Assembly (NCBI GenBank): GCA_964409035.1
Contig: CAYPBQ010000002.1
Span: 83,267 to 147,266, forward strand
Direction of reading: 5' to 3'
Source of the DNA: an uncultured Candidatus Saccharibacteria bacterium
GTDB taxonomy: Bacteria > Patescibacteriota > Minisyncoccia > Phycocordibacterales > UBA12088
Length of the DNA: 64,000 bases
Shown here: in pieces, positions 1 through 64,000 of the stretch
How the letters are laid out: each line of letters starts with the position of its first letter
Numbering within the stretch: position 1 is the stretch's first letter
Notes under the pieces: model-generated
The model's input: only the letters and a program-made list of their open reading frames with translations
The model's database searches: none
What the model was told of the DNA's origin: nothing
Program-made: the position numbers and the translations under genes

Positions 1-916
1 GTGGGGTAACTGAACCAGACTTTGCGAGCACCTGACCTCGGTGTACATCTTCCTTTTTAGTACCTCGAAGAAGGATACCTGCGTTGTCTCCTGCCTGACC
101 CTCTTGTAGTTGCTTGTTGAACATTTCAACTCCAGTAACTGTAGTCTTAGCAGTAGGAGCCATACCAACAATTTCTACTTCTTCACCTACCTTAACTACA
201 CCTCGCTCAATACGGCCGGTAACTACTGTTCCGCGACCTTCAATTGAGAAGATGTCTTCAATTGGCATAAGGAATGGCTTTTCGATTTCTCGAACTGGCA
301 TTGGGAAGTATTCATCCATTGCCGTTACAAGCTCTACAACCTTTTCACTCCATGGACCCTTTGGATCCTCAAGCGCCTTAAGACCTGAACCCTTGATAAC
401 AGGGGTATTTTTACCGTCAAATCCGTTTGCATCGAGAAGCTCTCGGATTTCTTCCTCTACAAGCATTACCATTTCTTCATCATCCACCATGTCCACCTTG
501 TTGATGAATACGATGATCTTTGGCACACCTACTTGGCGCGCAAGAAGTACGTGCTCACGAGTTTGTGGCATCATACCGTCGGTTGCTGCTACTACGAGTA
601 CTGCGCCGTCCATCTGAGCGGCACCAGTAATCATGTTTTTGATGTAGTCGGCGTGACCTGGGGCATCAATGTGCGCATAGTGGCGGTTTTTGGTCCAGTA
701 CTCACTGTGCGATAGCGAAATAGTAATACCACGCGCCTTTTCTTCTGGCGCCTTATCAATATCATCTACTCCCTTTACGGTAGCTCCGTAGTCGCCTCCT
801 CGGGCGTTAAGGGTGTTGAGAATCGCAGCGGTAAGCGTAGTCTTGCCGTGGTCAACGTGACCAATGGTTCCTACGTTTATGTGCGGTCTCGAGCGATCAA
901 ACTCTGCTGCTGCCAT
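1..916 (-). CDS. tuf: Elongation factor Tu, C-terminally truncated by the window edge. The N-terminus reads [32 protein letters not shown].
   Basis: Reverse-strand translation gives the canonical EF-Tu G-domain motifs ([20 protein letters not shown]). The ATG is at the complement of 914-916. The plus-strand ORFs at 114-617 and 533-715 are antisense artefacts. Confidence 0.9.
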
Positions 917-1151
917 ATAATTGTAGCTTAACACTGATAATAAAGGCTGTTTTCAGATGAAGGCGCGAGAACACCTCCTCGTCTAAAAACGGCACATACT
1001 GCGCAACGGCTGACCAAAGCATTAAGCACACAATTATTGTTAAGGTGCAAAGAAAACTAAGGCGCAACGTGCGGTACATCGGAGTATAGAGGGAGAAAGC
1101 TAATAGGTCAAGCGGGGTTTGTTTATTACAACAAGCAAACCATGGCTTACT

Positions 1152-1186
1152 TGACTAATATTTATAATCGTGTTATATTTTATAAA
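1152..1186 (+). promoter_or_regulatory. Sigma70-like promoter (TTGACT, 17 bp spacer, TATATT) upstream of the GGDEF gene.
   Basis: Hexamers with 17-bp spacing are seen in the sequence. An AGGAG Shine-Dalgarno site lies 6 nt before the ATG at 1230. Confidence 0.4.
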
Positions 1187-1229
1187 GCAAAGAGGGAGGG
1201 GTCCCTACACACCAACCTAGGAGATCCCT

Positions 1230-1835
1230 ATGGAGTCGTACTCAGTTGTTCTCTTTTTTGTTGCCTTACTACTTGCCTGCTTATGGCTTGCAATTATGTG
1301 GGCAATTGAAAGAAATAAATCAACGGTACTAATGCAAAGGGTAAAAACTCTGGAAAAAGAGCTCACCTCCGATCCCCTTACCGGTTTACAAAACCGGAAG
1401 GGATTCGACAAGGTTGCTGAGCGCCATTTTCAGAGAGAGGCACGAGCTGAGGGCAGGTTGGCCGCTGCCTACTTTGACCTTGATCATTTTAAAGAGGTGA
1501 ACGACAAGATCGGCCACCAAGCAGGTGACCAAGTCTTGAGAATATTTGCAAAAATATTACAAGAGCTTTTCCGACCAGGCGATGCTATCGCGCGCCTTGG
1601 GGGGGACGAATTCGTGGTGGTAGCACCCCGCATGACCAAAGAAGTTCTAGAAGCTCGATGCAAATCCGCAAGGATATTGCTTGAGCAAGCTACAATGGAA
1701 GAATTTGGCATTGGTTGCTCTGCCACGATTGGTATGGCAAGCATTGCAGGAGAAAACTTGATGGGTGCATCTTTCGCTGACCTCATGAATGAGGTTGAGC
1801 GAGAGATGCGAAACAACAAGCAAGAAAGGAGTTGA
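1230..1835 (+). CDS. Minimal GGDEF-domain protein (putative diguanylate cyclase) with a single N-terminal transmembrane helix.
   Basis: RLGGDEFVVV active-site motif. Upstream I-site-like region (LTGLQNRKGFDKV ... DLDHFKEVND). Hydrophobic N-terminus. Confidence 0.7.
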   Translation: MESYSVVLFFVALLLACLWLAIMWAIERNKSTVLMQRVKTLEKELTSDPLTGLQNRKGFDKVAERHFQREARAEGRLAAAYFDLDHFKEVNDKIGHQAGDQVLRIFAKILQELFRPGDAIARLGGDEFVVVAPRMTKEVLEARCKSARILLEQATMEEFGIGCSATIGMASIAGENLMGASFADLMNEVEREMRNNKQERS

Positions 1836-1837
1836 AC

Positions 1838-1870
1838 GAAGGCGGGCGCGCAAGCGCCCGCCTTTCTAAT
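1838..1870 (+). terminator. GC-rich hairpin (ggcgggcgc-gcaa-gcgcccgcc) after the GGDEF gene.
   Basis: Perfect 9-bp stem with a GCAA loop. The following T-run is weak. Confidence 0.5.
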
Positions 1871-2196
1871 TACCACCCCTGCTATCACTTCCCTTACACG
1901 CAAATACACGCCTTGATGGCGTGTATTGCAATACTGTACCCTCTCTTTTTTATCCCAGAAGGAGATAAAACTGTGCGAACATCACCGTCGTGCTTGCAAA
2001 AAGTCCGGTCACAAAGACCGCAAACATTTTTTGATCAAGCTCGTAAAGCTCACCTAGTGCCTGTTTCATATTGCTGATACAAAGCTACTAATAAGCAACA
2101 AAAAATGCGCCTCCTTAGCGCTGGTGTGTACCGCACAATCCCTTGTGCTTATAGAGTATACACCTACGCCATAGATATGCACGTAAAGTTATACAC

Positions 2197-2232
2197 ACAA
2201 AAGCCCGCAACATATTGCGGGCTTTTGTGTGT
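2197..2232. terminator. Bidirectional intrinsic terminator (gcccgcaa...ttgcgggc) flanked by A- and T-runs; it lies at the 3' end of fusA.
   Basis: Stem-loop followed by ttttgtgtgt on the plus strand and preceded by acacacaaaa. Confidence 0.6.
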
Positions 2233-2244
2233 AATTGGTATTGC

Positions 2245-4410
2245 TTATGCCTTTACCCCACCTCTCTTTTTGATGATATCCATAGCCACATTTGGTGGTA
2301 CTGGTTGGTATGAACTGAACTCCATCGTCCAGTTGCCACGTCCTTCGGTAAGGGATCGCAGCGTAGTAGTATATCCAAACATTTCTGAAAGGGGTACCTT
2401 TGCATGAATAGCCTGATTCATACCACGCGCTTCCATACCTTCAATTTGTCCACGCTTTGAAGCAAGATGTCCGTTTATATCACCCATGAATTGTTCTGGG
2501 ATAACCACCTCAACGTTCATGATTGGTTCAAGAATAATCGGCGCCGCCTTTCTTGTTGCTTCTTGGAATGCTTGTGACGCAGCAATTTTGAAAGCAATTT
2601 CTGATGAGTCAACATCATGGTATGAACCGTCGTACAAATCCACTGATACATCAACGACTTTGTATCCAGCTTGAATACCTCTATCCATTGCTTCTCTAAA
2701 GCCTTTTTCACATGCAGGAATATACTCTTGTGGAATCACTCCTCCCTTGATGCTGTTTATGAACTCAAAGTGTGCCTCACGCTTAACCGCCTTTGGAAGA
2801 TCTTTGATTTCTTCCTCTGACAATACTGTCATCGGCTTTACCTTTATCTTTACGTGACCATACTGACCACGACCACCAGTTTGCTTGATGTATTTGACTT
2901 CAGCATCTGCAGGATTCTGAATAGTTTCTCGGTAGGTAACCTGAGGCGCTCCAACATTAGCCTCAACGTTAAACTCACGCTTCATTCTGTCTACCAAAAT
3001 ATCTAGGTGAAGCTCACCCATACCTGAGATGATAGTCTCGCCGGTTTCTTCATCACTTGAAACTCTAAAGGTTGGATCTTCGTCTGAAAGGCGTCTAAGC
3101 GCAACTGAAAGCTTTTCTTGATCTTGCTTTGTTTTAGGTTCAATACGAAGCGATACCACTGGTTCAGGGAATTTTATTTCTTCAAGAATAATTGGGCGGT
3201 TTTCATCACAGAGTGTGTCTGAGGTTTTTGTATCTTTAAGACCCACGGTTGCCGCAATGTCGCCCGCGCGAACTTCTTGCACGTCTTCTCGCTTGTCTGC
3301 CATAAGACGAACCATACGAGAAAGGCGCTCTCTCTGACCAGTACGTGAGTTAAGCACGTATGATCCTGCTTGCATGGTTCCTGAGTATACTCGGAAGAAT
3401 GTGAGCGCACCCACATATGGATCAGTCTGGATTTTAAATGCAAGTGCTGCAAACGGTTCATCATCTGATGAGTTTCGTGGCTCGCTCTCGCCAGTCTTTG
3501 GACTTATACCAATCATTGCAGGAACTTCAAGTGGTGATGGGAGATAGTCAACAACACCGTCAAGAACTAGCTGTACACCCTTATTCTTTAGCGCAGATCC
3601 AGTAAATACAGGGAAAATCTTATTTGCGATAACGGCCTTTCTTAGCGTTTTCTTTATGTCCTCATTAGAAGGTTCTACCCCATCGAGGTACGCGGTCATA
3701 AGCGCATCATCATGCTCTACTACCTTTTCAATAAGCTCCGCTCTGTAGGCTGCTGCCATTTCTTTAAGCTCTTCAGGTATCTCGTGCTCCGTAACCTCCA
3801 TACCCATATTGCCCTCAAAGGTGTATGCCTTCATCTTGATAAGGTCTACGACACCAACATGATGCTCTTCTTCGCCCCATGGGATTTGTACTCGCACCGC
3901 ATTTGGTGAAAGACGCTTTAGAATGCTATCAAATGATCGTTCAAAGCTTGCGCCCGTTCTGTCCAGCTTGTTAATGAAACAAATTCTTGGCACGTGTGCA
4001 TCTTCTGCGTAACGCCAGTTTGTTTCTGATTGTGGTTCTACTCCTGCTACTCCATCAAATACTACAATCGCGCCGTCGAGCACGCGCATAGAGCGCTGTA
4101 CCTCAGCGGTAAAGTCGATGTGACCCGGAGTATCAATAATGTTAAACGCGGTTCTTGATGCCTTGTCTTCCTTATTTGGAACATCAGTTTTAACCCATGA
4201 GCATGAGATAGCAGCAGCAGTGATGGTAATACCACGCTCTCGCTCTTGTTCCATCCAGTCAGTTACAGTAGCACCTTCATGCACTTCTCCGATTTTGTGA
4301 CTTTCGCCAGTATAAAAAAGTATGCGCTCAGAAGTTGTTGTTTTTCCTGCGTCAATATGGGCAATAATGCCAAAATTACGTAGTTTATCTAATGGATACT
4401 GCCTTGCCAT
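2245..4410 (-). CDS. fusA: Elongation factor G.
   Basis: 721 aa. The N-terminal GTPase reads [19 protein letters not shown]. Conserved synteny rpsL-rpsG-fusA-tuf. Confidence 0.95.
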
Positions 4411-4468
4411 ATATTGACTATGCTAAACAATAAAACTACCAATAATACCTCTTCCCTTAGAGACTATA

Positions 4469-4936
4469 CTACCACGCAAAGTGAGCAAATGCGCGGTTAG
4501 CCTCTGCCATCTTATGCACGTCCTCCTTCTTCTTTACTGCAGCGCCTTCATTGTTTGCTGCGGCAACAAGCTCTTTAGCAAGAGATTTGTAGCTTTCACC
4601 TGCGCCACGACTTGAACGAGCTGAGTCTTTAAGCCAACGCATTGCGAGCGCAAGACGTCTTTCAGGACGAACTTCACGTGGTACCTGATAGTTAGCACCT
4701 CCCACTCGTCGAGATCGAACTTCAACCATAGGACCCACGTTTTTAAGGGCGGTCTCAAATACTTCGAGAGGATTCTTGCCATCCTTTTCAATGTGATCAA
4801 ACGCTTGATAGAGAAGCTTTCTTGCGGTCTCCTTTTTACCATCGAGCATGAGGTAATTAATGAAACGACCAACTTTTTCGTTGTTGAAACGAAAATCAGG
4901 TCGTGGAGTGATTCTGTTTTTTACTGGTCGTCGCAT
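4469..4936 (-). CDS. rpsG: 30S ribosomal protein S7.
   Basis: 155 aa with full-length S7 signature. Located in the str operon. Confidence 0.95.
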
Positions 4937-4968
4937 GATTGTCTATACAATTAATTGTTTCTACTTTG

Positions 4969-5379
4969 TTATGCCTTTGGCTTCTTTGCGCCATACATTG
5001 AGCGACCCTTTCGGCGCTTCTCAACTCCTGCTGCGTCAAGCTTACCTCGCACAATGGTGTATCGGATTCCTACGTCTTTTACTCGACCGCCACGCACAAG
5101 CACGACAGAGTGTTCTTGCAGATTGTGACCTTCACCAGGAATGTATGCAGTAATTTCGTATCCATTAGAGAGACGTACGCGGGCAATCTTTCTGATAGCA
5201 GAGTTAGGCTTTCTTGGTGTCTTTGTAGTCACCTTAGTACATACCCCGCGCTTGAATGGAGATGGGTATGATGAAGGCTTGTTTTTAAGCGTGTTAAAAC
5301 CACGCCCAAGAGCCACGGTCTTAGCCTTTTGTATTCTGTCTTTTCTTCCCTTGCGGACTAATTGATTGATTGTTGGCAT
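4969..5379 (-). CDS. rpsL: 30S ribosomal protein S12.
   Basis: 136 aa. [12 protein letters not shown] ... PKKPNSA is the canonical S12 sequence. Confidence 0.95.
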
Positions 5380-5789
5380 GAAATGCTCGATCTCTCTATA
5401 CGAGTGAACGTGGCGATACTGTACTATCTTAAGTCAAAAAAGGCAAGTGGGTAGTCGGTGATATGTATGGTAAAGGCCGGAACTGTTCGTTCCGGCCGGT
5501 CCCTTACTGGGGCTTTATCCTTTTTCTCCTATGAATAGATTGCGGTTCTTCCTCATTTTTGTCAGGAGTCCTATGCAAACCAAATTTTCTTTTTGACATA
5601 CCTGATCTCTTCTCTATCTCCCGTGATGCGATTTGATGTAAATACCTTGATTTTTCAAGGTTGGAAAATTCTGGAGGCGGCTCAATCACTGGTGACGGCC
5701 CTCTACTTGAGAAGGGTTTTTTCTTTTTCACTGCGTTTCCTCTTTTTTTGGCTATCACGACAATACTACAGAGAATGCATTTGGCAAAT

Positions 5790-6431
5790 CTACATTGATG
5801 TACCCGTAAGTAGTGTGAACACCATTCCAAGAAATGCGCTGAAAAATGGCCACAGAAGTGTGATGAAGATAAATAAAAATAGTATAGCGCCGAGTATGCC
5901 GTAGCGGTACATAAACTCCTCAAATGCCCTAAACTTAATCATGAGTCGAATAGGTAGTAATGACTTTAGGATTTTAGACCCATCAAGTGGTGGCACCGGT
6001 ACCATATTAAATAGCGCCAAGAGAAGATTGAGATACACCACAAAGGCAATAAGCGGAAGTGATGCTTCAGGAAGCGCGAGGGTGTCACTGAATCGAATCA
6101 TCATTGCAAACACCACCGCTATGACCACGTTTACAAATGGCCCAGCACCTGCAACGAGCGCCTCGCCCCAACGCTTGTTTCGTAAATTATGAGGGTTGTA
6201 AGGGACAGGCTTTGCCCACCCAAACAATAGGTTAGCACCAGAGAGGAGCAAGATGCCTGGAATGATAACTGATCCCATTGGGTCGATGTGAGCAAATGGA
6301 TTTATGGTGAGTCTCCCCTCTAGTCGTGCGGTAGGGTCCCCTAGCCAGTTAGCAGCAAAGCCGTGTGCCGCCTCATGAACAACAATAGAGAGAACAAGAA
6401 CGATGATAAAAAATATGCTTTCAATGCCCAT
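5790..6431 (-). CDS. Site-2 protease family (peptidase M50) zinc metalloprotease. The start is probably the internal MGIESIFF; the ORF is open up to 6479.
   Basis: HEAAHG zinc motif in a transmembrane helix. LDGSKIL motif. Multi-pass membrane topology. Confidence 0.7.
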   Translation of the reverse strand: MGIESIFFIIVLVLSIVVHEAAHGFAANWLGDPTARLEGRLTINPFAHIDPMGSVIIPGILLLSGANLLFGWAKPVPYNPHNLRNKRWGEALVAGAGPFVNVVIAVVFAMMIRFSDTLALPEASLPLIAFVVYLNLLLALFNMVPVPPLDGSKILKSLLPIRLMIKFRAFEEFMYRYGILGAILFLFIFITLLWPFFSAFLGMVFTLLTGTSM

Positions 6432-6562
6432 AATATCGGTTATAGAATCGTAATGATGACAATGAAGTGATAGTAGCACATACCCATATATATTGTCGCA
6501 TTATCACCACTCTCCACACCCCCACTTGCATGATTTGTATTGTGTTGTAGTATAGCCACACC

Positions 6563-6808
6563 ATGACTAGGGAATGTCCAATCACTGGAAAATCAACAAA
6601 AATGGCTAACCGCCTATCAAATCGCATTCGCGCGACTAAGTTTAATCCTTGTGGAAAGGTGCGAAGGAAGGCGAATATGCAAAAGCGACGCATTTTTGTA
6701 CCTGAACTAAACACCACCCTTACTGTTGACCTATCAACAAAGGGTCTCAAAACATTGAATAAAAACGGTGCCTACAAAACACTAAAGAAAGCTGGAGTTA
6801 TTGCGTAG
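6563..6808 (+). CDS. rpmB: 50S ribosomal protein L28.
   Basis: 81 aa. MTRECPITGKS ... NRIRATKF matches the L28 family N-terminus and is basic throughout. Confidence 0.75.
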   Translation: MTRECPITGKSTKMANRLSNRIRATKFNPCGKVRRKANMQKRRIFVPELNTTLTVDLSTKGLKTLNKNGAYKTLKKAGVIA

Positions 6809-6815
6809 ACACTAC

Positions 6816-7667
6816 CTAGTTGGTGGCAAATACTGTTGTGCCGTCACTCTGAAAGGAAACCATACCCGAAAGGGTATCTTTCTTTTGTATGCCAAATGCT
6901 GCAATTTTTTCTAGCACTTCTTCGTGTGGGTGACCGTACCTATTGTCTTTCCCTGCAGATATAATTGCATAGTCTGGACTAACAAAACCTAAAAATAATT
7001 CACTTGTTGATGTGCGGGAACCGTGGTGTCCAAGCTTGAGTACATCACTTTCTAACTTCTTTCCGTCGAGCATTACTAAATATTCTTCTATTTCATCTGG
7101 TGAGTCGCCGGTAAACATAAACGCGGTTTTTCCATATCGAATTTGTAACACAAGTGATGCGGTATTTGTTTCAATATCATCAAGTTCTCTATCGGGAAAC
7201 AACACTGTGGCATGTACGCCCGCTCCCAGATCAAGACCAGAACCACGTAGCGGTGTTTTGATGGAGACCCCTCTCTCTTTAGCAATACCAATGAGTCGTT
7301 CATCAACATCAGTATCATTACCTGGAAATGACACGAGTAACATGCCAACACTGTATCGCTTCATCACCTCTATAAGTCCTCCGATGTGATCAAAATCAGG
7401 GTGCGTGGCAACAACAACGTCAATACTTCTGTCATAAAATGGCATTACTCTTGATAACTCACGCAACACCGCACCATTTGACCCACCATCTATAAGCATT
7501 TGTACGCCGGTTGGTGATTCGATAAATGATGCATCACCTTGTCCTACAGACAAAAAATGAACTTGCATGAAATGATTACTATCCTCACGTACGACATACA
7601 CCCAAATGCATATAGTCCCCATAATGAGGACCATAAGGAGTAGCGGGATATATGCGTGTTTCTTCAT
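6816..7667 (-). CDS. Membrane-anchored metallo-beta-lactamase-fold protein, ComEC C-terminal-domain type.
   Basis: HPDFDHIGG and SVGQGDASFIE motifs typical of the ComEC/Rec2 MBL domain. N-terminal transmembrane helix. Confidence 0.7.
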   Translation of the reverse strand: MKKHAYIPLLLMVLIMGTICIWVYVVREDSNHFMQVHFLSVGQGDASFIESPTGVQMLIDGGSNGAVLRELSRVMPFYDRSIDVVVATHPDFDHIGGLIEVMKRYSVGMLLVSFPGNDTDVDERLIGIAKERGVSIKTPLRGSGLDLGAGVHATVLFPDRELDDIETNTASLVLQIRYGKTAFMFTGDSPDEIEEYLVMLDGKKLESDVLKLGHHGSRTSTSELFLGFVSPDYAIISAGKDNRYGHPHEEVLEKIAAFGIQKKDTLSGMVSFQSDGTTVFATN

Positions 7668-7670
7668 GAA

Positions 7671-7901
7671 TTAAATACACCCACGCGCACTCATGCGGAT
7701 TCTGTCTAGATACGAGAGAGCATATTCACCATCTTGGGTGATGTACGGCTTAAGGAGTGTAGCGCAATACTCTTTTTTTGCACCAGCACATTCAACACAC
7801 GGCTCGCGATTGAGGTACATAAATGCACCAACCATTACTAACCCTATGGTAAGAATGAGAATTATGAATTGCATATACGTTATGGTAAGTCGCATTACCA
7901 A
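7671..7901 (-). CDS. Small Cys-containing membrane protein, hypothetical. Its stop overlaps the start of the MBL gene (ATGA).
   Basis: N-terminal transmembrane helix and a CxxC...C...C pattern. Supported by operon position only. Confidence 0.3.
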   Translation of the reverse strand: MVMRLTITYMQFIILILTIGLVMVGAFMYLNREPCVECAGAKKEYCATLLKPYITQDGEYALSYLDRIRMSARGCI

Positions 7902-8021
7902 TGGTGTCTAGCTACTATTCCACAACTAAAGAACGGTTCATACTAGGTATTGACAAGCGCTTGTAATTAGAGCACTATGAATATGCCTCCCTTACAACGA
8001 TTTAGCACTCAGGTGGTGCAA

Positions 8022-8070
8022 GCCGACATTCTCTCAAGCTCTCGAGCAAGAATGTCGGCATTTTTTTTGA
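8022..8070 (+). terminator. Strong intrinsic terminator or attenuator hairpin followed by T8, immediately upstream of the SOD start codon.
   Basis: gccgacattct...agaatgtcggc stem followed by tttttttt. Confidence 0.5.
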
Positions 8071-8085
8071 TACATTTTTATACTT

Positions 8086-8691
8086 TTGCGATACACTATA
8101 GTCATGCAACCATATACACCAATCGAATATACCTTGCCTGAAGTATCGGGTATCTCTCAAAAGCAATTATCTGAACACCTTACCCTCTACAAGGGGTACG
8201 TTACTCATGTAAACAAATTATACGAAGAAATGGGAGCGCTCGCCTCTGCGGGTGGTCATGATCATGAAATTTCTGAGCTTAGGCGCAGACTGGGCTTTGA
8301 GTTTTGTGGTATGCGCCTCCACGAATACTACTTTGGTGACTTGGTAGGGGGGAGCAAACCACTTCCACAAAACTCACCGCTACATGAAGCACTCATCAAG
8401 CAATACGGATCATTTGAAGCGTGTATTACAGAAATAAAAAATACAATCACAAGAGGTACTGGATGGATAATTCTTAATTATGATCCTATCTATGGACGTT
8501 TTCACACCAACTGGGTAGACGAACATCACATAGGACACCTCGCGACACTACCTGTGGTTATTGCAATAGATATGTGGGAGCACGCCTATATGGTTGATTA
8601 TCTTCCTGGTGAGAAAAAAACATACCTAGAAAATTATCTTCACGCGATAAACTTTGAAACAGTAGCATCACGTTTTTCTTTGCCCGCATAG
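8086..8691 (+). CDS. Fe/Mn superoxide dismutase.
   Basis: DMWEHAYMVDY C-terminal signature and the metal-ligand His pattern of the Fe/Mn SOD family. Confidence 0.85.
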   Translation: MRYTIVMQPYTPIEYTLPEVSGISQKQLSEHLTLYKGYVTHVNKLYEEMGALASAGGHDHEISELRRRLGFEFCGMRLHEYYFGDLVGGSKPLPQNSPLHEALIKQYGSFEACITEIKNTITRGTGWIILNYDPIYGRFHTNWVDEHHIGHLATLPVVIAIDMWEHAYMVDYLPGEKKTYLENYLHAINFETVASRFSLPA

Positions 8692-10103
8692 CGATACGCA
8701 CCATACAGCACGGCATACATAAACACGACAACCCAGTAAGAAAATTGGGGTATGTGTAGTGTTATAAATGGTAAGTTAGATAGCCAAGTAGTGACTCCTA
8801 GTTGGTACGAAAGCACCAAGCTGGTCACCGCGCCCGGCACCACCGCTACTAGACTTATTGGATATGCCAACAGTCCAACCACACCAGTTATAAAGCCAAG
8901 TGCCATCGCGAATGGCACAACCAAAAGTACGGCAATGTTAGAAATCGGAGCAATGAGTGACATAGTGCCCGAAAACCATAAAAGATGAGGGAGTACAAAT
9001 AGTTGCGTAGCAAACGTGGTTGCCAATATCTCACGGATACTAAACAAGTGTGTCATACGTCCGAATATACTTTGCATGATGGGAGTAAAATAAATAATTC
9101 CTAGTGTTGCTAAAAACGACAATTGAAATGAGGGGTCGAAGGCAAGAATGAGCGGATGAAAAAACACCATAATTCCTCCAGCAACAAGAAGTGCTCGGGT
9201 AATATTGTAGTTTCTCCCCACCACCCTTGAAAGGAGAACAATGACCGCCATTATTGAGGCGCGAATAATAGTTGCTGAGCCACCCGTAAGTATTGCGAAA
9301 AGAACTATACTAATACCTCCAACAAACGCACCGATGCTAGTAGGTAAAAATCCAAGCGCACGAAGTAACCAGTCAGCTATTATGCTTACGTTATATCCAG
9401 AGAGAACCACAATATGGATAAGTCCCGTATCACGAAAACGATGCAACAACTCTTCACCCATGGATTCTTTTGCCCCAAGAAGTAATCCTCCGAGTAGTGA
9501 CATTTGTGGTTCGGGGATAACATTTTGAAGTGAATCTAAAAAACGTTCTTTGTTTGAAAACAAAAATTCTTTTACAACATTTCCCTGCCCATGACCAACT
9601 ACAGATACTCTAGGGAAGGTCATGATAGCGGTAATACTATCCTTAAGTAGCCATGCCTCGTATGCAAATTCTCTCCCCTCATCTGTTGTGAATGTTGTGG
9701 GGCGTTCAATAACCCCATCAAGGGATACTCGATCGCCATATGAAAGATCGTGACTTAGTGGCAACGTGACACGAATACGTGTCGTATCCGTTGATACCAC
9801 AACATGCTGATTTTTCTCTCGTATATCAGGTTCATCCACTATTATTCCTTCAATCACGGCGTGTCCATATATGGGACGAGTGGCTTCAATTGCATCAATA
9901 TGAAGATCGGTACGCAACACCCCAATACTTGCTGCTAGTAAAAAAATTGCCACCACTGTCCCCTTGGTGCGTAAGGTGAGTACTGAAACAAATGAAAGCA
10001 ACCAAAGAAACACCACGCCTGAAATGCCAAAATCAAAAAAAGATCGCCACAGGACACCGAGTCCTGTGGCGATCACCATGAGTTCAATAAGATATCTTCT
10101 CAT
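8640..10103 (-). CDS. comEC: ComEC/Rec2 DNA-uptake channel, membrane core only (N-terminal extracellular domain plus the competence domain), with no MBL domain.
   Basis: 487 aa polytopic membrane protein with the ComEC-like arrangement. The MBL domain is encoded separately at 6816-7667. Confidence 0.75.
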   Translation of the reverse strand: MRRYLIELMVIATGLGVLWRSFFDFGISGVVFLWLLSFVSVLTLRTKGTVVAIFLLAASIGVLRTDLHIDAIEATRPIYGHAVIEGIIVDEPDIREKNQHVVVSTDTTRIRVTLPLSHDLSYGDRVSLDGVIERPTTFTTDEGREFAYEAWLLKDSITAIMTFPRVSVVGHGQGNVVKEFLFSNKERFLDSLQNVIPEPQMSLLGGLLLGAKESMGEELLHRFRDTGLIHIVVLSGYNVSIIADWLLRALGFLPTSIGAFVGGISIVLFAILTGGSATIIRASIMAVIVLLSRVVGRNYNITRALLVAGGIMVFFHPLILAFDPSFQLSFLATLGIIYFTPIMQSIFGRMTHLFSIREILATTFATQLFVLPHLLWFSGTMSLIAPISNIAVLLVVPFAMALGFITGVVGLLAYPISLVAVVPGAVTSLVLSYQLGVTTWLSNLPFITLHIPQFSYWVVVFMYAVLYGAYRYAGKEKRDATVSKFIA

Positions 10104-10465
10104 GTTTTTAGTTTTCTTATCACATCAATGATGAGTGTTACAAACAACAACAAACCCAAGAACAGAGACGGTATACCTAGCAATGGTGATCTGGTTAGCA
10201 GTTCTGATAGTCCAAACGGAAATAAAATAATCGCCCCGTAAAATTGACACGCGTTTATGAATTCGGATTGCTCGATGGTGATACTTTTTTCGGCAATCAC
10301 TTCTTTTGCTGATAACTGAGGATATAAGTACAAGGAAATATATTTTAAGATGGTCAATGGGATTATGCCCACCAACATCTTCCAGCTACCAAACACAAAC
10401 GAGTATGTAATTCCAATTAATTGCAAAAATACTCCATAAAAAACTAGTCGCATTGCCATCTCCAT
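10100..10465 (-). CDS. Hypothetical membrane protein upstream of comEC; its stop overlaps the comEC start by 4 nt.
   Basis: Four predicted transmembrane segments. Translational coupling to comEC. Confidence 0.4.
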   Translation of the reverse strand: MEMAMRLVFYGVFLQLIGITYSFVFGSWKMLVGIIPLTILKYISLYLYPQLSAKEVIAEKSITIEQSEFINACQFYGAIILFPFGLSELLTRSPLLGIPSLFLGLLLFVTLIIDVIRKLKT

Positions 10466-10522
10466 CCCCCTCCAATAGACGACCTGACAAAAAAGATACT
10501 CTTTATAATAAAATTGGCAAGA

Positions 10523-10942
10523 TTATACCGCGCCATCCATAGCAATGTTTGCAAGCTCATCAGCCTTTGCGTTTTGTTCTCTTTTTATATGCACAAATGA
10601 TACATGAGCAAATCGTACAAGAAGCGCTCGTACCCGTTCGTGTTGTTTTTTTAAGCCAGGATCTTTTACTTTGTATTCACCTCTCATTTGCTTAATGATA
10701 AGCTCGCTATCCATATGCACGAGCACGTTCTTGCCTTCTTGCTTGTGAACAATGAGTAACTGGAGTCCCTCTATAAGACCTTCGTACTCAGCATAGTTAT
10801 TTGTTTGATGCCCAATATACTTTGCGTGCTCAAAAACAATTTCACCCGCCGAGTCTTTTGCCCACACACCAATGCCGGATATACCGGGATTACCCCTTGC
10901 TCCTCCATCGCTATATAATTCTATAATTTCTTTCATAGGCAT
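10523..10942 (-). CDS. rnhA: Ribonuclease HI. The start is probably the internal MPMKEII; the ORF is open up to 11023.
   Basis: YSDGGARGNPG and a DSELII-type catalytic DEDD pattern. Confidence 0.8.
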   Translation of the reverse strand: MPMKEIIELYSDGGARGNPGISGIGVWAKDSAGEIVFEHAKYIGHQTNNYAEYEGLIEGLQLLIVHKQEGKNVLVHMDSELIIKQMRGEYKVKDPGLKKQHERVRALLVRFAHVSFVHIKREQNAKADELANIAMDGAV

Positions 10943-10946
10943 GCGT

Positions 10947-10974
10947 GCACTATCGCGATATATCGCGATAGTGC
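10947..10974. repeat. 28-bp perfect palindrome gcacTATCGCGATATATCGCGATAgtgc (copy 1 of 4).
   Basis: Exact reverse-complement symmetry. It lies just upstream of the rnhA start and at the 3' end of the yerC-like gene. Confidence 0.9.
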
Positions 10975-10982
10975 GTGTGGGG

Positions 10983-11435
10983 TTATCTTTTATTACGGGA
11001 GTGCAGACTCTGCCACCGCCCATTACCTACTACTGGTGGCAATCCTACTCTAAGCGCATACTCAATATTTTTCCATAGTGACTCACTGCGTTTGGTATTG
11101 CTAAACAATCGTTGCAGCGATTCAAATCCTCCAGTGGTAATCATTGCAGTATACATTCGTACTGTGGAATCACTCACGCTCAGTATTTTTGCGATTCTAT
11201 AGGTAGAATATCCTCTTACCACCATACCTATAATTGCCAAACGCTTGGCAAGCATAACCCGTTCTGTTGGAGTAAACAAACTAAGTATTACTTGAGATTT
11301 TTGTTGCGAAAGTAATTCAGCAAATTCTTCGGTGATTTTTTTGTCTGCGTACTCTTGAATATGCTTTTTTGAGACATGTGTCACCCCTCCAATATAGCGA
11401 TATATCGCTATATTGTCGTGAAAGTTTTCCACCAT
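10983..11435 (-). CDS. TrpR-related YerC/YecD-family helix-turn-helix protein, a putative transcriptional regulator.
   Basis: LFTPTERVMLAKRLAIIGMVVRGYSTYRIAKILSVSDSTVRMY matches the YerC/TrpR HTH consensus. The N-terminal limit is uncertain. Confidence 0.55.
   Translation of the reverse strand: MVENFHDNIAIYRYIGGVTHVSKKHIQEYADKKITEEFAELLSQQKSQVILSLFTPTERVMLAKRLAIIGMVVRGYSTYRIAKILSVSDSTVRMYTAMITTGGFESLQRLFSNTKRSESLWKNIEYALRVGLPPVVGNGRWQSLHSRNKR
11391..11414. repeat. 24-bp perfect palindrome aaTATAGCGATATATCGCTATAtt (copy 2, variant core).
   Basis: Exact symmetry. It lies inside the 5' part of the yerC-like ORF. Confidence 0.9.
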
Positions 11436-11446
11436 ACCTAGCCAAT

Positions 11447-11476
11447 CACACTATCGCGATATATCGCGATAGTGTG
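11447..11476. repeat. 30-bp perfect palindrome cacacTATCGCGATATATCGCGATAgtgtg (copy 3).
   Basis: Exact symmetry. It lies in the 41-bp gap between the recJ stop and the yerC-like start. Confidence 0.9.
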
Positions 11477-13162
11477 TTACACAGAGAGTGATGAATCATC
11501 CATTACAATGTCTAGTATTCTTATACGTACAGCAGTACGCCCCATAAATGTACCGCTCTCTATGTTTCCCATCACCGCCACCTTTTTACCAACCTCAGGA
11601 AATACTTCAAAGTCTGTTGGTTTTTTAAAGAAAGCAATTGCCTCTCGCTTTGTTCTTTTATCATCTACACAAATCATGCGAACATGCTCACCACTTTTAC
11701 CAAAAGACGCCACCTCTTTAATGTGTACTGGAGTGATTTTTAAATACGGCTTTTTGTTACCTTCCCCAAACGGGCGTAACGTTTCTAAACTTTCCAAGAA
11801 TGAATCCGATATTTCTGTAAGTGAAACCGTAATTACATGTGGAGCATCAGAACTATCTATTACTTTGGGAATAGTACGCATCACCCTCACCAATGCCTCT
11901 TCTAAAAAATGAATTTGTTCGTGAGAAACAGAAAATCCACCAGAACAATCATGTCCTCCTTTATCTAAAAAATACTCCTGTGCTCGCTCCATGATTTCCA
12001 TTACATTGTAACCAAGAGGAGACCTACACGACCCCTTTATAACTGAGCCGTCTTCTCTCCCCCACAAGAATACAGGTACCCCATATTCGCCCATGAGTGT
12101 ATTTGCAACAAGACCAAGCAAGGAAGGTTTCCATGACGGATCACCAAGGACAATAACCCCGTTTATTTCTCTGTGGGCGAGACGTTTTCTTACCTCCTTA
12201 ACAAGTGACGCAACTACCCCCTTTCGTTTATTGTTTAGTAAATCTAGTTCTCGCGCGAGAGTTTCAGCTTCTTGTATGCTTTCTGTAGAAAGCAATGTAA
12301 ATGCTTGTTCAGGCAGACCCATTCTGCTTGCAGCATTAATACGAGGACTAATGCCAAATCCTATATCATCTTCAGTAAGTGTTTTTTGATCAATACGTAA
12401 ACGTTTTAGAAGCGCTCGAATACCAGGTCGAGATGTTTTTCGCATGACATGAAGACCATACCGTGCAAAAGCACGATTCTCTCCAAGAAGAGGCACCATA
12501 TCGGATAGTGTTGCTATAGCAACCATATCAAGAAGCCATTTCTCCCACCCAGCTGGGGCATCTTCGATAGGCCTAAGTGCAATCAGTGCTCTTACTAATT
12601 GAAATGCCACGCCAGCGCCGCAGATATCTTTGTTTGGATATATATCATCCTTTTGTTTTGGATTAACGAGAGCAATTGCTGCCGGTGGGTGTTCTGGTAC
12701 GGTGTGGTGATCTGTTATTATCACATCAACACCAAGTGCTCGAGCACGATCCACTTCTTTATTATCTGTTGATCCACAATCAATGGTGATAATGAGTGTA
12801 GCTCCACTACTTGCTATCTCTTCTATTGCCCGCACATTAAGACCAAATCCCTCAAGCACCCTATGTGGTGTGTAGACGCGAACATGTTCATACTTTACCT
12901 TCTTAAAATAATCATTAAGTATGACACCGCCCGGAATGCCGTCAGTATCGTAATCGGTATAGATTACTATCTGCTCTTTATTATCCATAGCGGTAAGTAT
13001 TCTTTTTCCCGCTATTTCTATTTGAGAAAGTAAAAATGGATCATGAACATCTCTGTTGTAATCTGGATACAGAAATAACTTGCGCGCCTCCTCATCAACG
13101 AGCCCTCGAGAAATAAGTAATCGTTCTATAAGCTCTGGCGTCATAGACGCATATTGTACCAC
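11477..13162 (-). CDS. recJ: Single-stranded-DNA-specific exonuclease RecJ.
   Basis: DHH and DHHA1 motifs (DCGSTD ... VIITDHH). 561 aa. Confidence 0.9.
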   Translation of the reverse strand: MVQYASMTPELIERLLISRGLVDEEARKLFLYPDYNRDVHDPFLLSQIEIAGKRILTAMDNKEQIVIYTDYDTDGIPGGVILNDYFKKVKYEHVRVYTPHRVLEGFGLNVRAIEEIASSGATLIITIDCGSTDNKEVDRARALGVDVIITDHHTVPEHPPAAIALVNPKQKDDIYPNKDICGAGVAFQLVRALIALRPIEDAPAGWEKWLLDMVAIATLSDMVPLLGENRAFARYGLHVMRKTSRPGIRALLKRLRIDQKTLTEDDIGFGISPRINAASRMGLPEQAFTLLSTESIQEAETLARELDLLNNKRKGVVASLVKEVRKRLAHREINGVIVLGDPSWKPSLLGLVANTLMGEYGVPVFLWGREDGSVIKGSCRSPLGYNVMEIMERAQEYFLDKGGHDCSGGFSVSHEQIHFLEEALVRVMRTIPKVIDSSDAPHVITVSLTEISDSFLESLETLRPFGEGNKKPYLKITPVHIKEVASFGKSGEHVRMICVDDKRTKREAIAFFKKPTDFEVFPEVGKKVAVMGNIESGTFMGRTAVRIRILDIVMDDSSLSV

Positions 13163-13189
13163 GCGACCACTCTATGATTTACGTACGAC

Positions 13190-13606
13190 ATGGTAGTCTA
13201 TTGCTGTATGCAAGACTCAATATTTACAAAAATTCTAAAGGGCGAAATGCCCGGAGTGATAGTGTGGCAAGATGAAAAAGCCTTTATTCTTATGGATAAA
13301 TTCCCCTCAGTAGAGGGGCAGGCACTTGTTATTCCTAAGACACAAACTGATTACATGTTTGCTCTTGATGAGGACCTCTATCTACATCTGTGGAGTGTTA
13401 CTAATCATCTAGCACACGCTATGAATGTGTCGTTTCCAAACACGCGTGTCTGCGTAGTAGTTGAAGGCTTTGATGTACCACACGTACACATACGCGTGTA
13501 CCCAGTACCACACGGTAAACCACTTGTCGCACATAAAGGTGAAATGGCAGATGATGAGGCAATGGAAAAATTAGCACAAACAATACGATCATCACTTACG
13601 CTATAG
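13190..13606 (+). CDS. HIT-family (histidine triad) nucleotide hydrolase.
   Basis: HVHIRVYP histidine-triad variant. About 138 aa. Confidence 0.8.
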   Translation: MVVYCCMQDSIFTKILKGEMPGVIVWQDEKAFILMDKFPSVEGQALVIPKTQTDYMFALDEDLYLHLWSVTNHLAHAMNVSFPNTRVCVVVEGFDVPHVHIRVYPVPHGKPLVAHKGEMADDEAMEKLAQTIRSSLTL

Positions 13607-14078
13607 ATACAACATGCGGATTTACTACCGCGCGATAGTCGGCTGAGGTTATAGCCATCGAGACACCTCTGTCACCTGCATTAAAGATAATCTCGTTATT
13701 GGTATATAGCGATATATCGCTATATACCGGAAGGTTCCATAGTATGCCAAATGGTGGCACGCCCCCTGGCTTAACACCATCAGTAATTTCTGCGACCTCT
13801 TCTGGCGTAGCAAAGCGTATATCACTTGCACCGAGTACCTCTTTTAATTTCTTTGAATCAAATTTTTTATCTCCAGGTACCACCACCATGACAAAAAATT
13901 TTTCACCATGTTGTTTTACTCTCACGATTAAGGCCTTTGCCCCCTGAGATAATGAATATTCTGGACGCACCATTGCTGCCTCCTCGCTGGTGCAAACTGG
14001 TTCATGAACAAATTTTTTATACAATACTCCGCGTGACGACAAAAGTGACTCTATGAGGGCTACTGTTTTATGCTCCAT
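13596..14078 (-). CDS. YbaK/ProX-type aminoacyl-tRNA deacylase domain protein.
   Basis: GGVPPFG and LPVY...FNAG conserved blocks of the YbaK/EbsC family. Confidence 0.65.
   Translation of the reverse strand: MEHKTVALIESLLSSRGVLYKKFVHEPVCTSEEAAMVRPEYSLSQGAKALIVRVKQHGEKFFVMVVVPGDKKFDSKKLKEVLGASDIRFATPEEVAEITDGVKPGGVPPFGILWNLPVYSDISLYTNNEIIFNAGDRGVSMAITSADYRAVVNPHVVSIA
13701..13728. repeat. 28-bp perfect palindrome ggTATATAGCGATATATCGCTATATAcc (copy 4), embedded in the ybaK-like CDS.
   Basis: Exact symmetry. It encodes VYSDISLYT within a conserved block. Confidence 0.9.
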
Positions 14079-14080
14079 AG

Positions 14081-15220
14081 TTAGTTATTGTGCACGAGCG
14101 CCTCAAGTCCAACAAGAGTACCTTCTGCAAGATAATCAAGCATTGCACCGCCGCCTGTTGAAAGAAAAGTGAATTTATCTTCAAGTTTAAGCTGTCCTAT
14201 AGACGCTATCGTATCTCCCCCGCCCACAATCGATATAGCTGATGATGATGCAACCGCCTTTGCAAGTAACTCAGTTTCATTACTAAAACCTTTCTCGTAG
14301 TTTCCAAGCGGGCCGTTCCATAACACTGTTGCCGCATGAGAAGCAAGAGAACTTAGCATGTCTGTAGTTTTTGTACCAACATCCACTATTACGTCATCAG
14401 GGAGTACTTCAGTTGGCTCAACCACTACTGCAGCACCCTCACGAACCACAGTAACATCAAGTGGGAGAAGCAGATTCTTGTTATCCATAAGAGGAAGAAG
14501 CTCTTTTGTATCATCTGCAACCAATGATTTACCCACTTCATATCCCTTGGCTTTAAAAAAGTCGTTTGCGATTGCGCCACCAATAAAAATAGTGTCGTAA
14601 TGCTGTAGGCGCTTTATCAAAGGTATTTTTGTATGAAACTTTGCTCCGCCAAGAATAAGCAAAGAGGGTGACGCAGGAGTAAGTGCTGTATTAAGGTATG
14701 TGACCTCTTCCATAAATTCTACTCCAGCAAATGATGGTAGTAATCGTGGAACACCAACAATAGAGGCGTGCTGTCTGTGTGAGGCAGCGAATGCATCATT
14801 TACATAGACATCTGCTAGCGTTGCCAAGCGCTCTGCAAAGACTGCATCTGCTTCCACTTCACCACTATTTGATCTGAGGTTTTCAAGCAATAAGACTTCA
14901 CCCTCTTTAAGAGATGACACAAGACGCTCTGCTTCATCAAGGGTTTTCGCAAAATGAATAGGGACATGTTGCTGTAAGTAGTGATAAACAGGACGAAGAG
15001 TACTCTGCCCATCTTTGCCTATATGTGAAATAAGCACTACCCTACCTCCACCGTGAATAATTGCCGCAATAGTAGGAAGAGCCCTTCTAATACGAAAATC
15101 ATTAGTAATGACGCCATTATCTATGGGTACATTAAGGTCGGCACGAACCAAGACGCACCTGCCAGCAATATCCTCGGGAGAAAAAGTTCGAAGTTTATTT
15201 TGTTGCGTCATGCACAGCAC
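14081..15220 (-). CDS. pgk: Phosphoglycerate kinase.
   Basis: 379 aa with full-length PGK signature. Confidence 0.9.
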   Translation of the reverse strand: MLCMTQQNKLRTFSPEDIAGRCVLVRADLNVPIDNGVITNDFRIRRALPTIAAIIHGGGRVVLISHIGKDGQSTLRPVYHYLQQHVPIHFAKTLDEAERLVSSLKEGEVLLLENLRSNSGEVEADAVFAERLATLADVYVNDAFAASHRQHASIVGVPRLLPSFAGVEFMEEVTYLNTALTPASPSLLILGGAKFHTKIPLIKRLQHYDTIFIGGAIANDFFKAKGYEVGKSLVADDTKELLPLMDNKNLLLPLDVTVVREGAAVVVEPTEVLPDDVIVDVGTKTTDMLSSLASHAATVLWNGPLGNYEKGFSNETELLAKAVASSSAISIVGGGDTIASIGQLKLEDKFTFLSTGGGAMLDYLAEGTLVGLEALVHNN

Positions 15221-15974
15221 TTACAATTTTAGTAAACAGCGATGCATCAAGTGATGCATGCCCCACCAAAAGCCCGTCTACCATACCTTCTGTGATGATG
15301 GCCTGAGCATTTTCAGGAGAAACTGAGCCGCCATAGAGAATAGGAACAGCGAATGCAGCAGATTTCTCTGTCATATCAGTGAGTACCTTGCGCACAAATA
15401 ACACTGTCTCGTGTACATCAGTGGGGCGCATTGCTTCTTCTGGAGCTTTTCCTATCGCCCACACGGGTTCGTAAGCAACGATCACTCGCTTGAGTAATGT
15501 TGGCGATATATCCTTGAGTGACTGTTCAATCTCATCTTTAAGAAAATCAAGATATGTGGCAGATTTATCCCGTACTTGTTCACCAATACAAACAATTGGG
15601 GTAAGTCCGGCAGCTAGTGTTGCGTGTACCTTTTTATTGATGAGTGAATTATCTTCACCTCTGGCTCTTCTTTCTGAGTGTCCCAGTAATACATACGTAA
15701 CTCCAAGCTGTTTAAGTTGAGTTGGAGATACATCCCCAGTGTGTGCGCCGCTTGCCGCCATACCTGCATCTTGTGCACCCAAAGAAAGGAGTTTTAATCC
15801 AGTAAATCCAGCAACAGCACTTATATGCACATGGCTAGGAGCGAGAATAACATGAACTGCAGTAGCCTTCTTCACGCCTGTTTTGATAGCTTTTGCAAGA
15901 GACTTCACCTTAGTGGGTGACTCTGGATTCATTTTAAAATTGGCAACAACGTACCGTAGTGTTCTTTTTTTCAT
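15195..15974 (-). CDS. tpiA: Triosephosphate isomerase. The start is probably MKKRT.
   Basis: VANFKMN ... GHSERR ... GGS TIM signatures. It overlaps the pgk start, as in the classical pgk-tpi operon. Confidence 0.9.
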   Translation of the reverse strand: MKKRTLRYVVANFKMNPESPTKVKSLAKAIKTGVKKATAVHVILAPSHVHISAVAGFTGLKLLSLGAQDAGMAASGAHTGDVSPTQLKQLGVTYVLLGHSERRARGEDNSLINKKVHATLAAGLTPIVCIGEQVRDKSATYLDFLKDEIEQSLKDISPTLLKRVIVAYEPVWAIGKAPEEAMRPTDVHETVLFVRKVLTDMTEKSAAFAVPILYGGSVSPENAQAIITEGMVDGLLVGHASLDASLFTKIVSAVHDATK

Positions 15975-16004
15975 GCCCCTATAGTATATCACGCGCAGAA
16001 TATA

Positions 16005-16325
16005 CTATTTACGCTTGAGTGATACCCCAAATGATAGTATGACCAGACCTCCAATTAGGGCCGCTATTTCTTTTGTAGGGAGAGGTGCCGTTGGACCCAC
16101 ATAGGATTCATGTACCGCAAGAGCTGAGGCCATTGTGAGTATTCCTCCGATTATGGTTATAATCCCTCGCACAACCACAAGAGGATCTATGCCCACAATT
16201 TTTTTTATTTCTCGGGAAATTGCCTCTTTCTGCTTTTGCTCATTGAGATGCTTAAGCGCTTCGAGTTCATTACGCTTCTCAAGATCACTATATTCAATTG
16301 ACATATGATTGAGTATATATCGCAC
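16005..16325 (-). CDS. Hypothetical small protein with a coiled-coil N-terminus and two C-terminal transmembrane helices, in the pilus cluster.
   Basis: Composition and topology only. Confidence 0.3.
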   Translation of the reverse strand: MRYILNHMSIEYSDLEKRNELEALKHLNEQKQKEAISREIKKIVGIDPLVVVRGIITIIGGILTMASALAVHESYVGPTAPLPTKEIAALIGGLVILSFGVSLKRK

Positions 16326-16337
16326 CTAGTGGAATGA

Positions 16338-17762
16338 CTAGTTCATTTCCCTCCATTCTACAAACATAAAATCATCTGATGTGTACGGCGTGAGCGGTGG
16401 TGGACTTGTCGATAATTGCCTATCATAACTATTTTCTCTATCAGCATATCCAGAGCAGTACACATTACTACACAACCACTGTGTTCCCTCTCTGCCATTT
16501 GAGACTATTGTTCCCTTTAAGATTAAAGAGTCTTGCTTTACATATGAATCCAACGAGCTTGGCACTTCGTTGGTACCAGTTGTTGTGTAGTGATTTCTTC
16601 CAAAATGACCTGTTTGTGCAATATAGATGCCATTAAGGGTCATGATATTAGGCGACTGAAGCGGAATGAGTACATCTTCCTCTGCCACCAAGGTGAATCC
16701 ATCCACTCCAGAATTATTTGCGTACGTGATATTTCCAGAGAGAATTGCGCGTGTTGAAATTGCTGGGCTGTTTTCATTAGCAGATACTACTGTTACCTTT
16801 CCATTTACTACACCATCTATCCAGACATCATCTTCAACAAAAATTACTGGGCACTCGGTAGGTATAATACGATTCTCTAAGAAACGTTGTTTGTTTATTA
16901 TTTCATAATTTCTGTGCCAACCGAGTTCATTTGAGTATGCCCACACGTAACTAGTGTTTTGCACATCATATATATCCACTGATCCATTACTCTTTAACAC
17001 AAGATGGTACCCCGCTCCTCGTGGATTGAGATAAATGCCGCCATTGTTTTTTGCTGCATTTTTCATCGCTGTGAGATTAAGAGTGATTCCAGCAAAATCA
17101 ATCGATGGTGTTGGAAAACTCCACAGTTCATTTCCGCTTCCCACTCCGAAGACTCCGGGTTTTGTCTCTCCAGCATTTGAGCAACCAAAACTTGATGTGC
17201 AGAACCAGTTGGTAAGCGCACTAGTAACACTAGAATAATTGGTACCATCCATTCGAATACCTCCATTTGAGTGGTATCTTCCAAAAATCTCTCTGTCATT
17301 TCCTGCCCACACATTACTGTTGAGTATGTACGCATACTCAGCCACTGATGGTCTTGCGTACTTTGCGTATATTTCTCTTGTAAGTGATGGTTCGGCGCTA
17401 GTGTAACCAGTTGATCGTATCTCCACTGCTGATAGTTGTCCGCAGTAACTATTGCCTTCTACCTCAAGAGAAAACTCTCCTACCGTACCAGTCTCTGGAT
17501 CGGTATACTCATGCACATATGGACCCGGTGCATTGGTGCCATCCTGTAAATCTTGCGGGTAATGCGCAAGACGCCATTTGTAATATTCAAGCCCCGCCTC
17601 TGCGATGTGTATCGCCTTCTCTCTATTCTCTTTTGAGAATTGTAATTTTTTTTGCACCAACACAAACCCAACTAGTGAAGAAGTAAGTGTCACGAATAGC
17701 GTACCGAACACTAGTGTGAGAATTATGAGAGAACCTTTTTCATTGTGATGATGACGATACAT
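16338..17762 (-). CDS. Large membrane-anchored hypothetical protein, putatively type IV pilus-associated by synteny.
   Basis: N-terminal transmembrane helix. It sits in an operon with the pseudopilin genes. Confidence 0.4.
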   Translation of the reverse strand: MYRHHHNEKGSLIILTLVFGTLFVTLTSSLVGFVLVQKKLQFSKENREKAIHIAEAGLEYYKWRLAHYPQDLQDGTNAPGPYVHEYTDPETGTVGEFSLEVEGNSYCGQLSAVEIRSTGYTSAEPSLTREIYAKYARPSVAEYAYILNSNVWAGNDREIFGRYHSNGGIRMDGTNYSSVTSALTNWFCTSSFGCSNAGETKPGVFGVGSGNELWSFPTPSIDFAGITLNLTAMKNAAKNNGGIYLNPRGAGYHLVLKSNGSVDIYDVQNTSYVWAYSNELGWHRNYEIINKQRFLENRIIPTECPVIFVEDDVWIDGVVNGKVTVVSANENSPAISTRAILSGNITYANNSGVDGFTLVAEEDVLIPLQSPNIMTLNGIYIAQTGHFGRNHYTTTGTNEVPSSLDSYVKQDSLILKGTIVSNGREGTQWLCSNVYCSGYADRENSYDRQLSTSPPPLTPYTSDDFMFVEWREMN

Positions 17763-17773
17763 GTCTACTGGTG

Positions 17774-18385
17774 CTAATTGCTTCTTACATTTCTTAATGA
17801 TGCCGTTGAACGAAGTGTAAACTCTTCTGGAAGACGAGTAGGGTTAATATTTACTATAACCGTAACGCCCACAATTGCCACATCACTAACTCGAGTGTAA
17901 TCAAGTATCTCGGTACCTGTCGCATCAAAGTACTCAAGCATTGGTACATCATCCTCACCATTTCGCACATCCTCGGATACTACTGTTAGCTCACCCGTAC
18001 CGTCGACATACGTAAGTGGTGTACCGGTTGGATTTACTGTCTCACGCATTAGTACAGTACCGTTTAGATAATAATGTATGCGCTCAACTGCATTGTCTCT
18101 ATCGGTGTCACTATAAAAATACAACTCAGTGTCACTCATTGAAATAATCGGATAGGAACCTTCTTCAGAATACGTTGCTTCACGCACATCACGAACCATG
18201 TATTCGACACCCTTGCGTGCACTTGAGAGCGCGAGTGCTTGCTCGATTGCATTTGCATTTGTTCGATAAAAGAATAGTACCGATGACGCAATCGCCAACA
18301 TCGCGAGCGTTGAAATAGAAATAACGATAATACTTTCTATAAGGGTAAATCCATTCTTCTGAGTCATATGGTGAGGTGTGTTCAT
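17774..18385 (-). CDS. Prepilin-type N-terminal cleavage/methylation domain protein (pseudopilin).
   Basis: KNGFTLIESIIVISI is a class III signal peptide. Confidence 0.7.
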   Translation of the reverse strand: MNTPHHMTQKNGFTLIESIIVISISTLAMLAIASSVLFFYRTNANAIEQALALSSARKGVEYMVRDVREATYSEEGSYPIISMSDTELYFYSDTDRDNAVERIHYYLNGTVLMRETVNPTGTPLTYVDGTGELTVVSEDVRNGEDDVPMLEYFDATGTEILDYTRVSDVAIVGVTVIVNINPTRLPEEFTLRSTASLRNVRSN

Positions 18386-20136
18386 AGTGTGGGGAGGGTG
18401 ATGCGTAAACTATCCGCCCCAGAGATATTTACCCCAGTGAGAGTGACTGTTTCATATCCATCACGCACCACTACAATTGTGTATGAAGTACTGTTACTTA
18501 CTCCGGAAAAATGTGCCTGTCCGCATGTGCCTGTATTTTTTTGCGTGTCATACCCTCCTCCATACACACGAACTGATGCATCAGTCATGGTAGCACCTGC
18601 GTCATCTACCACCTCAACTCGTATTGAGTGTGGTGTGTGTGCGGTCATGTAGAGCGATAGAGTTTTGGTGCTTGCTGGTGAAATGGTGACAGGTAACGTG
18701 TCACATGCCTGTGCAATATCAAAACCTCCCCCAACACCATCAACGGTAAGTGTGTACGTATCCCATTCAATGGCATCAAATGAGGTGACTCCCTCGCTGT
18801 TTGTAGTCTGACTCTCTGTATATTTATATATTGGATTAATATCTTCATCGGTACCAATTGTTTTAGTGCTCGTTATGGTGATTGGGATACCACCTCTTGG
18901 TACGGGTCCTACAAGGCTAGAAAGATTCCACTCGTGTACATACGGCGTGACGGTGGTGGTATCAGTGTGTAACATGGCACGAATTCTAAGTTCGCTATAA
19001 GTCGTAGTAGCAAGTCCATATAGCGACACTGGCGAAGTGGTAAAACCAGTAGTGTTACCACTCAAATCGCTTTCTGGTATTGGTACAAAGTCAGTGCCGT
19101 TATTGTAGAGCAATTGGTACCGTAGTGATGTTGTCTCGGGTACGGTATGAGCAAAGGTTAGTTCGCCCCATGAAACCAAGTATGGAGACGCGATAGTAAG
19201 TGAGTCTGCGGTACCGTCTGGATAATATTCATCATTTGTTGTGGCTAGTAGTATGTCTCCTCCGGTACGTGTCGTGTTAGAGAGACTTGCAATACCTCCG
19301 CCGCTATCAAATGTGTCACTAGTGGTAGAGGTAGCCACAGGATCATACGTATTCACAAATAAATCTGACAACACATCAATCGCGAAACTGCCAGTGGTAG
19401 TTTCTCCTTCCGCAACAGAAAGATTCGCAGGAAGTGGGTTTGGATTTTGAGCCGTTGCATCGTAGGTACTGTCAGTACTGTAGCCAGCTTTGGTAACAGT
19501 AATATGATAGTTACTTCCCTCTGGAGTACCACCTGGAAAAATCGCAACCCCAGAGAGGTTGGTGAATGTGGTGACATCAATTGGTGGTGAAACTGCATTA
19601 TTGCGAATATGCACTTGTGCGCTCGGCACTGGCAATGCCGATGCGTTAAACACAGCAATCTTTAATGTGCCACCACCTGTGATGTTTTCAATACCAACCG
19701 GCACCACCGATGATGTTATCGCATACGATTGCACTCTATCTTTTAATGTCCACTCTAGTTCGACTTTAACTTTTTTATAATCTGCAGTGATACCATTTTC
19801 ATCCTCTTCATCAAGTCCATCTTCAGGATCATCTACGTAGGTGATGAATGTGCGTCTTGTGTATGTAGTTTGATTTAGGTCAATGGTTTCTGTTTGGGGT
19901 AGTAGTCCCGCTGGTATACCTCCCACCGTACCAATAGCGTCATATGTCATTGATCTAACAAATTCCATTTTCTCTGTCGCTAGTGACATCGCGCCTACTT
20001 TTGCTTTATTACTTCCAATAAGCACGATGGACAAACGAAATGTTCCATACAATCCGTAAAAGACAAGCATAATGAGAGCGATGCCGATGATCACATCGAT
20101 AAGCGTCATTCCCCTTTCTTTTCTATTGATAACCAT
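18382..20136 (-). CDS. Large prepilin-type minor pilin (584 aa) with a Thr/Gly-rich beta-rich C-terminal domain.
   Basis: RGMTLIDVIIGIAL prepilin signal. Possibly a tip adhesin. Confidence 0.6.
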   Translation of the reverse strand: MVINRKERGMTLIDVIIGIALIMLVFYGLYGTFRLSIVLIGSNKAKVGAMSLATEKMEFVRSMTYDAIGTVGGIPAGLLPQTETIDLNQTTYTRRTFITYVDDPEDGLDEEDENGITADYKKVKVELEWTLKDRVQSYAITSSVVPVGIENITGGGTLKIAVFNASALPVPSAQVHIRNNAVSPPIDVTTFTNLSGVAIFPGGTPEGSNYHITVTKAGYSTDSTYDATAQNPNPLPANLSVAEGETTTGSFAIDVLSDLFVNTYDPVATSTTSDTFDSGGGIASLSNTTRTGGDILLATTNDEYYPDGTADSLTIASPYLVSWGELTFAHTVPETTSLRYQLLYNNGTDFVPIPESDLSGNTTGFTTSPVSLYGLATTTYSELRIRAMLHTDTTTVTPYVHEWNLSSLVGPVPRGGIPITITSTKTIGTDEDINPIYKYTESQTTNSEGVTSFDAIEWDTYTLTVDGVGGGFDIAQACDTLPVTISPASTKTLSLYMTAHTPHSIRVEVVDDAGATMTDASVRVYGGGYDTQKNTGTCGQAHFSGVSNSTSYTIVVVRDGYETVTLTGVNISGADSLRITLPTL

Positions 20137-20147
20137 GTGGTGAAAAA

Positions 20148-21371
20148 CTAAATACCTTCGGTAACCGAATATATCGGTGTGATCATTGATACCGCAAAAA
20201 ATCCAACAACAGCTCCCACGATAACCATCAAAAATGGTTCGATAATCGTGGACATGTCTTTTGTTTTTTGCTCAACCTCAAGCTCGTAAAACTCTGCGAC
20301 ACGCAAAAGAAGTTCAGGAAGTTTCCCAGTCTCCTCACCTACAGCAATAAGCTCGCCAACGAGTGTTGGATACAAATCTTCATGCACATGAAATACATCT
20401 GCGAGTGGATTACCTTTCTGGATTTTTTCTTTTGCTTCAACAAGCACCGCTCGATAGTATGAATGCTGTACCACATCAGCGGTAATCTCTAGTGAGTGCA
20501 CAACATCAACTCCAGCAGACAACAATGATGAGAGGGTGCGAGCAGTACGTGCAGAGTTGGTTTCCTTAACAAGCTCTTTTATGATTGGCATCTTGAGTAA
20601 TACCGTTTCAAATATTCTTCTGCCGATGCTGGTTTTAAGTCCGTAATAAAATCCTGCTATAACTCCGATGCATAGAATGATTGCGGCAACTGTTTGCTCT
20701 TGCATAAAATTACTTGCGCCGATAATCATCTTTGTTGATGCTGGAAGCTCTACTCCAAGCTCGGTAAATGTCTGACTGAGGGTAGGTACCACAAAGACCA
20801 AAAGGAGTGCGCCGATAACGACAAGTGCTGCCATAATGATTCCGGGATAAATGAGTGCTCCTTTGATTTTCTTTTTTAGTCGATAGGTCTGATCCATCTG
20901 CTCACCTACCACAAGCAGTGAGTTAGATAGCCCACCACTCTCTTCACCTGCGCGCACCATAGAAATAACCAGTGATGAAAATACTTTTGGATGTTTTGCT
21001 AGCGCTTCATTAAAAGTAATTCCCTTCTCTATTGATGCCACCAGATCAAGGAGTACTGTCTTGAATCCCGGCTTCTTTGTTTGCCGTTCCATCACCTGAA
21101 GTGCTCGCGAGAGGGAGAGCCCTGCTGAGAGCATGGCGGAAAGATTTTTGGCAAAGTTAATTTTGTCCGTCTCTTTTATTCTTCCAAAGAAACTACTGAT
21201 AATAGGTATCTGGATATTTATAGAACTTCCACCCTTTGTTTCTTCAAAAGAAACCACCGTCGCGTTTTCTTTGCGTATATGTTGGTACAGCTCAAATCTA
21301 TCTGTCGCCTCAAGCGTACCTTCGTACTCTTCTCCTGTATCTCGTTTAGCTTTGTATACAAATGTTGGCAT
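20148..21371 (-). CDS. pilC: Type IV pilus assembly platform protein PilC/GspF.
   Basis: 407 aa with two T2SSF repeats. Confidence 0.85.
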   Translation of the reverse strand: MPTFVYKAKRDTGEEYEGTLEATDRFELYQHIRKENATVVSFEETKGGSSINIQIPIISSFFGRIKETDKINFAKNLSAMLSAGLSLSRALQVMERQTKKPGFKTVLLDLVASIEKGITFNEALAKHPKVFSSLVISMVRAGEESGGLSNSLLVVGEQMDQTYRLKKKIKGALIYPGIIMAALVVIGALLLVFVVPTLSQTFTELGVELPASTKMIIGASNFMQEQTVAAIILCIGVIAGFYYGLKTSIGRRIFETVLLKMPIIKELVKETNSARTARTLSSLLSAGVDVVHSLEITADVVQHSYYRAVLVEAKEKIQKGNPLADVFHVHEDLYPTLVGELIAVGEETGKLPELLLRVAEFYELEVEQKTKDMSTIIEPFLMVIVGAVVGFFAVSMITPIYSVTEGI

Positions 21372-21607
21372 GGTGTGTACTTATGTCCGCGGCAACAAGC
21401 ATCTATTTATACCGAACAGCAGTACTTCAATGATACCACTCATCTCTCATTTATTTTGAAAGTTAATCAACAGTACAAGCTCTCAATGCGACACACAAAA
21501 ACCTTTCGATTTATCAAAAGGTTTTTGTGTGGGGTATTTGTATAAAAAGAAAATCACTCGAAAGAGTGATGCGTTACTGTACGAGTGTGATTTAACTGAG
21601 TACAAAA

Positions 21608-21680
21608 ACAAAAGAGGGCTCGCGAACGAGCCCTCTGCATGAGAGGTTTGGACCCTCTCATGCTAATTACTACTTGCTGT
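21608..21680 (-). terminator. Tandem hairpins (agagggctcg-cgaa-cgagccctct and catgagagg...cctctcatg) followed on the minus strand by a T-run; the pilB terminator.
   Basis: Seen about 100 nt downstream of the pilB stop. Confidence 0.55.
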
Positions 21681-21773
21681 GCCCTTCATACAAGAGATGC
21701 ACAGCATGATCAATGGTAAAACTAGACACATCGCCTAACAGGGGTGTGAGTCCACTAAAATAATTACTACTTA

Positions 21774-23525
21774 TTACTCACTAATTACACGAAGCACTTC
21801 TTCTATTGAGGTAATACCTTGCGCAGATTTGAATATGCCGTCTTCTAGCATGGTAAGCATGCCTTCTGTTCTTGCTTGCTGTTCAATATGGTCTGCGTCC
21901 TTACCTTCCATTATTAGGTCGCGAATTTTTGACGACATAGAAAGTATTTCGTGTATGCCGATACGCCCTTTATACGCGTCTTCTTCTTTACCTTTTTTAG
22001 GTCTAAAAAATGGAACTTTATCAAGTGTGGTGATCTTTTTATCTACTATCCCCTCTTCATGTAGCGCTTTCATCACGCGCTCAATATTTGCATGTACAGC
22101 AAGATTATCTACTTCTGCTTTGGTGAGATTGTACTCTTCTTTTTCTTTTGTAAACTTTCTTACCAATCGCTGGGCAATAACAACATCAAGGGTAGACACG
22201 AGGAGAAATGCTTCTGCACCCATTTCGATAAGACGAGGGATAGCGCCAGCAGCAGAGTTGGTGTGGAGCGTGGAGAGAACAAGGTGCCCCGTGAGTGCTG
22301 CATTAACAGCAAGACTTGCAGTTTCGCCATCACGAATCTCTCCCACCATGATAATGTCTGGGTCTTGGCGAACAAGTGAGCGCAGACCTTCGGAGAAGGT
22401 AAAGCCGATTTGTGGTTTTACCTGTGTCTGATTTACCCGTTGCATTTGATATTCGATAGGGTCTTCTATGGTTGAGATATTTACCTCTGGGGTATTTACA
22501 ATATCTAAAATAGTATAGAGCGTGGTTGTTTTACCTGAACCTGTTGGACCAGTAGTAAGAATCATGCCCACCGTACGGCGAGTTGCCTCGTGAATCTTTT
22601 CTAATCCATTACCATGGAAGCCAAGTGACTCAAGAGTGTAGCCTCCACCTCCCTCTCGCAACAATCGCATCACTGTTTTTTCACCGTAGTACACCGGCAA
22701 CACTGATACACGGAATGATACCTTTTCGTCATCTATCTTCATTTTAAAACGACCATCTTGTGGGAGACGCTTTTCATCAAGCTTTAAATTGGAAAGTACT
22801 TTTATGCGCGCCGTAATGGAAGGTCCTGCACTTTTAGGAAGTGACATTGCGTCATGGAGTATGCCGTCAATTCTATAGCGAACAAGTACTGTCTCTTCCA
22901 TTGGCTCTACGTGTATGTCAGATGCGTTTTGCAAAATTGCATGCTTTAAGAGCGCATTAACAATGCGTACCACAGGAAGATCTTCAGCGAGCTTTTTTAA
23001 ATCGGTACCAGAAACTTCCTCGCCTGAATTTTCAGATACTACCGCAAGTGTTTCTGATTCTCGTTTTATGATATCGCCAAACTCATCCTTGAGTGTTTTT
23101 TGATACTGCAGTAGCGCATCCTTGATTGAATTTACATCGGTAAGGCGAGGTAAAATCTTGAGTCCTGTCTTCTTTTTTATGAATTCAATAGAGCGTAGAT
23201 CATCTGTATCAAGCATGGCAACCTCAAGCTCCTTGTCCTGCTTTTTAAACGCGACAATATTGTTGGTGCGCGCAATAGGCTCTGGAATTAATGATAGAGT
23301 ATCAAAATCTATATGCTTCCCTTTTAATGAAATAAACGGGATACCAAGTATGTATGCCTGTACCCGGCGCAAATCATCCTCAGAAAGGTGCCCATCACTT
23401 AATAAAATGTCCCCTAGTTTTTTCTTTGTTGCTTTTGCTTTAATCAATGAATCCTCAACCACCTGCTTGGGCACAAGACCAGAATCAAGTACGAATTCTT
23501 TTAGTTGTATTTGATCTACTACCAT
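21774..23525 (-). CDS. pilB: Type IV pilus assembly ATPase PilB/GspE.
   Basis: 583 aa. Walker A (GPTGSGKTTT), Asp box and His box (LSTLHTNSAAGAIPRL). N-terminal GSPII_E_N domain. Confidence 0.9.
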   Translation of the reverse strand: MVVDQIQLKEFVLDSGLVPKQVVEDSLIKAKATKKKLGDILLSDGHLSEDDLRRVQAYILGIPFISLKGKHIDFDTLSLIPEPIARTNNIVAFKKQDKELEVAMLDTDDLRSIEFIKKKTGLKILPRLTDVNSIKDALLQYQKTLKDEFGDIIKRESETLAVVSENSGEEVSGTDLKKLAEDLPVVRIVNALLKHAILQNASDIHVEPMEETVLVRYRIDGILHDAMSLPKSAGPSITARIKVLSNLKLDEKRLPQDGRFKMKIDDEKVSFRVSVLPVYYGEKTVMRLLREGGGGYTLESLGFHGNGLEKIHEATRRTVGMILTTGPTGSGKTTTLYTILDIVNTPEVNISTIEDPIEYQMQRVNQTQVKPQIGFTFSEGLRSLVRQDPDIIMVGEIRDGETASLAVNAALTGHLVLSTLHTNSAAGAIPRLIEMGAEAFLLVSTLDVVIAQRLVRKFTKEKEEYNLTKAEVDNLAVHANIERVMKALHEEGIVDKKITTLDKVPFFRPKKGKEEDAYKGRIGIHEILSMSSKIRDLIMEGKDADHIEQQARTEGMLTMLEDGIFKSAQGITSIEEVLRVISE

Positions 23526-24055
23526 TATAAGTAGTATACCGCATACACGCGGTTACTTTAGGCACTTCTCAACATGCGACATAGGTACACAGTGTTTACC
23601 GTTACAAAAGAAACAGCACGCAGAGTATTGCGTGCTGTTTGGTGAAGGAGTCTTCACATGACTAATTATTTTTTCTCCATCTCTTTTTAAATTTCGCTTT
23701 TCGTAACTCCTTTTCGATTCTTTCTTTTTGTCTTTTTTCACTTTCTTCTTGCTCTTTTCTTTGCTTTGGAGTTTTCTTCATGACCGTCTCCAACCGGCCT
23801 ACGTGCCGGCAACGTCCGCACCACTGGCGGATGAAACAACACTACGTGTATTATTACATGAAAATATTGATTAGTCAATAGCTTACTTGACAGTTTTTAG
23901 TCAGATGCTAGTATTATCGCATCAGAAACGCCCCATTGGGGCGATTCTTTTTGCCCGAATAATAGTTATATAGTACTTATTCATACATACTATATATAAT
24001 AGAAGGGTATGATGTGTATACGGGTATTTAGAAGACAATTGAATAACAACTACAT

Positions 24056-25222
24056 ATGGCGCTATTTGATCTAAAAGTAATTAATTCAGTCCTTGACCAG
24101 CTCGAAGAAGAGCGTGGTATTCCTCGTGCAAAAACCCTTGATGCAATCGAGCAAGCACTTGCTACTGCTTATAAAAAGGAGTACGGAAAGCGCTCACAGA
24201 TTGTACGAGCAAAATTTAATCCAGAAACTGGGGATGTTACCTTTTCCCAAGTAAAGATAGTGGTAGACCCGTCGCAGGTACGCATGGAAAGCGACGAACC
24301 AGTTGATAAGGATGATGACCGTATTCGCTACAACCCAGAACAGCATATATTTATTGACGATGCTCGCAGAATGAAAAAGGATACCGAGCTAGACGAAGAA
24401 ATAGTATTCCCTCTTGAAGAGAAGGGTGACTACGGACGAATCGCCGCACAAACCGCAAAACAAGTAATTATTCAGAAAATACGAGAGGCGGAAAAGACCT
24501 CAGTATTTGAGGAATACGGCCAAAAGCAAGGAGAAATAGTGTCCGGTACAGTACAGAGAATAGAACGGGGTAATATCTACATTGATCTTGGTAGAACTAC
24601 CGGCATCCTCCCATACGAAGAACAAATACCTGGTGAACGTTTTCGCCAGGGCGAGCGTGTGCGAGCGTACCTGTACTCTGTTGATGAGGGACACCGTGGT
24701 GTGTTTTTGCGACTTTCCAGATCACATCCTAAGTTTCTTGCAAAGCTTTTTGAAATGGAAACTCCTGAATTACAGCACAAAACCGTGGAAATTAAGGCAA
24801 TCGCACGTGAACCGGGTAGCAGATCTAAAATTGCTGTTACCTCATATGATGATCACATTGACCCAGTAGGATCGCTTGTAGGTCAACGTGGCGTACGCGT
24901 AACCACTGTAATGGGTGAACTAGGTGGCGAAAAGATAGACATCATTGCCTGGGATGCTAATCCTACAACATTTATCGAGGAAGCCCTCTCTCCTGCAAAA
25001 ATACTCAATATAGAGATTAATGAAACAACAAGGACTGCCTTTGTTGAAGTATCTGAGGATCAGCAATCTCTAGCAATTGGAAAAGCGGGGCAAAACGTCC
25101 GTCTTGCGGCTAAACTAACTGGTTGGAAAATTGATATTCACTCAGTAGGTACACCAGAAAGTACAGATTCTGCGGATGAAACTGCGGATACGCCACTTTC
25201 TACGGAAACAGAAACGGAGTAA
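24056..25222 (+). CDS. nusA: Transcription termination/antitermination factor NusA.
   Basis: 388 aa with an N-terminal domain, an S1 domain and two KH domains. Confidence 0.9.
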   Translation: MALFDLKVINSVLDQLEEERGIPRAKTLDAIEQALATAYKKEYGKRSQIVRAKFNPETGDVTFSQVKIVVDPSQVRMESDEPVDKDDDRIRYNPEQHIFIDDARRMKKDTELDEEIVFPLEEKGDYGRIAAQTAKQVIIQKIREAEKTSVFEEYGQKQGEIVSGTVQRIERGNIYIDLGRTTGILPYEEQIPGERFRQGERVRAYLYSVDEGHRGVFLRLSRSHPKFLAKLFEMETPELQHKTVEIKAIAREPGSRSKIAVTSYDDHIDPVGSLVGQRGVRVTTVMGELGGEKIDIIAWDANPTTFIEEALSPAKILNIEINETTRTAFVEVSEDQQSLAIGKAGQNVRLAAKLTGWKIDIHSVGTPESTDSADETADTPLSTETETE

Positions 25223-25256
25223 AGTAACGCTGTTAGCACTAACCATACAACAGTCT

Positions 25257-25778
25257 ATGAATCTACTTCATGACATTGAACCAGGGACCCGTGATGAAAT
25301 GAATGTCATCATAGAAATTCCACGCGGTTCTAAAAATAAGTACGAAATAGATAAGGCCACAGGTCTTATTGCCCTTGATAGAGCCATGCACACTTCGCAG
25401 GACTATCCATTTGATTATGGCTTCATTCCGCGCACTCTATGGGACGATGGTGACGCACTCGACGTGCTTGTCCTTACCACCTACCCATTAGCTCCAGGCA
25501 TTCTTGTACGAGTACGCCCAGTAGCTGTAATGGATATGATTGATGGAGGTGAAAGTGACAATAAAGTGATTGCGGTACCAACCGACGATCCGCGGTGGAA
25601 TGAAGTGAAAGACCTAGGAGACATCAATAAACACACCATAAAAGAGATCGAGCACTTCTTCTCTACCTACAAAAAAATTCAAAATAAGGAGGTTGCAGTA
25701 AATGGATTTAGAGGAGCTGAAGACGCAAAAAAAGACTACGACAAGGCGATAGCTCAGTACCAAGCAAAGAAGGCATAG
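25257..25778 (+). CDS. ppa: Inorganic pyrophosphatase, family I. The start is the internal MNLLHDIE.
   Basis: EIPRGSKNKYE and DGDALDVLV signatures. Confidence 0.85.
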   Translation: MNLLHDIEPGTRDEMNVIIEIPRGSKNKYEIDKATGLIALDRAMHTSQDYPFDYGFIPRTLWDDGDALDVLVLTTYPLAPGILVRVRPVAVMDMIDGGESDNKVIAVPTDDPRWNEVKDLGDINKHTIKEIEHFFSTYKKIQNKEVAVNGFRGAEDAKKDYDKAIAQYQAKKA

Positions 25779-25942
25779 TCTCGCTACACAACATATAGCA
25801 ATAGAATAATCCCCACCAACTGGTGGGGATTATTCTATCCACACAAGAAAACTCTCCTATCACACTTTTGTTGGTATACTTATCGCAAGTATACGGCTTG
25901 TGCTTGGTACTTGTTATTATCATTTATTTAATAAAAGAACAT

Positions 25943-26794
25943 ATGCGTAGTTATCTTTTAGTACTACTTCTCGCATTTGTGGTCACCCTAGGTGGTGTGC
26001 CGGTACACGCGGAAGAATCAACCACAACAGGAGCTTCTAGCACATCTACAAAAGATCGCTTTAATGCGGTACGCGAACAAAGTTCAGCAAAACTTGAGGA
26101 GGCACGTGCGCAAGCTGAAGCAAAGAAGGCAGAGCTTCAGAAGTCACTTGAAGCAAAAAAGGCTGAGATGGTAAAAAAAGCAGAAGAAAAAAAGGCCGAG
26201 GTGAAGGCGATGATTGATACCAAAAAGGCATCAACTACTGAGCGGATGGAACAGCGAAAGGCCTCAACAACACAACGTATTGAGGACAGAAAGGCATCTT
26301 CAAGTGCCAGAGTGGACGAAATGAAGAAAAAACAAGAAGAGCGAAAGGCAGAACTTGAGGCAAAGGCAAAAGAAAGAGTGACTGAATACTCTGAAAAGGT
26401 CACAGAGAGACTTCTTGCTGCTGTAACACGACTTGATGATATTACCGTGCGTGTAGAGACTCGTATTGCCAAGCTACTTGAACAACACGCAGCAGCAGGG
26501 CTAAAGCTAGACACAGCAACAGCAAAGCTAACTGAAGCTAAGTCAGCTATTAACGCAGCAGAAACAAGCGCAGGAACAATAATGGCAAGCGTTGAAGCCG
26601 CCCTAGCAACTGAAGATCCAAAGAAAGCAATCGAGGAAGTAAAAAAAGAAATAAAGAATATTATCGAGCAAATCAAGGATGCACACGAATTGTTGCGTGA
26701 TGCAGTAAAAGAAATTAACAAGGCGGTGACTGCGTTCAACAAAACACGAAAGACCACTACCCCAACAAACACCGCGACAAGTACCACTAATTAA
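25943..26794 (+). CDS. Secreted Lys/Glu/Ala-rich coiled-coil protein. The signal peptide starts at MRSYLLVLLLAFVV.
   Basis: Signal peptide followed by apolipoprotein-like amphipathic helical repeats. Confidence 0.45.
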   Translation: MRSYLLVLLLAFVVTLGGVPVHAEESTTTGASSTSTKDRFNAVREQSSAKLEEARAQAEAKKAELQKSLEAKKAEMVKKAEEKKAEVKAMIDTKKASTTERMEQRKASTTQRIEDRKASSSARVDEMKKKQEERKAELEAKAKERVTEYSEKVTERLLAAVTRLDDITVRVETRIAKLLEQHAAAGLKLDTATAKLTEAKSAINAAETSAGTIMASVEAALATEDPKKAIEEVKKEIKNIIEQIKDAHELLRDAVKEINKAVTAFNKTRKTTTPTNTATSTTN

Positions 26795-26820
26795 TAGCAG
26801 TAATAGATTAACCACGTACT

Positions 26821-27183
26821 ATGGACGAACAACAAAACAACATGGGTACCGTACCGCCGGTTGCTCCTATGCAGAACCAAGCACCAGCACAGGCGCCTGT
26901 AACGCATCATGGATCAATGGGTCCAGTTATTGGGGCAATAATCGTTATTGCTATTCTTGCGGTAGGAGGTCTCTACTACTGGGGGGCAGAACTCAGAAAA
27001 ACTGAAATGAACCTATCTAACGATCAAGAGTATGCGCCAGTTGAAGCGGATGAATCTGCACCAACAGCACAAGAACTGCTTGAACTTAGCACTTCAGATG
27101 AAATTTCAGATATTCAAAGTGATATCGAAGCATCAAATTTCGATGCGTTGGACGCTGAGCTCAGTGGTGATCTAAATCTCTAG
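26821..27183 (+). CDS. Small single-pass membrane protein with an acidic C-terminal tail.
   Basis: One transmembrane helix (VIGAIIVIAILAVGGLYYW). A terminator follows. Confidence 0.4.
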   Translation: MDEQQNNMGTVPPVAPMQNQAPAQAPVTHHGSMGPVIGAIIVIAILAVGGLYYWGAELRKTEMNLSNDQEYAPVEADESAPTAQELLELSTSDEISDIQSDIEASNFDALDAELSGDLNL

Positions 27184-27204
27184 AGTAATCCCTTGTTGCT
27201 ACAT

Positions 27205-27245
27205 AAAACACGCCAGCACTAGATTGTGCGGGCGTGTTTTGTTAT
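27205..27245 (+). terminator. Intrinsic terminator (aacacgcc...ggcgtgtttt).
   Basis: Stem followed by TTTTGTT. Confidence 0.55.
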
Positions 27246-27256
27246 AGTCCATCAAT

Positions 27257-28417
27257 ATGACAGAAAAACAATACGAAGATATAGTAATAACACCAAAAGA
27301 GCACTCCGAGGTAGAAATCACCGGGGCGCTTACCGCACCCTCGATAGAGAAAAAGAAGCCTGAGGTACTCAAAAAAATTGCTAGCAAACTAACTATTGAT
27401 GGTTTTAGAGAGGGACACGTACCAGAGGCGGTGGCACTAAAACACGTTGGAGAAATGAAACTACTTGAAGAGGTGGCATTATCAATGCTTGAAAAAGCAT
27501 ACCCAGAAATTGTACTTTCAAACAATCTTGAGGTCATAGGTAGACCTGAGGTAGCCATAACCAAAATAGCTCCAGGAAATCCAATCGAATTTAGAATTCG
27601 AACTGCGGTGATACCGACCGTTACGCTTCCAGACTATGAAACAATTGCTAAAGATATGCGTGCAGAGTGGGAAAAAAGCACTGTCACATTGTCTGATGAA
27701 GAATTTGAATCAGTACTTACTGATATTCGTAAGCGACATGCCCTACTAAAAAAGAAAGAATTGGATAGCGAGAGCACTGCGACCATTGATGATATAAAAA
27801 CCGAGGATTTGGTTACCCTCACCGATGAGATGGTGGGAGAATTTGGTGAATTTACATCCGTGGGAGACTTTCATGCAAAGCTAAGAACCGACCTAGAGCG
27901 AGATAAGCAATTTAAAGAAAAAGAGAAACAGCGAGCTGCTATAGCCGATGCGATTGCAGAAAAGACAGTAGTCGATGTCCCTAAAATATTTGTCGAAAGT
28001 GAGCTTGATAAAATGCTTACCGACATGAATGCGCACCTTTCAAGAATGAATGTTTCTCTCGAAGATTATCTATCACACACCGGAAAAACAAAAGAAACCA
28101 TAAAGGAGGAGTGGCGAGGAGAAGCAACCAAGCGTGCAACCCTTCAATTAGCTCTTTCTACTATCGCAAAGAAAGAGGGTCTAGTTCCACAAAGTGAACG
28201 AGTACACAAGGAAGTCTCTCACTTACTGATTCACTACCCTGACGCAAACCCTGAAGCGCTAGAGAGCTATGTCAGCACCCTTATGATGAACGATATGGTG
28301 TTTACCTACCTTGAAACCGGGGTTAAGCCAGCCGAACCAAGTCCAATCCATGATCACGACCATGATGATCACCATGATCATGATGATGAGGATGATACTC
28401 ACCACACAGAGCAATAG
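27257..28417 (+). CDS. tig: Trigger factor-like chaperone lacking a recognisable PPIase domain, with a His/Asp-rich C-terminal tail.
   Basis: Trigger-factor C-domain similarity and the conserved position before clpP. Confidence 0.55.
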   Translation: MTEKQYEDIVITPKEHSEVEITGALTAPSIEKKKPEVLKKIASKLTIDGFREGHVPEAVALKHVGEMKLLEEVALSMLEKAYPEIVLSNNLEVIGRPEVAITKIAPGNPIEFRIRTAVIPTVTLPDYETIAKDMRAEWEKSTVTLSDEEFESVLTDIRKRHALLKKKELDSESTATIDDIKTEDLVTLTDEMVGEFGEFTSVGDFHAKLRTDLERDKQFKEKEKQRAAIADAIAEKTVVDVPKIFVESELDKMLTDMNAHLSRMNVSLEDYLSHTGKTKETIKEEWRGEATKRATLQLALSTIAKKEGLVPQSERVHKEVSHLLIHYPDANPEALESYVSTLMMNDMVFTYLETGVKPAEPSPIHDHDHDDHHDHDDEDDTHHTEQ

Positions 28418-28482
28418 GCTATCGCTGCAACAATATTGCGTCAGCGCACACATTTGTTAGTATTGGCATATAAACAACATCT

Positions 28483-29070
28483 ATGAGCTACTTAGTACCA
28501 ACAGTAATAGAGAAAAGCACTCACGGCGAACGAGCATATGATATATACTCACGCTTACTTAAAGAGCGCATTATATTTTTAGGTGGACCAATTGATGACA
28601 CCGGAGCCAACCTCATCATTGCACAGCTACTCTTTCTAGAAAGCGAGGATCCAAAGAAAGATATTTCGTTGTATGTAAACTCGCCAGGAGGTCATGTTGA
28701 CGCTGGGTTGGCTATTATAGACACCATGAACCACGTAAAGCCAGATGTATCAACGGTATGCGTGGGTATGGCAGCTTCTATGGGCTCAATGATTCTTACG
28801 AGTGGCGCAAAGGGTAAGCGATTTATTCTCCCTAATGCAGAGGTAATGATTCACCAGCCATGGGGTGGTATACAGGGTCAGGCATCAGATATAGAAATAA
28901 CAGCTCGACATATCCTCAAACTACGAGATCGCCTCAATAAAATGCTTGCTAAAACAACAGGCCAAAAACTTGAACAAATTGAAAAAGACGTAGATAGAGA
29001 CTTTTTCATGGATGCCGAAGAAGCAAGAAAGTACGGCATTGTGGATGAGGTGCTTAAGGTTAAGAAATAA
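28483..29070 (+). CDS. clpP: ATP-dependent Clp protease proteolytic subunit.
   Basis: Catalytic S, H and D residues in context ([13 protein letters not shown]). Confidence 0.95.
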
Positions 29071-29090
29071 TCTTGTATATTCGTGATAGC

Positions 29091-29122
29091 AAAAACAGCA
29101 TGGTTACACCATGCTGTTTTGC
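29091..29122 (+). terminator. Intrinsic terminator after clpP.
   Basis: aacagcatgg-ttacacc-atgctgtttt. Confidence 0.6.
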
Positions 29123-29314
29123 GCTTCCTAGAACTTCTGGTACTGTGGACGTATACCTACAATACACGATAGGAACATTATTCACTTAGTACCAAAGGAA
29201 TTTCTTCAAAAGTACGTATGTATCTCTCAATAGAAACTGAAAAAAAACATTCTTCAAGCCATTTTTCCTGTTTTTCAGGCACATCAAGATAGTCTCTAGG
29301 GATACTCGCTCCTT

Positions 29315-30868
29315 TTGCGGAAGCTCTTTTACCGCAATATGTCTACAACAATACTACTGCTCGTTATCGCCCTTGTTGGCGTAGCTGGGACAGTTTTCGG
29401 CTATTTTTTGCGTTGGATAATCTCTCTAGGAAAGAGGGGTTCTATGGAGCTTGAGATAAAGAAGATGATGCTCGAAGCAAGAGAAGAGAGTAAACGAATC
29501 ACTGAAGCTGCAGAGAAAAAGGCGCTAGAGATTACAGAAGAAAAAACACAAGAATTTAAAGAAAAAGAACGAGAATATAAAAAAACTGAGGAGCGCCTCA
29601 TTGCAAAGGAAAGTCTTTTGGATAAGCGCCAAATTGATATCGACAAAGAGGTCGAGGTGATTAAGGCGCAAGGAGTAGAAATAGCAACCACCAAAGAGAG
29701 ACTTGAATCTGAGCGAAAAAAGCAACTTGAGGAACTAGAACGAGTCGCTGGACTTTCAATGAAGGAAGCAAAAACTGAGCTTGAAAAGAAATTAGAGCAA
29801 GAATACGAAGAGGATCTCATGTTGCGTCTTAAGAAGCTTGAAATTTCAGGAAAGGAAAAACTAGAGAAGAAGGCGCAAGATATTCTTGTTACTTCGATTC
29901 ATCGAATGGGTAATAGCGTGGCACAAGATATCATGAGTACCGCGATACCAATTCCAAATGATGAAATAAAAGGAAAGATAATTGGTAAAGAAGGAAGAAA
30001 TATTAAGGCCTTTGAACGAGCCTCTGGGGTAGAAGTAATTATAGATGACACCCCTGGTTCAATTGTACTGTCGAGCTTTGACCCAGTACGAAGACAGGTT
30101 GCTCGTGTCGCACTTGAAAACCTCATCATTGATGGGCGTATTCAACCAGCAAAGATAGAGGAGATGGTTGAAAAAGCAAAAGAAGAAATAAACAAGATAA
30201 TCAAAGAAAAAGGCGAGCAAGCTGCGTATGAAGCGGGAGTATTAAATCTAGATTCTCGAACACTTGCAATACTTGGAAGGCTTCATTTTCGTACTAGCTA
30301 CGGGCAGAATGTACTGCAACACTCTGTTGAAATGGCTCACATAGCAGGCATGCTTGCAGCTGAGTTAGGTGCTGATGTACAAATTGCACGTGCCGGCGCT
30401 CTTGTTCACGATATTGGAAAGGCGTTAGATCACGAGGTGCAAGGATCTCATGTTGAGATAGGAAGAAGGATACTCCAAAAATTCGGTGAAGATGAACGCA
30501 TAATCAAAGCAATGCAAGCACATCATGAGGAATATCCATATGAAACTATTGAATCAATTATTGTGCAGGTAGCTGATGCAATATCAGGTGGTAGACCAGG
30601 TGCAAGACGTGATACGGTAGAAAATTACCTCAAACGACTTGCTGAGCTTGAAGCAATAGCAAACTCATTTGAAGGCGTAGACAGATCATTTGCCCTTTCG
30701 GCTGGGCGCGAGATTCGTATCTTTGTTCACCCTGAACAAGTATCTGATATACGAGCACACGAAATGGCACGAGATATTGCAAAGAAAATTGAATCAGACC
30801 TTAAATACCCTGGTGAAATTAAAGTCCACGTCATACGAGAAAATAGAGTTATTGAATACGCACGGTAA
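29315..30868 (+). CDS. rny: Ribonuclease Y.
   Basis: N-terminal transmembrane helix, coiled coil, KH domain (IIGKEGRNIK) and HD domain (HSVEMAHIAG ... HDIGK). Confidence 0.9.
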   Translation: MRKLFYRNMSTTILLLVIALVGVAGTVFGYFLRWIISLGKRGSMELEIKKMMLEAREESKRITEAAEKKALEITEEKTQEFKEKEREYKKTEERLIAKESLLDKRQIDIDKEVEVIKAQGVEIATTKERLESERKKQLEELERVAGLSMKEAKTELEKKLEQEYEEDLMLRLKKLEISGKEKLEKKAQDILVTSIHRMGNSVAQDIMSTAIPIPNDEIKGKIIGKEGRNIKAFERASGVEVIIDDTPGSIVLSSFDPVRRQVARVALENLIIDGRIQPAKIEEMVEKAKEEINKIIKEKGEQAAYEAGVLNLDSRTLAILGRLHFRTSYGQNVLQHSVEMAHIAGMLAAELGADVQIARAGALVHDIGKALDHEVQGSHVEIGRRILQKFGEDERIIKAMQAHHEEYPYETIESIIVQVADAISGGRPGARRDTVENYLKRLAELEAIANSFEGVDRSFALSAGREIRIFVHPEQVSDIRAHEMARDIAKKIESDLKYPGEIKVHVIRENRVIEYAR

Positions 30869-30889
30869 TTGTTGCCAACCATTTACTTA

Positions 30890-30928
30890 GTACACACCCC
30901 CTGCATAGAAGGGGGTGTGTACGTTTTC
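30890..30928 (+). terminator. Intrinsic terminator after rny.
   Basis: acacaccccctgcatagaagggggtgtgt hairpin. Confidence 0.55.
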
Positions 30929-30944
30929 ATTGATACCTATTTTT

Positions 30945-30985
30945 TCAAAACTTGACAGTCGATATACAGAGGTATTTAATGACCG
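30945..30985 (+). promoter_or_regulatory. Sigma70-like promoter (TTGACA, 17 bp spacer, TTTAAT) ahead of a structured ~150-nt leader.
   Basis: Hexamers with 17-bp spacing. The downstream leader contains an 8-bp GGCTACCT/AGGTAGCC hairpin and the palindrome ACACTTGCAAGTGT. Confidence 0.4.
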
Positions 30986-31109
30986 GCTACCTTGAGAAGC
31001 AATACCCCTCTAGGTAGCCAAAAATGTCATACCCCTCCTTGCACCGGAACAAGGGGGCACAAGCACAAGTAACACTTGCAAGTGTGTATGAAGGTCGACA
31101 CGCACTGAG

Positions 31110-31349
31110 GTGTCCCTTAATGATAATACCGGTATGACAATATTTAAAGCAGTTGGCCTTATAATATTTCTCTATGCGCTCACTATACTTATGCCAAGTG
31201 TGGTTGAGGCACTAGAAGAAAGCATTGTAGCAGTTCTGCATCTTATAGAATCACTTGCGGGAAACGCAGAGAATATAGAAATAACCAAACTCGGAAGCAC
31301 CGCTATTCAAATGGCACCGACAGTGATTATGACACCAGGACTACAGTAA
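31110..31349 (+). CDS. Small hydrophobic membrane protein, hypothetical.
   Basis: Two predicted transmembrane segments and an upstream promoter. Confidence 0.3.
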   Translation: MSLNDNTGMTIFKAVGLIIFLYALTILMPSVVEALEESIVAVLHLIESLAGNAENIEITKLGSTAIQMAPTVIMTPGLQ

Positions 31350-31910
31350 CGGACGAGTAACCGCTACTACAAAGCTTGTATAGTTAAACTTTAGATCTTG
31401 AATACTCTCTTCAAGTATATCAAGGTTGTATAGCTCTGCAGCACGACGTGGTGCTATTGCTGCAGTCGTATCAGGTAACGTACCGCTTGCTATATCCGCA
31501 GCTGCCTTAGCGGTGTCGGGATATTCAACCACTTCTACTCCGTGCCACTTTCTTTTTAGGTACATTCGACACTGCTTTAGTGCTTGATCATGCGAGGTGA
31601 TAGTCTTTATATGGTCTGCCGTAATACCCTTCTTTACTAAAAGATTGTGGTGTACATCAATTTCAAACATTTTTTCTATTGAAAAAACATACGCGGCCAT
31701 TGCGTGTACTGCCTCTATAACAATACCGCCATTTGAATTTTCAATTGGAAAAATTCCTTTATCAACCACTCCTGTAGTAAGAGCTTTTAACACATTGTCA
31801 GCGCTTACTAAATAGTGTATTTGGTACTCAGTAATGCCTTCACTATTTATATATGTCATCGCTGCCTCTTCGGAAAAACTTCCTTTAGCTCCTGAAATGC
31901 CTATATTCAT
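31341..31910 (-). CDS. Prephenate dehydratase catalytic-domain protein with no ACT domain. The start is the internal MNIGISGAKGSFSEEA.
   Basis: PDT-domain blocks (GxKGSFSEEA, IENSxxG, TxxxxA). About 190 aa. Confidence 0.6.
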   Translation of the reverse strand: MNIGISGAKGSFSEEAAMTYINSEGITEYQIHYLVSADNVLKALTTGVVDKGIFPIENSNGGIVIEAVHAMAAYVFSIEKMFEIDVHHNLLVKKGITADHIKTITSHDQALKQCRMYLKRKWHGVEVVEYPDTAKAAADIASGTLPDTTAAIAPRRAAELYNLDILEESIQDLKFNYTSFVVAVTRPLL

Positions 31911-32149
31911 AGCCAAACTATCGCACATACCACTCGACACTGCAACAATACAGACACATTATTTGCGTATAGCAATTTATGACAAAAATTTTTAACAATG
32001 TATCATAATTATTGTCAATAGTTACGCTATCCTCAAGCGCTCTATTGCAGTATTTTTTAGCTACGATACAATGCTCGCAGGTAAGGGTGTACGCACCCCA
32101 CACACCACACCCTCTCACTCGGGAGGTATTACTCAATAATTATTTGTTC

Positions 32150-32422
32150 ATGAACAAGCAAACATTGGCAGAAAAGGTTCACGAGACTATTGGTTGCACC
32201 AAGGCAGACGCTGAGCGTGCAGTAGAAGCAATAATCGATGGGATCGTAGAGGGAGTAAAGAAGGGAGGTGAAGTATCAGTTGCTGGTCTTGGTATTTTTA
32301 GCTCTAAGATGCGACCAGCACGCGCGGGACGAAATCCTCGCACTGGTGAGTCAATCAGCATCCCTGCTATGCGAGTACCTAAGTTCCGCGCAGCAAAGGC
32401 TTTCAAGGACTCTGTAAAATAG
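32150..32422 (+). CDS. hup: DNA-binding protein HU. The start is MNKQTLAEK, within the longer ORF 32012-32422.
   Basis: 90 aa. GLGIFSSKMRPARAGRNPRTGESISIP is the HU beta-arm signature. Confidence 0.85.
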   Translation: MNKQTLAEKVHETIGCTKADAERAVEAIIDGIVEGVKKGGEVSVAGLGIFSSKMRPARAGRNPRTGESISIPAMRVPKFRAAKAFKDSVK

Positions 32423-32443
32423 TTTCTATTTGCAGACGCACAA

Positions 32444-32476
32444 ACAAAGACCGCCACATATGGCGGTTTTTGTTGT
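32444..32476. terminator. Bidirectional terminator (aaagaccgccacatatggcggtcttt) between hup and the convergent orphan gene.
   Basis: Stem with an A-run before it and a T-run after it. Confidence 0.6.
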
Positions 32477-33063
32477 TACTTGTGTTTATTTCCTAAGCTT
32501 TTTAAAACTGCTGTAATTTTCATAATATTTTTATTTATTTGCACCACCTCATCTTCACCGGCTCGTATCCTGCCGCTTTCGTTTATCAAGAAAGTAATTA
32601 TTTCAAGTAACGGCAATACGACACTAATAATATAATCAATTTCAATTGACCAAGAAATCGGTCGGTAGTGAATTAAGGGGTTTCGTAAATTATCGTTAAG
32701 CGTTTTAATAGCCTTCTTATGTTCATTTTTTGCAACAAAAGGCTTCGCATTTATATACCCTGTCATCTGTTCTTTTTTCTGTACTAGATCAAAAGCTTCC
32801 TTAAAATCAATTAGTTTTCCTTCTTTTAAACCTATGGTATTCAGATATTTATCGTCCGCCCAAACTCCCGACAAATCACTGTTTTGGAGGGCAAAGAGCA
32901 TGAAGTGATAAATTGCATGATGAATTGCAACTATAAACCACTTCCAGTAGAACTGATCATTTTTTGTCTTTGATAAAAAAACTACCGCCTTTTGGAGTGA
33001 GTCAATTGCATTACTCTTTTCATCAATCCTAAAATAGTGATCATCCATAGGCTTTTTTGCCAT
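32476..33063 (-). CDS. Hypothetical low-GC orphan protein (195 aa) with an Rx4H motif (RNPLIH), possibly HEPN-like.
   Basis: No recognisable family. Markedly AT-rich compared with neighbouring genes. Adjacent to a tRNA. Confidence 0.3.
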   Translation of the reverse strand: MAKKPMDDHYFRIDEKSNAIDSLQKAVVFLSKTKNDQFYWKWFIVAIHHAIYHFMLFALQNSDLSGVWADDKYLNTIGLKEGKLIDFKEAFDLVQKKEQMTGYINAKPFVAKNEHKKAIKTLNDNLRNPLIHYRPISWSIEIDYIISVVLPLLEIITFLINESGRIRAGEDEVVQINKNIMKITAVLKSLGNKHK

Positions 33064-33227
33064 GATTTAGTAACGTAACATTGTGGTACGGGAATTTCGG
33101 TCCTTGGAAACCTTCGGTTTTGGAGCGTTCGCTTTGCTCACTGCCTTCCTCCACAACAAGAGTATCCTCTCCCGACCCCTCTCATTCCGGTATCCCTCGT
33201 ATGTATAATGCCCTTTGGGCATGTATT

Positions 33228-33301
33228 TGGTGCGGGATACCGGAATCGAACCGGTACCTACTGCTTGGAAGGCAGTCATTCTACCACTAAACTAATCCCG
33301 C
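33228..33301 (-). tRNA. tRNA-Gly(UCC), with CCA encoded.
   Basis: Acceptor GCGGGAT/ATCCCGC, anticodon loop CUUCCAA, T-arm ACCGG-TTCGATT-CCGGT. Confidence 0.85.
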
Positions 33302-33329
33302 AATCACAATGTAGATGATTCTACCAAAT

Positions 33330-33365
33330 AACAACAAGTCCCGCCATAGAGCGGGACTTGTTGTC
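33330..33365 (-). terminator. 14-bp perfect hairpin (acaacaagtcccgc/gcgggacttgttgt) with a T-run on the minus strand; terminator of the acidic micro-ORF.
   Basis: Seen in the sequence; the minus strand reads the hairpin followed by tatttgg. Confidence 0.55.
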
Positions 33366-33373
33366 GCTAAGCC

Positions 33374-33463
33374 TTATTCTGACATGTCTGCGTCTTCTTC
33401 TTCGACAGCCACATCATCTGCCATATCACCGTCTGCTGCGTCATCCTCATTTTCCTCTTCCAT
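33374..33463 (-). CDS. 29-aa hyper-acidic micro-protein, MEEENEDDAADGDMADDVAVEEEDADMSE.
   Basis: Perfect Shine-Dalgarno site AGGAGG 5 nt upstream of the ATG, and a strong terminator immediately downstream. Not in the ORF track because it is shorter than 60 aa. Confidence 0.4.
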   Translation of the reverse strand: MEEENEDDAADGDMADDVAVEEEDADMSE

Positions 33464-33666
33464 AGAAACCTCCTCTGCGAACAAATGACTCAGATCAAGT
33501 AATTCTAGCGTTTGCATATATTATTCAGTTACTCAATATCGTACGATATTGTGTCTGATAAAAGGCTTCGCTTAAGAAGCGAATAAAAATAGTATACACA
33601 AAAATGCCCTATATTCAATTATCAGTGAGGCATTTCAGGTTCGCTAATAAGTGTTATACTCGGCGT

Positions 33667-34887
33667 ATGACGAATACAGCTCATCGCGTCGCGCTCCTTT
33701 CACTTAGCCTTTTCTTGTTGGTTATTTTTGGACTGCAGTCATTGTATGCGCCAAAAAAACAACTAACCCTTACTCAACACTCTACTAGCACTCCACCAAT
33801 GGAGGAGACTTCAATAGAAAAGGTTACCGCCCTTATAAAAGAGGAGATTACAGCGACAACCACTTCAACACTCCCTGTATTGCCAACAAAACAGGATTCA
33901 ACACCAACAAAAACAAAGAATGTAACTAGCTCAATTGCACCAAAGGAACCTGAGGAAGTTGTACCCGTTACCCCGGCAACGCTGAGCAAAACAGTAACCG
34001 AGACCCTCACTCCTCCCCTTCCGGTAGATATATTTCCGGTATCATTTTCAAGTATTAACGAAGATGTACGAGCATCGCTCGTCAATATACTTTGTGTAAC
34101 AAAATCTGGTGGACCGCTTATGCCTATTTCAGGATCAGGCATTATCATAGACGCTCGAGGGGTCATACTCACCAATGCACACATTGCTCAATATTTATTG
34201 CTTAAAGATTACATCGTAAAAGACTATGTTGAATGTATTATCCGCACAGGATCGCCAGCGTACCCTCTCTACACTACCGAGCTACTCTATGTATCCGAAG
34301 CGTGGATACGTGAAAACGCGGTACAAATTGATAGCGATAATCCCGTAGGTACTGGGGAACATGACTATGCCCTATTGCGAATTACCGGTACTGTTGATGG
34401 TGATGCAATTGGAGTAATTCCACACACTCCCGTAGATACAAAAGAGCTTGCAGTTGATGTGGGGTCTGAAGCGCTTGTTGCTGGTTATCCTGCAGGTTTT
34501 GTAGGAGGTATTACCATACAAAAGTCTCTCTACCCCGCATCAAGTGTCACCAGCGTGCGTGAAGTGTTTACCTTTGCCACCTCTACTGTTGACCTTATAT
34601 CAGTTGGCGGCAGTGTAGTAGCGCAAAAGGGCTCATCAGGAGGGGCGGTAGTGGGAAGAGATGGAAGATTAAAAGGTTTGGTAGTCACCTCAACACAAGC
34701 AGAATCAACCAATGACAGAGATTTGCGAGCGATCACACTCTCTCATATCAATAGAGATATAAAAATATCAACCGGCTATTCGTTAGGAGATTTTCTTTCA
34801 AGAAACCTATCTACTGAGTCACACCGATTTATTACTACGGTCGCGCCCACTCTCACTCGCCTACTTGAGAATGCGCTACGTGACTAA
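33667..34887 (+). CDS. Secreted or membrane-anchored trypsin-like (S1 family) serine protease with no PDZ domain. The start is probably MTNTAHRVALL.
   Basis: Catalytic triad in context (TNAHIA, DYALLRI, GSSGGAV). Signal anchor. Thr/Pro-rich linker. Confidence 0.7.
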   Translation: MTNTAHRVALLSLSLFLLVIFGLQSLYAPKKQLTLTQHSTSTPPMEETSIEKVTALIKEEITATTTSTLPVLPTKQDSTPTKTKNVTSSIAPKEPEEVVPVTPATLSKTVTETLTPPLPVDIFPVSFSSINEDVRASLVNILCVTKSGGPLMPISGSGIIIDARGVILTNAHIAQYLLLKDYIVKDYVECIIRTGSPAYPLYTTELLYVSEAWIRENAVQIDSDNPVGTGEHDYALLRITGTVDGDAIGVIPHTPVDTKELAVDVGSEALVAGYPAGFVGGITIQKSLYPASSVTSVREVFTFATSTVDLISVGGSVVAQKGSSGGAVVGRDGRLKGLVVTSTQAESTNDRDLRAITLSHINRDIKISTGYSLGDFLSRNLSTESHRFITTVAPTLTRLLENALRD

Positions 34888-34898
34888 AAAGTGATTTC

Positions 34899-35999
34899 TT
34901 AGCTACGCATTGCTACATTTGTAACAAATGCGTGTAGTACCTCACGATATCGTGATACATCATTAATATCTATCCACTCTTCCTCACTATGAGCACCACC
35001 ACCGCGTGGATACGTAAGAAGTGAAGGAATACCGTACCGGGCAAAGTGGCGTGCGTCTGAGGCGCCGTGTGAGCGAGTCCATCCCATCTCTATACCATAG
35101 AGATTTCGTGCAATTTCAGCAAACAACTGTGCTTCTTTATTATGTGGTGAAATGCCACACGCTGGCTCATCCATGACTATGTGATATGAAACTCTCGCAT
35201 CTTTGGCGATTATAGTCTTTATACCCTCAAGCATTGCTTCTCTATCTGCTTCATCAATTACTCGTATATCAGCATGCACCACAGCCCTCTCTGGCACCTG
35301 ATTAACGGCTTCGCCTCCCTCAATACGAGAAAAGGTTATGGTTGAATGCCAGTGATGCTCATCCTCTGTGGTAAATGAAGAAACAAATTTGGTAATAGCA
35401 TCAATGGTGGTAAGTAGTGTAGTTATCGCATTATCCCCCAACCACGGCCGTGACGCATGCGCAGAAGAACCAACTGCTTCAATTTGAATTCGGATCATTC
35501 CTTTTGCATACTCCTCAAAGCACCACTCACCTCCTCCATCAGGAATAATCGCAAAGCCTCCTCTGTATCCCTCTTTTTCAAGCAACGCGCGCACTCCATC
35601 AAACCCTCCCACCTCTTCATCCGCGGTAATCATAAGGCCAAGGTCATATTGCGATACCCGATCCCCAAGCTCGCGCAAAATATCAATGTATAGTGCGATT
35701 GCAAACTTCATATCAAATGCACCTCGCCCTTTTAATACTCCATCTTCAATCTTTGAATGAAACAGTGTAGTAGCCCCTGGCACCACATCAATATGAGCAC
35801 TGAGCCAAAGCGTTGGAGATTTGGTTGCGGTACTTGTAGCTACAAGAGATTGATGTCCGCTATAGGTATACCGATGCAGGTGTAGTGGTACGTCACGTAG
35901 TTGTTCCTCTATAAAATCATATGCCATTGCCACCTCTGTATGGTTACCCGTAACCGTGTGAAAGGTGATTAACTTTTGGAGTGTTTCTAACAAATGCAT
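34899..35999 (-). CDS. M20-family metallopeptidase (ArgE/DapE/CPG2-like).
   Basis: HIDVVPG ... GAFDMK ... ITADEEVGG metal-binding blocks. Confidence 0.75.
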   Translation of the reverse strand: MHLLETLQKLITFHTVTGNHTEVAMAYDFIEEQLRDVPLHLHRYTYSGHQSLVATSTATKSPTLWLSAHIDVVPGATTLFHSKIEDGVLKGRGAFDMKFAIALYIDILRELGDRVSQYDLGLMITADEEVGGFDGVRALLEKEGYRGGFAIIPDGGGEWCFEEYAKGMIRIQIEAVGSSAHASRPWLGDNAITTLLTTIDAITKFVSSFTTEDEHHWHSTITFSRIEGGEAVNQVPERAVVHADIRVIDEADREAMLEGIKTIIAKDARVSYHIVMDEPACGISPHNKEAQLFAEIARNLYGIEMGWTRSHGASDARHFARYGIPSLLTYPRGGGAHSEEEWIDINDVSRYREVLHAFVTNVAMRS

Positions 36000-36089
36000 A
36001 CTAGTGACTGTAAACCATTTATTACTATTTGAAAATAAAGACACCATGCCGCACGTGGCGTGGTGTCTTATTGTCCCGAAACCGATATG

Positions 36090-36356
36090 CTACTTTGGAG
36101 GCTTTAACTGAGCACTAAGGTAATCACCTATCACTTGTAATGCGGCATCTCTACCATCCACGCCTAGGATGTTTATAGCGTGGCGCACTACTGATGGGTG
36201 TTGTTCAACGAACTTAAGGAAAAGCTTTATATCCATAGGATCTCTACCGAAAAGCATGGAGAAAGTGTCTATGATTTTATATTGCTGGGGTGTAAACACA
36301 CTGACGTCCATTTTATTCTCCTCAAAGAACTTCGCGAGCTCTCGCGACCAAGTCAA
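36090..36356 (-). CDS. Hypothetical 88-aa protein.
   Basis: ORF only. Moderate codon plausibility. Confidence 0.3.
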   Translation of the reverse strand: MTWSRELAKFFEENKMDVSVFTPQQYKIIDTFSMLFGRDPMDIKLFLKFVEQHPSVVRHAINILGVDGRDAALQVIGDYLSAQLKPPK

Positions 36357-36416
36357 TTGCGACCTGGAGTATCTGTCTATCTCCTGTAGGCAGATACTCC
36401 AAAGAACAATGTATAC

Positions 36417-36444
36417 AAAAGCCCCTCTGTGGGAGGGGCTTTTG
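36417..36444. terminator. Bidirectional terminator aaaagcccctctgtgggaggggcttttg.
   Basis: Perfect 9-bp stem flanked by A4 and T4. Confidence 0.6.
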
Positions 36445-36473
36445 TTGATTTATAGTGTCTTGATTTATTTCAA

Positions 36474-36536
36474 CTAAAAGCGCCCTCCTTGTGGGAGTGT
36501 AATCAGTACGAGGGTAATCAGCGCTATTTGCTTCAT
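36474..36536 (-). CDS. Candidate leaderless 20-aa hydrophobic micro-ORF, MKQIALITLVLITLPQGGRF; alternatively a ~115-nt small RNA.
   Basis: A minus-strand promoter (TTGACA, 17 bp spacer, TACTAT) ends 7 nt before the ATG. A terminator at 36417-36444 lies downstream. Confidence 0.25.
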   Translation of the reverse strand: MKQIALITLVLITLPQGGRF

Positions 36537-36542
36537 AAAAAT

Positions 36543-36570
36543 ATAGTACCGAACCAAAAAATACTGTCAA
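36543..36570 (-). promoter_or_regulatory. Minus-strand sigma70-like promoter (TTGACA, 16 bp spacer, TACTAT).
   Basis: Hexamers seen on the reverse complement of 36543-36570. Confidence 0.4.
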
Positions 36571-36581
36571 GAATAATAGAG

Positions 36582-36607
36582 AAGACGGCGCCCAAGGGCG
36601 CCGTCTG
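36582..36607 (-). terminator. Hairpin agacggcgcccaagggcgccgtct; minus-strand terminator of the 81-aa ORF.
   Basis: 10-bp GC-rich stem. On the minus strand a T-rich tract (tctctattattctt) follows. Confidence 0.5.
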
Positions 36608-36643
36608 TTTGGGGCATCATGCCCCGTGATAATCCGCAACACT

Positions 36644-36889
36644 TCAATCTTGCGGTGGTGTAACCGTATGAACCTCAGTAAAAATTACCACACCGCTTCT
36701 TCCATCTGGATCAGCGTCTGGCGCACTCGGGTAGATAGGTACATGTATCTTTGGAAATACAGGGAGTCTACTACCGCTACTACCCCAACCGATTGGAGTG
36801 GGCTTCCCCTCTCTACTAACAGATCCGCCATGGACTGGATCTCCAGGGACAGGCGACTGAACGAAAGCAAAACCCATTTTATCCGGCAT
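36644..36889 (-). CDS. 81-aa Pro/Gly-rich small protein, MPDKMGFAFVQSPVPGDPVHGG...
   Basis: Perfect Shine-Dalgarno site AAGGAGG 5 nt before the ATG. A downstream terminator. It lies in frame within the longer ORF-track entry 36644-37024. Confidence 0.35.
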   Translation of the reverse strand: MPDKMGFAFVQSPVPGDPVHGGSVSREGKPTPIGWGSSGSRLPVFPKIHVPIYPSAPDADPDGRSGVVIFTEVHTVTPPQD

Positions 36890-36924
36890 AAAAGCCTCCT
36901 TGCGTCGCCAGGGTCGACGCACTG

Positions 36925-36990
36925 TTTCCACTATTACCCCCTGGAGTGTGATCACCACACAATAACCACACTTCAGGGGGTAATACCTGA
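36925..36990. repeat. 19-bp near-perfect inverted repeat (tattaccccctggagtgtg / cacacttcagggggtaata) forming a long hairpin in the 5' UTR of the 81-aa ORF.
   Basis: Seen directly. One mismatch. 16-nt loop. Confidence 0.8.
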
Positions 36991-37028
36991 TGAAACTTTT
37001 ACCTTTCTCCAAAGAACAATTCATCTAC

Positions 37029-37068
37029 ACGACAACCGGCCCCTGTGTGGGGCCGGTTGTGTGTTTTT
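37029..37068 (+). terminator. Plus-strand intrinsic terminator (acaaccggcccc-tgtgt-ggggccggttgt followed by GTGTTTTTG).
   Basis: 12-bp GC stem followed by a T-run. There is no plus-strand CDS upstream. Confidence 0.55.
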
Positions 37069-37210
37069 GAAGTATTTTATCTACAACATTACGCACGCAT
37101 ACGGCCCCCAATCATTGGGAGTAGCCATGAAAATGCATACGCAAATACCTGTTGCATAAAAGGATAGTAACAAAGATGCTCTATCTGTGTCAAATATTAT
37201 GTGCTTGTTG

Positions 37211-37245
37211 AAAAAAAAATTGACCCCGGCACAAGTGCCGGGGTC
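37211..37245 (-). terminator. Minus-strand intrinsic terminator (gaccccggcac-aagt-gccggggtc followed by T9).
   Basis: 11-bp stem. On the minus strand it is followed by aatttttttttc. Confidence 0.7.
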
Positions 37246-37304
37246 TGCAGGCAAAGCCTGCTCCGATGTCCTGGGGCCCGAGGGCCCCGCCGATGGTGTT
37301 GATG

Positions 37305-37466
37305 CTACGCTGACTTGCCGCCGTCGGGCCGTCGCGACTTGCCGGGGTCCTGGTGGCCGACGGTCGCCTGGCTGGTGTCGTGCCGGTGCGTCGTCGCGTT
37401 CCAGATGTCGGTCGCCTGGCTGTTGTCGAGCATCGCAAAAGAGGTAGGATGATCACTTCGATTCAT
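37305..37466 (-). CDS. 53-aa hydrophilic micro-protein encoded in a ~68% GC island, MNRSDHPTSFAMLDNSQATDIWNATTHRHDTSQATVGHQDPGKSRRPDGGKSA.
   Basis: GGAG Shine-Dalgarno site 7 nt before the ATG. An upstream TGTATAAT extended -10 element. The strong terminator at 37211-37245. It contains two ~20-bp direct repeats (CGGTCGCCTGGCTG-G/T-TGTCG). Confidence 0.3.
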   Translation of the reverse strand: MNRSDHPTSFAMLDNSQATDIWNATTHRHDTSQATVGHQDPGKSRRPDGGKSA

Positions 37467-37643
37467 CGCTTTTCTCCGTAGCTACCGGCTTTGTTGGTGG
37501 ATCTTGCGATCCGCCGGTGCTAAGTAGAAATCTACACGATTATACATAAAAGTCAATAGCTTTCCCTATTTTCTAAAAAGTCTCAAGAGAATTGCACTAC
37601 GTCGAGCCACATTCTGGAATATCAACAAAGAAATGGTTTTAGT

Positions 37644-38438
37644 TTATAGCTCTGCTCCAACTGCAAGGTTGAAACGCTCCTTAGCACTCTCGCCTTGCAC
37701 GACAATTTCAACAAACCTATGTTCATCTATACCAGAGCTACCAACAATAAGGGCGCTTTCACCCTTTGGTACTGCTGCTAGGTGCTCGTAGCAGGTAAAT
37801 GTCCCAAGTTTTGTTTGTACCTGTGAGCCTTCAGCAAAAGAAATTTCTTGAGGTAGGATGGTGGTCTTTGCATTACCAAAGTTATCTATCCACCACAACG
37901 CATGTGGTGCTGATGCAACTTCTTGTAGTGAAATAGTTTCTGCGGGTACTGTATTACCCCCCAAAAGGTAAGCAAGCACTCGTGGGGTAAAGTCAAAACT
38001 TCTAAATTGTGACCCAATAATTCTATTGCGCTCTTCTTCTGTCATAGCGCCACCTGCCACCATTGCCTCAGTAACTGTAGGAATATCCATAAGAGACACT
38101 GATTCTGTAAGGGCAAGCTTTTTAATGAGCGAGAGCGTGAATCCATCGAATGATGACACCACAAGAGTGTCTCGCACTAAAAAGTAGCAAAACGGTGTGC
38201 CGTTTTGCCACTTTTTACTACCTTTATGGCGAGGGGCCACATTTACCAAAATCGCGGTTTTATTAGAAGTATCACGATACGCATCAAGCACATCAATAAG
38301 ATTGCCCGCTGCTGAAAGATCGCCATAATCACCCACACCCACCAAAGAAACAGATGCTCCAGTAAGCGCAGCAACACGGGCAAGCTGTCTTCCTCCCGCA
38401 TTATCATCGTGACAATCATTAATGATGGTGATGTGCAT
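37644..38438 (-). CDS. DUF62-like protein, a putative SAM hydroxide adenosyltransferase (SAM hydrolase/halogenase fold).
   Basis: C-terminal GSSGIDEHRFVEIVVQGESAKERF resembles the DUF62 GSSGLLEIAV..GSAA block. The N-terminal region is only weakly similar. Confidence 0.4.
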   Translation of the reverse strand: MHITIINDCHDDNAGGRQLARVAALTGASVSLVGVGDYGDLSAAGNLIDVLDAYRDTSNKTAILVNVAPRHKGSKKWQNGTPFCYFLVRDTLVVSSFDGFTLSLIKKLALTESVSLMDIPTVTEAMVAGGAMTEEERNRIIGSQFRSFDFTPRVLAYLLGGNTVPAETISLQEVASAPHALWWIDNFGNAKTTILPQEISFAEGSQVQTKLGTFTCYEHLAAVPKGESALIVGSSGIDEHRFVEIVVQGESAKERFNLAVGAEL

Positions 38439-38506
38439 GGTATGACAATAAATATATAAAGGTTATTTGAGCATACCCCAGAGCACTAGGCGCGTCTACT
38501 CTGCGC

Positions 38507-39673
38507 TTATAGTGACAGTATCTCTTGTGTGGTGGAGGCAACAGACTCATCCTTATCCTCTGTTGCAGGTAATTGTGTCTCTTCTACCACCTCAAATACA
38601 AGTGGTGTCTCATTTTTTAAAATAGATACCAATGCTGCATTCTTTGATGCTGAGACAGCGACACTAAACTTCTGCGCGTTCTCAACCTCATCACACTCAT
38701 CACCCCCAGCACTTACGTTAAGTTGTATGGAAATTTCTTCATTGTTATTGGTTGTAGAAAGGGTAGATTCAGCAGTGACAAGCTCGCACACACCGCCTTG
38801 AAGTGATCCGGCAAAGTGGTGCACCCCATCTTCGTATCGGTGGGTAACCACAATAGGTGTAGTGTGTGCTATTACTGCCGTCACCGATTGTGGTATACCT
38901 GCAATACGTGATTGCACAGTATCAATAATAGGGGTTAGCGCAGTGGTAGGCACTGCATACATAGCAATCTCTGTACCCACATGAGCAGAAACCTTAGCAG
39001 ACACCTCAGATGATCCCTCTATTGAGAGGGGTTGCGTATCTACCGCTTTATTAAGCGCAAGAACTGCACCCTCTTCAATAATCGTACTCTCAATTGCCAT
39101 AAGCTCTTCAGAGCCTTTCAAGAGCGCCTGCGCAAAAAGGGTGCTAATGGTGTCAGCTGTTTCAGGGCTTTCAACTCGTAGCTTTGCTATTTTTTCAGAT
39201 GCGCGTGACGCAAACGTATCAATATCAACTGCAAGTGATGCAAATACTGCCTCTGGAATATTTTTTGAATTGCGTGCAAGGGTAATTGCTTCATCAAGAC
39301 GACGCTCCGCGCGACGAATTTCCCACTTTGCTGAAGCCTCGTCACTAAACGCAAACAATAGACGAGCCTCCTCATTTATTTTTACTTTTACGGTATACAA
39401 AGAATCTCCAGGGAGCGAGCCCTCTGCAGCATACGAAACTCCTGATAGCGCAATTATCGCTACTAAAGATGCCCCCATAACAGGACGAGCGTGGTTTATA
39501 AACCAAGAAAATAGTGGATATGCTGCACTAGGCTCAGAACGTACTACCCCTGTACGCAGCGGTGTCATGGCAACATACTCACGCAACACATTTTTCATGT
39601 GTTCACGCTCCTCATGAGAGAGGTAAAATTGTTGATTGTTATCCTTCATATACAAATTGTTTTTCAGTTGCAA
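38507..39673 (-). CDS. Putative membrane anti-sigma factor (DUF5667-like) downstream of the ECF sigma factor.
   Basis: Operon position, overlapping the sigma gene. A single transmembrane helix after a ~60-aa cytoplasmic N-terminus. An LYTVKVKINEEARLLF block. Confidence 0.45.
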   Translation of the reverse strand: MQLKNNLYMKDNNQQFYLSHEEREHMKNVLREYVAMTPLRTGVVRSEPSAAYPLFSWFINHARPVMGASLVAIIALSGVSYAAEGSLPGDSLYTVKVKINEEARLLFAFSDEASAKWEIRRAERRLDEAITLARNSKNIPEAVFASLAVDIDTFASRASEKIAKLRVESPETADTISTLFAQALLKGSEELMAIESTIIEEGAVLALNKAVDTQPLSIEGSSEVSAKVSAHVGTEIAMYAVPTTALTPIIDTVQSRIAGIPQSVTAVIAHTTPIVVTHRYEDGVHHFAGSLQGGVCELVTAESTLSTTNNNEEISIQLNVSAGGDECDEVENAQKFSVAVSASKNAALVSILKNETPLVFEVVEETQLPATEDKDESVASTTQEILSL

Positions 39674-40187
39674 CTCGTTTGAGTGCCTTGAGCGCTCGAT
39701 GTAATCGTACTGATATTACATTTTCACTCTCACCGGTGATGGTTGCTATTTCTTTTGGAGATAGCTCGTCAATAAAGCGCATGGTTACCACCTGCGCGTA
39801 CTGGTCTGGAACATGAGCGAGCAAATCGTACACCTTCTCTGCATCAATACTCTTTACGGTATCTTTATGAGAGAGATCAACTAGCTCAGGAAAATCTCCC
39901 TCCTTCACATGATCACTCTCGAGTATTTCATCAAGAGATGAGGTTTTTTTCTTCCTATACTCATCGATAATAAGGTTGTTGAGGACTCGATACAAAAATG
40001 AACGATATTCGTCGATAATCCCCCCTTCACTTATGAACTTCCATGTTTTCATGAAGGTATCTTGGACTACGTCCTTTGCCTTTTCTCTATCTGAAAGACG
40101 AAATATGGCATGACGAAAAAGTACATCCGAATACTCATCAAATGACGAAATAAAAGCTTCTTCTGTTACTTTTTTGTTCTCTCCCAT
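39639..40187 (-). CDS. ECF-type RNA polymerase sigma-70 factor.
   Basis: Region 2 (VVQDTFMKTWKF) and region 4 HTH (LSPKEIATITGESENVISVRLHRALKAL). Confidence 0.8.
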   Translation of the reverse strand: MGENKKVTEEAFISSFDEYSDVLFRHAIFRLSDREKAKDVVQDTFMKTWKFISEGGIIDEYRSFLYRVLNNLIIDEYRKKKTSSLDEILESDHVKEGDFPELVDLSHKDTVKSIDAEKVYDLLAHVPDQYAQVVTMRFIDELSPKEIATITGESENVISVRLHRALKALKRVATEKQFVYEG

Positions 40188-40236
40188 AGTGAAGACGATT
40201 GAGGTATGCCTACTCTTTCATGTATACCATTAGGCA

Positions 40237-41034
40237 CTACCGTATCCCTAAAAACACCTCTACACCCTTTATTATACGCGACTCAAGGAGGGAGCTAACA
40301 CCATAATGACCTCCCTTCTTATGCATAACCATGCGTATCCCCATGCGTGTTGCAAATTCCTTTACTGGCGCACTTAACACTACGGTATCATCATCGGCAT
40401 GAAAGATACACACCTTCTCTGCAGCTATGAGCTTTGTGCTGTGGACTGGATTGTATAAAGTGCCTTTCCTCAATTTTTGTACCACATTCTTTGTCCATCT
40501 ATATCCATTACCAAATGCCTGTAGCGCATACGCATGCATAGCCTCAAATGGTTCACCATTTGAGGGGTGCGCCCAATCTACAACTGGCGAGAGGGCTATC
40601 ACCTTTTCTACTAATGGATGATGTGATGCCATAAGTACGGCAGGCCCTCCGAAGGAAGCTCCCACAAGATGAATTGACTTAATTGGTATATGTACCATCT
40701 GTTTACTCCACAGATCTTCGAAACCTTTTTCTATACCCGAAATAACATCAAGCACATCATAGTGGTGTGACTTTGCTAGAAACACCCCACCGCTTTCCCA
40801 ACTGCCTCTATATCGAGGCTGAAACGCCCAATACCCCTTGCTAGAAAAGTACTCTAGTAATTCAGGGGCGCCGGGACTACTTGGTGCTCCTTTCATTATA
40901 ATTACCACCTTTCGTGGTGATTGCTTTGGTGGTGTAGCTTTTTTGCCTTGTGCAACTGCCTTCATATAGGCATATACATCTTTTGGAGGTAAATATTCTG
41001 AAACTATGTCGTGTGAGAAGCGGGTACGAAACAT
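40237..41034 (-). CDS. Alpha/beta-hydrolase fold protein (S9/dienelactone-hydrolase-like).
   Basis: GASFGG nucleophile elbow, with downstream catalytic D and H. Confidence 0.6.
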   Translation of the reverse strand: MFRTRFSHDIVSEYLPPKDVYAYMKAVAQGKKATPPKQSPRKVVIIMKGAPSSPGAPELLEYFSSKGYWAFQPRYRGSWESGGVFLAKSHHYDVLDVISGIEKGFEDLWSKQMVHIPIKSIHLVGASFGGPAVLMASHHPLVEKVIALSPVVDWAHPSNGEPFEAMHAYALQAFGNGYRWTKNVVQKLRKGTLYNPVHSTKLIAAEKVCIFHADDDTVVLSAPVKEFATRMGIRMVMHKKGGHYGVSSLLESRIIKGVEVFLGIR

Positions 41035-41216
41035 ATTACATTACTTGTTCCTCGCAAAAATAACCAACCATTCCTACAGATATCATAATAATGGCGATAA
41101 CCGCCCAAAATGCAAGGGGATATTCTAACCAGATACATATGTATCCGGATTCTACACACTATCCAGTCTATATAACTTACTCGTGCGTTGTTATGGAATG
41201 AGCACCCTACGAGGAT

Positions 41217-41582
41217 TTATAAGATGTATATGAAAGTGGTCGGGGATAGATTTAAATTTTTTTGTTGCCTCCCAAGATATTGATAGGTATCCGCAAGGTG
41301 CGTGTGTTTAATCTCTACCAATTCTTCCTTCTCTTCTTGGGTTAAACCTCGTTCATCTACATGCCTAAGTGGTATAAGCATGTGATGTACTTCTGCAAAC
41401 TTTCCGTACGGAAAGGCGTTTATAACTATCCGCCAGTGGTTAAATATGTGCAGTGCAGGCTCATCGCTACAAAGCGGACACCCAGCATCCTCCGGTTGTG
41501 ATTTGCGGTGGGCTCGGTATGCTTCTTCTACCTCTGGTAGCCTAAGTGATACTGGTGTATACGACATAACCTGAGTGTGCAT
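41217..41582 (-). CDS. Hypothetical HIT-like or CPxC-motif protein.
   Basis: GCPLCS motif and an HHxLIPLRH His cluster. Weak assignment. Confidence 0.3.
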   Translation of the reverse strand: MHTQVMSYTPVSLRLPEVEEAYRAHRKSQPEDAGCPLCSDEPALHIFNHWRIVINAFPYGKFAEVHHMLIPLRHVDERGLTQEEKEELVEIKHTHLADTYQYLGRQQKNLNLSPTTFIYIL

Positions 41583-41622
41583 CCTAAAAATAATTCCAAA
41601 CCTGCTTCTCTCTCTTATGTTG

Positions 41623-41693
41623 TCGGGGCGCCGAGAATCGAACTCGGGCTACACGGTCCCAAACCGTGCGTACTACCTCTATACGACGCCCCG
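41623..41693 (-). tRNA. tRNA-Pro(UGG), no CCA encoded.
   Basis: C1:G72 acceptor typical of bacterial tRNA-Pro. Anticodon loop UUUGGGA. T-arm CCGAG-TTCGATT-CTCGG. Confidence 0.8.
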
Positions 41694-41764
41694 CGAGGCA
41701 AAACCATATGACTCGTTACGATAACGTACCATAATATACGAATAAAATGAAGCGTATATCGCTC

Positions 41765-42190
41765 TTAAAATGAGACATTCTCAAAAAACTCACACTTTGC
41801 CAGCTTCTTATTCTCATCTATATAAACTGTAATAAGATCAACCTGCCACTCCCCCACCTCACGCTCTTCAAGATACATTTCAATGGTGCTGAGCAATTTT
41901 GCGAGCTTGTGTCGGGTCATATTTTCTTCAGGTCGTATGCCTGGCACAGACGGCACGTAGCCACCCTCTGACCCTGTAAATGTGCATATCGCACTCTTTA
42001 CTTCTATAAAGTGAGTTACTCCCCCATTTGTTGCAACTAAATCTATTTCTCCATGAGTGGTGCGGATATTTCTATCCACCACATGGTGACCTCTATCTAA
42101 AAGCCACTTAACTGCAATGTCCTCTCCCAGTTTACCTGTCTTTTGAGCGGTTGTTGTACCATAGTTCCACATATTCATATTATAAGCCAT
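41765..42190 (-). CDS. YraN (UPF0102) family endonuclease-fold protein.
   Basis: GEDIAVKWLLDRGHHVVDRN...GEIDLV...FIEVKS restriction-endonuclease-like core. Confidence 0.65.
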   Translation of the reverse strand: MAYNMNMWNYGTTTAQKTGKLGEDIAVKWLLDRGHHVVDRNIRTTHGEIDLVATNGGVTHFIEVKSAICTFTGSEGGYVPSVPGIRPEENMTRHKLAKLLSTIEMYLEEREVGEWQVDLITVYIDENKKLAKCEFFENVSF

Positions 42191-42329
42191 ATTTCAACCT
42201 TTTGCTATAAAAAGACTCTCTCGTATGAGACTAAAAAGGTCGTCCTTTATACACTAATCCCCAGAGTTATCCACAGTTTTGACCTATTCTGTGCATTTCT
42301 TTTATCCCTTTGGCAGTAGCAAAGGGATT

Positions 42330-42602
42330 AGAGAATGGAGTAATCTTTTAATACGACCAAAGAAACAAGGAGCGGTGCGACTAGATTTCTTGAAGTACTC
42401 CTGTGGTGCAGGTAGGGAGAAAGGGTCAGCTCACTAAGTACATTGAGTCGTAAACTCCTCAATGTACTAAGTGGCTCCTCCCCGGCCTCACCTGTCGTAC
42501 TCGCTATCGCTCCGTGCGACATGGCTCCGGCTTTCGATTCTCCACGAAATGCACGAAGGTGTATTACTCTACCCATTCAAAATATATCGTCAAAGCTTCG
42601 CT
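42330..42602 (-). ncRNA. rnpB: Probable RNase P RNA, reduced, about 270 nt.
   Basis: The reverse strand reads GAGAAUCGAAAGCCGGAGCCAUGUCGCACGGAGCGAUAGCGAG. This resembles the P4 5' strand and the downstream conserved region of RNase P RNA; compare the B. subtilis GGAAAGUCCAUGCUCGCACGGUGCUGAGAUGC. A candidate P4 3' strand (GCUCCUUGUUUC) lies ~170 nt downstream. The element sits directly 3' of tRNA-Gly. Confidence 0.5.
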
Positions 42603-42618
42603 TTTTCCTCTTATTTTG

Positions 42619-42689
42619 TGCGGGTAGGGAGAATCGAACTCCCGTCTGCTCCATGGCAAGGAGCCGTCATACCACTAAACTATACCCGC
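42619..42689 (-). tRNA. tRNA-Gly(GCC), no CCA encoded.
   Basis: Acceptor GCGGGTA/TACCCGC, anticodon loop UUGCCAU, T-arm GGGAG-TTCGATT-CTCCC. Confidence 0.85.
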
Positions 42690-42754
42690 AGTTGAGGTAG
42701 CAACGCTACTCAATTGCTCAAAACAATACCACTTATCCCCTCCCCTCTCAAGTT

Positions 42755-42964
42755 TTAATGAACATCCTGCTTTAACTCTTTGAGCGATAGGTCGTTAAAA
42801 TATAGGTACGCCAAAGCAAAAAGACCTGGAACGATATCCCCTAGTAATGAGTTACCAAAAAAGTAGTCTGCGCCGTGCCATATAGCCCTCCAGATGAGCG
42901 CCAAACACACTACTACTAGCACTGAGTTGATTACTCCATGACGCTTAATAAAATCTTGAAACAT
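42755..42964 (-). CDS. Small two-TM membrane protein, hypothetical.
   Basis: ORF plus hydrophobicity only. Confidence 0.3.
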   Translation of the reverse strand: MFQDFIKRHGVINSVLVVVCLALIWRAIWHGADYFFGNSLLGDIVPGLFALAYLYFNDLSLKELKQDVH

Positions 42965-43007
42965 GTATCGTATAACTAGCGAATCAAATTAAAACCCCTA
43001 CTTTTTG

Positions 43008-43079
43008 TGCGCCCGCCAGGACTCGAACCCAGAATAACTGATCCGAAGTCAGTTGTGATATCCATTTCACCACGGGCGC
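43008..43079 (-). tRNA. tRNA-Arg(UCG), no CCA encoded.
   Basis: Acceptor GCGCCCG/CGGGCGC, anticodon loop CUUCGGA. Confidence 0.75.
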
Positions 43080-43139
43080 ATATGCGGAATAATAGCCTAG
43101 TATAGAGAAAATACAAAGTCTGGAGTACACTATATACAC

Positions 43140-44609
43140 ATGGAGATTACCCGACCCTACATACCTGATGAGGTGGCGCGTGTCACTGCTGTAATAGAAA
43201 ATGCTGGATTTGAAGCATATCTTGTTGGTGGATGTGTGCGGGATCTTCTACTTGGAAGAGCACCAAAAGACTGGGATATTACCACCAACGCAGTACCTGC
43301 AGAAATTCAATCTCTCTTCGAAGAAACTTATTACCACAACGAATTTGGTACAGTGGGAGTTGTAACAACAAGTGAACTTCCCTCTTTAAAGGTCATAGAG
43401 ATTACGCCATATAGGACAGAAGGCTCTTATTCTGACGCGAGACGCCCAGATAGTGTGTCCTTTAGCAAAAACCTTTCAGATGACCTGGAACGACGTGATT
43501 TTAGTATAAATGCGATGGCATATAATGTTTCATCCGAAACACTTGTTGATATTTTTAACGGAAAAGAAGACCTAAAAAGGTGTTTAATTAGAGCAGTTGG
43601 TGATGCAAATAAAAGATTTTCTGAAGATGCGCTGCGTATTCTACGCGCTGTACGCCTTTCTGCTGAATTAGGATTTACCATTGAAGCAGATACCCTATCT
43701 GCAATAGTTACATGTGTAACGCAGTTGGAGAAGATTTCAAAAGAACGTATCAGAGATGAATTTTCAAGAATAATGCTTTCAGATAGACCAGCTGAGGCAC
43801 TGTTTCTTATGAAACAGGTCAAAATGCTGCAATATGTTATTCCAGACATTATGAGGTCTATTAATGTTGAGCAGAATAAATCCCACAAGTACAACGTATT
43901 TGAGCACTTAGTGCGCAGCGCCCAACACGCAGCAGATAAAAACCTACCGCTAGACATGCGATTGGCAGCTCTATTCCACGATATTTCAAAACCTGAAAGC
44001 AGGAGGTTTTCACAGGAAACACATGACTATACGTTCTACGGACATGAAGTAATTGGCGCTAGAGTAACAAAAAGAGCTTTACAGAGCCTTAAATATCCAA
44101 ATGACCTCGTCGAGAGGGTTTCTTTGTTGGTTAGGTGGCATATGTTCTTCTCTGATCCTGATGAAATTACACTTTCAGCGGTCCGAAGAATGATTAGTAA
44201 TGTTGGGAAGGAGAACATTTGGGACCTGCTAGAACTAAGAATATGCGACAGAATTGGTAGTGGTAGACCTAAGGAGCAGCCATTTAGATTTAGAAGGTAC
44301 AAGGCAATGGTTGAAGAAGCTCTGCGTGACCCAATCAGTGTAGCAATGTTGAAAATTGACGGCGCTAAGCTGATGGAAACATTTCATGAGAAACCAGGAC
44401 CAAGGATTGGCTGGACATTACACGCCCTTCTTGAAGAAGTTATAGAAGATCCAAAGAAAAACACTGAGATGCTGCTCCTTAAAAGAGCTAAAGAGCTGCT
44501 TGATTTACCAAATGAAGAGCTTGAAACGTTAGGCAAAAAAGGCAGGGAAAAGCGTGACGAAGTTGATGAAGCAGAGATTGCTGAAATACAAAAAAAGTAC
44601 GGTGTGTAG
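43140..44609 (+). CDS. cca: CCA-adding tRNA nucleotidyltransferase (PolyA_pol head domain plus HD domain).
   Basis: GGCVRDLLLGRAPKDWDITT head motif. RDFSINAMA. A C-terminal HD-domain histidine/aspartate pattern. Confidence 0.85.
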   Translation: MEITRPYIPDEVARVTAVIENAGFEAYLVGGCVRDLLLGRAPKDWDITTNAVPAEIQSLFEETYYHNEFGTVGVVTTSELPSLKVIEITPYRTEGSYSDARRPDSVSFSKNLSDDLERRDFSINAMAYNVSSETLVDIFNGKEDLKRCLIRAVGDANKRFSEDALRILRAVRLSAELGFTIEADTLSAIVTCVTQLEKISKERIRDEFSRIMLSDRPAEALFLMKQVKMLQYVIPDIMRSINVEQNKSHKYNVFEHLVRSAQHAADKNLPLDMRLAALFHDISKPESRRFSQETHDYTFYGHEVIGARVTKRALQSLKYPNDLVERVSLLVRWHMFFSDPDEITLSAVRRMISNVGKENIWDLLELRICDRIGSGRPKEQPFRFRRYKAMVEEALRDPISVAMLKIDGAKLMETFHEKPGPRIGWTLHALLEEVIEDPKKNTEMLLLKRAKELLDLPNEELETLGKKGREKRDEVDEAEIAEIQKKYGV

Positions 44610-44996
44610 CTAAACGGCTCAACAAAGCCAATTTACAAAAATTGGTAGTTTCATGGGAAACGAAAAATGCCCCGTTGGCATTGTGGAGAAAGCCGACGAG
44701 GCACTCGCTATCCGCAGAATGCGGAAAGAACAAACTAGACTCTATACTTAAGAACAATTATCTACTTTCTGGGGTGATGTCACTTTATACAAAATTATTG
44801 TCTATTAGTGAGGACAAACACATTCCAGGGCTACGCCAAGATTATTATTCTCAAGAAACTCAAGAACAGAAAGAACTAAGCTACGATCTCAAGGAGAAGC
44901 GAGACCGTATTGGCACACACCATGTTTATTGATCTGATAATAGTATCTGTCCTTTATGCAAACATGTAAAGGACATGGGTGTGGATAACTTGTCCT

Positions 44997-45773
44997 TTAT
45001 AGTTCCTTGTTTAGCGTAAGGGTTATGGGGCAATGATCTGAGCCTAGTATGTCGCTTTGTATAGTCGTATTTTTAAGATAGGGAAGTAGCTCAGTTGAAA
45101 TAAAAAAGTAGTCAATTCTCCATCCCACATTTCTGTTTCTTGCAAATGATTTCATATCCCAGTATGTATATGCATCTTTTTTTGTTGGGTGTAGTTGCCT
45201 GAATGTATCTATAAATCCTGCGTTTAGTAGCTCGTCTACCCACGCCCTCTCCTCAGGAAGAAATCCAACGTGGGTTTCATTTTCTTTTGGTCTTGCTATG
45301 TCGATTTCTTCGTGGGCAACATTTACATCGCCCATAACAATAACGTGCATACCCTTCTTTTTAAGTGAAGTAATATAAGAAAGAAATGCGTCGTAAAATG
45401 CCAGTTTATATGAAAGACGCTCAGGAGCACCTCCACCGTTAGGGAAGTAGACATTACAGATAGCAGTATTACCATAAAATGCAATAATTGTGCGCCCTTC
45501 TTGGTCATTAGTACCAAAGTCATAGAGCACAGAATCTGGCTCTTTTTTTGAGTAAAGAGCAACACCACTATAGCCCTTTCTGGTTTTTGACGAAGCAAAA
45601 TATGCATTATACCCCTTGAGTGTTCTTACCTCCTCAGGTATTTGTGCTTCTTCTGCCTTAGTTTCTTGAATACCTATTACATCTGCGCCGTTACAGTCTG
45701 CAAGAAACGTATCCCAATAACCCTGCTTGTGAGTTGCGCGTATGCCGTTAGTGTTCCACGAAACTAGTTTCAT
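44997..45773 (-). CDS. xth: Exodeoxyribonuclease III (AP endonuclease).
   Basis: MKLVSWNTNGIR ... QETK ... SDHCP catalytic blocks. Confidence 0.9.
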   Translation of the reverse strand: MKLVSWNTNGIRATHKQGYWDTFLADCNGADVIGIQETKAEEAQIPEEVRTLKGYNAYFASSKTRKGYSGVALYSKKEPDSVLYDFGTNDQEGRTIIAFYGNTAICNVYFPNGGGAPERLSYKLAFYDAFLSYITSLKKKGMHVIVMGDVNVAHEEIDIARPKENETHVGFLPEERAWVDELLNAGFIDTFRQLHPTKKDAYTYWDMKSFARNRNVGWRIDYFFISTELLPYLKNTTIQSDILGSDHCPITLTLNKEL

Positions 45774-45863
45774 ACGGCTATCGTAGCACGCAAATTAAGT
45801 GGATTGTATCCATGGCCCAACAGTGAAGTTATATAACAATGAAGCGTACAAAAAGGAAGTGTC

Positions 45864-46250
45864 ATGGGCACGAACAACATCACAAAACCAGTAACACCGC
45901 TAAAAGTTACAAGATCAAAGTCATTTTATGAGGGGCTCTGGTGGTTATATGTTGGCGGTGTTGAACACGCAGTCAGCATAATAGCTAAAATGAATTATCA
46001 AGAAAAAATACTGTTCCTTGGATGGATGCGTGGACAGGTTATCTTGGGATGGCAAGTATTTATTGAGCACCTGCAGTACCATGCGGCATTGCCTTTCAAT
46101 AATGCACCAAAAAGGAAACCTTACTCACTCATTGGTGATGCCTCTGGAAGAACACTATTTGAATTTATGGTTGCTCTAGATAGAAAACTTACCCACGCTA
46201 ACCTAAGTGTCGCTAAAGTACTTGAGCAAAGGCACGGAGGGAAATATTAG
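45864..46250 (+). CDS. Hypothetical 128-aa protein.
   Basis: ORF with a downstream terminator. No recognisable motif. Confidence 0.35.
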   Translation: MGTNNITKPVTPLKVTRSKSFYEGLWWLYVGGVEHAVSIIAKMNYQEKILFLGWMRGQVILGWQVFIEHLQYHAALPFNNAPKRKPYSLIGDASGRTLFEFMVALDRKLTHANLSVAKVLEQRHGGKY

Positions 46251-46252
46251 AG

Positions 46253-46279
46253 TGTACGCCCAGCGTTTGCTGGGCGTAC
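46253..46279. terminator. Bidirectional terminator gtacgcccagc-gtttg-ctgggcgtac.
   Basis: Perfect 11-bp stem. Confidence 0.6.
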
Positions 46280-46281
46280 CA

Positions 46282-47205
46282 TCATCTTTTTGTATGAAAA
46301 CGCTTGTGTACTTCACGTAAATGCTTATCAGTTACGTGTGTATACACTTGAGTAGTTGCGATATTGGCATGACCTAAAAGCGCTTGCACCGAGCGAAGAT
46401 CAGCACCATTTGACAACAAGTCGGTTGCAAATGAGTGCCTGATTACGTGCGGGGTAACTTTTTTGGTGATACCTGCTTTTATAGCGTATTGCTTAACAAT
46501 TCGCTCAACAGAGCGCGGGGTGAGGCGTGTGGTGGTGGCATTTTTTGCTCGATTTGATGTTTGTACAAACAGCGCATCATCCATGTCTTTTCTTTTTGCA
46601 AGATATGCTCGTATACCCTCACGAGCAGCATCAGATAAAAACACAACGCGAACCTTTTCTCCTTTACCCCTAACAGAAAACTCCTCTTTAGTGAGGTCTA
46701 AATCACGCGACAGCGAGCAAAGCTCTGATACTCGTAATCCAGTTGAAAATAGGAGTTCAAGCATGGCTCTATCACGAAGAGACTTAACATCGTCACCATT
46801 TGCTGCTGCTATTAGTCGAGTAAGCTCTTCAAATGATATGAGATCGAGCGATCGCTCTCCGACTTTTGCTAACTCAATACGCTCAGGAGATAGGGATTCG
46901 ACACCACGCTTTCGCAGATACTTTAAAAATGCCCGGAGGGCAATAAGGTAGTAATTTTGAGTTTTTTTCTTTAGTGTTTCCTTTCTTCCACCGATTGAGG
47001 TGCCAGATTCCTGGCGGTTAAGCCATAATCGATATTCTCTAAGTAGAGAGTCATCAATAGTTGATGGATTTTCTACCTTAGCAAAAGAGAGAAAGCGAGC
47101 GAGGTAACGCTCATAATTCTCTATAGTATTGAGCGAGCGTCCCTTTTCTATTTCAAGGTGTTCTAAAAACTCACGCTTTAGTGATTCTATTTGCGTGTAT
47201 GACAT
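46282..47205 (-). CDS. Tyrosine recombinase XerC/XerD family. The start is probably MSYTQIES.
   Basis: C-terminal RHSFATDLL ... LLGHANIATTQVYTHV catalytic R-H-R-Y box. Confidence 0.85.
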   Translation of the reverse strand: MSYTQIESLKREFLEHLEIEKGRSLNTIENYERYLARFLSFAKVENPSTIDDSLLREYRLWLNRQESGTSIGGRKETLKKKTQNYYLIALRAFLKYLRKRGVESLSPERIELAKVGERSLDLISFEELTRLIAAANGDDVKSLRDRAMLELLFSTGLRVSELCSLSRDLDLTKEEFSVRGKGEKVRVVFLSDAAREGIRAYLAKRKDMDDALFVQTSNRAKNATTTRLTPRSVERIVKQYAIKAGITKKVTPHVIRHSFATDLLSNGADLRSVQALLGHANIATTQVYTHVTDKHLREVHKRFHTKR

Positions 47206-47242
47206 ATCATAAGTATGACACCGGTGTCGCAAAATAAAAAGT

Positions 47243-47263
47243 GCGCCGCCTGTAAGGCGGCGC
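47243..47263 (-). terminator. Hairpin gcgccgcc-tgtaa-ggcggcgc followed by a minus-strand T-run.
   Basis: Seen in the sequence. It overlaps the stop of the small lipoprotein ORF. Confidence 0.5.
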
Positions 47264-47454
47264 TATCTGCGCCACGTCCTTTTAGTGGGGACGCAGCGGT
47301 AGGGGAACCAATCTGTGTTTGGTGACGGACACAGTGGGTGTGGGACTTCTATTTTATACGTTGGGGTTCTTGGACCCCCTTCAAATCCAGCATCGCCGGA
47401 TAAAGCACACCCTCCAAGAAGGAGAAGTGCGAAAAAAGCTAGGGCGAATCTCAT
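47263..47454 (-). CDS. Small putative lipoprotein (signal MRFALAFFALLLLGGCA).
   Basis: GGAGGG Shine-Dalgarno site before the second ATG. A lipobox, LLGGC. Confidence 0.4.
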   Translation of the reverse strand: MRFALAFFALLLLGGCALSGDAGFEGGPRTPTYKIEVPHPLCPSPNTDWFPYRCVPTKRTWRR

Positions 47455-47523
47455 CCTGCCCTCCTTCCTCACCAGACTTCACCACCCCTTGCCAAAAAAG
47501 TCAATACGTGCTATAAATGTGTC

Positions 47524-47790
47524 ATGCTGACAAAGCGACAAAAAGAGAATGCAATACGTGAAATAAAGCGCCACGATACCGACACAGGATCGCCGGAGGC
47601 TCAGATCGCGCTTCTCACTAAAACAATAAACGAACTGACCGACCATCTAAAAAAGCATGGGAAGGATCTTCATTCTCGACGAGGTCTTTTGGGTATGGTT
47701 GCCGACAGACGTTCACATCTTCGCTATCTAGAGAAAAAAGACAAAAAGCGCTACAACGCTGTAGTAAAAAAGCTTGATCTTAAAAAGTAG
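47524..47790 (+). CDS. rpsO: 30S ribosomal protein S15.
   Basis: 88 aa. GSPEAQIALLT ... HLKKH..D.HSRRGLL is the S15 signature. Confidence 0.9.
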   Translation: MLTKRQKENAIREIKRHDTDTGSPEAQIALLTKTINELTDHLKKHGKDLHSRRGLLGMVADRRSHLRYLEKKDKKRYNAVVKKLDLKK

Positions 47791-47885
47791 TTAGCTGTGT
47801 CGCTCGACACAACAGTGGTGTGCATTTTGTATAAACGCGTTATAGTTAAGCGAGGGAATTTTTATATTTATATATAGTATTTTTT

Positions 47886-48428
47886 ATGGCTGCAATTAAA
47901 CATGGGGCGCAACGAGTGGGGGTATTTATTGATACGCAAAATTTATATCACAGCGCAAAGCATTTGTATCAAGCAAAGGTTAATTTTGGTTCAGTGTTAA
48001 AAGACGCGCTTGCTGGACGCACGCTAATACGCGCAATCGCATATGTGATAACCACAGAAAGCGGCGAAGAACAAGGCTTTTTTGAAGCACTTGAAAAGGT
48101 TGGTATCGAAACAAAGACTAAGGACCTACAAGTATTCTATGGGGGAGCAAAGAAGGCAGACTGGGATGTCGGACTTGCGGTTGATGCTATTAAAATGGCA
48201 TCTAAGCTAGACACTGTAATCATAGCCTCTGGTGATGGCGATTTCGCGCCACTTGTTGAATATCTTAAAATGAATGAGGGGTGCCAAGTTGAAGCAATAT
48301 CATTTGGCCGCTCAACGTCAGGAGCACTGAGAGAGGCGGTGGATGTATTTACCGACCTAGATGAAAATCCAAAAAACTTCCTAATTGGTTATCGTGGTTC
48401 AAAATTCATACCTCGAACAAAGAAATAG
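47886..48428 (+). CDS. NYN/LabA-like (PIN-fold) domain protein.
   Basis: RVGVFIDTQNLYHS N-terminal block and the acidic residues of LabA/NYN nucleases. Confidence 0.6.
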   Translation: MAAIKHGAQRVGVFIDTQNLYHSAKHLYQAKVNFGSVLKDALAGRTLIRAIAYVITTESGEEQGFFEALEKVGIETKTKDLQVFYGGAKKADWDVGLAVDAIKMASKLDTVIIASGDGDFAPLVEYLKMNEGCQVEAISFGRSTSGALREAVDVFTDLDENPKNFLIGYRGSKFIPRTKK

Positions 48429-48558
48429 CTCTCGCTCATTTTCTCTGTTACACTCGAAGTGTTATAAGCTCGCTTTCCTTTAGAGAGCGAGGTTTGAAGC
48501 TGTTTAGAGAATATCAGTTTCAAGTCTTTACTCTGAAGGAGAGTGATAATAGGACTAT

Positions 48559-50709
48559 ATGGTAAAGAAAACGTATTCTGTGGAACTAGGAGGGAAGACG
48601 CTAACGGCAGAATTTAGTGATCTTGCTGATCAAGCAAATGGTTCAGTTATTTTGCGCTATGGCAAAACAGTTGTACTCGCAACCGCTACCATGGGGGAAG
48701 CAGAGAGACACGAAATCGATTACTTTCCGCTCACTGTTGATTATGAAGAGCGATTTTATGCTGCGGGGCAAATACTTGGATCACGCTTTATGCGCAGAGA
48801 AGGGCGCCCAAGTGAGGAGGCTATTCTCTCAGGAAGAATTGTGGACAGAACAATTCGTCCACTTTTTAATCACCACCTAAGAAATGAGGTGCAGGTAGTG
48901 CTTACGATACTTTCAATTGATGAGGATGATCCAGATGTACTAGGCGTTATTGCTGCGTCACTTGCACTTGGTGTTAGCGATATACCGTGGGGTGGGCCAG
49001 TTAGTGCGGTGCGAATAGGAAAGAAAAAGGGAGGGGAAGTGATTATAAACCCCACCTATATTGAGCGAGCATTTGAAGACTATCATTATGATGTGCTTGC
49101 CTGTGGCAAAGATGGATCAATCAACATGATTGAAATTGCATCAGACGAAGCAAGCGAGCAGGAGATTCTTGAAGCGCTACAAGCAGCCGCGCGCATACAC
49201 AACACCCTAGGAGCGTGGCAACAAGAAATAATTTCAGAAATAGGAAAGCAGAAAAAAACAGTTACTCATCTAGCATATGCTGATGAAATTATCGCTCACT
49301 TTAATGAGCATGCGGCAGCTAAACTCCCAGCTGCACTTATATCTGGTGAACCTGGTAAGGCGGGCATAAAGAAACTGAAAGAAGAGTGGCTTGCAAAGGT
49401 TGCGGTGGACATTCCTGATTTCTCAAAGCGCGCAGGGCATTATTTTGAAGAGAAAGTTGACGAACAACTACACAGCGAAGCTACGGTAAATGGAAGACGT
49501 CCTGATGGAAGAGCAATGGATGAGGTTAGACCACTATTTGCACTTGCAGGAGAAATGTCACCAATGGCACACGGTACTGGCATATTTTATCGTGGTGGAA
49601 CACACGTATTTACCGCACTCACCCTAGGTGGTCCTGGTGATTCACAAATTGTGGATTCTATAGAACACCAAGATGAGAGCAAGCGCTTCATGCATCACTA
49701 CAACTTCCCACCATTCAGCTCTGGAGAAACTGGAAGACTTGGTGGAGTTAACAGAAGAGCGGTAGGGCATGGCGCTCTAGCAGAGAAGGCGCTCCTTCCA
49801 ATGATTCCTAAAAAGGAAGACTTTCCATATACCATTAGGTTGGTATCTGAGTGTATGGCATCTAATGGATCTACCTCAATGGCATCAACATGCGCATCAA
49901 CACTAGCGCTTATGGATGGAGGTGTACCCATTAAACGACCAGTGGCGGGCATTGCCATGGGGCTTATGCTGCACAAAGGTTCTCACAAGGTGCTCACTGA
50001 TATTCAAGGACCGGAAGATCATCATGGAGATATGGATTTTAAGGTGGCAGGAACATCAGAGGGTATAACTGCGGCACAGATGGATGTAAAAGTTGGCGGA
50101 ATACCCCTTACCATTCTTGAAGAGGCATTAGTGGGTGCAAAGAAGGCTCGTCTCCACATACTTGAAACCATGCGTGGTGCAATCAGCGCACCTCGTTCGG
50201 ACATATCGCCACTTGCTCCTAAGATAATCGCGCTTAAGGTGCGAATCGATCAAATTGGTCTTGTTATTGGTCCTGGTGGAAAAACCATAAATGGTATTAA
50301 AGACAGAACAGGTGTTACAGACATCACCATAGAAGATGATGGCTCTGTGTTTATAACAGGAAAGGAGGGTACTGCAGAATTGGCCCGAGATGAAATTGCT
50401 AGCCTCACCCATGTATACACCGCAGGTGAACGATACGAAGGAGAGGTTGTACGCATTATGGATTTTGGAGCATTTGTAAAAATAGGAAAAAATGCCGAAG
50501 GATTGGTACACATTTCTGAAATAGCTCCATTTAGAATCCAAAAAGTTGAAGATGTGCTTTCTGTAGGAGAGGTTGTTCCGGTTATAATACGAGAGATAGA
50601 TGAGAAAGAACGAATTAATCTTTCTATCAAAATGGCTGACCCAGAATTTGCACAGCGTAAAGGTATAAACCCCGACATAAAGGGAACAAGTACCAATGGA
50701 TCCAACTAA
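48559..50709 (+). CDS. pnp: Polyribonucleotide nucleotidyltransferase (PNPase).
   Basis: 716 aa with two RNase PH domains plus KH and S1 domains. Classical rpsO-pnp arrangement. Confidence 0.95.
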   Translation: MVKKTYSVELGGKTLTAEFSDLADQANGSVILRYGKTVVLATATMGEAERHEIDYFPLTVDYEERFYAAGQILGSRFMRREGRPSEEAILSGRIVDRTIRPLFNHHLRNEVQVVLTILSIDEDDPDVLGVIAASLALGVSDIPWGGPVSAVRIGKKKGGEVIINPTYIERAFEDYHYDVLACGKDGSINMIEIASDEASEQEILEALQAAARIHNTLGAWQQEIISEIGKQKKTVTHLAYADEIIAHFNEHAAAKLPAALISGEPGKAGIKKLKEEWLAKVAVDIPDFSKRAGHYFEEKVDEQLHSEATVNGRRPDGRAMDEVRPLFALAGEMSPMAHGTGIFYRGGTHVFTALTLGGPGDSQIVDSIEHQDESKRFMHHYNFPPFSSGETGRLGGVNRRAVGHGALAEKALLPMIPKKEDFPYTIRLVSECMASNGSTSMASTCASTLALMDGGVPIKRPVAGIAMGLMLHKGSHKVLTDIQGPEDHHGDMDFKVAGTSEGITAAQMDVKVGGIPLTILEEALVGAKKARLHILETMRGAISAPRSDISPLAPKIIALKVRIDQIGLVIGPGGKTINGIKDRTGVTDITIEDDGSVFITGKEGTAELARDEIASLTHVYTAGERYEGEVVRIMDFGAFVKIGKNAEGLVHISEIAPFRIQKVEDVLSVGEVVPVIIREIDEKERINLSIKMADPEFAQRKGINPDIKGTSTNGSN

Positions 50710-52318
50710 CGAAACAACAAAAGACAGTCCGACATCGCAAGCTACACCAACCAATAATGATGTAGTACTTGATGATCTGGATGTAAAACTCTCTGAAGTT
50801 GAGCATTCGCTCTCAGAGAGAGATATTTCTGCGCGCACCAGAGCGGAAGAGGAGCTTGCCGCAGAGCTTGCAAATGGAGTAAATCAAGACATCTCACTTG
50901 ATTTACCTGATAATCCAAATGCAACTTGGCCTGTTGCTGCAACTCCTAACAAGGAGATTGTAATCAATGCCACCCCTCCAACCAAGCAAGAGGAGGTAGC
51001 GCAACAACAAAACAAAGAAACTTCTGAACCTTCTTCTGCTGCAACACCATTTGCCTATAGAGGCTCTGTCACACCACTTGAACAAAGAGGTGTTAAGGAA
51101 GTGAGTATCTCAGCCGTTGCCGAGTCTGCTCCAAAACAGAGCGCGCTTGCTAATGCTAAGTCAGCACTCTTAGCTGGAGGTAATGCTGTGCGAGATTTCT
51201 CAGCTAGTAAACCACCCGTGGAAGCACCAGCGTCTATTCGAGCACCACAAACAGCACCTCAGCCGTTACCAACTAGTGTAAATAGTGAGATTTCTACATC
51301 TCCTGTTACACCCACCGCTCCAAAATTAGCGCCTACTATTCCTTCAGTTTCAGAAGCGACACAAGGCAATATTGTGCCTCCGCAGACACCAGAGCAACCA
51401 ACACCACAAGCAACTCAAAGTGACGATTCTGTAAGACCGATTCGCACCTTTAGAGATGATATTGCGCGCGTGCTTCAGAAGAAAAAAACTACCTTGGTAG
51501 ATGCCGTGGTCGCCGAAGAGAATCGTGCAAATCGCACAAAAGAGGTAGAGGCTCCAAAGGAGGCGCCGCGATCGATTGTGTCGTATATAGTTGTATTTTT
51601 AAGTGGCCTACTCATTACTGGCGGACTTAGTGCATATGCTATCTATTACTTTTTTGGGCCAACTGATATAACCAGAATTGATGTTGCTGAAGTGCCGTCA
51701 ATAATATTTGTGGAGGAGCAAAAAGAGTTTGAGTTTTTTGACGACGAGAGCAAGCGCGACATCTTTAGAAGAATTGGCGTAGAAAAAGATTCTGCACTAC
51801 TTAGATTAGGAAATATAGAACAACTCTATTTTACACGCAGTATCTATGACGAAAGTATTGCCTCAACCAAAAAAATGCTTGTTTCGTCAGCAGAATTTAT
51901 TGCTCGAAGTGAATTTCGCATTGATAGCTCCTTCGCAAGAAATCTTTTGCCTGAGATGACCTTTGGCTATCACTCATTTGATGGCACCCAACCATTTATA
52001 GTCTTTAAAACTGAGTTCTATGAAGACGCCTTTGCTGCCATGCTTGATTGGGAACCACGCATGAATGAGGATTTATCACCACTATTTGGAGATATAGTGA
52101 TGGAAACATACCTAGTTGGGTCATCAACAAGAACAAGACCTGCAAATCTTACCTTTGAAGATGTGCTGGTAAAGAATAAAGAAGTGAGAGTGCTACATGA
52201 TGCTAATGGTAAAGAGTTACTCCTCTATGGATTTCCAAATCCTGAAACCCTAATAATCACCACAAATCAATATACATTTACTGAAATAGTCACTCGTTTG
52301 CAGTCAATTAGAATATAG
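50696..52318 (+). CDS. Hypothetical single-pass membrane protein: a Pro/Thr/Ala-rich disordered N-terminal half, a transmembrane helix, and a ~230-aa C-terminal domain.
   Basis: Topology from hydrophobicity only. It overlaps the pnp stop. Confidence 0.4.
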   Translation: MDPTNETTKDSPTSQATPTNNDVVLDDLDVKLSEVEHSLSERDISARTRAEEELAAELANGVNQDISLDLPDNPNATWPVAATPNKEIVINATPPTKQEEVAQQQNKETSEPSSAATPFAYRGSVTPLEQRGVKEVSISAVAESAPKQSALANAKSALLAGGNAVRDFSASKPPVEAPASIRAPQTAPQPLPTSVNSEISTSPVTPTAPKLAPTIPSVSEATQGNIVPPQTPEQPTPQATQSDDSVRPIRTFRDDIARVLQKKKTTLVDAVVAEENRANRTKEVEAPKEAPRSIVSYIVVFLSGLLITGGLSAYAIYYFFGPTDITRIDVAEVPSIIFVEEQKEFEFFDDESKRDIFRRIGVEKDSALLRLGNIEQLYFTRSIYDESIASTKKMLVSSAEFIARSEFRIDSSFARNLLPEMTFGYHSFDGTQPFIVFKTEFYEDAFAAMLDWEPRMNEDLSPLFGDIVMETYLVGSSTRTRPANLTFEDVLVKNKEVRVLHDANGKELLLYGFPNPETLIITTNQYTFTEIVTRLQSIRI

Positions 52319-52359
52319 AGAGTGTTGCGTAGGGTATGTAGAGGAGTTATCATAATGAT

Positions 52360-52758
52360 ATGAATCATCCCGATATAACGCCAGCACAACTGGAATCATT
52401 TAAAAATAGACTGCTCGCAGAAAAAATAGAGGTGGAAGAATCTCTTAAAGAAGTTGGTGTTAGAAACCCACAAAATCCTAGCGATTGGGTAGCGACATCA
52501 GGTGATATGCCTGAAGTAAATGCTGATGCTAACGAGCTAAGCGATAAGTTTGAAGAATATGGTCAAAACCAGGGGTTGGTAAACAATCTTGAAGTACGCC
52601 TCGCAAATATTTCTCGTGCCCTAGAAAAAATAGACAATGGGGGATACGGTATCTGTGAAATATCAAATGCACCAATCGAGATGGATAGACTCGAGGCTAA
52701 TCCTACTGCTCGAACCTGCAAGGAACACATGGAAGAGGGTGACTCGCTTCAAGCGTAA
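52360..52758 (+). CDS. DksA/TraR-family C4-type zinc-finger protein.
   Basis: CEISNAPIEMDRLEANPTARTC is a TraR/DksA-like C4 finger. Coiled-coil N-terminus. Confidence 0.55.
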   Translation: MNHPDITPAQLESFKNRLLAEKIEVEESLKEVGVRNPQNPSDWVATSGDMPEVNADANELSDKFEEYGQNQGLVNNLEVRLANISRALEKIDNGGYGICEISNAPIEMDRLEANPTARTCKEHMEEGDSLQA

Positions 52759-52761
52759 TAT

Positions 52762-54261
52762 ATGGCGGTAGCTCGGGTAACAAGCGCCCAACCCAGCTAT
52801 CCGTACGCAGTGCTTGTAGACGTTGAAACCGACCTTGGAAAGGGGCTTAATTCTTTTTCAATTGTTGGACTTCCTGATAAGGCGGTTGATGAAGCAAAAG
52901 ATAGGGTTTCATCTGGCATCAAAAATTCTGGCTATCCCTCACCAAAAAGTACCAATGTAAAAACAGTGGTTTCTCTTGCTCCTGCTGATTTTAAAAAGGA
53001 GGGTACGCACTACGACCTACCAATTGCTGTGTCATACCTTATAGCAAACGGGGTAATTCCGCCTATTTCTACATCAATTATGTTGATTGGTGAGCTTGCT
53101 CTTGATGGAGGCGTGCGCGGCGTTCGCGGTGTATTAGCTTGTGCAATCGCTGCAAAAAAAGCAGGGTGTGAAGCTATCGTAGTACCGCTTGCAAACGCAG
53201 AAGAAGCCTCGTTGGTTGACGGTGTTTCGGTGTATCCGATAACCACTCTTAAAGAATTGATACTGCACCTTAGAAATGAAGTGCTATTATCTCGCCACAA
53301 CTCATCACACACGCCAAAAGATATAAGTCCACCTCGTATAGACTTTTTTGATATTAGAGGACAAGAAAGCGCAAAGCGAGCACTCGAGATAGCGGCAGCA
53401 GGAAGACACAATATAGTGCTATATGGCCCACCAGGTACTGGTAAATCAATGCTTGCACAAGCCTTTTGCGGTATTTTACCTCCTCTTACCCACGAAGAAG
53501 CGCTTGAGGCAACCATTGTTCACTCTCTTGCGGGAGTATTGCATACAACATATATCAGCGAGCCTCCGATGCGAGCTCCACACCACACAAGCTCACATAT
53601 TGCGCTAGTAGGAGGGGGGAGCACGCCTCGTCCAGGAGAAATAACCCTAGCACACAGGGGAGTATTATTTTTGGATGAGTTTCCTGAATTTGAACGAAGA
53701 ACAATTGACGCCTTGCGTGAACCACTAGAAGGAGGAGAAATAACTATCGCACGAGCTCGAGGCGCGGTTAAGTATCCAGCAAATTTTATTCTTGTTGCGG
53801 CAATGAATCCAACAAGAGGGCATGACGGCGTTCAAAATAATGCTGAAAAGGATCGATTACAAAAGAAGATATCTGGTCCAGTGGTAGACAGAATTGATAT
53901 ATGGATTGAAGTAGGACTCATTACACACAGCACTCTCTCGAGTATTCCTAATGGAGAACGCTCTATTGCTATACAAAACCGAGTTGCTGACGCGAGAAAA
54001 CTGCAGTATCAAAGATTTAACATAAACGGAAAAACTAATTCAGAGATGTCTGTTCGGGATTTAGACACTTTTATAACCATGAACGCAGATGCCAAGGAGG
54101 TGTTAAACCAATCCGCACAGCGCCTTCAGCTCTCACCACGTTCATACCATCGAGTAGTTAAGCTATCTCGAACGATTGCTGACTTATCAAAAAGCGAGAA
54201 CGTAGAGAGTGCGCACGTACTTGAGGCACTTCACTACAGACCAAAGGATTTATTTATCTAA
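52762..54261 (+). CDS. comM: YifB/ComM family Mg-chelatase-like AAA+ ATPase.
   Basis: Lon-like N-terminal domain. Walker A (GPPGTGKSMLA). ChlI-like C-terminus. Confidence 0.85.
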   Translation: MAVARVTSAQPSYPYAVLVDVETDLGKGLNSFSIVGLPDKAVDEAKDRVSSGIKNSGYPSPKSTNVKTVVSLAPADFKKEGTHYDLPIAVSYLIANGVIPPISTSIMLIGELALDGGVRGVRGVLACAIAAKKAGCEAIVVPLANAEEASLVDGVSVYPITTLKELILHLRNEVLLSRHNSSHTPKDISPPRIDFFDIRGQESAKRALEIAAAGRHNIVLYGPPGTGKSMLAQAFCGILPPLTHEEALEATIVHSLAGVLHTTYISEPPMRAPHHTSSHIALVGGGSTPRPGEITLAHRGVLFLDEFPEFERRTIDALREPLEGGEITIARARGAVKYPANFILVAAMNPTRGHDGVQNNAEKDRLQKKISGPVVDRIDIWIEVGLITHSTLSSIPNGERSIAIQNRVADARKLQYQRFNINGKTNSEMSVRDLDTFITMNADAKEVLNQSAQRLQLSPRSYHRVVKLSRTIADLSKSENVESAHVLEALHYRPKDLFI

Positions 54262-55259
54262 AATGGGTTTTTAGCACCGCGAACCTCAAAGTGTAGATGG
54301 GGACCTGTTGATCTGCCGGTGTTACCTACATAACCAATAACCTGTCCTTGAACCACCTGCTGCCCGGCATACACAATATTTCCAGAAAGGTGAGCATAGA
54401 GTGTTTGTGTACCGTTTGGATGTTCTACCACAATGTAATTACCATACCCACCATTCCAACCGCTAGTACGCGAGACGAGCACCTTTCCTCCCGCAGAAGC
54501 TCTCACCGACGCGCCAATTCTCGCGCCAAAGTCAATTCCGTTGTATCCATGAATACCTTGTGTCTTAACTGCTCCTGGTACTGGATGAATGTAGTAACCC
54601 GAATTTGAAGCGGTTTTTGAACCTCTCGATGCATATGCTGGTTTTGGTGCCTCAATCTCTCCTCCAGGAATAGTGAGGGTTTCACCTACGGAAATGGCTT
54701 CTGCTGAGTCGAGGTGGTTATATGAAATAATCTCCTCTTCATTACCTTTAAACTTTTTAGCAATAGAGGCTAGGGTATCGCCCTTTTTGACAGTATATTG
54801 AACACCGTTAATAGGTAGGATCAGTAGCTCTTGCCCAGGCAAAATAGAGCTACCCTTGGAAATATTATTTGCCCACAAAATAGTATTCGGGGAAACATTA
54901 AACATCTGAGCGATTTGCGAGAGGGAGTCTCCATCCTTTACTACATAGAGTGAAATCTCGCCATTTCCTGAAGTATCCTCGATATTGGCCATTGAACCAG
55001 CAGGGCCAGTCTCAGCACGTAGCGCGCTGTCTGAAACTACAATAATATCTCCACCTCCCTTTGAAGGATTTGGATCGACATTATACGCCCCCTTAAGGAG
55101 GGGTACGGTTTGTGAGCTATATGCCTCATAGGCCTCATCGCTAGTCTGCTTTTCTGAGGAAAAGAATGACGTCATCCGAGAAAGCATGCTACCTTCTGCT
55201 GCCATTGGCATACTTATTAGACCAAAGATGGCGATGTAGGTCACGATATATGTCACCAA
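54258..55259 (-). CDS. LysM-domain M23-family peptidoglycan endopeptidase.
   Basis: Two LysM repeats. M23 HxxxD ... HLHFE zinc motif. Confidence 0.8.
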   Translation of the reverse strand: MVTYIVTYIAIFGLISMPMAAEGSMLSRMTSFFSSEKQTSDEAYEAYSSQTVPLLKGAYNVDPNPSKGGGDIIVVSDSALRAETGPAGSMANIEDTSGNGEISLYVVKDGDSLSQIAQMFNVSPNTILWANNISKGSSILPGQELLILPINGVQYTVKKGDTLASIAKKFKGNEEEIISYNHLDSAEAISVGETLTIPGGEIEAPKPAYASRGSKTASNSGYYIHPVPGAVKTQGIHGYNGIDFGARIGASVRASAGGKVLVSRTSGWNGGYGNYIVVEHPNGTQTLYAHLSGNIVYAGQQVVQGQVIGYVGNTGRSTGPHLHFEVRGAKNPF

Positions 55260-55521
55260 AGGGGAGTGTAATACGCTCGTAGCCTTTGGATCTTTGTGAG
55301 TTGTTTTGATAAGCCGTTTTTTAGCCCAATCAGCCGGTATTTTCTGGAAATGGCTCTGTTGAGCCGTGGGTCATTCGGTCGTATGCGTCAGTACCTAAGC
55401 ACTATAGCGGTCTATAAAATGCTGTCAACGACTTTTATACACGAAAAAATAATGAAATATTACTAGACAACTAGTCAAGTTTTGTTGCTTTATTTTATAG
55501 GCGGTATGGTATAGTCCACCC

Positions 55522-57444
55522 ATGACATATTTAGACGAACTAAATACCCACCAACATGAAGCTGCGACTACCATCACGGGTCCACTTCTTGTTATCGCAG
55601 GAGCCGGGGCAGGGAAGACAAAGACCATCACCCATCGAATACTCCATATAATCAACTCTGGGGTTGCCCCAAAGAACATTCTTGCTGTTACCTTTACCAA
55701 TAAGGCAGCAAGTGAGATGCGCGAGCGGGTGCTATCCCTCATGAACAAAGAAGGTATATCTCGTGAGGACGGGTCACCAACAGTAGCAACCTTTCACTCC
55801 TTGTGTGCGACTATTTTAAGAAACGAATCAGAGGCCATCGGTATAAAGAGGCACTTTGTCATATTAGATAGAGCAGATTCAATAAAGGCAATAAAGGAGG
55901 CTATGGAAAAATCAGGCGTATCTGATAAGCAATTTGAACCAAGAACCATACTTGGACATATTTCAAGGCAAAAGGGAGAGGGTAATACCGCAGAGGTGTA
56001 TGAGCGTAATTATGGGTCCGAGCATGTGCCGGGTGTAATCGCTAAGGTGTGGAGAAATTATGAAGTCATACTCCAAAGAGAGCAGGCGCTTGATTTTGAT
56101 GACCTACTCTTAAAAACCAAATTACTATTTAACGAGCGTAAAGACATACTCTCTCGATACTCAGCTGCGTGGCAATATATCCACATTGATGAATACCAAG
56201 ATACCAATAAAGTGCAGTTCAGCATTGCGCGACTGTTGGCAAGCGAGCATGGCAACATATGCGTTGTAGGTGATATTGATCAAAATATTTACTCGTGGCG
56301 GGGTGCGTCTATCGATAACATCTTAGACTTTGAAAAAGAGTTCCCGGGCGCACGGGTAGTTACCCTCGAGCAGAATTACCGATCAACAAAGACAATTGTG
56401 CATGTTTCAAACAAAGTCATAGAAAAAAATCTTCGCCGTAAAAAGAAAGTGGTCTTTACTGAAAACGAGGATGGCGAGCCTATCTCGCTATTTTCTGCAT
56501 TTGATGAGCAAGATGAAGCTAGGTTTATAGCCCACACGTCAAAGAAATTGATCGAGAGTGGTGTATCACCAAGCTCAATAGCAGTTCTTTATAGAGCCAA
56601 CTTTCAGTCACGCGTACTGGAAGAGGCGTATCTCTCTAGCGAGGTGTCGTATCGTGTGTTAGGGGTAAAGTTTTTTGATAGAAAAGAAATTAAAGATGTA
56701 CTCTCATATGTAAGAGCATCACTTAACAGAGATTCTCACTTCGATATATCTCGCACTGCAAATGTGCCGGTAAGAGGTATTGGCAAAGTGACGCTGATTA
56801 AAATGTTGGCTGGTCAAATCGACGACCTTACCCCCGCAACAAGAAAAAAGGTGACGGATTATTACACACTACTTGATGCTATTAAAAATCAAGCCTCAAC
56901 CTCTAAACCATCTGAAACGATTAAATTTGTACTTGACGCAAGCGGCTACCTACAAAGTCTTGAGCATACAAAAAAGGAAGAGGACGTAGAGCGAGCAGAA
57001 AACCTCAAAGAACTGGTAACGTTGGCTCAAAAATACGATGAACTTAGCCCCCTTCAAGGTATCGAAGCGCTGCTTGAATACGCAGCACTTGAAAGCGACC
57101 AGGACAAGCTAGAGCAAAAGGAGAAAGCGGTAACACTGATGACAGTACACGCGGCAAAAGGTCTTGAGTTTGATTATGTATTTATAGCAGGACTCGAGGA
57201 TGGTCTATTTCCACACGAGAGAATGGGAGATGGGAGGGTTGATAATGAAGAGGAGCGCCGACTCTTCTACGTTGCAGTAACAAGAGCTGCTAAAAAAATA
57301 TATCTAACTCACTCAGCAACCCGCACCATATATGGATCAAAGCAGGTAAACTTGCCGTCTGAATTTTTAGCAGATATTGATGAGGAATTCCTTGTTGCAG
57401 AAGAGAGGCCTGATGGCTTTAGTAGGGTAATATACCTAGATTAG
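55522..57444 (+). CDS. pcrA: UvrD/PcrA-type superfamily 1 DNA helicase.
   Basis: Walker A (AGAGAGKT), motifs II through VI, and VHAAKGLEFD. Confidence 0.9.
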   Translation: MTYLDELNTHQHEAATTITGPLLVIAGAGAGKTKTITHRILHIINSGVAPKNILAVTFTNKAASEMRERVLSLMNKEGISREDGSPTVATFHSLCATILRNESEAIGIKRHFVILDRADSIKAIKEAMEKSGVSDKQFEPRTILGHISRQKGEGNTAEVYERNYGSEHVPGVIAKVWRNYEVILQREQALDFDDLLLKTKLLFNERKDILSRYSAAWQYIHIDEYQDTNKVQFSIARLLASEHGNICVVGDIDQNIYSWRGASIDNILDFEKEFPGARVVTLEQNYRSTKTIVHVSNKVIEKNLRRKKKVVFTENEDGEPISLFSAFDEQDEARFIAHTSKKLIESGVSPSSIAVLYRANFQSRVLEEAYLSSEVSYRVLGVKFFDRKEIKDVLSYVRASLNRDSHFDISRTANVPVRGIGKVTLIKMLAGQIDDLTPATRKKVTDYYTLLDAIKNQASTSKPSETIKFVLDASGYLQSLEHTKKEEDVERAENLKELVTLAQKYDELSPLQGIEALLEYAALESDQDKLEQKEKAVTLMTVHAAKGLEFDYVFIAGLEDGLFPHERMGDGRVDNEEERRLFYVAVTRAAKKIYLTHSATRTIYGSKQVNLPSEFLADIDEEFLVAEERPDGFSRVIYLD

Positions 57445-57445
57445 T

Positions 57446-58252
57446 ATGCGAGCCAAAAAAAGCCTTGGGCAACACTTTTTAACAAGTACTTCAGCAGTTT
57501 CATCCATTATTGCTGCCGCAAAGTTAGATAAAAACGATGTGGTAATTGAAATAGGCCCCGGAAAAGGAGTGCTCACAAGGGCGCTGCTGCAGCATGTAGG
57601 GAAGGTTGTTGCCATTGAAAAAGACCCTGACATGATTTCATTTCTCTCTGAGGAATTTGCGCCCGAGCTTCAAAGTGGCTCACTCTTGTTATACGAGGGC
57701 GGTGCTGAAGAAATTAGCTTTGACTCACTAATATTAGGTGAGTATAAAATTGTGGCTAACATTCCGTATTATATTACCGGTCTTCTGCTACGACATATTT
57801 TTTCACAAAAAAGGCTTCCATCATGTGCGGTATTACTAGTCCAGAAGGAGGTCGCGACACGAATCGCAAGGGATGAAAAGGAGAGTATCCTCTCTCTTTC
57901 AGTAAAGGTGTATGGAAACCCGGTGTACATTCAAACCGTAAAAGCAGGCAGTTTTTCTCCTGTTCCTAAGGTTGATTCAGCAATTCTGGCTATTTATGAT
58001 ATACAACGAAATAATATTGAATCGCCACACAAAGAAAAGGTGTTTTTTACCTTAATTAAGGAGGGGTTTAGCAAAAAGAGAAAGTTACTTGTATCAAATT
58101 TATCAAGTGTATTACCTAAAGAGGATATTCTTAGAGCATTTATGGATGCCGACATTTCGAACAGTGCAAGAGCGGAAGATGTTCATCTTTCAAAATGGCT
58201 GACTATTACCACATCACTTGAAAGACTAATCCACAGCAACAATACAAATTAG
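57446..58252 (+). CDS. rsmA: 16S rRNA (adenine1518/1519-N6)-dimethyltransferase KsgA/RsmA.
   Basis: LGQHFL ... VIEIGPGKGVLT SAM-binding motifs. Confidence 0.9.
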   Translation: MRAKKSLGQHFLTSTSAVSSIIAAAKLDKNDVVIEIGPGKGVLTRALLQHVGKVVAIEKDPDMISFLSEEFAPELQSGSLLLYEGGAEEISFDSLILGEYKIVANIPYYITGLLLRHIFSQKRLPSCAVLLVQKEVATRIARDEKESILSLSVKVYGNPVYIQTVKAGSFSPVPKVDSAILAIYDIQRNNIESPHKEKVFFTLIKEGFSKKRKLLVSNLSSVLPKEDILRAFMDADISNSARAEDVHLSKWLTITTSLERLIHSNNTN

Positions 58253-58297
58253 CTATTCTGTAATAAAACTCTGCTATACTTTGCAGGAAGGGTATTT

Positions 58298-59335
58298 ATG
58301 AACGAATCCATACTTCCAAGCAAGCAGTTTATTATTACCGTGATTGTTATTACGCTAGTGCTTGGCGGTGGTATCGCCGTATTTTTAAGCACGAGAGAAT
58401 CCGCAAGCAAATTTTTTGCTGAATCAAACGAGAAAGAGATGCGGGAAATTGCAGAAAAACTGGTCGCGTCTGACGAAGATGAGGATGGACTACTTGATTG
58501 GGAAGAATCGCTTTGGAAAACTGATGTAAAAAATGCAGACACTGATGGCGACGGCACATTAGATGGCGAAGAAATACAGATCGGAAGAGACCCACTTAAA
58601 CCTGCCCCAGGTGATGAAATCACCGTTCAGAGTATTGAAGTATTTAGGGATAATGCCGTAGCTGATGCGGAAGGGAGGAGTAGTAACCTTACCGCTGAAT
58701 TTGCTAAAAACTTTTTTATTGAGTACGCAAAAACCAAAGAGGCAGGTCTTCCTGTTGGGATCATGGGGGCAAGTATTCAAAAAGTAGAGAATTTGATTCC
58801 TCAAGATCAATACGAAAATAGGAAGCCTCTTTTTACAGAGGAAGATATTTTGATAGCGCCATCACAAGACAATTACGCCCTGCGAACGTATGGAAATGAG
58901 GTAGGACTTGCGTTAAAAAACCACCCTGTGGTAGGGGAGAACATGCTTGATGTATTCTACCGAGCACTGCGGAGCGGAAACAAAGCAGAGCTTGATACCC
59001 TACGAGCCTCAGCTACTTCTGTAGACAAGTTGGCAGAAGAAATAATCTCAATACGAGTACCTGAGCCGCTAGTAGCTAGTCATGTTGAGCTATTGAATAG
59101 CTTGGCGCTTTTTAATGAATTACTTGTTGCGTTTGGTAATACGTACGAAGATCCACTGGGCGCAACTATTGCTATGACCTATTACCCTAAGACCGCTAAA
59201 GAACTAGCAATTGTAGCAATATCGACCGCAAAGTACTTTGAGTCGAGGGATATTGTGTATGCACGAAATGACCCAGGGTATGTATTTAATGAACTACTTG
59301 TTATTTATAAGAGATCGCCGAATCTATTTATATGA
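58298..59335 (+). CDS. Membrane-anchored protein with thrombospondin-type-3-like Ca-binding Asp repeats (DEDEDGLLD, DTDGDGTLDGEE).
   Basis: N-terminal transmembrane helix. DxDxDG repeats. Confidence 0.4.
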   Translation: MNESILPSKQFIITVIVITLVLGGGIAVFLSTRESASKFFAESNEKEMREIAEKLVASDEDEDGLLDWEESLWKTDVKNADTDGDGTLDGEEIQIGRDPLKPAPGDEITVQSIEVFRDNAVADAEGRSSNLTAEFAKNFFIEYAKTKEAGLPVGIMGASIQKVENLIPQDQYENRKPLFTEEDILIAPSQDNYALRTYGNEVGLALKNHPVVGENMLDVFYRALRSGNKAELDTLRASATSVDKLAEEIISIRVPEPLVASHVELLNSLALFNELLVAFGNTYEDPLGATIAMTYYPKTAKELAIVAISTAKYFESRDIVYARNDPGYVFNELLVIYKRSPNLFI

Positions 59336-61038
59336 AATCAGTTGTTGGGGTAATCACATCTCTTCTGACTCGCTATATTGCGCCTTCTACAATAATAATG
59401 GCGTTGTTTGCTCCTTCAGTATTCATCATAGCAACCCCACAAAAGACTGAGGCGTTGTTTGGATTCGGCACAGTACCAGTAATTGATGTCGACAATTTAT
59501 TTACCAATGTTGCAAACACGGTTGAGGCTGTGTGGGCAACACTAAAGGAGTCCACACTTGATGGAATTGCCTGGTATCTAGCCAAATTAGTAATACAACG
59601 AATGACTGTTGAAATTATCAACTGGATCAATAGGGACTTTGAAGGGTATCCACAATTTGTTAATAACCTTGGGGTATTTCTTACTGATATTGCTGACCAA
59701 GCAACCGGCGCATTTATCCGAGAGAATAACCTTGAATATTTATGTAACCCCCTGAGTATCCGAATCGCCTTGCTTACCTATCAATACGAGCCTATTCAGC
59801 AAAGATACTCGTGTACCCTCTCTAGGGTGGTAAATAATATCGACTCATTTATCCAAGGAAATTTTGCTGAGGGTGGGTGGACTGGATGGTTTTCACACGC
59901 AACTATCCCCACCAACAACCTCCCAGGGCAATATCTTGTGATACAGGGTGAACTTGTTAAGTACGCAAACAAAAAAGAAGAGAATCAGAAAAACTACCTC
60001 TCTTATGGGCAGGGTATGTTTTCAGACCTCTCATTTGAATGGTGTCAAACTGTTGAAAATACTGAGGGAGTACCTGATGGGGCAGGTGGGGTTAGATATG
60101 AGGCAGGAATGACTAGAGATGATTGCCCAATAAAGACTCCGGGCAAGTTGATAACCGACCAGCTAAGTTGGGTAACCACAAGTCCACTTAGACAACAAGA
60201 GCTTGCTGATGAGCTAAATGAGGCTATATCAGCCATACTTAGCACGCTAATGAGTAAGCTACTCTCTGATGGACTTGCATATCTTACTTCAAGCGGCTTA
60301 GGAAGAGGTTCTGCTGGATCTTCGTATGATGATCTTTTGCGAGAAGATATCGCGCGCCAACAAGATCGCGTAACTCAAGACATTGTGCTCCAGATAGATC
60401 AGCAAATTGAAGAGGAGCTCGCGCTTGGTAGGGAGCTTGGATGTTATGGAGAGGATCCAGGAGATGGTGATGGAGGAGGAGGTGGGGGCGGCGGAGGGGG
60501 CGATATTGGGGGAAATGAATTTCGTGATGTACCTATCGGTGACAGATCAGAACTTCCTGATACCACCACATTCTCAAATATTAGATACACCCCCGCTGAT
60601 TCGTATGCGGCATATCAATCATCTGGTCTTGAGCCTCTTACCCCAACGGAGTACTACGAGCAGCTTGTCCTTGGTGGATTTATCGATACACCAACTAGTA
60701 CTTCGTGGAGTGAGAACTTTACCCTTAGAGAAGTTGGCATAGATGAAGGTTCTATTATTATAGAAAGGACTGGTGAGGATGCGTACCGAGTACTCTATGA
60801 TGCAAATGGCGACGATGTACGAGAGGTCATCGCAACCACCAGAGAAGTAGAGGGGCAGTCGGGTGTTTACGCCTTTACTCGAGTGACTGGTGAGGATTTA
60901 GGATTTCAAAATCTTGGCGTAAGAAGTAATGTTGCTGCCGGAGCGGTAAATGAGGCACTACGAGAGTATTACTTAATAAATGAAAATCCTCCTCAAACAA
61001 AACTTGATCCAGTAGGCGCTGGCGGATCGACCCAGTAA
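59332..61038 (+). CDS. Large secreted or membrane hypothetical protein with an internal poly-Gly linker (GDGDGGGGGGGGGGD).
   Basis: N-terminal hydrophobic segment. Gly-rich linker similar to those in the two downstream genes. Confidence 0.4.
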   Translation: MKSVVGVITSLLTRYIAPSTIIMALFAPSVFIIATPQKTEALFGFGTVPVIDVDNLFTNVANTVEAVWATLKESTLDGIAWYLAKLVIQRMTVEIINWINRDFEGYPQFVNNLGVFLTDIADQATGAFIRENNLEYLCNPLSIRIALLTYQYEPIQQRYSCTLSRVVNNIDSFIQGNFAEGGWTGWFSHATIPTNNLPGQYLVIQGELVKYANKKEENQKNYLSYGQGMFSDLSFEWCQTVENTEGVPDGAGGVRYEAGMTRDDCPIKTPGKLITDQLSWVTTSPLRQQELADELNEAISAILSTLMSKLLSDGLAYLTSSGLGRGSAGSSYDDLLREDIARQQDRVTQDIVLQIDQQIEEELALGRELGCYGEDPGDGDGGGGGGGGGGDIGGNEFRDVPIGDRSELPDTTTFSNIRYTPADSYAAYQSSGLEPLTPTEYYEQLVLGGFIDTPTSTSWSENFTLREVGIDEGSIIIERTGEDAYRVLYDANGDDVREVIATTREVEGQSGVYAFTRVTGEDLGFQNLGVRSNVAAGAVNEALREYYLINENPPQTKLDPVGAGGSTQ

Positions 61039-61121
61039 TAATGGAGTGGGGAGGTTATAAAAATTTATTCAAAAGCATCGAAGCACACACCAGAGTTGCA
61101 ACCAGCAAAGATTCATAAAAT

Positions 61122-62900
61122 ATGACTCAGTTAAAATCACTTCTCATCTCATCACTTCTCATCATTAGCGCATATGCTGGTTCAATTTGGTTTTATTCAG
61201 ATTCGCTTTCTGCACAAAGCCCTCCAAGAGAGGCGGTAACCTGTGAGGAGGTTGATACTACCATCGCACAACTCACCGCCCTTCGCGCACGAGCAGAGGC
61301 AGCAGACACACCAGAGGAGATACAAGCGATAGTAGATGAGTTTAACAGGCTAGAGACACATAACGGCAATGACCTTTTGGTGGCACAGCAAGAAAATCAA
61401 CTTGAAGATAGGAGGGAGTATTTGATAAGTAGGATAGAAGACACTATAGAGGTAGATACTGCGCAAGGTGGAAGAAATGCTGAAGAGCTTAATGATCTAC
61501 TAGCACGAGCAGAGACAGCAAATAACATTACCGAGCTTGGACGAGTAGAGGGAGAGCTCACTGAGATACGTGGAAGGTTAGGACTAAGTGGAGGTGGGGG
61601 TAGTGGAGGAGGTGGTGGAGGTGGGGGCGGGGTGATTGGTGGAGGGGGAGATGGGTCATGGGCAGGAGGCGTACTTGATGGAAGTGGAAAAGCTAATCGT
61701 GTTCCGATACCCGCCTTTACAAGAACCATAGTGCTTAACCCTGGTGATGACATACAAGCCGCAATAAACTCTGCGGGGCCTGGAACAGATATACAACTAA
61801 GAAGCGGCACATACTCATTCCGCAATATTTCTATAAATGGAAAGCAGGGTAATCCAAATGCGTGGATACGACTTGGAAACGCACCAGGAGAACGTCCAGT
61901 ACTAAAACCAACAGGTGGATATGCTGGTATAAGTGTTTTAGGAGGTTCAAGCTACGTCCTTATAGAAGGGTTAGAAGTAGATGGAAATAGAGTAGGAACA
62001 ACCCTTCCTGACGGAACCTACATTGGTTCATGGAATGACATGCTTAACTATTCAAACAGAAGTTGTGGCAACATTGGGTACCATTGCAATCAAGGGATTC
62101 ACATAGGGTGCGGAGGTTGTACTACAAACCAAGCGCATCACGTCGTAGTGAGGGACAATATCACCCACGACTTTGGCGGGTCAGGTATAACCACCTTTGC
62201 AGCTGACTATGTGGTAATCGAAGACAATGTGTCATTTAACAATGGTAACTTCTCTCGCTATGGCGAGAGCGGTATTTCTGCAGGTTTTCCTGTCATGACT
62301 GGTGGTGGAAGTTTGAATGATTATGGCTTTATAGTGCGAAGAAATATCACCTTCAACAATAAACAATTTCTTGGCTCAATAGATTGCGGTTGCGGTCCTG
62401 GTATCACCGACGGTAACGGCATAATTGTTGATGGAGCGGATCATTTTGGAGCATACAGAAGAACACTGCTTGAGAGCAATCTCTCGTATAACAATGGAGT
62501 TGAGGTTTCAGGGCAAGGAGTACACGGCACGGGTATGCACTCGGTAGATTCAAGTAATGTTGATTTTATAAACAACACTGCATACAACAATGCCGCGGGA
62601 CAAATATTTGCGTGTTGTAATTCGCGCAACAATACCTTCTACAACAACATAGCAATTGGTCCAAGGGCTCTTTTCACCGCAAGTGGGGGTTCCGGAACAG
62701 GAAAGTGCAACATTGTAAGTGCTAGTGAAAATGTAACCGCTACCGTTGCTGACCCTCTCTTTGTTAACCCCGGCGCAGGTGATTTTAGCTTGCGAGCAGG
62801 ATCGCCCGCCATTAATGCCGCATGCGATGTAACCGCATCCGCGGACCTAAATGGCAAAACCGCAAATGGCATCAAAGATATTGGGGCAATTGAAATGTAG
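61122..62900 (+). CDS. Secreted two-module protein: a conserved ~165-aa N-terminal module, a poly-Gly linker, and a right-handed parallel beta-helix (pectate-lyase-like) domain.
   Basis: Signal peptide. Repeating NN/NxG beta-helix coils (ITHDFGGSGITTF, VSFNNGNF, ITFNNKQF, LSYNNGVE, FINNTAYNNAAG). Confidence 0.55.
   Translation: MTQLKSLLISSLLIISAYAGSIWFYSDSLSAQSPPREAVTCEEVDTTIAQLTALRARAEAADTPEEIQAIVDEFNRLETHNGNDLLVAQQENQLEDRREYLISRIEDTIEVDTAQGGRNAEELNDLLARAETANNITELGRVEGELTEIRGRLGLSGGGGSGGGGGGGGGVIGGGGDGSWAGGVLDGSGKANRVPIPAFTRTIVLNPGDDIQAAINSAGPGTDIQLRSGTYSFRNISINGKQGNPNAWIRLGNAPGERPVLKPTGGYAGISVLGGSSYVLIEGLEVDGNRVGTTLPDGTYIGSWNDMLNYSNRSCGNIGYHCNQGIHIGCGGCTTNQAHHVVVRDNITHDFGGSGITTFAADYVVIEDNVSFNNGNFSRYGESGISAGFPVMTGGGSLNDYGFIVRRNITFNNKQFLGSIDCGCGPGITDGNGIIVDGADHFGAYRRTLLESNLSYNNGVEVSGQGVHGTGMHSVDSSNVDFINNTAYNNAAGQIFACCNSRNNTFYNNIAIGPRALFTASGGSGTGKCNIVSASENVTATVADPLFVNPGAGDFSLRAGSPAINAACDVTASADLNGKTANGIKDIGAIEM
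61260..61650 (+). repeat. 391-bp segment 100% identical to 63047-63437; the shared N-terminal module plus Gly linker of two adjacent secreted-protein genes.
   Basis: Base-by-base identity checked across both copies. The flanks diverge. Confidence 0.9.
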
Positions 62901-62911
62901 GTTCTCGCATC

Positions 62912-64000
62912 ATGAAAAACGCAATCAGTATAAGTAGTTTAGTGTCATTTATACTAATTGCGATTGCCTGTGTAAGTATTATTCCAACAAAGGGTAGTGC
63001 TCAGACACCACCACAAGAACCAATAACGTGCCAAGAAGTTTCTTCCACCATCGCACAACTCACCGCCCTTCGCGCACGAGCAGAGGCAGCAGACACACCA
63101 GAGGAGATACAAGCGATAGTAGATGAGTTTAACAGGCTAGAGACACATAACGGCAATGACCTTTTGGTGGCACAGCAAGAAAATCAACTTGAAGATAGGA
63201 GGGAGTATTTGATAAGTAGGATAGAAGACACTATAGAGGTAGATACTGCGCAAGGTGGAAGAAATGCTGAAGAGCTTAATGATCTACTAGCACGAGCAGA
63301 GACAGCAAATAACATTACCGAGCTTGGACGAGTAGAGGGAGAGCTCACTGAGATACGTGGAAGGTTAGGACTAAGTGGAGGTGGGGGTAGTGGAGGAGGT
63401 GGTGGAGGTGGGGGCGGGGTGATTGGTGGAGGGGGAGGGGGCACCACTACACCAGGAACAGGGGTAGGATCAGGTACCGCAGCGGGTACTGCAACTGATA
63501 CAGGCTTTGTGCCTGCGGGATATACCCTCGCATGGAATGATGAGTTTAACTCCCTAAGTCTAGGAAGTGGGTCCGCGTTTAGATGGACACCATTTGATAC
63601 CCTCGCAGCAAATGCAGGATATGACGCAAAAGGAAGAATACTTGCAAGTAACAGCTCTGATGCAATTTGGGTTGCTGACCACGAGATGGGTGCAAGTGGA
63701 ACACGAACATATGGTGACGCATTTAAAGCGGCGGGTACTTATGGCGATGGGCCATTCTTCCATGAAGTTTCGAGTGGTGCACTTGCCATGCGGGCATACC
63801 CAGTACCAAGCTCGGTTCGTAACGAATTTATTGCCTATGGATGGCCACAAGGCGCTCCTTATGCCGCAGGTGGAATATTTGGCTCACTCTCACACACACA
63901 GACATACGGCTACTATGAGGTGCGGCTTCGCGTAAACTCAATAACAAGAGGTCAGCATTTTGCGCTTTGGCTACTACAAGACGATCTGGCGTGGCCTCCT
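62912..64000 (+). CDS. Secreted paralog with the same N-terminal module and Gly linker, but a concanavalin-like/GH16-like C-terminal domain. Partial; it runs off the window edge.
   Basis: Nucleotides 63047-63437 are identical to 61260-61650. The C-terminus resembles GH16 (GQHFALWLLQDD, analogous to the PAFWLL block). Confidence 0.45.
   Translation, partial: MKNAISISSLVSFILIAIACVSIIPTKGSAQTPPQEPITCQEVSSTIAQLTALRARAEAADTPEEIQAIVDEFNRLETHNGNDLLVAQQENQLEDRREYLISRIEDTIEVDTAQGGRNAEELNDLLARAETANNITELGRVEGELTEIRGRLGLSGGGGSGGGGGGGGGVIGGGGGGTTTPGTGVGSGTAAGTATDTGFVPAGYTLAWNDEFNSLSLGSGSAFRWTPFDTLAANAGYDAKGRILASNSSDAIWVADHEMGASGTRTYGDAFKAAGTYGDGPFFHEVSSGALAMRAYPVPSSVRNEFIAYGWPQGAPYAAGGIFGSLSHTQTYGYYEVRLRVNSITRGQHFALWLLQDDLAWPP

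Follow-up and report, generated by a model that had tools for sequence, protein, structure and literature searches.

Four perfect palindromes around a small helix-turn-helix (HTH) gene in the window, by which we mean the whole 64-kb stretch of Saccharibacteria (TM7) DNA that was analysed, are in our judgment likely to be operators for the TrpR-family HTH protein that this gene (10983-11384, minus strand) encodes and that most likely would bind them as a two-fold symmetric dimer. A preliminary description of this DNA had put forward a dimeric-HTH operator bound by a YerC/TrpR-like protein that regulates its own gene, and this proposal gained support from the co-occurrence of gene and palindromes, the co-variation of the sites with the recognition helix, the overlap of one site with a predicted promoter, and the TrpR-like fold predicted for the protein. 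We infer that the protein binds, and likewise the sign of the regulation and any co-repressor.

All four palindromes share the core GCGATATATCGC. Palindrome 1 (10947-10974, 28 bp, type A with the arrangement GCAC-TATCGCGATA|TATCGCGATA-GTGC; GCACTATCGCGATATATCGCGATAGTGC) lies 8 nt past the stop codon of the HTH gene and 10 nt ahead of the rnhA ATG (10936), and is the candidate downstream bracket site. Palindrome 2 (11390-11415, 26 bp, type B with the arrangement CAA-TATAGCGATA|TATCGCTATA-TTG; CAATATAGCGATATATCGCTATATTG), the upstream bracket and candidate autoregulatory site, is centered ~18 bp upstream of the GTG at 11384; it had been described as a 24-bp repeat at 11391-11414, which was right as to its perfect symmetry and short as to its extent. 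Palindrome 3 (11447-11476, 30 bp, type A; CACACTATCGCGATATATCGCGATAGTGTG) is a candidate auxiliary upstream site that touches the recJ stop codon (11477-11479), its center being 59 bp upstream of that of palindrome 2, and palindrome 4 (13701-13728, 28 bp, type B; GGTATATAGCGATATATCGCTATATACC) lies within a ybaK-like coding sequence. The claim that such a set exceeds chance was borne out, as the pattern TATMGCGATATATCGCKATA with up to three mismatches had four matches in the window against 0.01 expected from shuffles, and none of 100 shuffled sequences reached four. Relaxing the search to the 12-mer core with up to two mismatches gave eight matches in the window, where shuffles predict 1.8; four of these were weak, chance-level additions. 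An 18-bp palindrome that had been listed as a relative near 33.5 kb turned out to be CAATATCGTACGATATTG at 33534-33551, and we dropped it as a fifth member because it does not match the family pattern and its half-sites (ATATCG-TA-CGATAT) are arranged differently.

The 133-residue HTH protein, our candidate binder, scored 20.6 bits (E-value 4.6e-4) against Pfam Trp_repressor (PF01371), below the cut-off of 27 bits, with further sub-threshold matches to HTH_23 and GerE; HTH-type families were its only Pfam and NCBIfam matches. Nearly all of the best 120 homologs carry a precomputed PF01371 match, and the family profile A1 matched the TrpR-like PDB structures 3kor (E-value 1.4e-4), 3g1c, and 3frw, with E. 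coli TrpR at an E-value of 0.9. An AF2 model of the protein (pLDDT 80.8) has eight helices, and its best PDB matches by Foldseek were E. coli TrpR structures (1trr, 1tro, and 1jhg; TM 0.53 by query and 0.66 by target, probability 0.99), together with 3kor, 3g1c, and 3frw; the E-values were weak (0.24) and the top matches were consistently TrpR. As modeled, the protein is all-helical and TrpR-like in fold, and its HTH occupies the C-terminal half of the core. Past the ~100-residue TrpR/HisR core it carries a C-terminal extension, with helices at residues 97-114 and 125-131 and a conserved GxPxxxG block. The family has at least 1,479 members.

The longest open reading frame at this locus, which is also the one in public gene calls, starts at ATG 11435 and would encode 150 residues. 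We rejected this start since the N-termini of homologs (M-[TPA]-H-[VI]-S-K) correspond to GTG 11384, which is probably the true start. With homologs starting at residues that match this GTG, palindrome 2 is placed upstream of the HTH gene, and its earlier placement inside the 5' end of yerC holds only under the longest-ORF model. A consensus scan found a single promoter-like match upstream of the gene (11391-11419, minus strand), with a predicted -35 box ACGACA at 11419-11414, a 17-nt spacer, and a -10 box TATATT at 11396-11391, and palindrome 2 overlies the spacer and the -10 box. The predicted -10 box ends 6 nt ahead of the GTG, suggesting a leaderless or near-leaderless mRNA; a GGAGGG before the GTG was considered as a GGAGG Shine-Dalgarno sequence and set aside, its spacing of ~1 nt being too short, which makes a leaderless mRNA likelier. 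In the mechanism we propose, the HTH protein would repress its own transcription by way of palindrome 2, palindromes 3 and 1 would be the outer members of a conserved set bracketing the 5' and 3' ends of the gene, and palindrome 4 would be a recent extra site inside ybaK.

The association of gene and palindromes extends well beyond the window. In a motif-only scan of 185,579 species genomes, the 20-mer adjoined homologs of the HTH gene in three other genomes of the candidate phyla radiation (CPR; L010, L021, and L037), and the geometry at palindrome 2, CGCTATATT followed by 6-7 nt and a start codon, recurs in L037/L078 and L010. All four sites are kept in a related Saccharibacteria genome (L024). 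The genome-wide motif count was low, with eight exact copies in the related genome (contigs of 419 and 237 kb), four of them in the 2.8-kb cluster; a random spread at high copy number, which had been named as the mark of a generic repeat, was not what we found. A metagenome search made with the protein alone yielded 80 loci, ~45 of which have the core CGATATATCG on both flanks of the gene, against ~0.005 expected per locus. The upstream and downstream flanks shared a 12-mer or longer in 53 of 61 non-redundant CPR metagenome loci; in a control comparison of upstream flank with gene interior the count was 7 of 61. The usual layout in the family is one palindrome at the gene start and one at the stop codon, and in remoter homologs these two places are taken by different palindromes (CGATGCATCG, CGATTAATCG, ATGATTTAAATCAT, ATGATTCGAATCAT, and TGAATTAATTCA). 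Extra sites ~60 bp from a bracket site are also present at L053 and L064/L065. The gene order HTH-rnhA-comEC is retained at three loci (L059, L060, and L063), and the order recJ-HTH-rnhA-comEC in Saccharibacteria at 40-45% protein identity, where both flanking palindromes are AGTGCGATGCATCGCACT; since this order was kept while both palindromes changed, sites and protein appear to have evolved together in place.

Such retention of synteny in distant Saccharibacteria, with both palindromes changed in concert, argues against the HTH gene and its two flanking palindromes being a mobile or recombining cassette, a scenario that would turn the palindromes into target-site duplications, recombination sites, or MITE-like ends and make footprints or empty sites of the solo copies. 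It is true that the gene lies between two copies of one sequence while its neighbors vary among CPR lineages, that its product has weak HTH similarities to the DNA-binding domains of IS630-type transposases, and that several public contigs break at the palindrome. However, assemblers can be expected to break contigs at perfect palindromes (in L019 and L042 the two sides of the site are joined), each end is a complete palindrome unlike one arm of a terminal inverted repeat, the gene product is an HTH protein only, and a 20-mer scan of viral contigs gave no match; we consider such a cassette very unlikely. The layout also recalls REPtrons (REP plus RAYT), in which copies of a palindromic repeat stand on either side of a gene and also occur elsewhere in the genome, often just past stop codons, but here there is no Y1/HUH transposase, the copies number eight (in the related genome) rather than hundreds, and the palindromes are perfect, blunt, and without a loop. 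To restriction-modification recognition sites or DNA-uptake signal sequences we assign almost no probability: the perfect palindromes, the two TCGCGA sites within type A, and the proximity of comEC and recJ would suit them, yet the recognition length is far above that of restriction-modification sites, and uptake sequences occur in hundreds to thousands of copies per genome. The restriction-site, uptake-site, and mobile-element options that the preliminary description had kept beside the operator were not supported: the low copy number counts against all of them, the lack of any transposase or recombinase in or beside the unit against mobility, and the presence of half of the copies in one cluster against restriction and uptake sites, which also leave unexplained why the palindromes keep so strictly to the start and the stop of a single gene family.

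Across the family, the palindrome sequence varies by protein clade, and it does so along with the variable residue x of the recognition-helix motif V-S-x-S-T. In counts that take no account of phylogeny, A or T stood at position 6 from the dyad in 24 of 26 sites where x was P, and the half-site was GGG|CGATA where x was G (5/5) and GTG|CGATA where x was I (14/17); where x was S, five of nine sites had a GC center and the other four were the GTA|TGATA sites of VTSQT-type helices, and VT[RS]QT helices went with TGATATATCA in 6/6. This co-variation bears on the identity of the binder, which sequence alone does not settle, since PadR genes in many phyla are preceded, at a distance of 20-50 bp, by a 20-mer identical to the one here (TATCGCGATATATCGCGATA), as in PadR autoregulatory operators. 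At 26 loci, in at least eight other phyla including Thermoplasmata archaea, the 20-mer shortly precedes a PadR-family gene or the ABC-transporter operon that goes with it, so a different regulator, e.g., a PadR-family protein encoded elsewhere, could in principle bind the sites with the TrpR-like gene only a target. However, tblastn searches of the 64-kb window with three PadR proteins gave nothing better than an E-value of 2.2, and the 1.5 kb around each site in the related genome, like that around the CPR sites, contained no PadR gene. PadR proteins moreover belong to an unrelated winged-helix family, and their loci have a single upstream site and no bracket, whereas in CPR the palindrome, for all its many changes of sequence, stays with the TrpR-like gene and shifts in parallel with the recognition helix. 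From the window, the surroundings of the sites, and this co-variation, we judge it highly improbable that a different regulator binds them.

The form of the palindromes is informative as well. Symmetry is at background beyond 12-13 bp from the dyad (modal arm 12 bp, modal symmetric unit 24 bp), a profile in keeping with double-stranded DNA being contacted over a defined footprint of ~24 bp. In the window species, positions 11-16 vary among sites and are symmetric still in seven of eight, a pattern that simple protein contacts do not predict; perfect symmetry across 26-30 bp is unusual for operators. Five of the eight sites in this species lie 0-20 nt past a stop codon, and the downstream copy in the family, which overlaps the stop codon in many loci, is found equally between convergent genes (26) and before a co-directional gene (26), so that a plain promoter-operator model does not explain the downstream copy. 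These positions, and outer arms that differ among sites with pairing retained, would suit palindromes that work mainly as nucleic-acid hairpins (terminators lacking a U-tract, stabilisers of mRNA 3' ends, or REP-like structural elements), the HTH link being secondary. Each palindrome is indeed predicted to form a stable RNA hairpin (-17.6 to -23.4 kcal/mol, z ~-5 to -6), which as in intrinsic (Rho-independent) terminators can stand directly past a stop codon, and one locus (L086) has a canonical hairpin with a T-run at the position of the downstream copy. Unlike intrinsic terminators, however, the hairpins have no T-run (U-tract) after them on the coding strand, the same sequence stands at promoter and 3' end, and the upstream copy, overlapping the predicted promoter, would be at most partly transcribed. 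The sequence is also conserved beyond pairing and co-varies with the adjacent protein, and all sequence classes are self-complementary in the central 2-6 nt, where a hairpin would have its loop and where self-complementarity is not needed. Other genes in the window end without such palindromes, there being just one other long palindrome in the 64 kb, and an Rfam scan of 10000-14500 at a permissive E-value gave no match; on balance we regard the hairpin explanation as improbable. A terminator scan had one match at palindrome 1, on the plus strand only and antisense to all local genes, which we judged not meaningful.

If the sites are operators of the HTH protein, our preferred guess as to the purpose of the bracket is that the sites, once bound, shield the autoregulated gene against read-through in a compact genome, acting as roadblocks or terminator substitutes, and/or pair with each other by looping. 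A bolder version, which we hold only tentatively and think rather unlikely, is that the bound bracket palindromes are sequence-specific, protein-dependent transcription barriers in CPR (bidirectional roadblock terminators or insulators), the protein combining autorepression with a dedicated role in termination or insulation that marks the 3' ends of a few genes, with symmetry kept since the site works both ways or extrudes as a cruciform. Looping operator pairs around a gene or promoter are known for GalR (OE/OI), DeoR, LacI (O1/O2), and lambda CI (OL/OR). The likeness to these is one of possible mechanism and not of membership: a regulated promoter is surrounded by two or three identical sites for one repressor, spaced by tens to hundreds of bp, but the partner site here is beyond the stop codon, 440-500 bp away. 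In a short subfamily without the C-terminal extension the downstream copy is missing, which is compatible with looping via the extension.

TrpR-family regulators (TrpR, and HisR = YerC) use palindromic operators of 20 bp and are in many cases autoregulated, and HisR, with the operator consensus cacTTTAnnnnnnTAAAgtg, controls his biosynthesis or uptake genes (PMC9413887). Like TrpR and HisR (the YerC of Firmicutes), the system here combines a small all-helical HTH protein of predicted TrpR-like fold with a two-fold symmetric site of ~20 bp near or over a promoter and upstream of the regulator's own gene, and we infer a ~20-bp palindromic operator that would be bound by a dimer in the manner of TrpR. 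The window protein is nevertheless an ortholog of neither (profile E-values ~1e-4 to 3kor and 0.9 to E. coli TrpR), and with its 133 residues and conserved C-terminal extension it differs from HisR, which has ~100 residues and no extension. Its candidate operator is GCGATATATCGC-centered (nnGCGATATATCGCnn) rather than cacTTTAnnnnnnTAAAgtg or TGTACTnGTnnACnAGTACA, and the palindromes are perfect over 24-30 bp. No his or trp genes are involved, the neighbors being recJ, rnhA, comEC, and ybaK, and no amino-acid biosynthesis genes were seen in the genome context of the HTH gene. Unlike TrpR/HisR as described (PMC9413887), most family members have a second copy at the stop codon that brackets the gene.

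Few members of CPR/Patescibacteria are cultivated, and we found no described regulator-operator pair for them in the searchable literature; the motif strings returned unrelated uses only (primers, minor-groove-binder oligonucleotides, and MarR sites), TrpR/YerC combined with CPR terms led in one search to the HisR study alone and in another to 15 listed hits, none of which contained TrpR or Trp repressor, and a CPR review was without transcription-factor terms. The finding offers a concrete, testable regulator-operator pair for a large protein family, with the half-site and a specificity-determining residue predicted and with a conserved, unusual layout in which candidate operators mark the regulator gene's start as well as its stop codon. 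Should the bracket prove a protein-dependent insulator or terminator, it would reveal a new means by which transcription units are bounded in very compact genomes. Lineage-specific palindromes could define regulons in complete CPR genomes, and might be tried out as orthogonal repressor/operator parts in genetically tractable Saccharibacteria.

Of the neighboring genes, rnhA (RNase H; 10523-10936, minus strand, Pfam RVT_3/RNase_H) is directly downstream of palindrome 1 and may be co-transcribed or co-controlled with the HTH gene, and its control by the palindrome sites is possible. Control of recJ (11477-13144, Pfam DHH, DHHA1, and RecJ_OB; a 555-aa gene call on a same-species contig), which is upstream of the HTH gene on the same strand, had also been proposed and did not hold up, as the site is at the 3' end of recJ, away from its promoter. 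Within the ybaK-like coding sequence (13596-14078, minus strand), palindrome 4 encodes VYSDISLYT and lies ~95 nt past the stop of a convergent HIT gene. It had been thought to encode a conserved LPVYSDISLY block; in YbaK-like homologs only the V and the D are nearly invariant. The palindrome is absent or degenerate in YbaK homologs at 82% and 71% identity, and to judge from these homologs the ybaK copy is a lineage-specific gain rather than a product of protein conservation.

Searching the window with the degenerate 20-mer TATMGCGATATATCGCKATA returned four matches, and still four when three mismatches were allowed, against 0.01 expected from dinucleotide-preserving shuffles, confirming that the palindromes with the candidate operator sequence GCGATATATCGC exist as first described. 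All four are perfect: copy 1 (10947-10974, 28 bp) and copy 3 (11447-11476, 30 bp) are of type A, TATCGCGATA|TATCGCGATA, and copy 2 (11390-11415, 26 bp) and copy 4 (13701-13728, 28 bp) are of type B, TATAGCGATA|TATCGCTATA. A 12-mer core searched at two mismatches gave extra matches at chance level only. A palindrome at 33.5 kb that had been proposed as a relative is built differently and does not belong to the family; this perfect 18-bp palindrome (33534-33551, CAATATCGTACGATATTG) lies 53 nt upstream of an ORF starting at 33604 and may be the operator of another regulator, with ~0.24 palindromes of its kind expected by chance per 64 kb. The sole other long palindrome in the window, near-perfect and 38 bp long (25801-25838; 18-nt arms ATAGAATAATCCCCACCA and TGGTGGGGATTATTCTAT, 2-nt centre), is unrelated in sequence to copies 1-4; the ORF before the gap in which it sits ends at 25778, and it reaches over the listed GTG start (25823) of the ORF that follows.

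Copies 1 and 2 flank a TrpR-family HTH gene (10983-11384, minus strand), part of a minus-strand series comprising a ybaK-like gene (13596-14078), recJ (11477-13144), the HTH gene, rnhA (10523-10936), a membrane ORF and comEC; the sole relevant gene off this strand is HIT (13208-13606), convergent with the ybaK-like gene. The 3' ends of these two convergent ORFs overlap by 11 bp (13596-13606), and for recJ the only obvious promoter region is a short gap of ~60 bp, which it shares with HIT, a divergent gene. Read from an ATG at 11435, the start used in public gene calls, the HTH ORF is 150 aa long, but we set this start aside: the homologue N-termini in a 59-sequence alignment read M-[TPA]-H-[VI]-S-K, with M1, H3 and S5 near-invariant, and this motif aligns with a GTG at 11384 that gives a 133-aa protein. 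Copy 2, which the preliminary description had placed within the 5' end of the gene, is therefore upstream of it. It overlies the spacer and -10 of the gene's putative promoter, the only sigma-70-like match upstream (-35 ACGACA, 11419-11414; 17-nt spacer; -10 TATATT, 11396-11391), whose -10 stops 6 nt short of the GTG. The same geometry, CGCTATATT followed by 6-7 nt and a start codon, was also seen at homologous loci L037/L078 and L010, and this arrangement suggests that the HTH mRNA would be leaderless or near-leaderless. Copy 3 adjoins the recJ stop codon, 59 bp centre to centre from copy 2, and copy 1 sits between the HTH gene and rnhA, 8 nt past the stop codon of the former and 10 nt short of the ATG of the latter. 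Copy 1 could affect rnhA, which is likely co-transcribed with the HTH gene because a promoter scan detected no separate promoter for it.

A motif-only scan found the 20-mer directly adjoining HTH-gene homologues in three other genomes of the candidate phyla radiation (CPR), from Parcubacteria, Kaiserbacteria and another Patescibacteria. A metagenome-contig search by protein alone, with the alignment of HTH proteins as query, returned 80 loci, ~45 of which carry two copies of the 10-mer CGATATATCG, one immediately ahead of the start codon and another at the stop codon or a little past it, an arrangement we refer to as a bracket (chance expectation for the 10-mer, ~0.005 per locus). When flanks were compared at the 61 non-redundant loci with both available, allowing at most one mismatch, upstream and downstream flanks had a common 12-mer or longer in 53, versus a common 12-mer in 7 of 61 for the control of upstream flank against gene interior. 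Loci that depart from this layout belong to a short HTH subfamily, or are L086, both taken up below. Together with co-variation of palindrome and protein, the shared flanks are strong comparative evidence supporting the original proposal that the adjacent TrpR-like protein uses the palindromes as operators and regulates its own gene. Past the bracket, the next gene points the same way in 26 loci and is convergent in another 26, so the downstream copy is not simply the next gene's operator.

At the same two positions, distant homologues have other palindromes (GTGCGATGCATCGCAC, CTACGATTAATCGTAG, ATGATTTAAATCAT, ATGATTCGAATCAT, CAATGAATTAATTCATTG, TTAATACGTATTAA). Within the CGATATATCG class, the bases immediately flanking the core change with the variable residue x of V-S-x-S-T, a motif of the recognition helix. 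Position 6 is A or T in 24 of 26 sites where x is P; the sites read GGG|CGATA where x is G (5/5) and GTG|CGATA where x is I (14/17); where x is S, five of nine have a GC centre and the remaining four, GTA|TGATA, go with VTSQT-type helices. All six sites of VT[RS]QT helices are TGATATATCA. These counts ignore phylogeny, and the pattern is as would be expected of a direct half-site reader. Among 89 distinct sites the modal arm was 12 bp, and symmetry stayed far above compositional expectation as far as positions 12-13, counted from the dyad, before dropping to background; the centre was self-complementary in every sequence class. These features speak for a duplex recognised with two-fold symmetry rather than for a hairpin loop. 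One CPR genome has two HTH paralogues on the same 706-kb contig (Ga0208375_1000003; L058 and L069), each bracketed by its own palindrome (CTTCGATATATCGAAG vs GATACGATATATCGTATC), which suggests that they are kept orthogonal through half-site positions 6-8.

How a bracket might work can be read in several ways. Looping between the flanking sites is compatible with the data, and the downstream site is absent in a short HTH subfamily (102-108 aa) that has no C-terminal extension and an upstream inverted repeat only. Equally compatible are protein roadblocks insulating the autoregulated gene from read-through, recJ running directly into copy 3, and replacement of a terminator, a canonical hairpin and T-run terminator occupying the downstream position in L086; as RNA, the palindromes are predicted to fold into stem-loops (-18 to -23 kcal/mol) that lack a U-tract. 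The short subfamily (L089-L093, L095, L100, L107, L111) has TGAATT-N8-AATTCA upstream, with a TATATT -10-like box in the spacer, and a conserved AGAGCCCCTGC within ~35 nt past the stop codon. That the HTH gene and its palindromes form a mobile cassette is not what the neighbourhoods indicate: the order HIT/recJ-HTH-rnhA-comEC persists at three more loci from Saccharibacteria (L059, L060 and L063, with proteins 40-45% identical), while in L060 and L063 both flanking palindromes have changed to AGTGCGATGCATCGCACT, so that sites and protein evolved together in place. Neither a transposase nor a recombinase accompanies the gene, and the motif was absent from the viral contigs scanned. Elsewhere in the CPR, other classes have different genes around it, often a convergent htpX/lemA pair.

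The motif is not a high-copy, randomly spread repeat. In the related Saccharibacteria genome CAZLUD01 (L024; HTH protein 96% and locus DNA ~86% identical) all four copies are kept with identical spacing, and four further copies lie in parts of the genome that are not homologous to the window: 6 nt past the tmk stop, 20 nt past that of a VTT-domain gene, 10 nt past that of a small ORF, and within tsaD. Its total is thus eight exact copies, half in the 2.8-kb cluster. Contigs of the same species also retain all four sites. Outer positions 11-16 vary among this species' sites (CACG, CACAC, CACCAC, ACC, AACCA, AAC, ATGG), yet 7 of the 8 sites are symmetric there; contacts of a simple kind with a protein would not demand such symmetry, and a hairpin or cruciform role or quasi-palindrome correction by template switching are possible sources. 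Many public contigs stop within ~100 bp of a palindrome (L019, L042, L030/L010, L025, L026, L027, L035, L043), and since the flanks of L019:1585-1604 and L042:35-54 are mutually reverse complement, these two contigs join across it. It appears that short-read assemblies break at perfect palindromes, so that such sites may go unseen in MAGs.

Copy 4 lies in the ybaK-like gene, in a block thought earlier to be conserved protein sequence. This does not hold, as YbaK homologues vary there (LPVYCDQSLL, IPVYADGSLF, LPVIADESLF, etc.). In a homologue of 82% identity the corresponding stretch reads GTATATACCGATACATCGCTTTATGAC, with 6 of 28 bp different, two amino-acid changes included, and a 71% homologue has no palindrome, which excludes a by-product of protein constraint and points to copy 4 as a recent, lineage-specific gain that changed the protein sequence.

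A scan of GTDB, with one genome for each of 185,579 species, turned up 46 loci that carry the exact pattern. In 26 of these, from at least eight other phyla, the exact 20-mer TATCGCGATATATCGCGATA is associated with PadR-family (PF03551) regulator genes of ~180-220 aa (L001, L005, L007-L009, L014-L018, L020, L027-L029, L031, L032, L034, L036, L038, L039, L045, L046; further, L004, L011, L035, L040), lying 20-50 bp upstream or, in Thermoplasmata, upstream of an ABC-transporter operon whose last gene is PadR. The lineages include Actinomycetota, Chloroflexota, Cyanobacteria, Armatimonadota, Dormibacterota, Eremiobacterota and Alphaproteobacteria, and L017 is from an uncultured archaeon. PadR is unrelated to TrpR, and the 64-kb window contains no PadR gene. 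TATCGCGATATATCGCGATA looks like an ultra-conserved PadR autoregulatory operator, of which a literature search found no published mention; its occurrence at CPR sites of an unrelated regulator family, though striking, we treat as convergence on a simple palindrome.

Taken alone, the window protein scored below Pfam thresholds for Trp_repressor (20.6 bits vs 27), HTH_23 and GerE. Its family has at least 1,479 members at E≤0.001, almost all PF01371 and mostly CPR, some sources calling them YerC or Trp-family regulators. Among crystal structures, the profile of the family matches the TrpR-like 3kor, 3g1c and 3frw, and an AlphaFold2 model (pLDDT 80.8) had its best PDB matches to E. coli TrpR and proteins of the 3kor/3g1c/3frw type (TM 0.5-0.7, weak E-values). 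Bacillus YerC is the same protein as HisR, a histidine repressor of the TrpR family whose operators are 20-bp palindromes, and its own site precedes about half of hisR genes (PMC9413887). Neither HisR nor TrpR is an orthologue of the CPR family; compared with these, the CPR family has a different operator, no his or trp genes near the HTH gene, and an additional C-terminal region. The predicted basic mechanism, an autoregulated TrpR-family repressor, is conventional; what is new is the CPR-specific subfamily with its C-terminal extension and perfect 24-30 bp palindromes, and the conserved candidate operator pair at the start and stop of the regulator's own gene. Elsewhere in the window, cumulative GC skew reaches a minimum near 44 kb and then rises (~40000-48000), which may mark a replication origin.

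Follow-up and report, generated by a model that had tools for sequence, protein, structure and literature searches.

The window analysed here comprises 64,000 nt of contig CAYPBQ010000002.1 (GCA_964409035.1, positions 83,267-147,266) from a Candidatus Saccharibacteria relative. Within the window, a membrane-anchored trypsin-like serine protease of the Trypsin_2 family (33667..34887, plus strand) lies divergent from a micro-ORF of 47 aa plus stop (33374..33517, minus strand), which is followed on its own strand by a terminator-type hairpin (33324..33364) and by tRNA-Gly(TCC) (33228..33301), the synteny anchor of the locus. The likely start of the protease, ATG 33667, stands 6 nt after TGtTATACT (33652..33660), suggesting that the protease mRNA is leaderless; the protease orthologue in the related locus L001 begins at the equivalent Met. 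The neighbouring genes encode RNase Y, HU, tRNAs and proteases, and the context of the micro-ORF is a housekeeping one rather than a mobile one. A functional link to HU was considered and set aside, with HU adjacency seen at 23 of 34 loci without the ORF versus 8 of 14 loci with it.

The product of the micro-ORF (MQTLELLDLSHLFAEEVSMEEENEDDAADGDMADDVAVEEEDADMSE; protein P0001) has a predicted pI of ~4.05, a net charge of ~-20 and a mass of 5.2 kDa; it contains neither K nor R, which puts it out of reach of tryptic proteomics, and, by direct reading, has no Cys and ends in DADMSE. An in-frame ATG at 33463 (minus strand) is read directly as opening MEEENEDDAADGDMADDVAVEEEDADMSE, a 29-aa ORF from Met19 (33374..33463, minus strand) that closes at the stop TAA 33376..33374 and represents the ancestral family core (MEEE...DGDM...DADMSE). 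The initial annotation took this shorter form as the gene and credited it with 19 D or E among its 29 residues, whereas the count is 16 of 29 (8 D and 8 E). Even with this correction, no other short ORF in the window reaches 16 D/E in 29 residues (the runner-up has 28% D+E), and 40 Markov-shuffled windows yielded no ORF as acidic. The gene was also said to be too short for automatic calling; the 47-aa form is in fact already listed among public proteins drawn from NCBI and Logan, and the output of gene callers includes it together with its relatives.

Upstream of the micro-ORF, a scan of 32400..34400 returned a sole promoter-like site, a sigma-70-like promoter (33591..33618, minus strand) with -35 TTGAAT at 33618..33613, a 16-nt spacer and -10 TATACT at 33596..33591. 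In the related loci L001, L002, L004 and L008 the -10 is invariant and the -35 reads TTGA[AT][AT]. A 5'-proximal stem-loop, GCTTC-TTAAGC-GAAGC (33565..33580, minus strand), is kept in all five alleles, with the form GGCTTC-N7-GAAGCC in L008, and may act as a 5'-end stabiliser.

Downstream of the ORF, the hairpin pairs 33364..33351 with 33344..33331 around the loop TCTATG and is followed by the tail TATTTGG. Its stem is 14 perfect bp, extended by RNAfold to 16 pairs, so that the earlier description of a 14-bp perfect hairpin directly after the stop codon holds for the stem, which nevertheless begins 9 nt after the stop. The T-run placed behind it by the same description is weak (TATTT) and falls below the terminator-scan threshold: the stem-loop is of terminator type, whereas the U-tract is interrupted and the scan made no call. 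Part of the U-rich run sits within the 3' arm of the hairpin, and distant homologues carry GGGGTTTTG-type tails after theirs. The hairpin is identical in close relatives (the L008 contig ends inside it), and all 15 family loci with contig coverage have a hairpin of 9-24 pairs located 0-27 nt after the stop, usually 9-16, with folding energies of -17.7 to -40.1 kcal/mol.

Between the hairpin and the tRNA, direct reading locates an extended -10-like element, TGGTAGAAT (33318..33326, minus strand), 16 nt upstream of tRNA-Gly. The element is kept as TG[GC]TAGAAT in relatives, similar post-hairpin elements occur in L077 (TGGTAGCAT) and L080 (TGGTAAGAT), and it is probably the promoter of tRNA-Gly itself. 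In most of 80 distant loci, tRNA-Gly(TCC) is found on the upstream side of the protease. It is inverted in L017, L033, L044 and L097, where the ORF and the hairpin are still in place. Combined, the conserved promoter, the terminator, the separate TGnTAGAAT for the tRNA and the retention of the ORF at loci with an inverted tRNA suggest that the micro-ORF is an independent transcription unit.

Evidence for coding was obtained from five alleles (the window, L001, L002, L004 and L008) whose proteases are 79-87% identical. Indels among them are of 9 and 15 nt, all multiples of three, without a single frameshift, and the one nonsense change, in L002, trims just the last 2 residues. In the ORF frame, summed pN/pS amounts to 0.20, compared with 0.98 and 2.19 when the frame is shifted; pairwise values among the close alleles are 0.13-0.44. 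Codon position 3 holds 23 of the 37 variable columns of the ORF (p=3e-4). A Ser-rich ORF antisense to it on the plus strand (33315..33488) was rejected as a by-product of GAN-rich sense codons; the period-3 constraint, computed solely in the three sense-strand frames, fits the frame of the minus-strand ORF. The initial annotation had proposed that a conserved hairpin beside an unconserved ORF would reduce the feature to a terminator with an ORF arisen by chance. Instead, all relatives found retain the ORF, their indels preserve its frame, and purifying selection is specific to that frame. A chance ORF beside a terminator is thereby rejected in favour of an expressed-looking gene, and the sequence comparisons make it very probable that 33517..33374 (minus strand) is a real, selected 47-aa coding gene.

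The choice of start codon bears on the most credible of the alternatives, in which a 29-aa peptide is made from ATG 33463, either as the only product or together with the 47-aa form. By direct reading, AGGAGG (33474..33469, minus strand) stands 5 nt before this ATG, as originally described; Met19 is unchanged across all five alleles, distant homologues begin at the equivalent residue (MDEN/MEEN), which would make it the ancestral start, and the competing ATG 33517 has no Shine-Dalgarno motif in front of it. The letters of the supposed textbook Shine-Dalgarno site are real, yet in the 47-aa frame they are the coding sequence GAG GAG GTT (Glu-Glu-Val), and they precede Met19 only in the window/L007 allele. 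AGGAGG is missing from L001, L002, L004 and L008, where the position reads CAAGAAGTG or CAGGAAGTG (in the comparison before Met19, CAAGAAGTGCCT or CAGGAAGTGCCA), and AGGAGG-N4-8-ATG occurs 5 times in the window. The N-terminal extension, codons 1-18 (33464..33517, minus strand; core LDLSHLFA.EV.), is lineage-specific, and 9 of its 11 variable columns fall at codon position 3 (p=0.0014), so that the 13 codons before Met19 vary almost only at synonymous third positions. Nothing but translation in that frame accounts for such a pattern. Since the period-3 constraint runs on upstream of ATG 33463, the start was placed at 33517 (MQTLELLDLSHLFAEEVS...). The nascent MEEENEDD that would open the shorter peptide is, moreover, of the type most prone to ribosome destabilisation. 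Overall, the 29-aa reading of the start is unlikely, and the gene is taken as 47 aa from 33517. Distant homologues likewise have no Shine-Dalgarno motif before their starts, their leaders being A-rich or A/U-rich (e.g., aacaccATG). A window-wide survey of Shine-Dalgarno use was discarded as too crude, because true starts are uncertain and the best of many candidates is picked.

The 5'UTR also contains the 16-bp perfect palindrome AATATCGTACGATATT (33535..33550), 17 nt upstream of ATG 33517, for which an operator-like role between divergent promoters had been proposed. The perfect dyad symmetry was confirmed, and its arms AATATC/GATATT are conserved in L001, L002 and L004. Additionally, the window contains 6 perfect 16-bp palindromes versus 1.3 expected per shuffled window, and four of the six share CGATAT/ATATCG hexamers, with an HTH gene adjoining at 10983..11435; these features would suit an operator of a dimeric regulator controlling the divergent promoters. 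Against this, the palindrome lies inside the transcribed 5'UTR of the micro-ORF, ~45-60 nt downstream of the inferred transcription start (~41-61 nt downstream of the micro-ORF -10) and >80 bp upstream of the protease promoter, so that it covers neither promoter and adjoins neither -35/-10. Only the 6-bp arms are kept in relatives, while the centre varies among GTAC, AAATA and GTATA (4 to 5 nt) and a conserved half-site spacing is absent; about one such palindrome per window is also expected by chance. The counterpart in L008, CAATACC-N13-GGTATTG, has its inverted arms 13 nt apart and, by direct reading only, differs by one paired T:A to C:G change, a pattern more in keeping with an RNA hairpin than with an operator. 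RNAalifold on the MAFFT alignment of the 5'UTR scored zero covariation, in part because MAFFT misaligned the longer loop of L008. The operator reading is thus doubtful, somewhat more so than the shorter start.

Beyond the close relatives, the slot that separates tRNA-Gly(TCC) from the protease was followed into distant Patescibacteria whose proteases are 38-57% identical, as had been suggested for acidic micro-ORFs at this locus, and both positional and sequence relatives were recovered across Patescibacteria. At these loci the slot holds a divergent 20-54-aa ORF rich in A/P/T/E/D, with a strong hairpin after it. The tRNA-protease gap measures 250-650 nt in 20 distant loci, of which 12 carry a minus-strand ATG-ORF with A+P+T+E+D >=0.7, corresponding to 12 of 45 gap ORFs versus 0 of 590 ORFs elsewhere (Fisher p = 3.6e-15); L011, L035, L037 and L076 are looser members. 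Members have few or no K/R. Their common features are M[DE]E[NM] where the ancestral start lies and a GD[MA]P core, and many also end in [DE]AP-A-[TS]-E. The GD[MA] motif is common to the window, L008, L094, L097, L077 and L023, and the forms EGDMPEAP in L008, AGDAPEAP in L077, AGDMPAT in L094/L097 and DGDMADD in the window bridge the lineages; at the C-terminus, DADMSE in the window corresponds to DAPATE in relatives. A C-terminal Glu, typically after T, S or A, is found in 13 of ~21 lineages, whereas ~8 of 21 and the allele L002 end otherwise. Composition is conserved over loci of 31-56% GC, and Ala/Pro richness is retained in L080 at 31% GC, which argues for selection at the protein level. 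Two distant subgroups also have their lowest pN/pS in the ORF frame (0.38 and 0.58), values that protein-guided alignments bias downwards.

The family is patchy: in about two-thirds of loci the tRNA abuts the protease and the ORF is absent. A short P/T-rich subgroup (e.g., MKKEPKPVPPTTEPAEPTTPTE) is nearly neutral in charge, so a polyanionic nature is not universal; the homology of this subgroup is argued from position, composition and the C-terminal PTE only, and family-wide homology is likewise proposed from short motifs in low-complexity sequence, with a best HMM E of about 1e-3. With that qualification, the micro-ORF is best explained as the Saccharibacteria representative of a family, as yet unnamed, of low-complexity disordered micro-proteins. 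In the lineage of the window, the core would have turned hyper-acidic (55% D+E), and an upstream in-frame ATG would have added an 18-residue hydrophobic N-terminal segment containing LDLSHLF.

Database searches agree with an unnamed family. Pfam, NCBIfam, PDB sequences, PHROGs and PADLOC gave no match for the micro-protein beyond noise; UreE-like His-rich matches for L037 were judged to be noise as well. A profile search of 1.84 billion representatives, with three close alleles as query, returned the protein itself and two spurious proteins only: P0124, a 1533-aa protein with LDVSNHLYANEVSF repeats, and P0125, a repeat-rich cell-surface protein. A word-indexed search with the family alignment gave few matches (best E about 1e-3), among them P0134, which was found by sequence profile alone and maps to the same slot, adjoining a Trypsin_2 protease and HU; L097 is placed likewise. 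AF2 predicted no secondary structure (pTM 0.19, from an alignment of only 3 sequences), and the product is accordingly described as predicted to be disordered.

The explanation developed from these results is an independently transcribed 47-aa gene encoding a trans-acting, disordered micro-protein. As a whole it is held with confidence balanced about evenly, a compromise between the high confidence in the 47-aa gene and the tentative standing of its proposed role as a trans-acting polyanionic binder, a mechanism that is possible rather than probable. In this explanation, transcription would begin at a sigma-70-type promoter belonging to the gene alone, run through a 5'UTR of ~70 nt in which two small stem-loops are conserved, and end at a strong terminator hairpin abutting the tRNA-Gly(TCC) promoter. 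The product would be a stand-alone, free, intrinsically disordered polyanion acting in trans. Electrostatics and short conserved motifs may let it bind cations or basic partners (nucleic-acid-binding proteins, or the surface of the ribosome or of RNA polymerase). LDLSHLF could then be a lineage-specific docking element. A resemblance of LDLSHLF to beta-clamp-binding (QL[SD]LF) and FtsZ C-terminal (LDIPxFL) motifs was set aside, since it is imperfect and the motif occurs in one sublineage only.

A precedent for a free acidic tail acting in trans on a basic nucleic-acid-binding surface is SutA of Pseudomonas aeruginosa, a small acidic, largely disordered regulator that binds RNA polymerase (bioRxiv 10.1101/423384). 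Like SutA, the micro-protein would be a small, acidic, intrinsically disordered bacterial protein encoded on its own. SutA is, however, roughly double the length and contains a central helix that is conserved, whereas no helix is predicted for the micro-protein, and the two have no sequence similarity.

A second precedent concerns translation. Nascent chains with N-terminal D/E(/P)-rich sequences abort translation, which is counteracted by a preceding tunnel-spanning segment with bulky residues (Chadani et al., bioRxiv 10.1101/2021.02.02.429294). The bulky 18-aa extension of the window's micro-protein might act in the same way by filling the ribosomal exit tunnel, allowing the acidic run to be translated without intrinsic ribosome destabilisation (IRD).

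The same composition could instead indicate a cis-acting leader peptide, in which D/E/P-rich translation senses Mg2+, EF-P or translation status, through ribosome destabilisation or proline stalling, and sets the hairpin and thereby read-through into tRNA-Gly. MgtL is such an IRD-type leader peptide. The micro-ORF shares with leaders of this type a short ORF with a D/E/P-rich N-terminal nascent chain that is hard to translate, and its composition is exactly that of IRD-type sequences; the family-wide distance from stop to hairpin and the co-oriented tRNA downstream in most loci would also fit. MgtL-type ORFs, though, precede a gene that they regulate by way of alternative RNA structures. Behind the micro-ORF come a dominant terminator and then a tRNA that has a conserved TGnTAGAAT element to itself, and the fold shows no anti-terminator pairing that competes with the 16-pair stem. 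The persistence of ORF and hairpin at the four loci with an inverted tRNA likewise speaks against a leader, and conservation of GDMP and the C-terminus, with the pN/pS of 0.2, points to a selected product. A cis-acting role is therefore improbable, and the trans-acting product is preferred.

Still less probable is a small RNA or mere promoter-terminator unit in which the open frame is incidental. The start has no Shine-Dalgarno site, the region folds better than shuffles (z = -3.4, largely owing to the terminator), and low-complexity GA-rich sequence is easily open on both strands. The one Rfam match that could be cited in its favour, to the rimP leader, was rejected, as its 35 bits lie below the 47-bit cut-off and reflect merely the hairpin and the U-rich tail; only tRNAs pass the Rfam threshold at the locus. 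The in-frame indels, the frame-specific purifying selection, the amino-acid composition kept from 31 to 56% GC and the enrichment of criterion ORFs in the gap all oppose a non-coding unit.

The least probable reading, by a small step, is a Patescibacteria-specific conjugatable tag or carrier whose C-terminal [TS]-Glu would be ligated to a target or metabolite by a ligase encoded elsewhere in the reduced genome, with the GDMP core as recognition motif. Pup/UBact and LysW, which are small and disordered or acidic, function through a Glu at the C-terminus, and the micro-protein resembles them in size, acidity, disorder and the frequent terminal Glu; an M20 peptidase, of the LysK fold family, lies two genes away in the window. 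The micro-protein ends, however, in DADMSE rather than in the GGQ/GGE of Pup/UBact or the EDWGE of LysW/ArgW, lacks a zinc ribbon, and has no PafA/Dop, proteasome or ATP-grasp (LysX) genes within ~10 kb; the terminal Glu is not universal in the family, and the M20 neighbour is unconserved, its place in L010 being taken by a GATase.

The initial annotation suggested that so acidic a peptide may be a DNA or protein mimic with an anti-restriction role, or a metal or polyamine buffer. Its negative charge density invites comparison with Ocr, ArdA and the HU-binding Gp46 of SPO1, which are folded DNA-mimic or anti-restriction proteins on mobile elements. The micro-protein differs from these as a 5-kDa, predicted-disordered peptide in a conserved housekeeping block; searches of Pfam, PHROGs and PADLOC revealed no homology to anti-restriction, defence or phage families, and both family membership and a mobile context are absent here.

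This analysis provides a cautionary case for the annotation of short genes, as a seemingly perfect Shine-Dalgarno site can be mere Glu-Glu-Val codons. The genomes of Patescibacteria (Candidate Phyla Radiation, CPR) are tiny and much of the group's biology is unexplained, and a micro-protein gene that holds one syntenic slot in lineages whose adjacent proteases share just 40-57% identity is unlikely to be junk. What is conserved across this slot is limited to composition, two short motifs and the terminator, and the curated families contain no match. For pull-downs and in-vitro translation, the gene offers a concrete target that is short and can be synthesised. Additionally, a run of 55% D/E preceded by a hydrophobic N-terminal addition makes the Saccharibacteria form a natural test of tunnel-filling rescue of the translation of acidic sequences.

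Direct reading of the minus strand places AGGAGG (33474..33469) 5 nt before ATG 33463, which opens a 29-aa ORF, MEEENEDDAADGDMADDVAVEEEDADMSE, that ends at TAA 33376..33374. The initial annotation counted 19 acidic residues in this ORF; the actual number is 16 of 29 (8 D and 8 E). A D+E content of at least 55% over 29 residues is nevertheless unique to this micro-ORF among window ORFs of 25-80 aa (the runner-up reaches 28%), and no ORF as acidic was found in 40 Markov-shuffled windows; the acidity is no chance feature. The frame stays open upstream as far as ATG 33517, giving a 47-aa product (MQTLELLDLSHLFAEEVS followed by MEEE...) with a predicted pI of about 4.05 and a net charge of about -20. 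An identical 47-aa protein is already held in public protein sets (sources NCBI and Logan). Therefore, gene callers did call the micro-ORF, which had been described as too short for automatic calling.

Selection on the reading frame was assessed across five distinct alleles (n=5). The neighboring divergent trypsin-like serine protease places the window next to the locus L001 of an uncultured Candidatus Saccharibacteria MAG (protease 85% identical to that of the window), and the further alleles, L002-L008, came from protein look-ups. The encoded peptides comprise 47 aa in the window and L007 (MQTLELLDLSHLFAEEVSMEEENEDDAADGDMADDVAVEEEDADMSE), 44 aa in L001 (MQTLELLDLSHLFAQEVPMEEEEKEEGDMTEDATVEEKDADMSE), 43 aa in L002 and L003 (the last two residues being lost through a TCA-to-TAA change), 42 aa in L004-L006, and 52 aa in L008 (MKEVLKPLDLSHLFAQEVPMEEEKEEADTATPAEEGDMPEAPVEEEDADMTE; protease 79% identical). 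Every indel among them is a multiple of three. Pairwise pN/pS values range from 0.13 to 0.44, with synonymous sites near saturation against L008 (pS 0.74, pN 0.16); summed over allele pairs, the ratio is 0.20 for the ORF frame vs. 0.98 and 2.19 for the two other frames. Codon position 3 holds 23 of the 37 variable ungapped columns (p = 3e-4). Within the block LDLSHLFA.EV.M, upstream of ATG 33463, the same position holds 9 of 11 variable columns (p = 0.0014), which indicates that this stretch is translated; as a test of codon constraint, it is decisive for a start upstream of ATG 33463, and the 29-aa gene boundaries give way to the 47-aa product. The supposedly perfect Shine-Dalgarno site is likewise coding sequence, AGGAGG falling within the codons GAG GAG GTT (Glu-Glu-Val), for which relatives carry CAA GAA GTG or CAG GAA GTG. 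A second product of 29 aa, internally initiated at ATG 33463 (Met19 of the longer form), may still be made from the window allele, a possibility favored by the invariance of Met19 across alleles. The search of relatives that had been recommended thus returned a micro-ORF conserved in close alleles, with in-frame indels and frame-specific constraint, plus positional counterparts in distant loci. Judged by these comparisons, the micro-ORF is established as a small coding gene that is conserved, under selection and independently terminated.

A search with aligned protease homologues (A2) yielded 80 metagenome loci with protease identities of 38-54%, most of which have tRNA-Gly(TCC) just upstream of the protease. 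Where the gap between the two is under about 150 nt, no ORF occurs in it; gaps of about 250-650 nt almost always contain a small ORF that points away from the protease. Such ORFs include MDEMNPGTEGQTPEATPESAPAEAAPAEGGASTDAPATE (L013), MEENMNANVEGETPTEGAPEATPEAAPEAAPEAPAETIDEASA (L017), MDENTTAPAGDAVEETATPAEATPEAAPAEGGEATAE (L023), MDENTNNDAVVADATTNEAEAPAVEAEATTEAPAEASNEGTPATE (L080, 31% GC) and MSDVTTTPADVAAEEVAVAPEAEVAAEVEAEAPEAVVAEEAPAAE (L010, 56% GC), as well as a shorter P/T-rich group consisting of L018 (MKKEPKPVPPTTEPAEPTTPTE), L021, L032, L035 and L016. When a strict A+P+T+E+D content of at least 0.7 was required, 12/45 ATG-ORFs in the gap passed vs. 0/590 in the remainder of these loci (Fisher p = 3.6e-15). 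In all 15 loci with contig coverage, the stop codon is followed by a stable hairpin (-17.7 to -40.1 kcal/mol). No Shine-Dalgarno site precedes the distant ORFs, whose leaders are A-rich, and several of them have been called as genes, without a name, in NCBI, JGI or Tara data. In two distant subgroups pN/pS was lowest in the ORF frame (0.38 and 0.58 vs. 0.79-1.57), which is weaker evidence because protein-guided alignment favors such an outcome.

Other occupants of this slot were also observed. In L034, L036, L038, L056, L065, L078 and L088 it is filled instead by a conserved 215-238-aa ORF with an N-terminal HTH, an LGLGxYIGEG motif and no Pfam family above cut-off, a candidate mobile or homing-endonuclease-like gene. 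In L037 (1882-2046) and L040 (1031-1195) the positional counterpart is a His/Asp/Cys-rich variant of 54 aa, MDEEKKVCEHCGDDSGSCGCGSSHDHDHDHDHDHDDHDDKVEEPEDDDTEDDDM, whose composition appears typical of metal binding and is the sole hint toward the metal-buffer role suggested initially.

In the family alignment (A5), Met19 of the window peptide falls at the family start, with MEEE beside MDEN, MEEN and MNEN. The core motif reads DGDMADD in the window, EGDMTED in L001, DGDMPGD in L002 and EGDMPEAP in L008, and AGDMPAT (L094/L097), AGDAPEAP (L077) and AGDAVEE (L023) in distant loci, while the C-terminal DADM[ST]E aligns with [DE]APA[TS]E. The L008 allele is a compositional bridge because it contains ADTATPAEEGDMPEAP; in L097 (protease 57% identical), MDEMNTAGDMPATDAP... 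occupies the same slot, and P0134, a small protein matched by profile only, adjoins a Trypsin_2 protease and HU. The window peptide is therefore probably homologous to the distant ORFs, on the basis of short low-complexity motifs with HMM E-values at best about 1e-3; homology of the P/T-rich short group to it is weaker still. The peptide ends in Glu in about 13 of 21 lineages, which exceeds the composition-only prediction but is not universal. The 29 residues first reported probably represent the ancestral core of the family, to which the window lineage probably added an 18-residue N-terminal extension and hyper-acidity.

The sole sigma-70-like promoter-type site in 32400..34400, TTGAAT-16-TATACT (33618..33591, minus), has a -10 that is invariant in all relatives, and its position implies a micro-ORF 5'UTR of about 70 nt with a 5'-proximal stem-loop (33580..33565, minus). 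Back to back with it is the divergent protease promoter. The likely protease start is ATG 33667, and the promoter-like TGtTATACT (33652..33660) ends just 6 nt upstream, so the protease mRNA is probably leaderless; L001 is arranged alike. Past the micro-ORF, the 14-bp perfect stem was found as described (33364..33351 pairing with 33344..33331, minus, loop TCTATG) and is lengthened to 16 pairs by RNAfold. It lies 9 nt beyond the stop codon rather than at once after it, and a consensus terminator scan did not call it, the T-run of its tail, TATTTGG, being too weak. An extended -10-like element, TGGTAGAAT (33326..33318, minus), immediately follows the tail and precedes tRNA-Gly(TCC) (33301..33228, minus).

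Sequence downstream of this tRNA is variable (window 32476-33227; L001 5460-5625). A 195-aa ORF that matched no family (32476..33063, minus) is present in the window, L004 and L005 and absent from L001. In L001, about 35 bp of tRNA 3' flank is directly repeated around a G-rich conserved segment, roughly 115 nt long (window 33085-33200). This segment has no Rfam match, folds no better than shuffles (z = 0.08) and may have been left behind by integration at the tRNA.

The reported 16-bp perfect palindrome, AATATCGTACGATATT, is present at 33535..33550, 17 nt before ATG 33517. The window holds 6 perfect 16-bp palindromes vs. 1.3 expected from shuffled windows, and given that expectation the palindrome is less remarkable than the acidity of the micro-ORF. 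Its description as an operator-like site in a shared promoter region was not borne out: it lies in the micro-ORF 5'UTR, overlaps neither promoter, and varies at its center, relatives keeping just the arms AATATC/GATATT around GTAC, AAATA or GTATA. In L008 it is replaced by CAATACC-N13-GGTATTG, one paired T:A to C:G change. Such variation, together with a location within the transcribed 5'UTR, appears more compatible with a small RNA hairpin than with an operator; the pairing support is a single compensatory event (L008), and RNAalifold on an automatic alignment of the 5'UTR scored no compensatory change. Elsewhere in the window, identical copies of a 26-bp perfect palindrome, CACTATCGCGATATATCGCGATAGTG, flank a helix-turn-helix ORF of 150 aa on either side (10983..11435, minus), with related palindromes, ATATAGCGATATATCGCTATAT, nearby (10948-10973, 11392-11413, 11449-11474 and 13707-13722 in all); these may represent the operators of a regulator that controls its own expression, or else a small mobile unit.

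The micro-ORF family has no matches in Pfam, NCBIfam, PDB sequences, PHROGs or PADLOC, and the tRNA alone passes the Rfam threshold. AF2 predicted no secondary structure for the peptide (pLDDT 68, pTM 0.19; 3-sequence alignment). The genomic context is housekeeping: neighbors encode a PilB-like ATPase, NusA, pyrophosphatase, trigger factor, ClpP, RNase Y, prephenate dehydratase, HU, the protease, an M20 peptidase, a sigma factor and the CCA-adding enzyme, and no PafA/Dop, ATP-grasp or restriction-related gene lies in the vicinity. HU adjacency and ORF presence are independent. Many loci preserve the order HU, tRNA-Gly(TCC), protease, tRNA-Pro(TGG), tRNA-Gly(GCC), tRNA-Arg(TCG) (window 32012-43079; L011-L098), often with RNase Y and UPF0102 included; the block is unusually stable across Patescibacteria, since the order persists though the proteases are 38-57% identical to that of the window. 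Adjoining the M20 peptidase, about 1.6 kb (36050-37640) contains no convincing ORF, only frames that are short or of odd composition, and no Rfam family above threshold.

The product would be a free, disordered peptide, extremely polyanionic in the window lineage, that would act in trans via its charge and two short motifs. A precedent for such action is SutA, a small acidic disordered bacterial protein able to act on RNA polymerase (bioRxiv 10.1101/423384). The hydrophobic N-terminal extension may be a docking element and may also have a translational role. D/E(/P)-rich N-terminal nascent chains destabilize the ribosome, an effect countered when the preceding segment spans the tunnel and contains bulky residues (Chadani et al., bioRxiv 10.1101/2021.02.02.429294), making it plausible that the extension allows the acidic run to be translated. 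A purely cis-acting leader is less likely than this trans-acting peptide, because the tRNA-Gly appears to have a separate promoter element and, in four loci, is inverted with the ORF and hairpin unmoved. Overall, the initial observation largely stands and its interpretation does in part, the exceptions being the gene boundaries, the Shine-Dalgarno site and the operator reading; the feature is an unnamed micro-protein family and no new kind of system.

Follow-up and report, generated by a model that had tools for sequence, protein, structure and literature searches.

In the 64,000-nt stretch of DNA analysed here (the window), a 1.2-kb stretch that looks gene-free lies in the neighbourhood of genes for a SAM hydroxide adenosyltransferase (DUF62), an M20 peptidase, a trypsin-like protease and an ECF sigma/anti-sigma pair. 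It is probably a tandem minus-strand array of small transcription units. The first-pass annotation had listed three ORFs there (units 1, 2 and 3), and all of them exist: 37466-37305 (53 aa), 36889-36644 (81 aa, here ORF81) and 36536-36474 (20 aa). Its four terminator-like hairpins are likewise present, at 37245-37222 (followed by T9), 37060-37032, 36606-36583 and 36445-36415. The proposal of three independent micro-cistrons holds for ORF81, which is a real gene, but not for unit 3, whose 20-aa ORF acts together with its "own terminator" as a single predicted attenuator. A second, paralogous leader unit upstream of ORF81 (promoter 37193-37164 and a 22-aa ORF at 37157-37089) had been overlooked. 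We refer to this unit as module A and to unit 3 as module B. The features are as follows.

37556-37529, minus strand: unit 1 promoter-like site TTGACT-16-TAGATT; -35 and flank kept in L002, L063, L071 and L073
37522-37479, minus strand: unit 1 5' stem-loop, loop sequence GCAA; relatives have a hairpin of another sequence at this position
37477-37474, minus strand: Shine-Dalgarno (SD) site GGAG before the 53-codon ORF
37466-37305, minus strand: 53-codon GC-rich ORF, hypervariable body with repeats
37288-37273 and 37261-37247, minus strand: 3' hairpins before the unit 1 terminator
37245-37222, minus strand: unit 1 terminator with T9 run; together with the 3' hairpins it takes up 37288-37211
37193-37164, minus strand: module A putative promoter TTGACA-18-TACTAT with TG in front; -10 end to ATG 6 nt
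37157-37089, minus strand: module A leader ORF, predicted leaderless, 22 codons, MQQVFAYAFSWLLPMIGGRMRA, aromatic-rich
37109-37093, minus strand: module A segment 2, predicted to pair with the terminator 5' arm
37060-37032, minus strand: module A candidate attenuator hairpin, 12 bp, 9 GC; weak minus-strand U-tract
37020-37007, minus strand: repeat ATTGTTCTTTGGAG, copy 1, 3' of the module A hairpin
36985-36890, minus strand: ORF81 5' UTR, 90% identical to L002
36932-36950 / 36967-36985, minus strand: 19-bp hairpin of the ORF81 5' UTR, 95% complementary
36920-36902, minus strand: small hairpin between the 19-bp hairpin and the SD
36901-36895, minus strand: ORF81 SD AAGGAGG, 5 nt before the ATG
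36889-36644, minus strand: ORF81, orphan Pro/Gly-rich small protein, 81 aa, invariant motif F-V..P…G-W-G
36625-36611, minus strand: hairpin past ORF81, before its terminator
36606-36583, minus strand: ORF81 terminator-like hairpin
36570-36543, minus strand: module B putative promoter TTGACA-16-TACTAT; -10 end to ATG 6 nt
36536-36474, minus strand: module B leader ORF, predicted leaderless, 20 codons, MKQIALITLVLITLPQGGRF, 10 of 11 consecutive residues I/L/V/T
36525-36510, minus strand: module B segment 1, within the leader ORF
36488-36475, minus strand: module B segment 2, within the 3' end of the leader ORF
36445-36415, minus strand: module B candidate attenuator terminator, 13 bp, then UUUUGU; its 5' arm can pair with the ORF 3' end
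36410-36397, minus strand: repeat ATTGTTCTTTGGAG, copy 2, after the module B terminator
36401-36312, minus strand: 5' UTR of the 73-aa gene, SD GAGGAG, hairpins 36401-36365 and 36347-36332
36311-36090, minus strand: 73-aa orphan small protein gene downstream of module B, just beyond the coordinates first reported

Between 35500 and 38500, nine terminator-like sites were found against 2.5 +/- 1.7 in shuffled sequence. Promoter-like sites were not above chance (5 found, 4.7 +/- 2.2 expected); those with 10/12 promoter matches are 37193-37164 and 36570-36543, and both are kept in relatives. The units are kept in four related lineages, and their non-coding parts are up to 89-90% identical where synonymous sites of flanking genes differ at 55-66%, which bears out the earlier view that the locus is functional. 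The plus-strand ORF at 36626-37159 (177 aa), already judged not to be protein-like, has no Pfam match and is not preserved in L002. A comparison with Rfam, proposed as a check at the outset, yielded no family that explains the region at gathering score: across the window and seven related loci only tRNA matches reach it, and a permissive threshold adds only sub-threshold, hairpin-driven matches (tfoR, Phe_leader, miRNA models). The best of these, tfoR, scores 27.3 bits against a gathering score of 70 and arises from three generic hairpins and a U-run; we therefore rejected tfoR, Spot 42, isrJ and other known small RNAs. Integron attC sites were also rejected as an explanation of the repeated hairpins, whose stems on inspection are short and perfect and have no R''/R' core. 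The 14-nt repeat ATTGTTCTTTGGAG, which follows two of the terminators, had gone unremarked.

The two genes that follow modules A and B encode orphan small proteins with no family or fold match, and are not amino-acid biosynthesis or uptake genes. ORF81 has its AAGGAGG 5 nt before the ATG as first described, and the hairpin in its 5' UTR does span 19 bp, but is 95% complementary, not perfect. Since its indels are in frame, its pN/pS is 0.4-0.6 and residues F9, V10, P13, G34, W35 and G36 are invariant, ORF81 is, judged from these substitution patterns, a genuine, fast-evolving orphan protein gene. Protein searches with it returned only itself, an L002-type homologue and two giant low-complexity proteins, and it is predicted to be disordered (AlphaFold single-sequence, pLDDT 55). 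For the 73-aa protein a four-helix bundle is predicted (AlphaFold single-sequence, pLDDT 72), and comparison of this model with PDB folds gave no match (best E = 3.2).

Module B is 89-90% identical in all pairs, with an ORF pS of 0-0.06, and the 20-aa peptide is identical in the window and L063. Three substitutions in L002 lie in a loop or give G·U pairs, and an A-to-G change in the terminator 5' arm of L002 is compensated in the 3' arm. The TTGACA and TACTAT elements were correctly identified at first, but the spacer is 16 nt, not 17, and TACTAT ends 6 nt, not 7, before the ATG; by this geometry the conserved ORF would indeed be leaderless. A search for an exact 26-mer of module B in a metagenome scan gave no matches. 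The I/L/V/T mix of its codon run is less pure than in classical leaders. In module A, 4 of 7 codons in the run are F/Y/W, compared with 5-6 of 8-9 in relatives; the ORF is exactly 22 codons long in L002, L063 and L071, and its aromatic content is kept at an amino-acid identity of 36-41%. On the minus strand its hairpin is followed by a poor U-tract (UCGUGUAGAU), and by appearance it would terminate better on the plus strand.

The same geometry recurs in the window and seven related loci, where a micro-ORF starts 6-7 nt (at times 9-10 nt) past a -10 hexamer and has a GC-rich hairpin of 9-25 bp behind it. Scanning 1.52 Mb with relaxed criteria recovered 31 of these units, and reversed-sequence controls gave 2. 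Every one of the 31 lies on the strand of the DUF62 gene and lacks an SD, and 24 have 6 or 7 nt between the -10 and the ATG. When we calculated pairing between the 5' arm of the terminator and the 3' end of the ORF, module A gave -20.9 kcal/mol against -11.7 +/- 2.5 kcal/mol for dinucleotide shuffles (1 of 300 as good), and module B gave -15.0 against -6.7 +/- 1.9 kcal/mol (0 of 300 as good). Extended to 18 modules, this analysis found 13 in which no more than 2 of 300 shuffles reach the observed energy, and when cognate and non-cognate partners were compared, the terminator arm paired best with the leader of its own module in 11 of 23 cases. The signal is weak or absent in some modules of relatives (L059 aromatic, L051, L021). 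In folds of the nascent transcript the minimum free energy structure is the 2:3 helix (-22 to -23 kcal/mol), and in constrained or truncated folds the terminator returns once a ribosome is placed at the stop codon; a strong 1:2 helix is absent from module B in the window sequence. These energy-versus-shuffle and cognate-versus-non-cognate tests were used in place of covariation, which we set aside because MAFFT/RNAalifold misaligned the stems of distant modules, giving poor alignments and weak covariation counts.

From the sequence comparisons above, we consider it likely, with a probability of roughly 0.72, that the stretch contains two transcription attenuators of the leader-peptide type, both leaderless and both preceding a fast-evolving gene for an orphan small protein, in a tandem minus-strand array with unit 1. 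The product of unit 3, MKQIALITLVLITLPQGGRF, is accordingly best read as a leaderless leader peptide that serves ribosome-mediated attenuation of transcription. In the proposed mechanism a sigma-70-type promoter would set the start of transcription, placed here from promoter geometry, on or beside the A of the AUG that opens a 20-22-codon ORF. Translation of this ORF would let its codon run sense one amino-acid class, Phe/Tyr/Trp in module A and Ile/Leu/Val/Thr in module B. A strong hairpin follows 25-30 nt after segment 2, the final ~15 nt of the ORF, and segment 2 could pair with its 5' arm. With cognate aminoacyl-tRNAs plentiful, a ribosome at the stop codon would cover segment 2, the terminator would form and the transcript would end after about 125-135 nt. 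Under starvation, with these tRNAs scarce, the ribosome would stall in the codon run and segment 2 would pair with the terminator 5' arm; RNA polymerase could then read through the conserved structured 5' UTR into ORF81 (module A) or the 73-aa ORF, possibly also the M20 peptidase gene (module B).

In relatives, the type of leader goes with the function of the downstream gene. Met-rich leaders stand upstream of the DUF62 gene at 14 of 51 loci and in none of 1892 control windows, which points to a role of DUF62 SAM hydrolases in methionine salvage. In L061 the gene directly downstream of a Phe-rich leader is that for DAHP synthase (PF00793, E = 8e-24), another such leader precedes an ORF81 homologue of the distant L021, and Ile (IIAII) and Met (MMSMMM) versions also occur. 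In the window itself we found no Met leader before the DUF62 gene, where the upstream gap is only 68 nt, and no Phe leader before the prephenate dehydratase gene (31341-31940). With orphan small proteins as the putative targets in this window, the physiological logic is only tentative here.

Classical ribosome-mediated attenuators include trpL, pheL, ilvL/ivbL, leuL, thrL and hisL, represented in Rfam by Phe_leader (RF01859), Thr_leader (RF00506) and others. Like these, modules A and B have a short leader ORF whose codon run matches one amino-acid class, an intrinsic terminator ahead of the gene to be regulated, a predicted, mutually exclusive antiterminator in which the terminator 5' arm pairs with the end of the ORF, and a stop codon at which a terminating ribosome would mask segment 2. 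Unlike them, they have no Shine-Dalgarno site, and initiation would be leaderless at an AUG 6-7 nt past the -10; their host belongs to the Patescibacteria/CPR; they precede orphan small proteins instead of biosynthetic operons; and several attenuators of differing specificity stand in tandem. They also score far below the Rfam gathering thresholds of 55: Phe_leader matches module B over its full length at 26.5 bits (E = 0.11) and Thr_leader reaches 22 bits, and membership of either family was rejected. Closer in the mode of initiation predicted here are the leaderless polycysteine short ORFs of the mycobacterial Cys "ribulon" (Canestrari et al., bioRxiv 10.1101/834739). The ilvB1 attenuator of M. 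tuberculosis combines a uORF rich in branched-chain amino-acid codons with a Rho-independent (intrinsic) terminator (PMC13236596). As in the ribulon, a sensory short ORF that promoter geometry predicts to be leaderless is the first cistron, stalling in an amino-acid-specific codon tract is proposed to remodel downstream RNA structure, and one sensing principle is common to several loci. The modules here differ from mycobacterial leaderless systems in having a strong terminator hairpin between leader and gene, in the amino acids sensed and the phylum, and in targets without known function.

The attenuator explanation leaves unit 1 uncovered. Its GNRA-capped 5' hairpin, GGAG and T9 terminator are as first annotated. 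The extended -10 element TGTATAAT at 37546-37539 is not conserved, and relatives have TTGACT-16-TATATT with TG. What is kept is a transcription unit: promoter, 5' hairpin, SD-ATG (with an SD-N7-ATG spacing), stop context and 3' hairpins. Of the ORF only the N-terminus M-x-x-x-x-H-P-[PT] is conserved; it is 53, 42, 40, 28 or 25 codons long, every length difference is in frame, and its pN/pS of 0.7-1.2, i.e. about 1, indicates no purifying selection on the peptide; a Ka/Ks near 1 was among the refuting outcomes named in the first-pass annotation. The unit folds better than 100 of 100 shuffles (z = -3.45) and has 62-66% GC against 44% for the genome. We rejected it as an attenuator of the same class, as no convincing antiterminator was found and its codon composition is unspecific. 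We propose that unit 1 is a separate conserved unit in which a short SD-led ORF would be translated in a conserved frame with little constraint on its sequence. A regulatory uORF, a small RNA and a hypervariable peptide are the candidate roles. The last of these would be a secreted or modified peptide unrelated to attenuation, with a conserved leader M-x-R-T-x-H-P-P and a variable core shaped by diversifying selection or cassette exchange. The five in-frame lengths speak for it, as does the comparison of L002 with L073, where a stretch of ~130 nt in the ORF body has 23 differing nt, two 3-nt indels included, and the 4 kb beyond it only 4, with promoter, 5' hairpin, SD, ATG, stop context and 3' hairpins identical. 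However, the 3' end of DUF62 also differs by ~4% between the two, so this contrast may partly reflect a recombination boundary. With a pN/pS that is not above 1, neither a signal peptide nor an adjoining modification enzyme, and a GC-rich sequence that leaves frames open by chance, we regard this reading as unlikely. Mutagenesis of the DGR type was rejected, as the substitutions are not adenine-specific.

A still less likely reading takes the 53-, 22-, 81- and 20-aa products as small proteins acting in their own right, for example as a peptide of the membrane or as a type I toxin together with its partners, and the hairpins as plain terminators. ORF81 is clearly coding, every unit has its own promoter-like and terminator-like sites, and the 20-aa peptide, the same in the window and L063, is hydrophobic. 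In type I toxin-antitoxin loci such as Ibs/Sib the toxins are very short and hydrophobic, and the 20-aa ORF resembles them in its length, its strong nucleotide-level conservation and its own promoter and terminator. However, its hydrophobic run of 11 residues is too short to span a membrane, and members of the leader family are Met- or aromatic-rich and not uniformly hydrophobic; Met-rich ones such as MRISVNTGAEMMMRGRPERR are not hydrophobic at all. Its unit has no antisense promoter: between 35500 and 38500 the plus strand has a single promoter-like site, at 38302, leaving none in the region to drive an antitoxin RNA, and the toxin/antitoxin pairing raised by the first-pass annotation is not supported. 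The 20-aa ORF has frozen synonymous sites and changes amino acids only where RNA pairing tolerates it, the 22-aa peptide has a dN/dS of about 1.1-1.3 (window versus relatives), and the ORF 3' ends are complementary to the terminators, which is not so for Ibs/Sib. Pfam, NCBIfam and PADLOC searches of all small ORFs gave only a chance-level match to SduA (E = 0.023).

Very unlikely, finally, is that the short terminated transcripts are trans-acting small RNAs, instead of or besides acting in cis, with incidental ORFs: the folding, GC content and pN/pS of unit 1, its clearest case, and the nucleotide-level conservation of module B would fit, and the attenuator-derived, trans-acting sRNA rnTrpL (PMC6614838) is a precedent, but start codon, ORF length, stop and amino-acid-specific codon runs are kept across very different sequences, which a pure sRNA would not need, the length differences of unit 1 respect the frame and its SD-N7-ATG is kept, the best Rfam match is the sub-threshold tfoR, and no target is identified.

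A full-text literature search found no paper linking leader-peptide attenuation to Patescibacteria. These bacteria combine tiny genomes with few recognisable regulators and next to no amino-acid biosynthesis, and to our knowledge little is known of how they sense nutrient supply. Leaderless leader-peptide attenuators, if confirmed, would provide cis-acting nutrient sensing at almost no genome cost, and would offer a first clue to the function of ORF81 (the G-W-G family) and the 73-aa protein, as "induced by aromatic or branched-chain amino-acid shortage". More doubtful is a wider picture, in which tandem amino-acid-specific ribosome-stalling sensors of an auxotrophic CPR lineage (aromatic and branched-chain here, Ile and Met in relatives) would couple individual shortages to fast-diversifying, cassette-exchanged orphan small proteins, perhaps starvation-induced factors directed at a host or at nutrient acquisition, with the same principle coupled in relatives to SAM hydrolysis for methionine salvage. 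Standard gene callers overlook or mis-call such small units; on the identical contig L001, ORF81 was called as a 103-aa product and the 73-aa gene as a 48-aa fragment.

Sequence analysis bore out the four terminator-like hairpins that the first-pass annotation had placed between the DUF62 and M20 peptidase genes, together with its minus-strand ORFs of 53, 81 and 20 aa, its Shine-Dalgarno (SD) sites and its 19-bp hairpin. That list of units was incomplete, since a leader unit preceding the 81-aa ORF (ORF81) had been missed. Here it is called module A, and the 20-aa unit module B:

37644-38438, minus: DUF62 (SAM_HAT) gene, one border of the stretch
37466-37305, minus: unit 1, 53-aa ORF
37193-37164, minus: module A promoter (10/12 matches, TG before), ending 6 nt before the ATG
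37157-37089, minus: module A leader ORF MQQVFAYAFSWLLPMIGGRMRA, 22 codons
36889-36644, minus: ORF81
36536-36474, minus: module B leader ORF, 20 aa
36090-36311, minus: 73-aa ORF, a 73-77-aa gene behind module B (in relatives, L071:2183-2416 and L002:8470-8697)
34899-36047, minus: M20 peptidase gene, the other border

Terminator-like sites are enriched here (9 in 35500-38500 vs 2.5 +/- 1.7 in shuffles), and a scan of the same interval gave no enrichment in the count of promoter-like sites. No Rfam family matched the region at gathering score; permissive settings returned weak hairpin-driven matches only.

The window belongs to a Patescibacteria (CPR) genome, and homologue searches found relatives of its DUF62 gene solely in MAGs of this kind. 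The DUF62…M20 interval recurs on an identical contig (L001) and in four related lineages (L002 with L073 and L074, then L071, then L063), and a comparable run of small units follows DUF62 in more distant clade members (L064, L065, L059, L067 and L069; DUF62 identity 59-66%). Flanking genes are under strong purifying selection (dN/dS 0.08-0.10), and their synonymous sites are nearly saturated between the window and L002 or L063 (pS 0.55-0.66), so any non-coding segment that is still similar is under constraint.

From promoter through terminator and the following motif, module B is 89-90% identical in all pairs, with a pS of 0-0.06 in its ORF. The three amino-acid changes between L002 and the window lie in a loop or turn a G-C pair into G·U, and an A-to-G change in the 5' arm of the L002 terminator is matched by a compensatory change in the 3' arm. 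With only 6 nt separating the -10 hexamer from the ATG, a leaderless mRNA is predicted. The encoded peptide, MKQIALITLVLITLPQGGRF, has Ile, Leu, Val or Thr at 10 out of 11 residues in a row. The ORF's final 14 nt (36488-36475; segment 2) form a duplex of -15.0 kcal/mol with the 5' arm of the terminator (shuffles -6.7 +/- 1.9, 0/300 as good). When the nascent transcript ends in the terminator loop, the predicted MFE structure is this 2:3 helix, or antiterminator, extended to -22 kcal/mol; with a ribosome placed at the stop codon, the constrained fold forms the terminator alone. The modelled geometry is that of a classical attenuator. Phe_leader was the sole Rfam model to align with module B end to end, well below threshold.

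For module A, without a ribosome, a long 1:2 hairpin is predicted in the leader and the hairpin at 37060-37032 forms, while masking the first 36-48 nt lets segment 2 (37109-37093) pair with the hairpin 5' arm at about -23 kcal/mol. The segment 2 : 5' arm duplex alone reaches -20.9 vs -11.7 +/- 2.5 kcal/mol for shuffles. In L002, L071 and L063 the ORF has exactly 22 codons and keeps its aromatic content (MQQFFAYTSLWF…) at an amino-acid identity of only 36-41%. The weak U-tract counts against an attenuator. An identical 14-mer, ATTGTTCTTTGGAG, follows both attenuator hairpins, and next in each module come two hairpins, the first of them long, and then a strong SD; the two are thus paralogous cassettes. 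Taking sequence, structure and comparison together, we put the probability that modules A and B are attenuators at roughly 70%.

The best case for amino-acid sensing by this design comes from matches between leader type and gene in relatives. When the window and 66 Patescibacteria loci were scanned by regex plus folding, 31 such units came up vs 2 in reversed controls, with Ile, Leu/Ile/Val, aromatic and Met leaders. Genome by genome, the 3' end of the ORF mimics the 3' arm of the terminator in the same genome, and in a cognate vs non-cognate test with 23 candidate leaders, 11 terminator arms had their own leader as top partner. In diverse Patescibacteria, a Met-rich leaderless micro-ORF plus terminator (for example MNRSIMMSMMMSKSAKA and MNLQARAQMMMEMMTSKNEGAFS) lies directly upstream of DUF62, about 90-250 nt from its start, at 14/51 loci (L008, L010, L020, L023, L027, L029, L030, L031, L033, L050, L051, L058, L064 and L065) vs 0/1892 control windows. 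DUF62 proteins (SAM hydroxide adenosyltransferases) convert SAM to adenosine and methionine, and the pairing suggests methionine-responsive control of the enzyme. No Met-rich leader precedes the window's own DUF62. Met-rich leaders were also seen at L059:5865 and L069:4276. At L061:1006-2296, a Phe-rich leaderless micro-ORF MTNKSWNFFFSFFTDQIAV with a terminator directly precedes a gene for DAHP synthase (PF00793, E = 8e-24), and the arrangement resembles a textbook aromatic attenuator, here in a CPR genome; the distant locus L021 has a Phe-rich leader ahead of its ORF81 homologue. The window itself carries a prephenate dehydratase-like gene (31341-31940, minus; PDT domain seen in the L073 homologue), so at least one phenylalanine-synthesis step is retained in the organism; the DNA ahead of the gene showed no leader peptide.

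Mechanistically, both modules match classical leader-peptide attenuation, and they belong to none of the Rfam leader families. The predicted leaderless start is reminiscent of mycobacterial Cys sensory ORFs (bioRxiv 10.1101/834739), although these act on translation, and such a start combined with an intrinsic terminator also brings to mind M. tuberculosis ilvB1 with its BCAA-rich uORF (PMC13236596). Full-text literature searches found no paper joining leader peptide, attenuation and Patescibacteria, and none tying DUF62 to attenuation. Compared with known attenuators, these would be new in being leaderless, in CPR, arrayed in tandem and in control of fast-evolving orphan small genes.

ORF81, proposed earlier as a micro-cistron, is indeed coding: SD and start are conserved, indels are in frame, pN/pS is 0.4-0.6, and F9, V10, P13, G34, W35 and G36 are invariant. 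It is an orphan (4 matches among 1.84 billion representatives; none in Pfam, NCBIfam or PADLOC) and is predicted to be disordered. Its 5' UTR, 19-bp hairpin included, shares 90% identity with that of L002; L063 instead has a leader resembling that of the 73-aa ORF. The latter is predicted to be a four-helix protein, with no match to its predicted fold. Its relatives diverge sharply: the versions in L002, L073 and L063 resemble one another and are 32-36% identical to those of the window and L071, which are closest to each other yet share only 45% identity. Since L071 and L002 hardly differ elsewhere, the pattern suggests that the gene has been swapped, cassette-like, behind a leader that stayed conserved.

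Unit 1 keeps its promoter, GGAG-N7-ATG, N-terminal …H-P-[PT] and stop context in relatives, with a 5' hairpin of the same position and different sequence, and two or three hairpins on the 3' side, the last a terminator. The GC-rich ORF body is hypervariable (53, 42, 40, 28 or 25 codons, every length in frame): between L002 and L073 there are 23 differing positions within about 130 nt of it, but only 4 in the 4 kb that follow. Judged by the criterion of the first-pass annotation (a Ka/Ks near 1), a pN/pS of 0.7-1.2 means that no purifying selection acts on the peptide. Translation of some ORF here seems to be maintained. Neither an antiterminator nor a specific codon bias could be shown for unit 1, which may act as a regulatory uORF, as a small RNA or through a hypervariable peptide. 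In relatives, an additional orphan ORF of 85-107 aa, carrying a promoter-like site and a terminator of its own, separates unit 1 from module A (L002:7250-7507, L063:2176-2499, L071:about 988-1220); it is entirely absent from the window.

The long M20 peptidase call (start 36047, minus) begins within a terminator hairpin (36069-36038). Homologues begin at a Met equivalent to window position 35999 (MHLLETL…), which is therefore probably the true start; no obvious promoter lies between the hairpin and 35999. Finally, a conserved, very acidic 47-aa ORF (…EEENEDDAADGDMADDVAVEEEDADMSE; 33377-33517, minus) with its own terminator sits just upstream of a tRNA (33231-33301); homologues occur in L002 and L063, and L064 has a comparable acidic ORF ahead of a tRNA (7577-7699).
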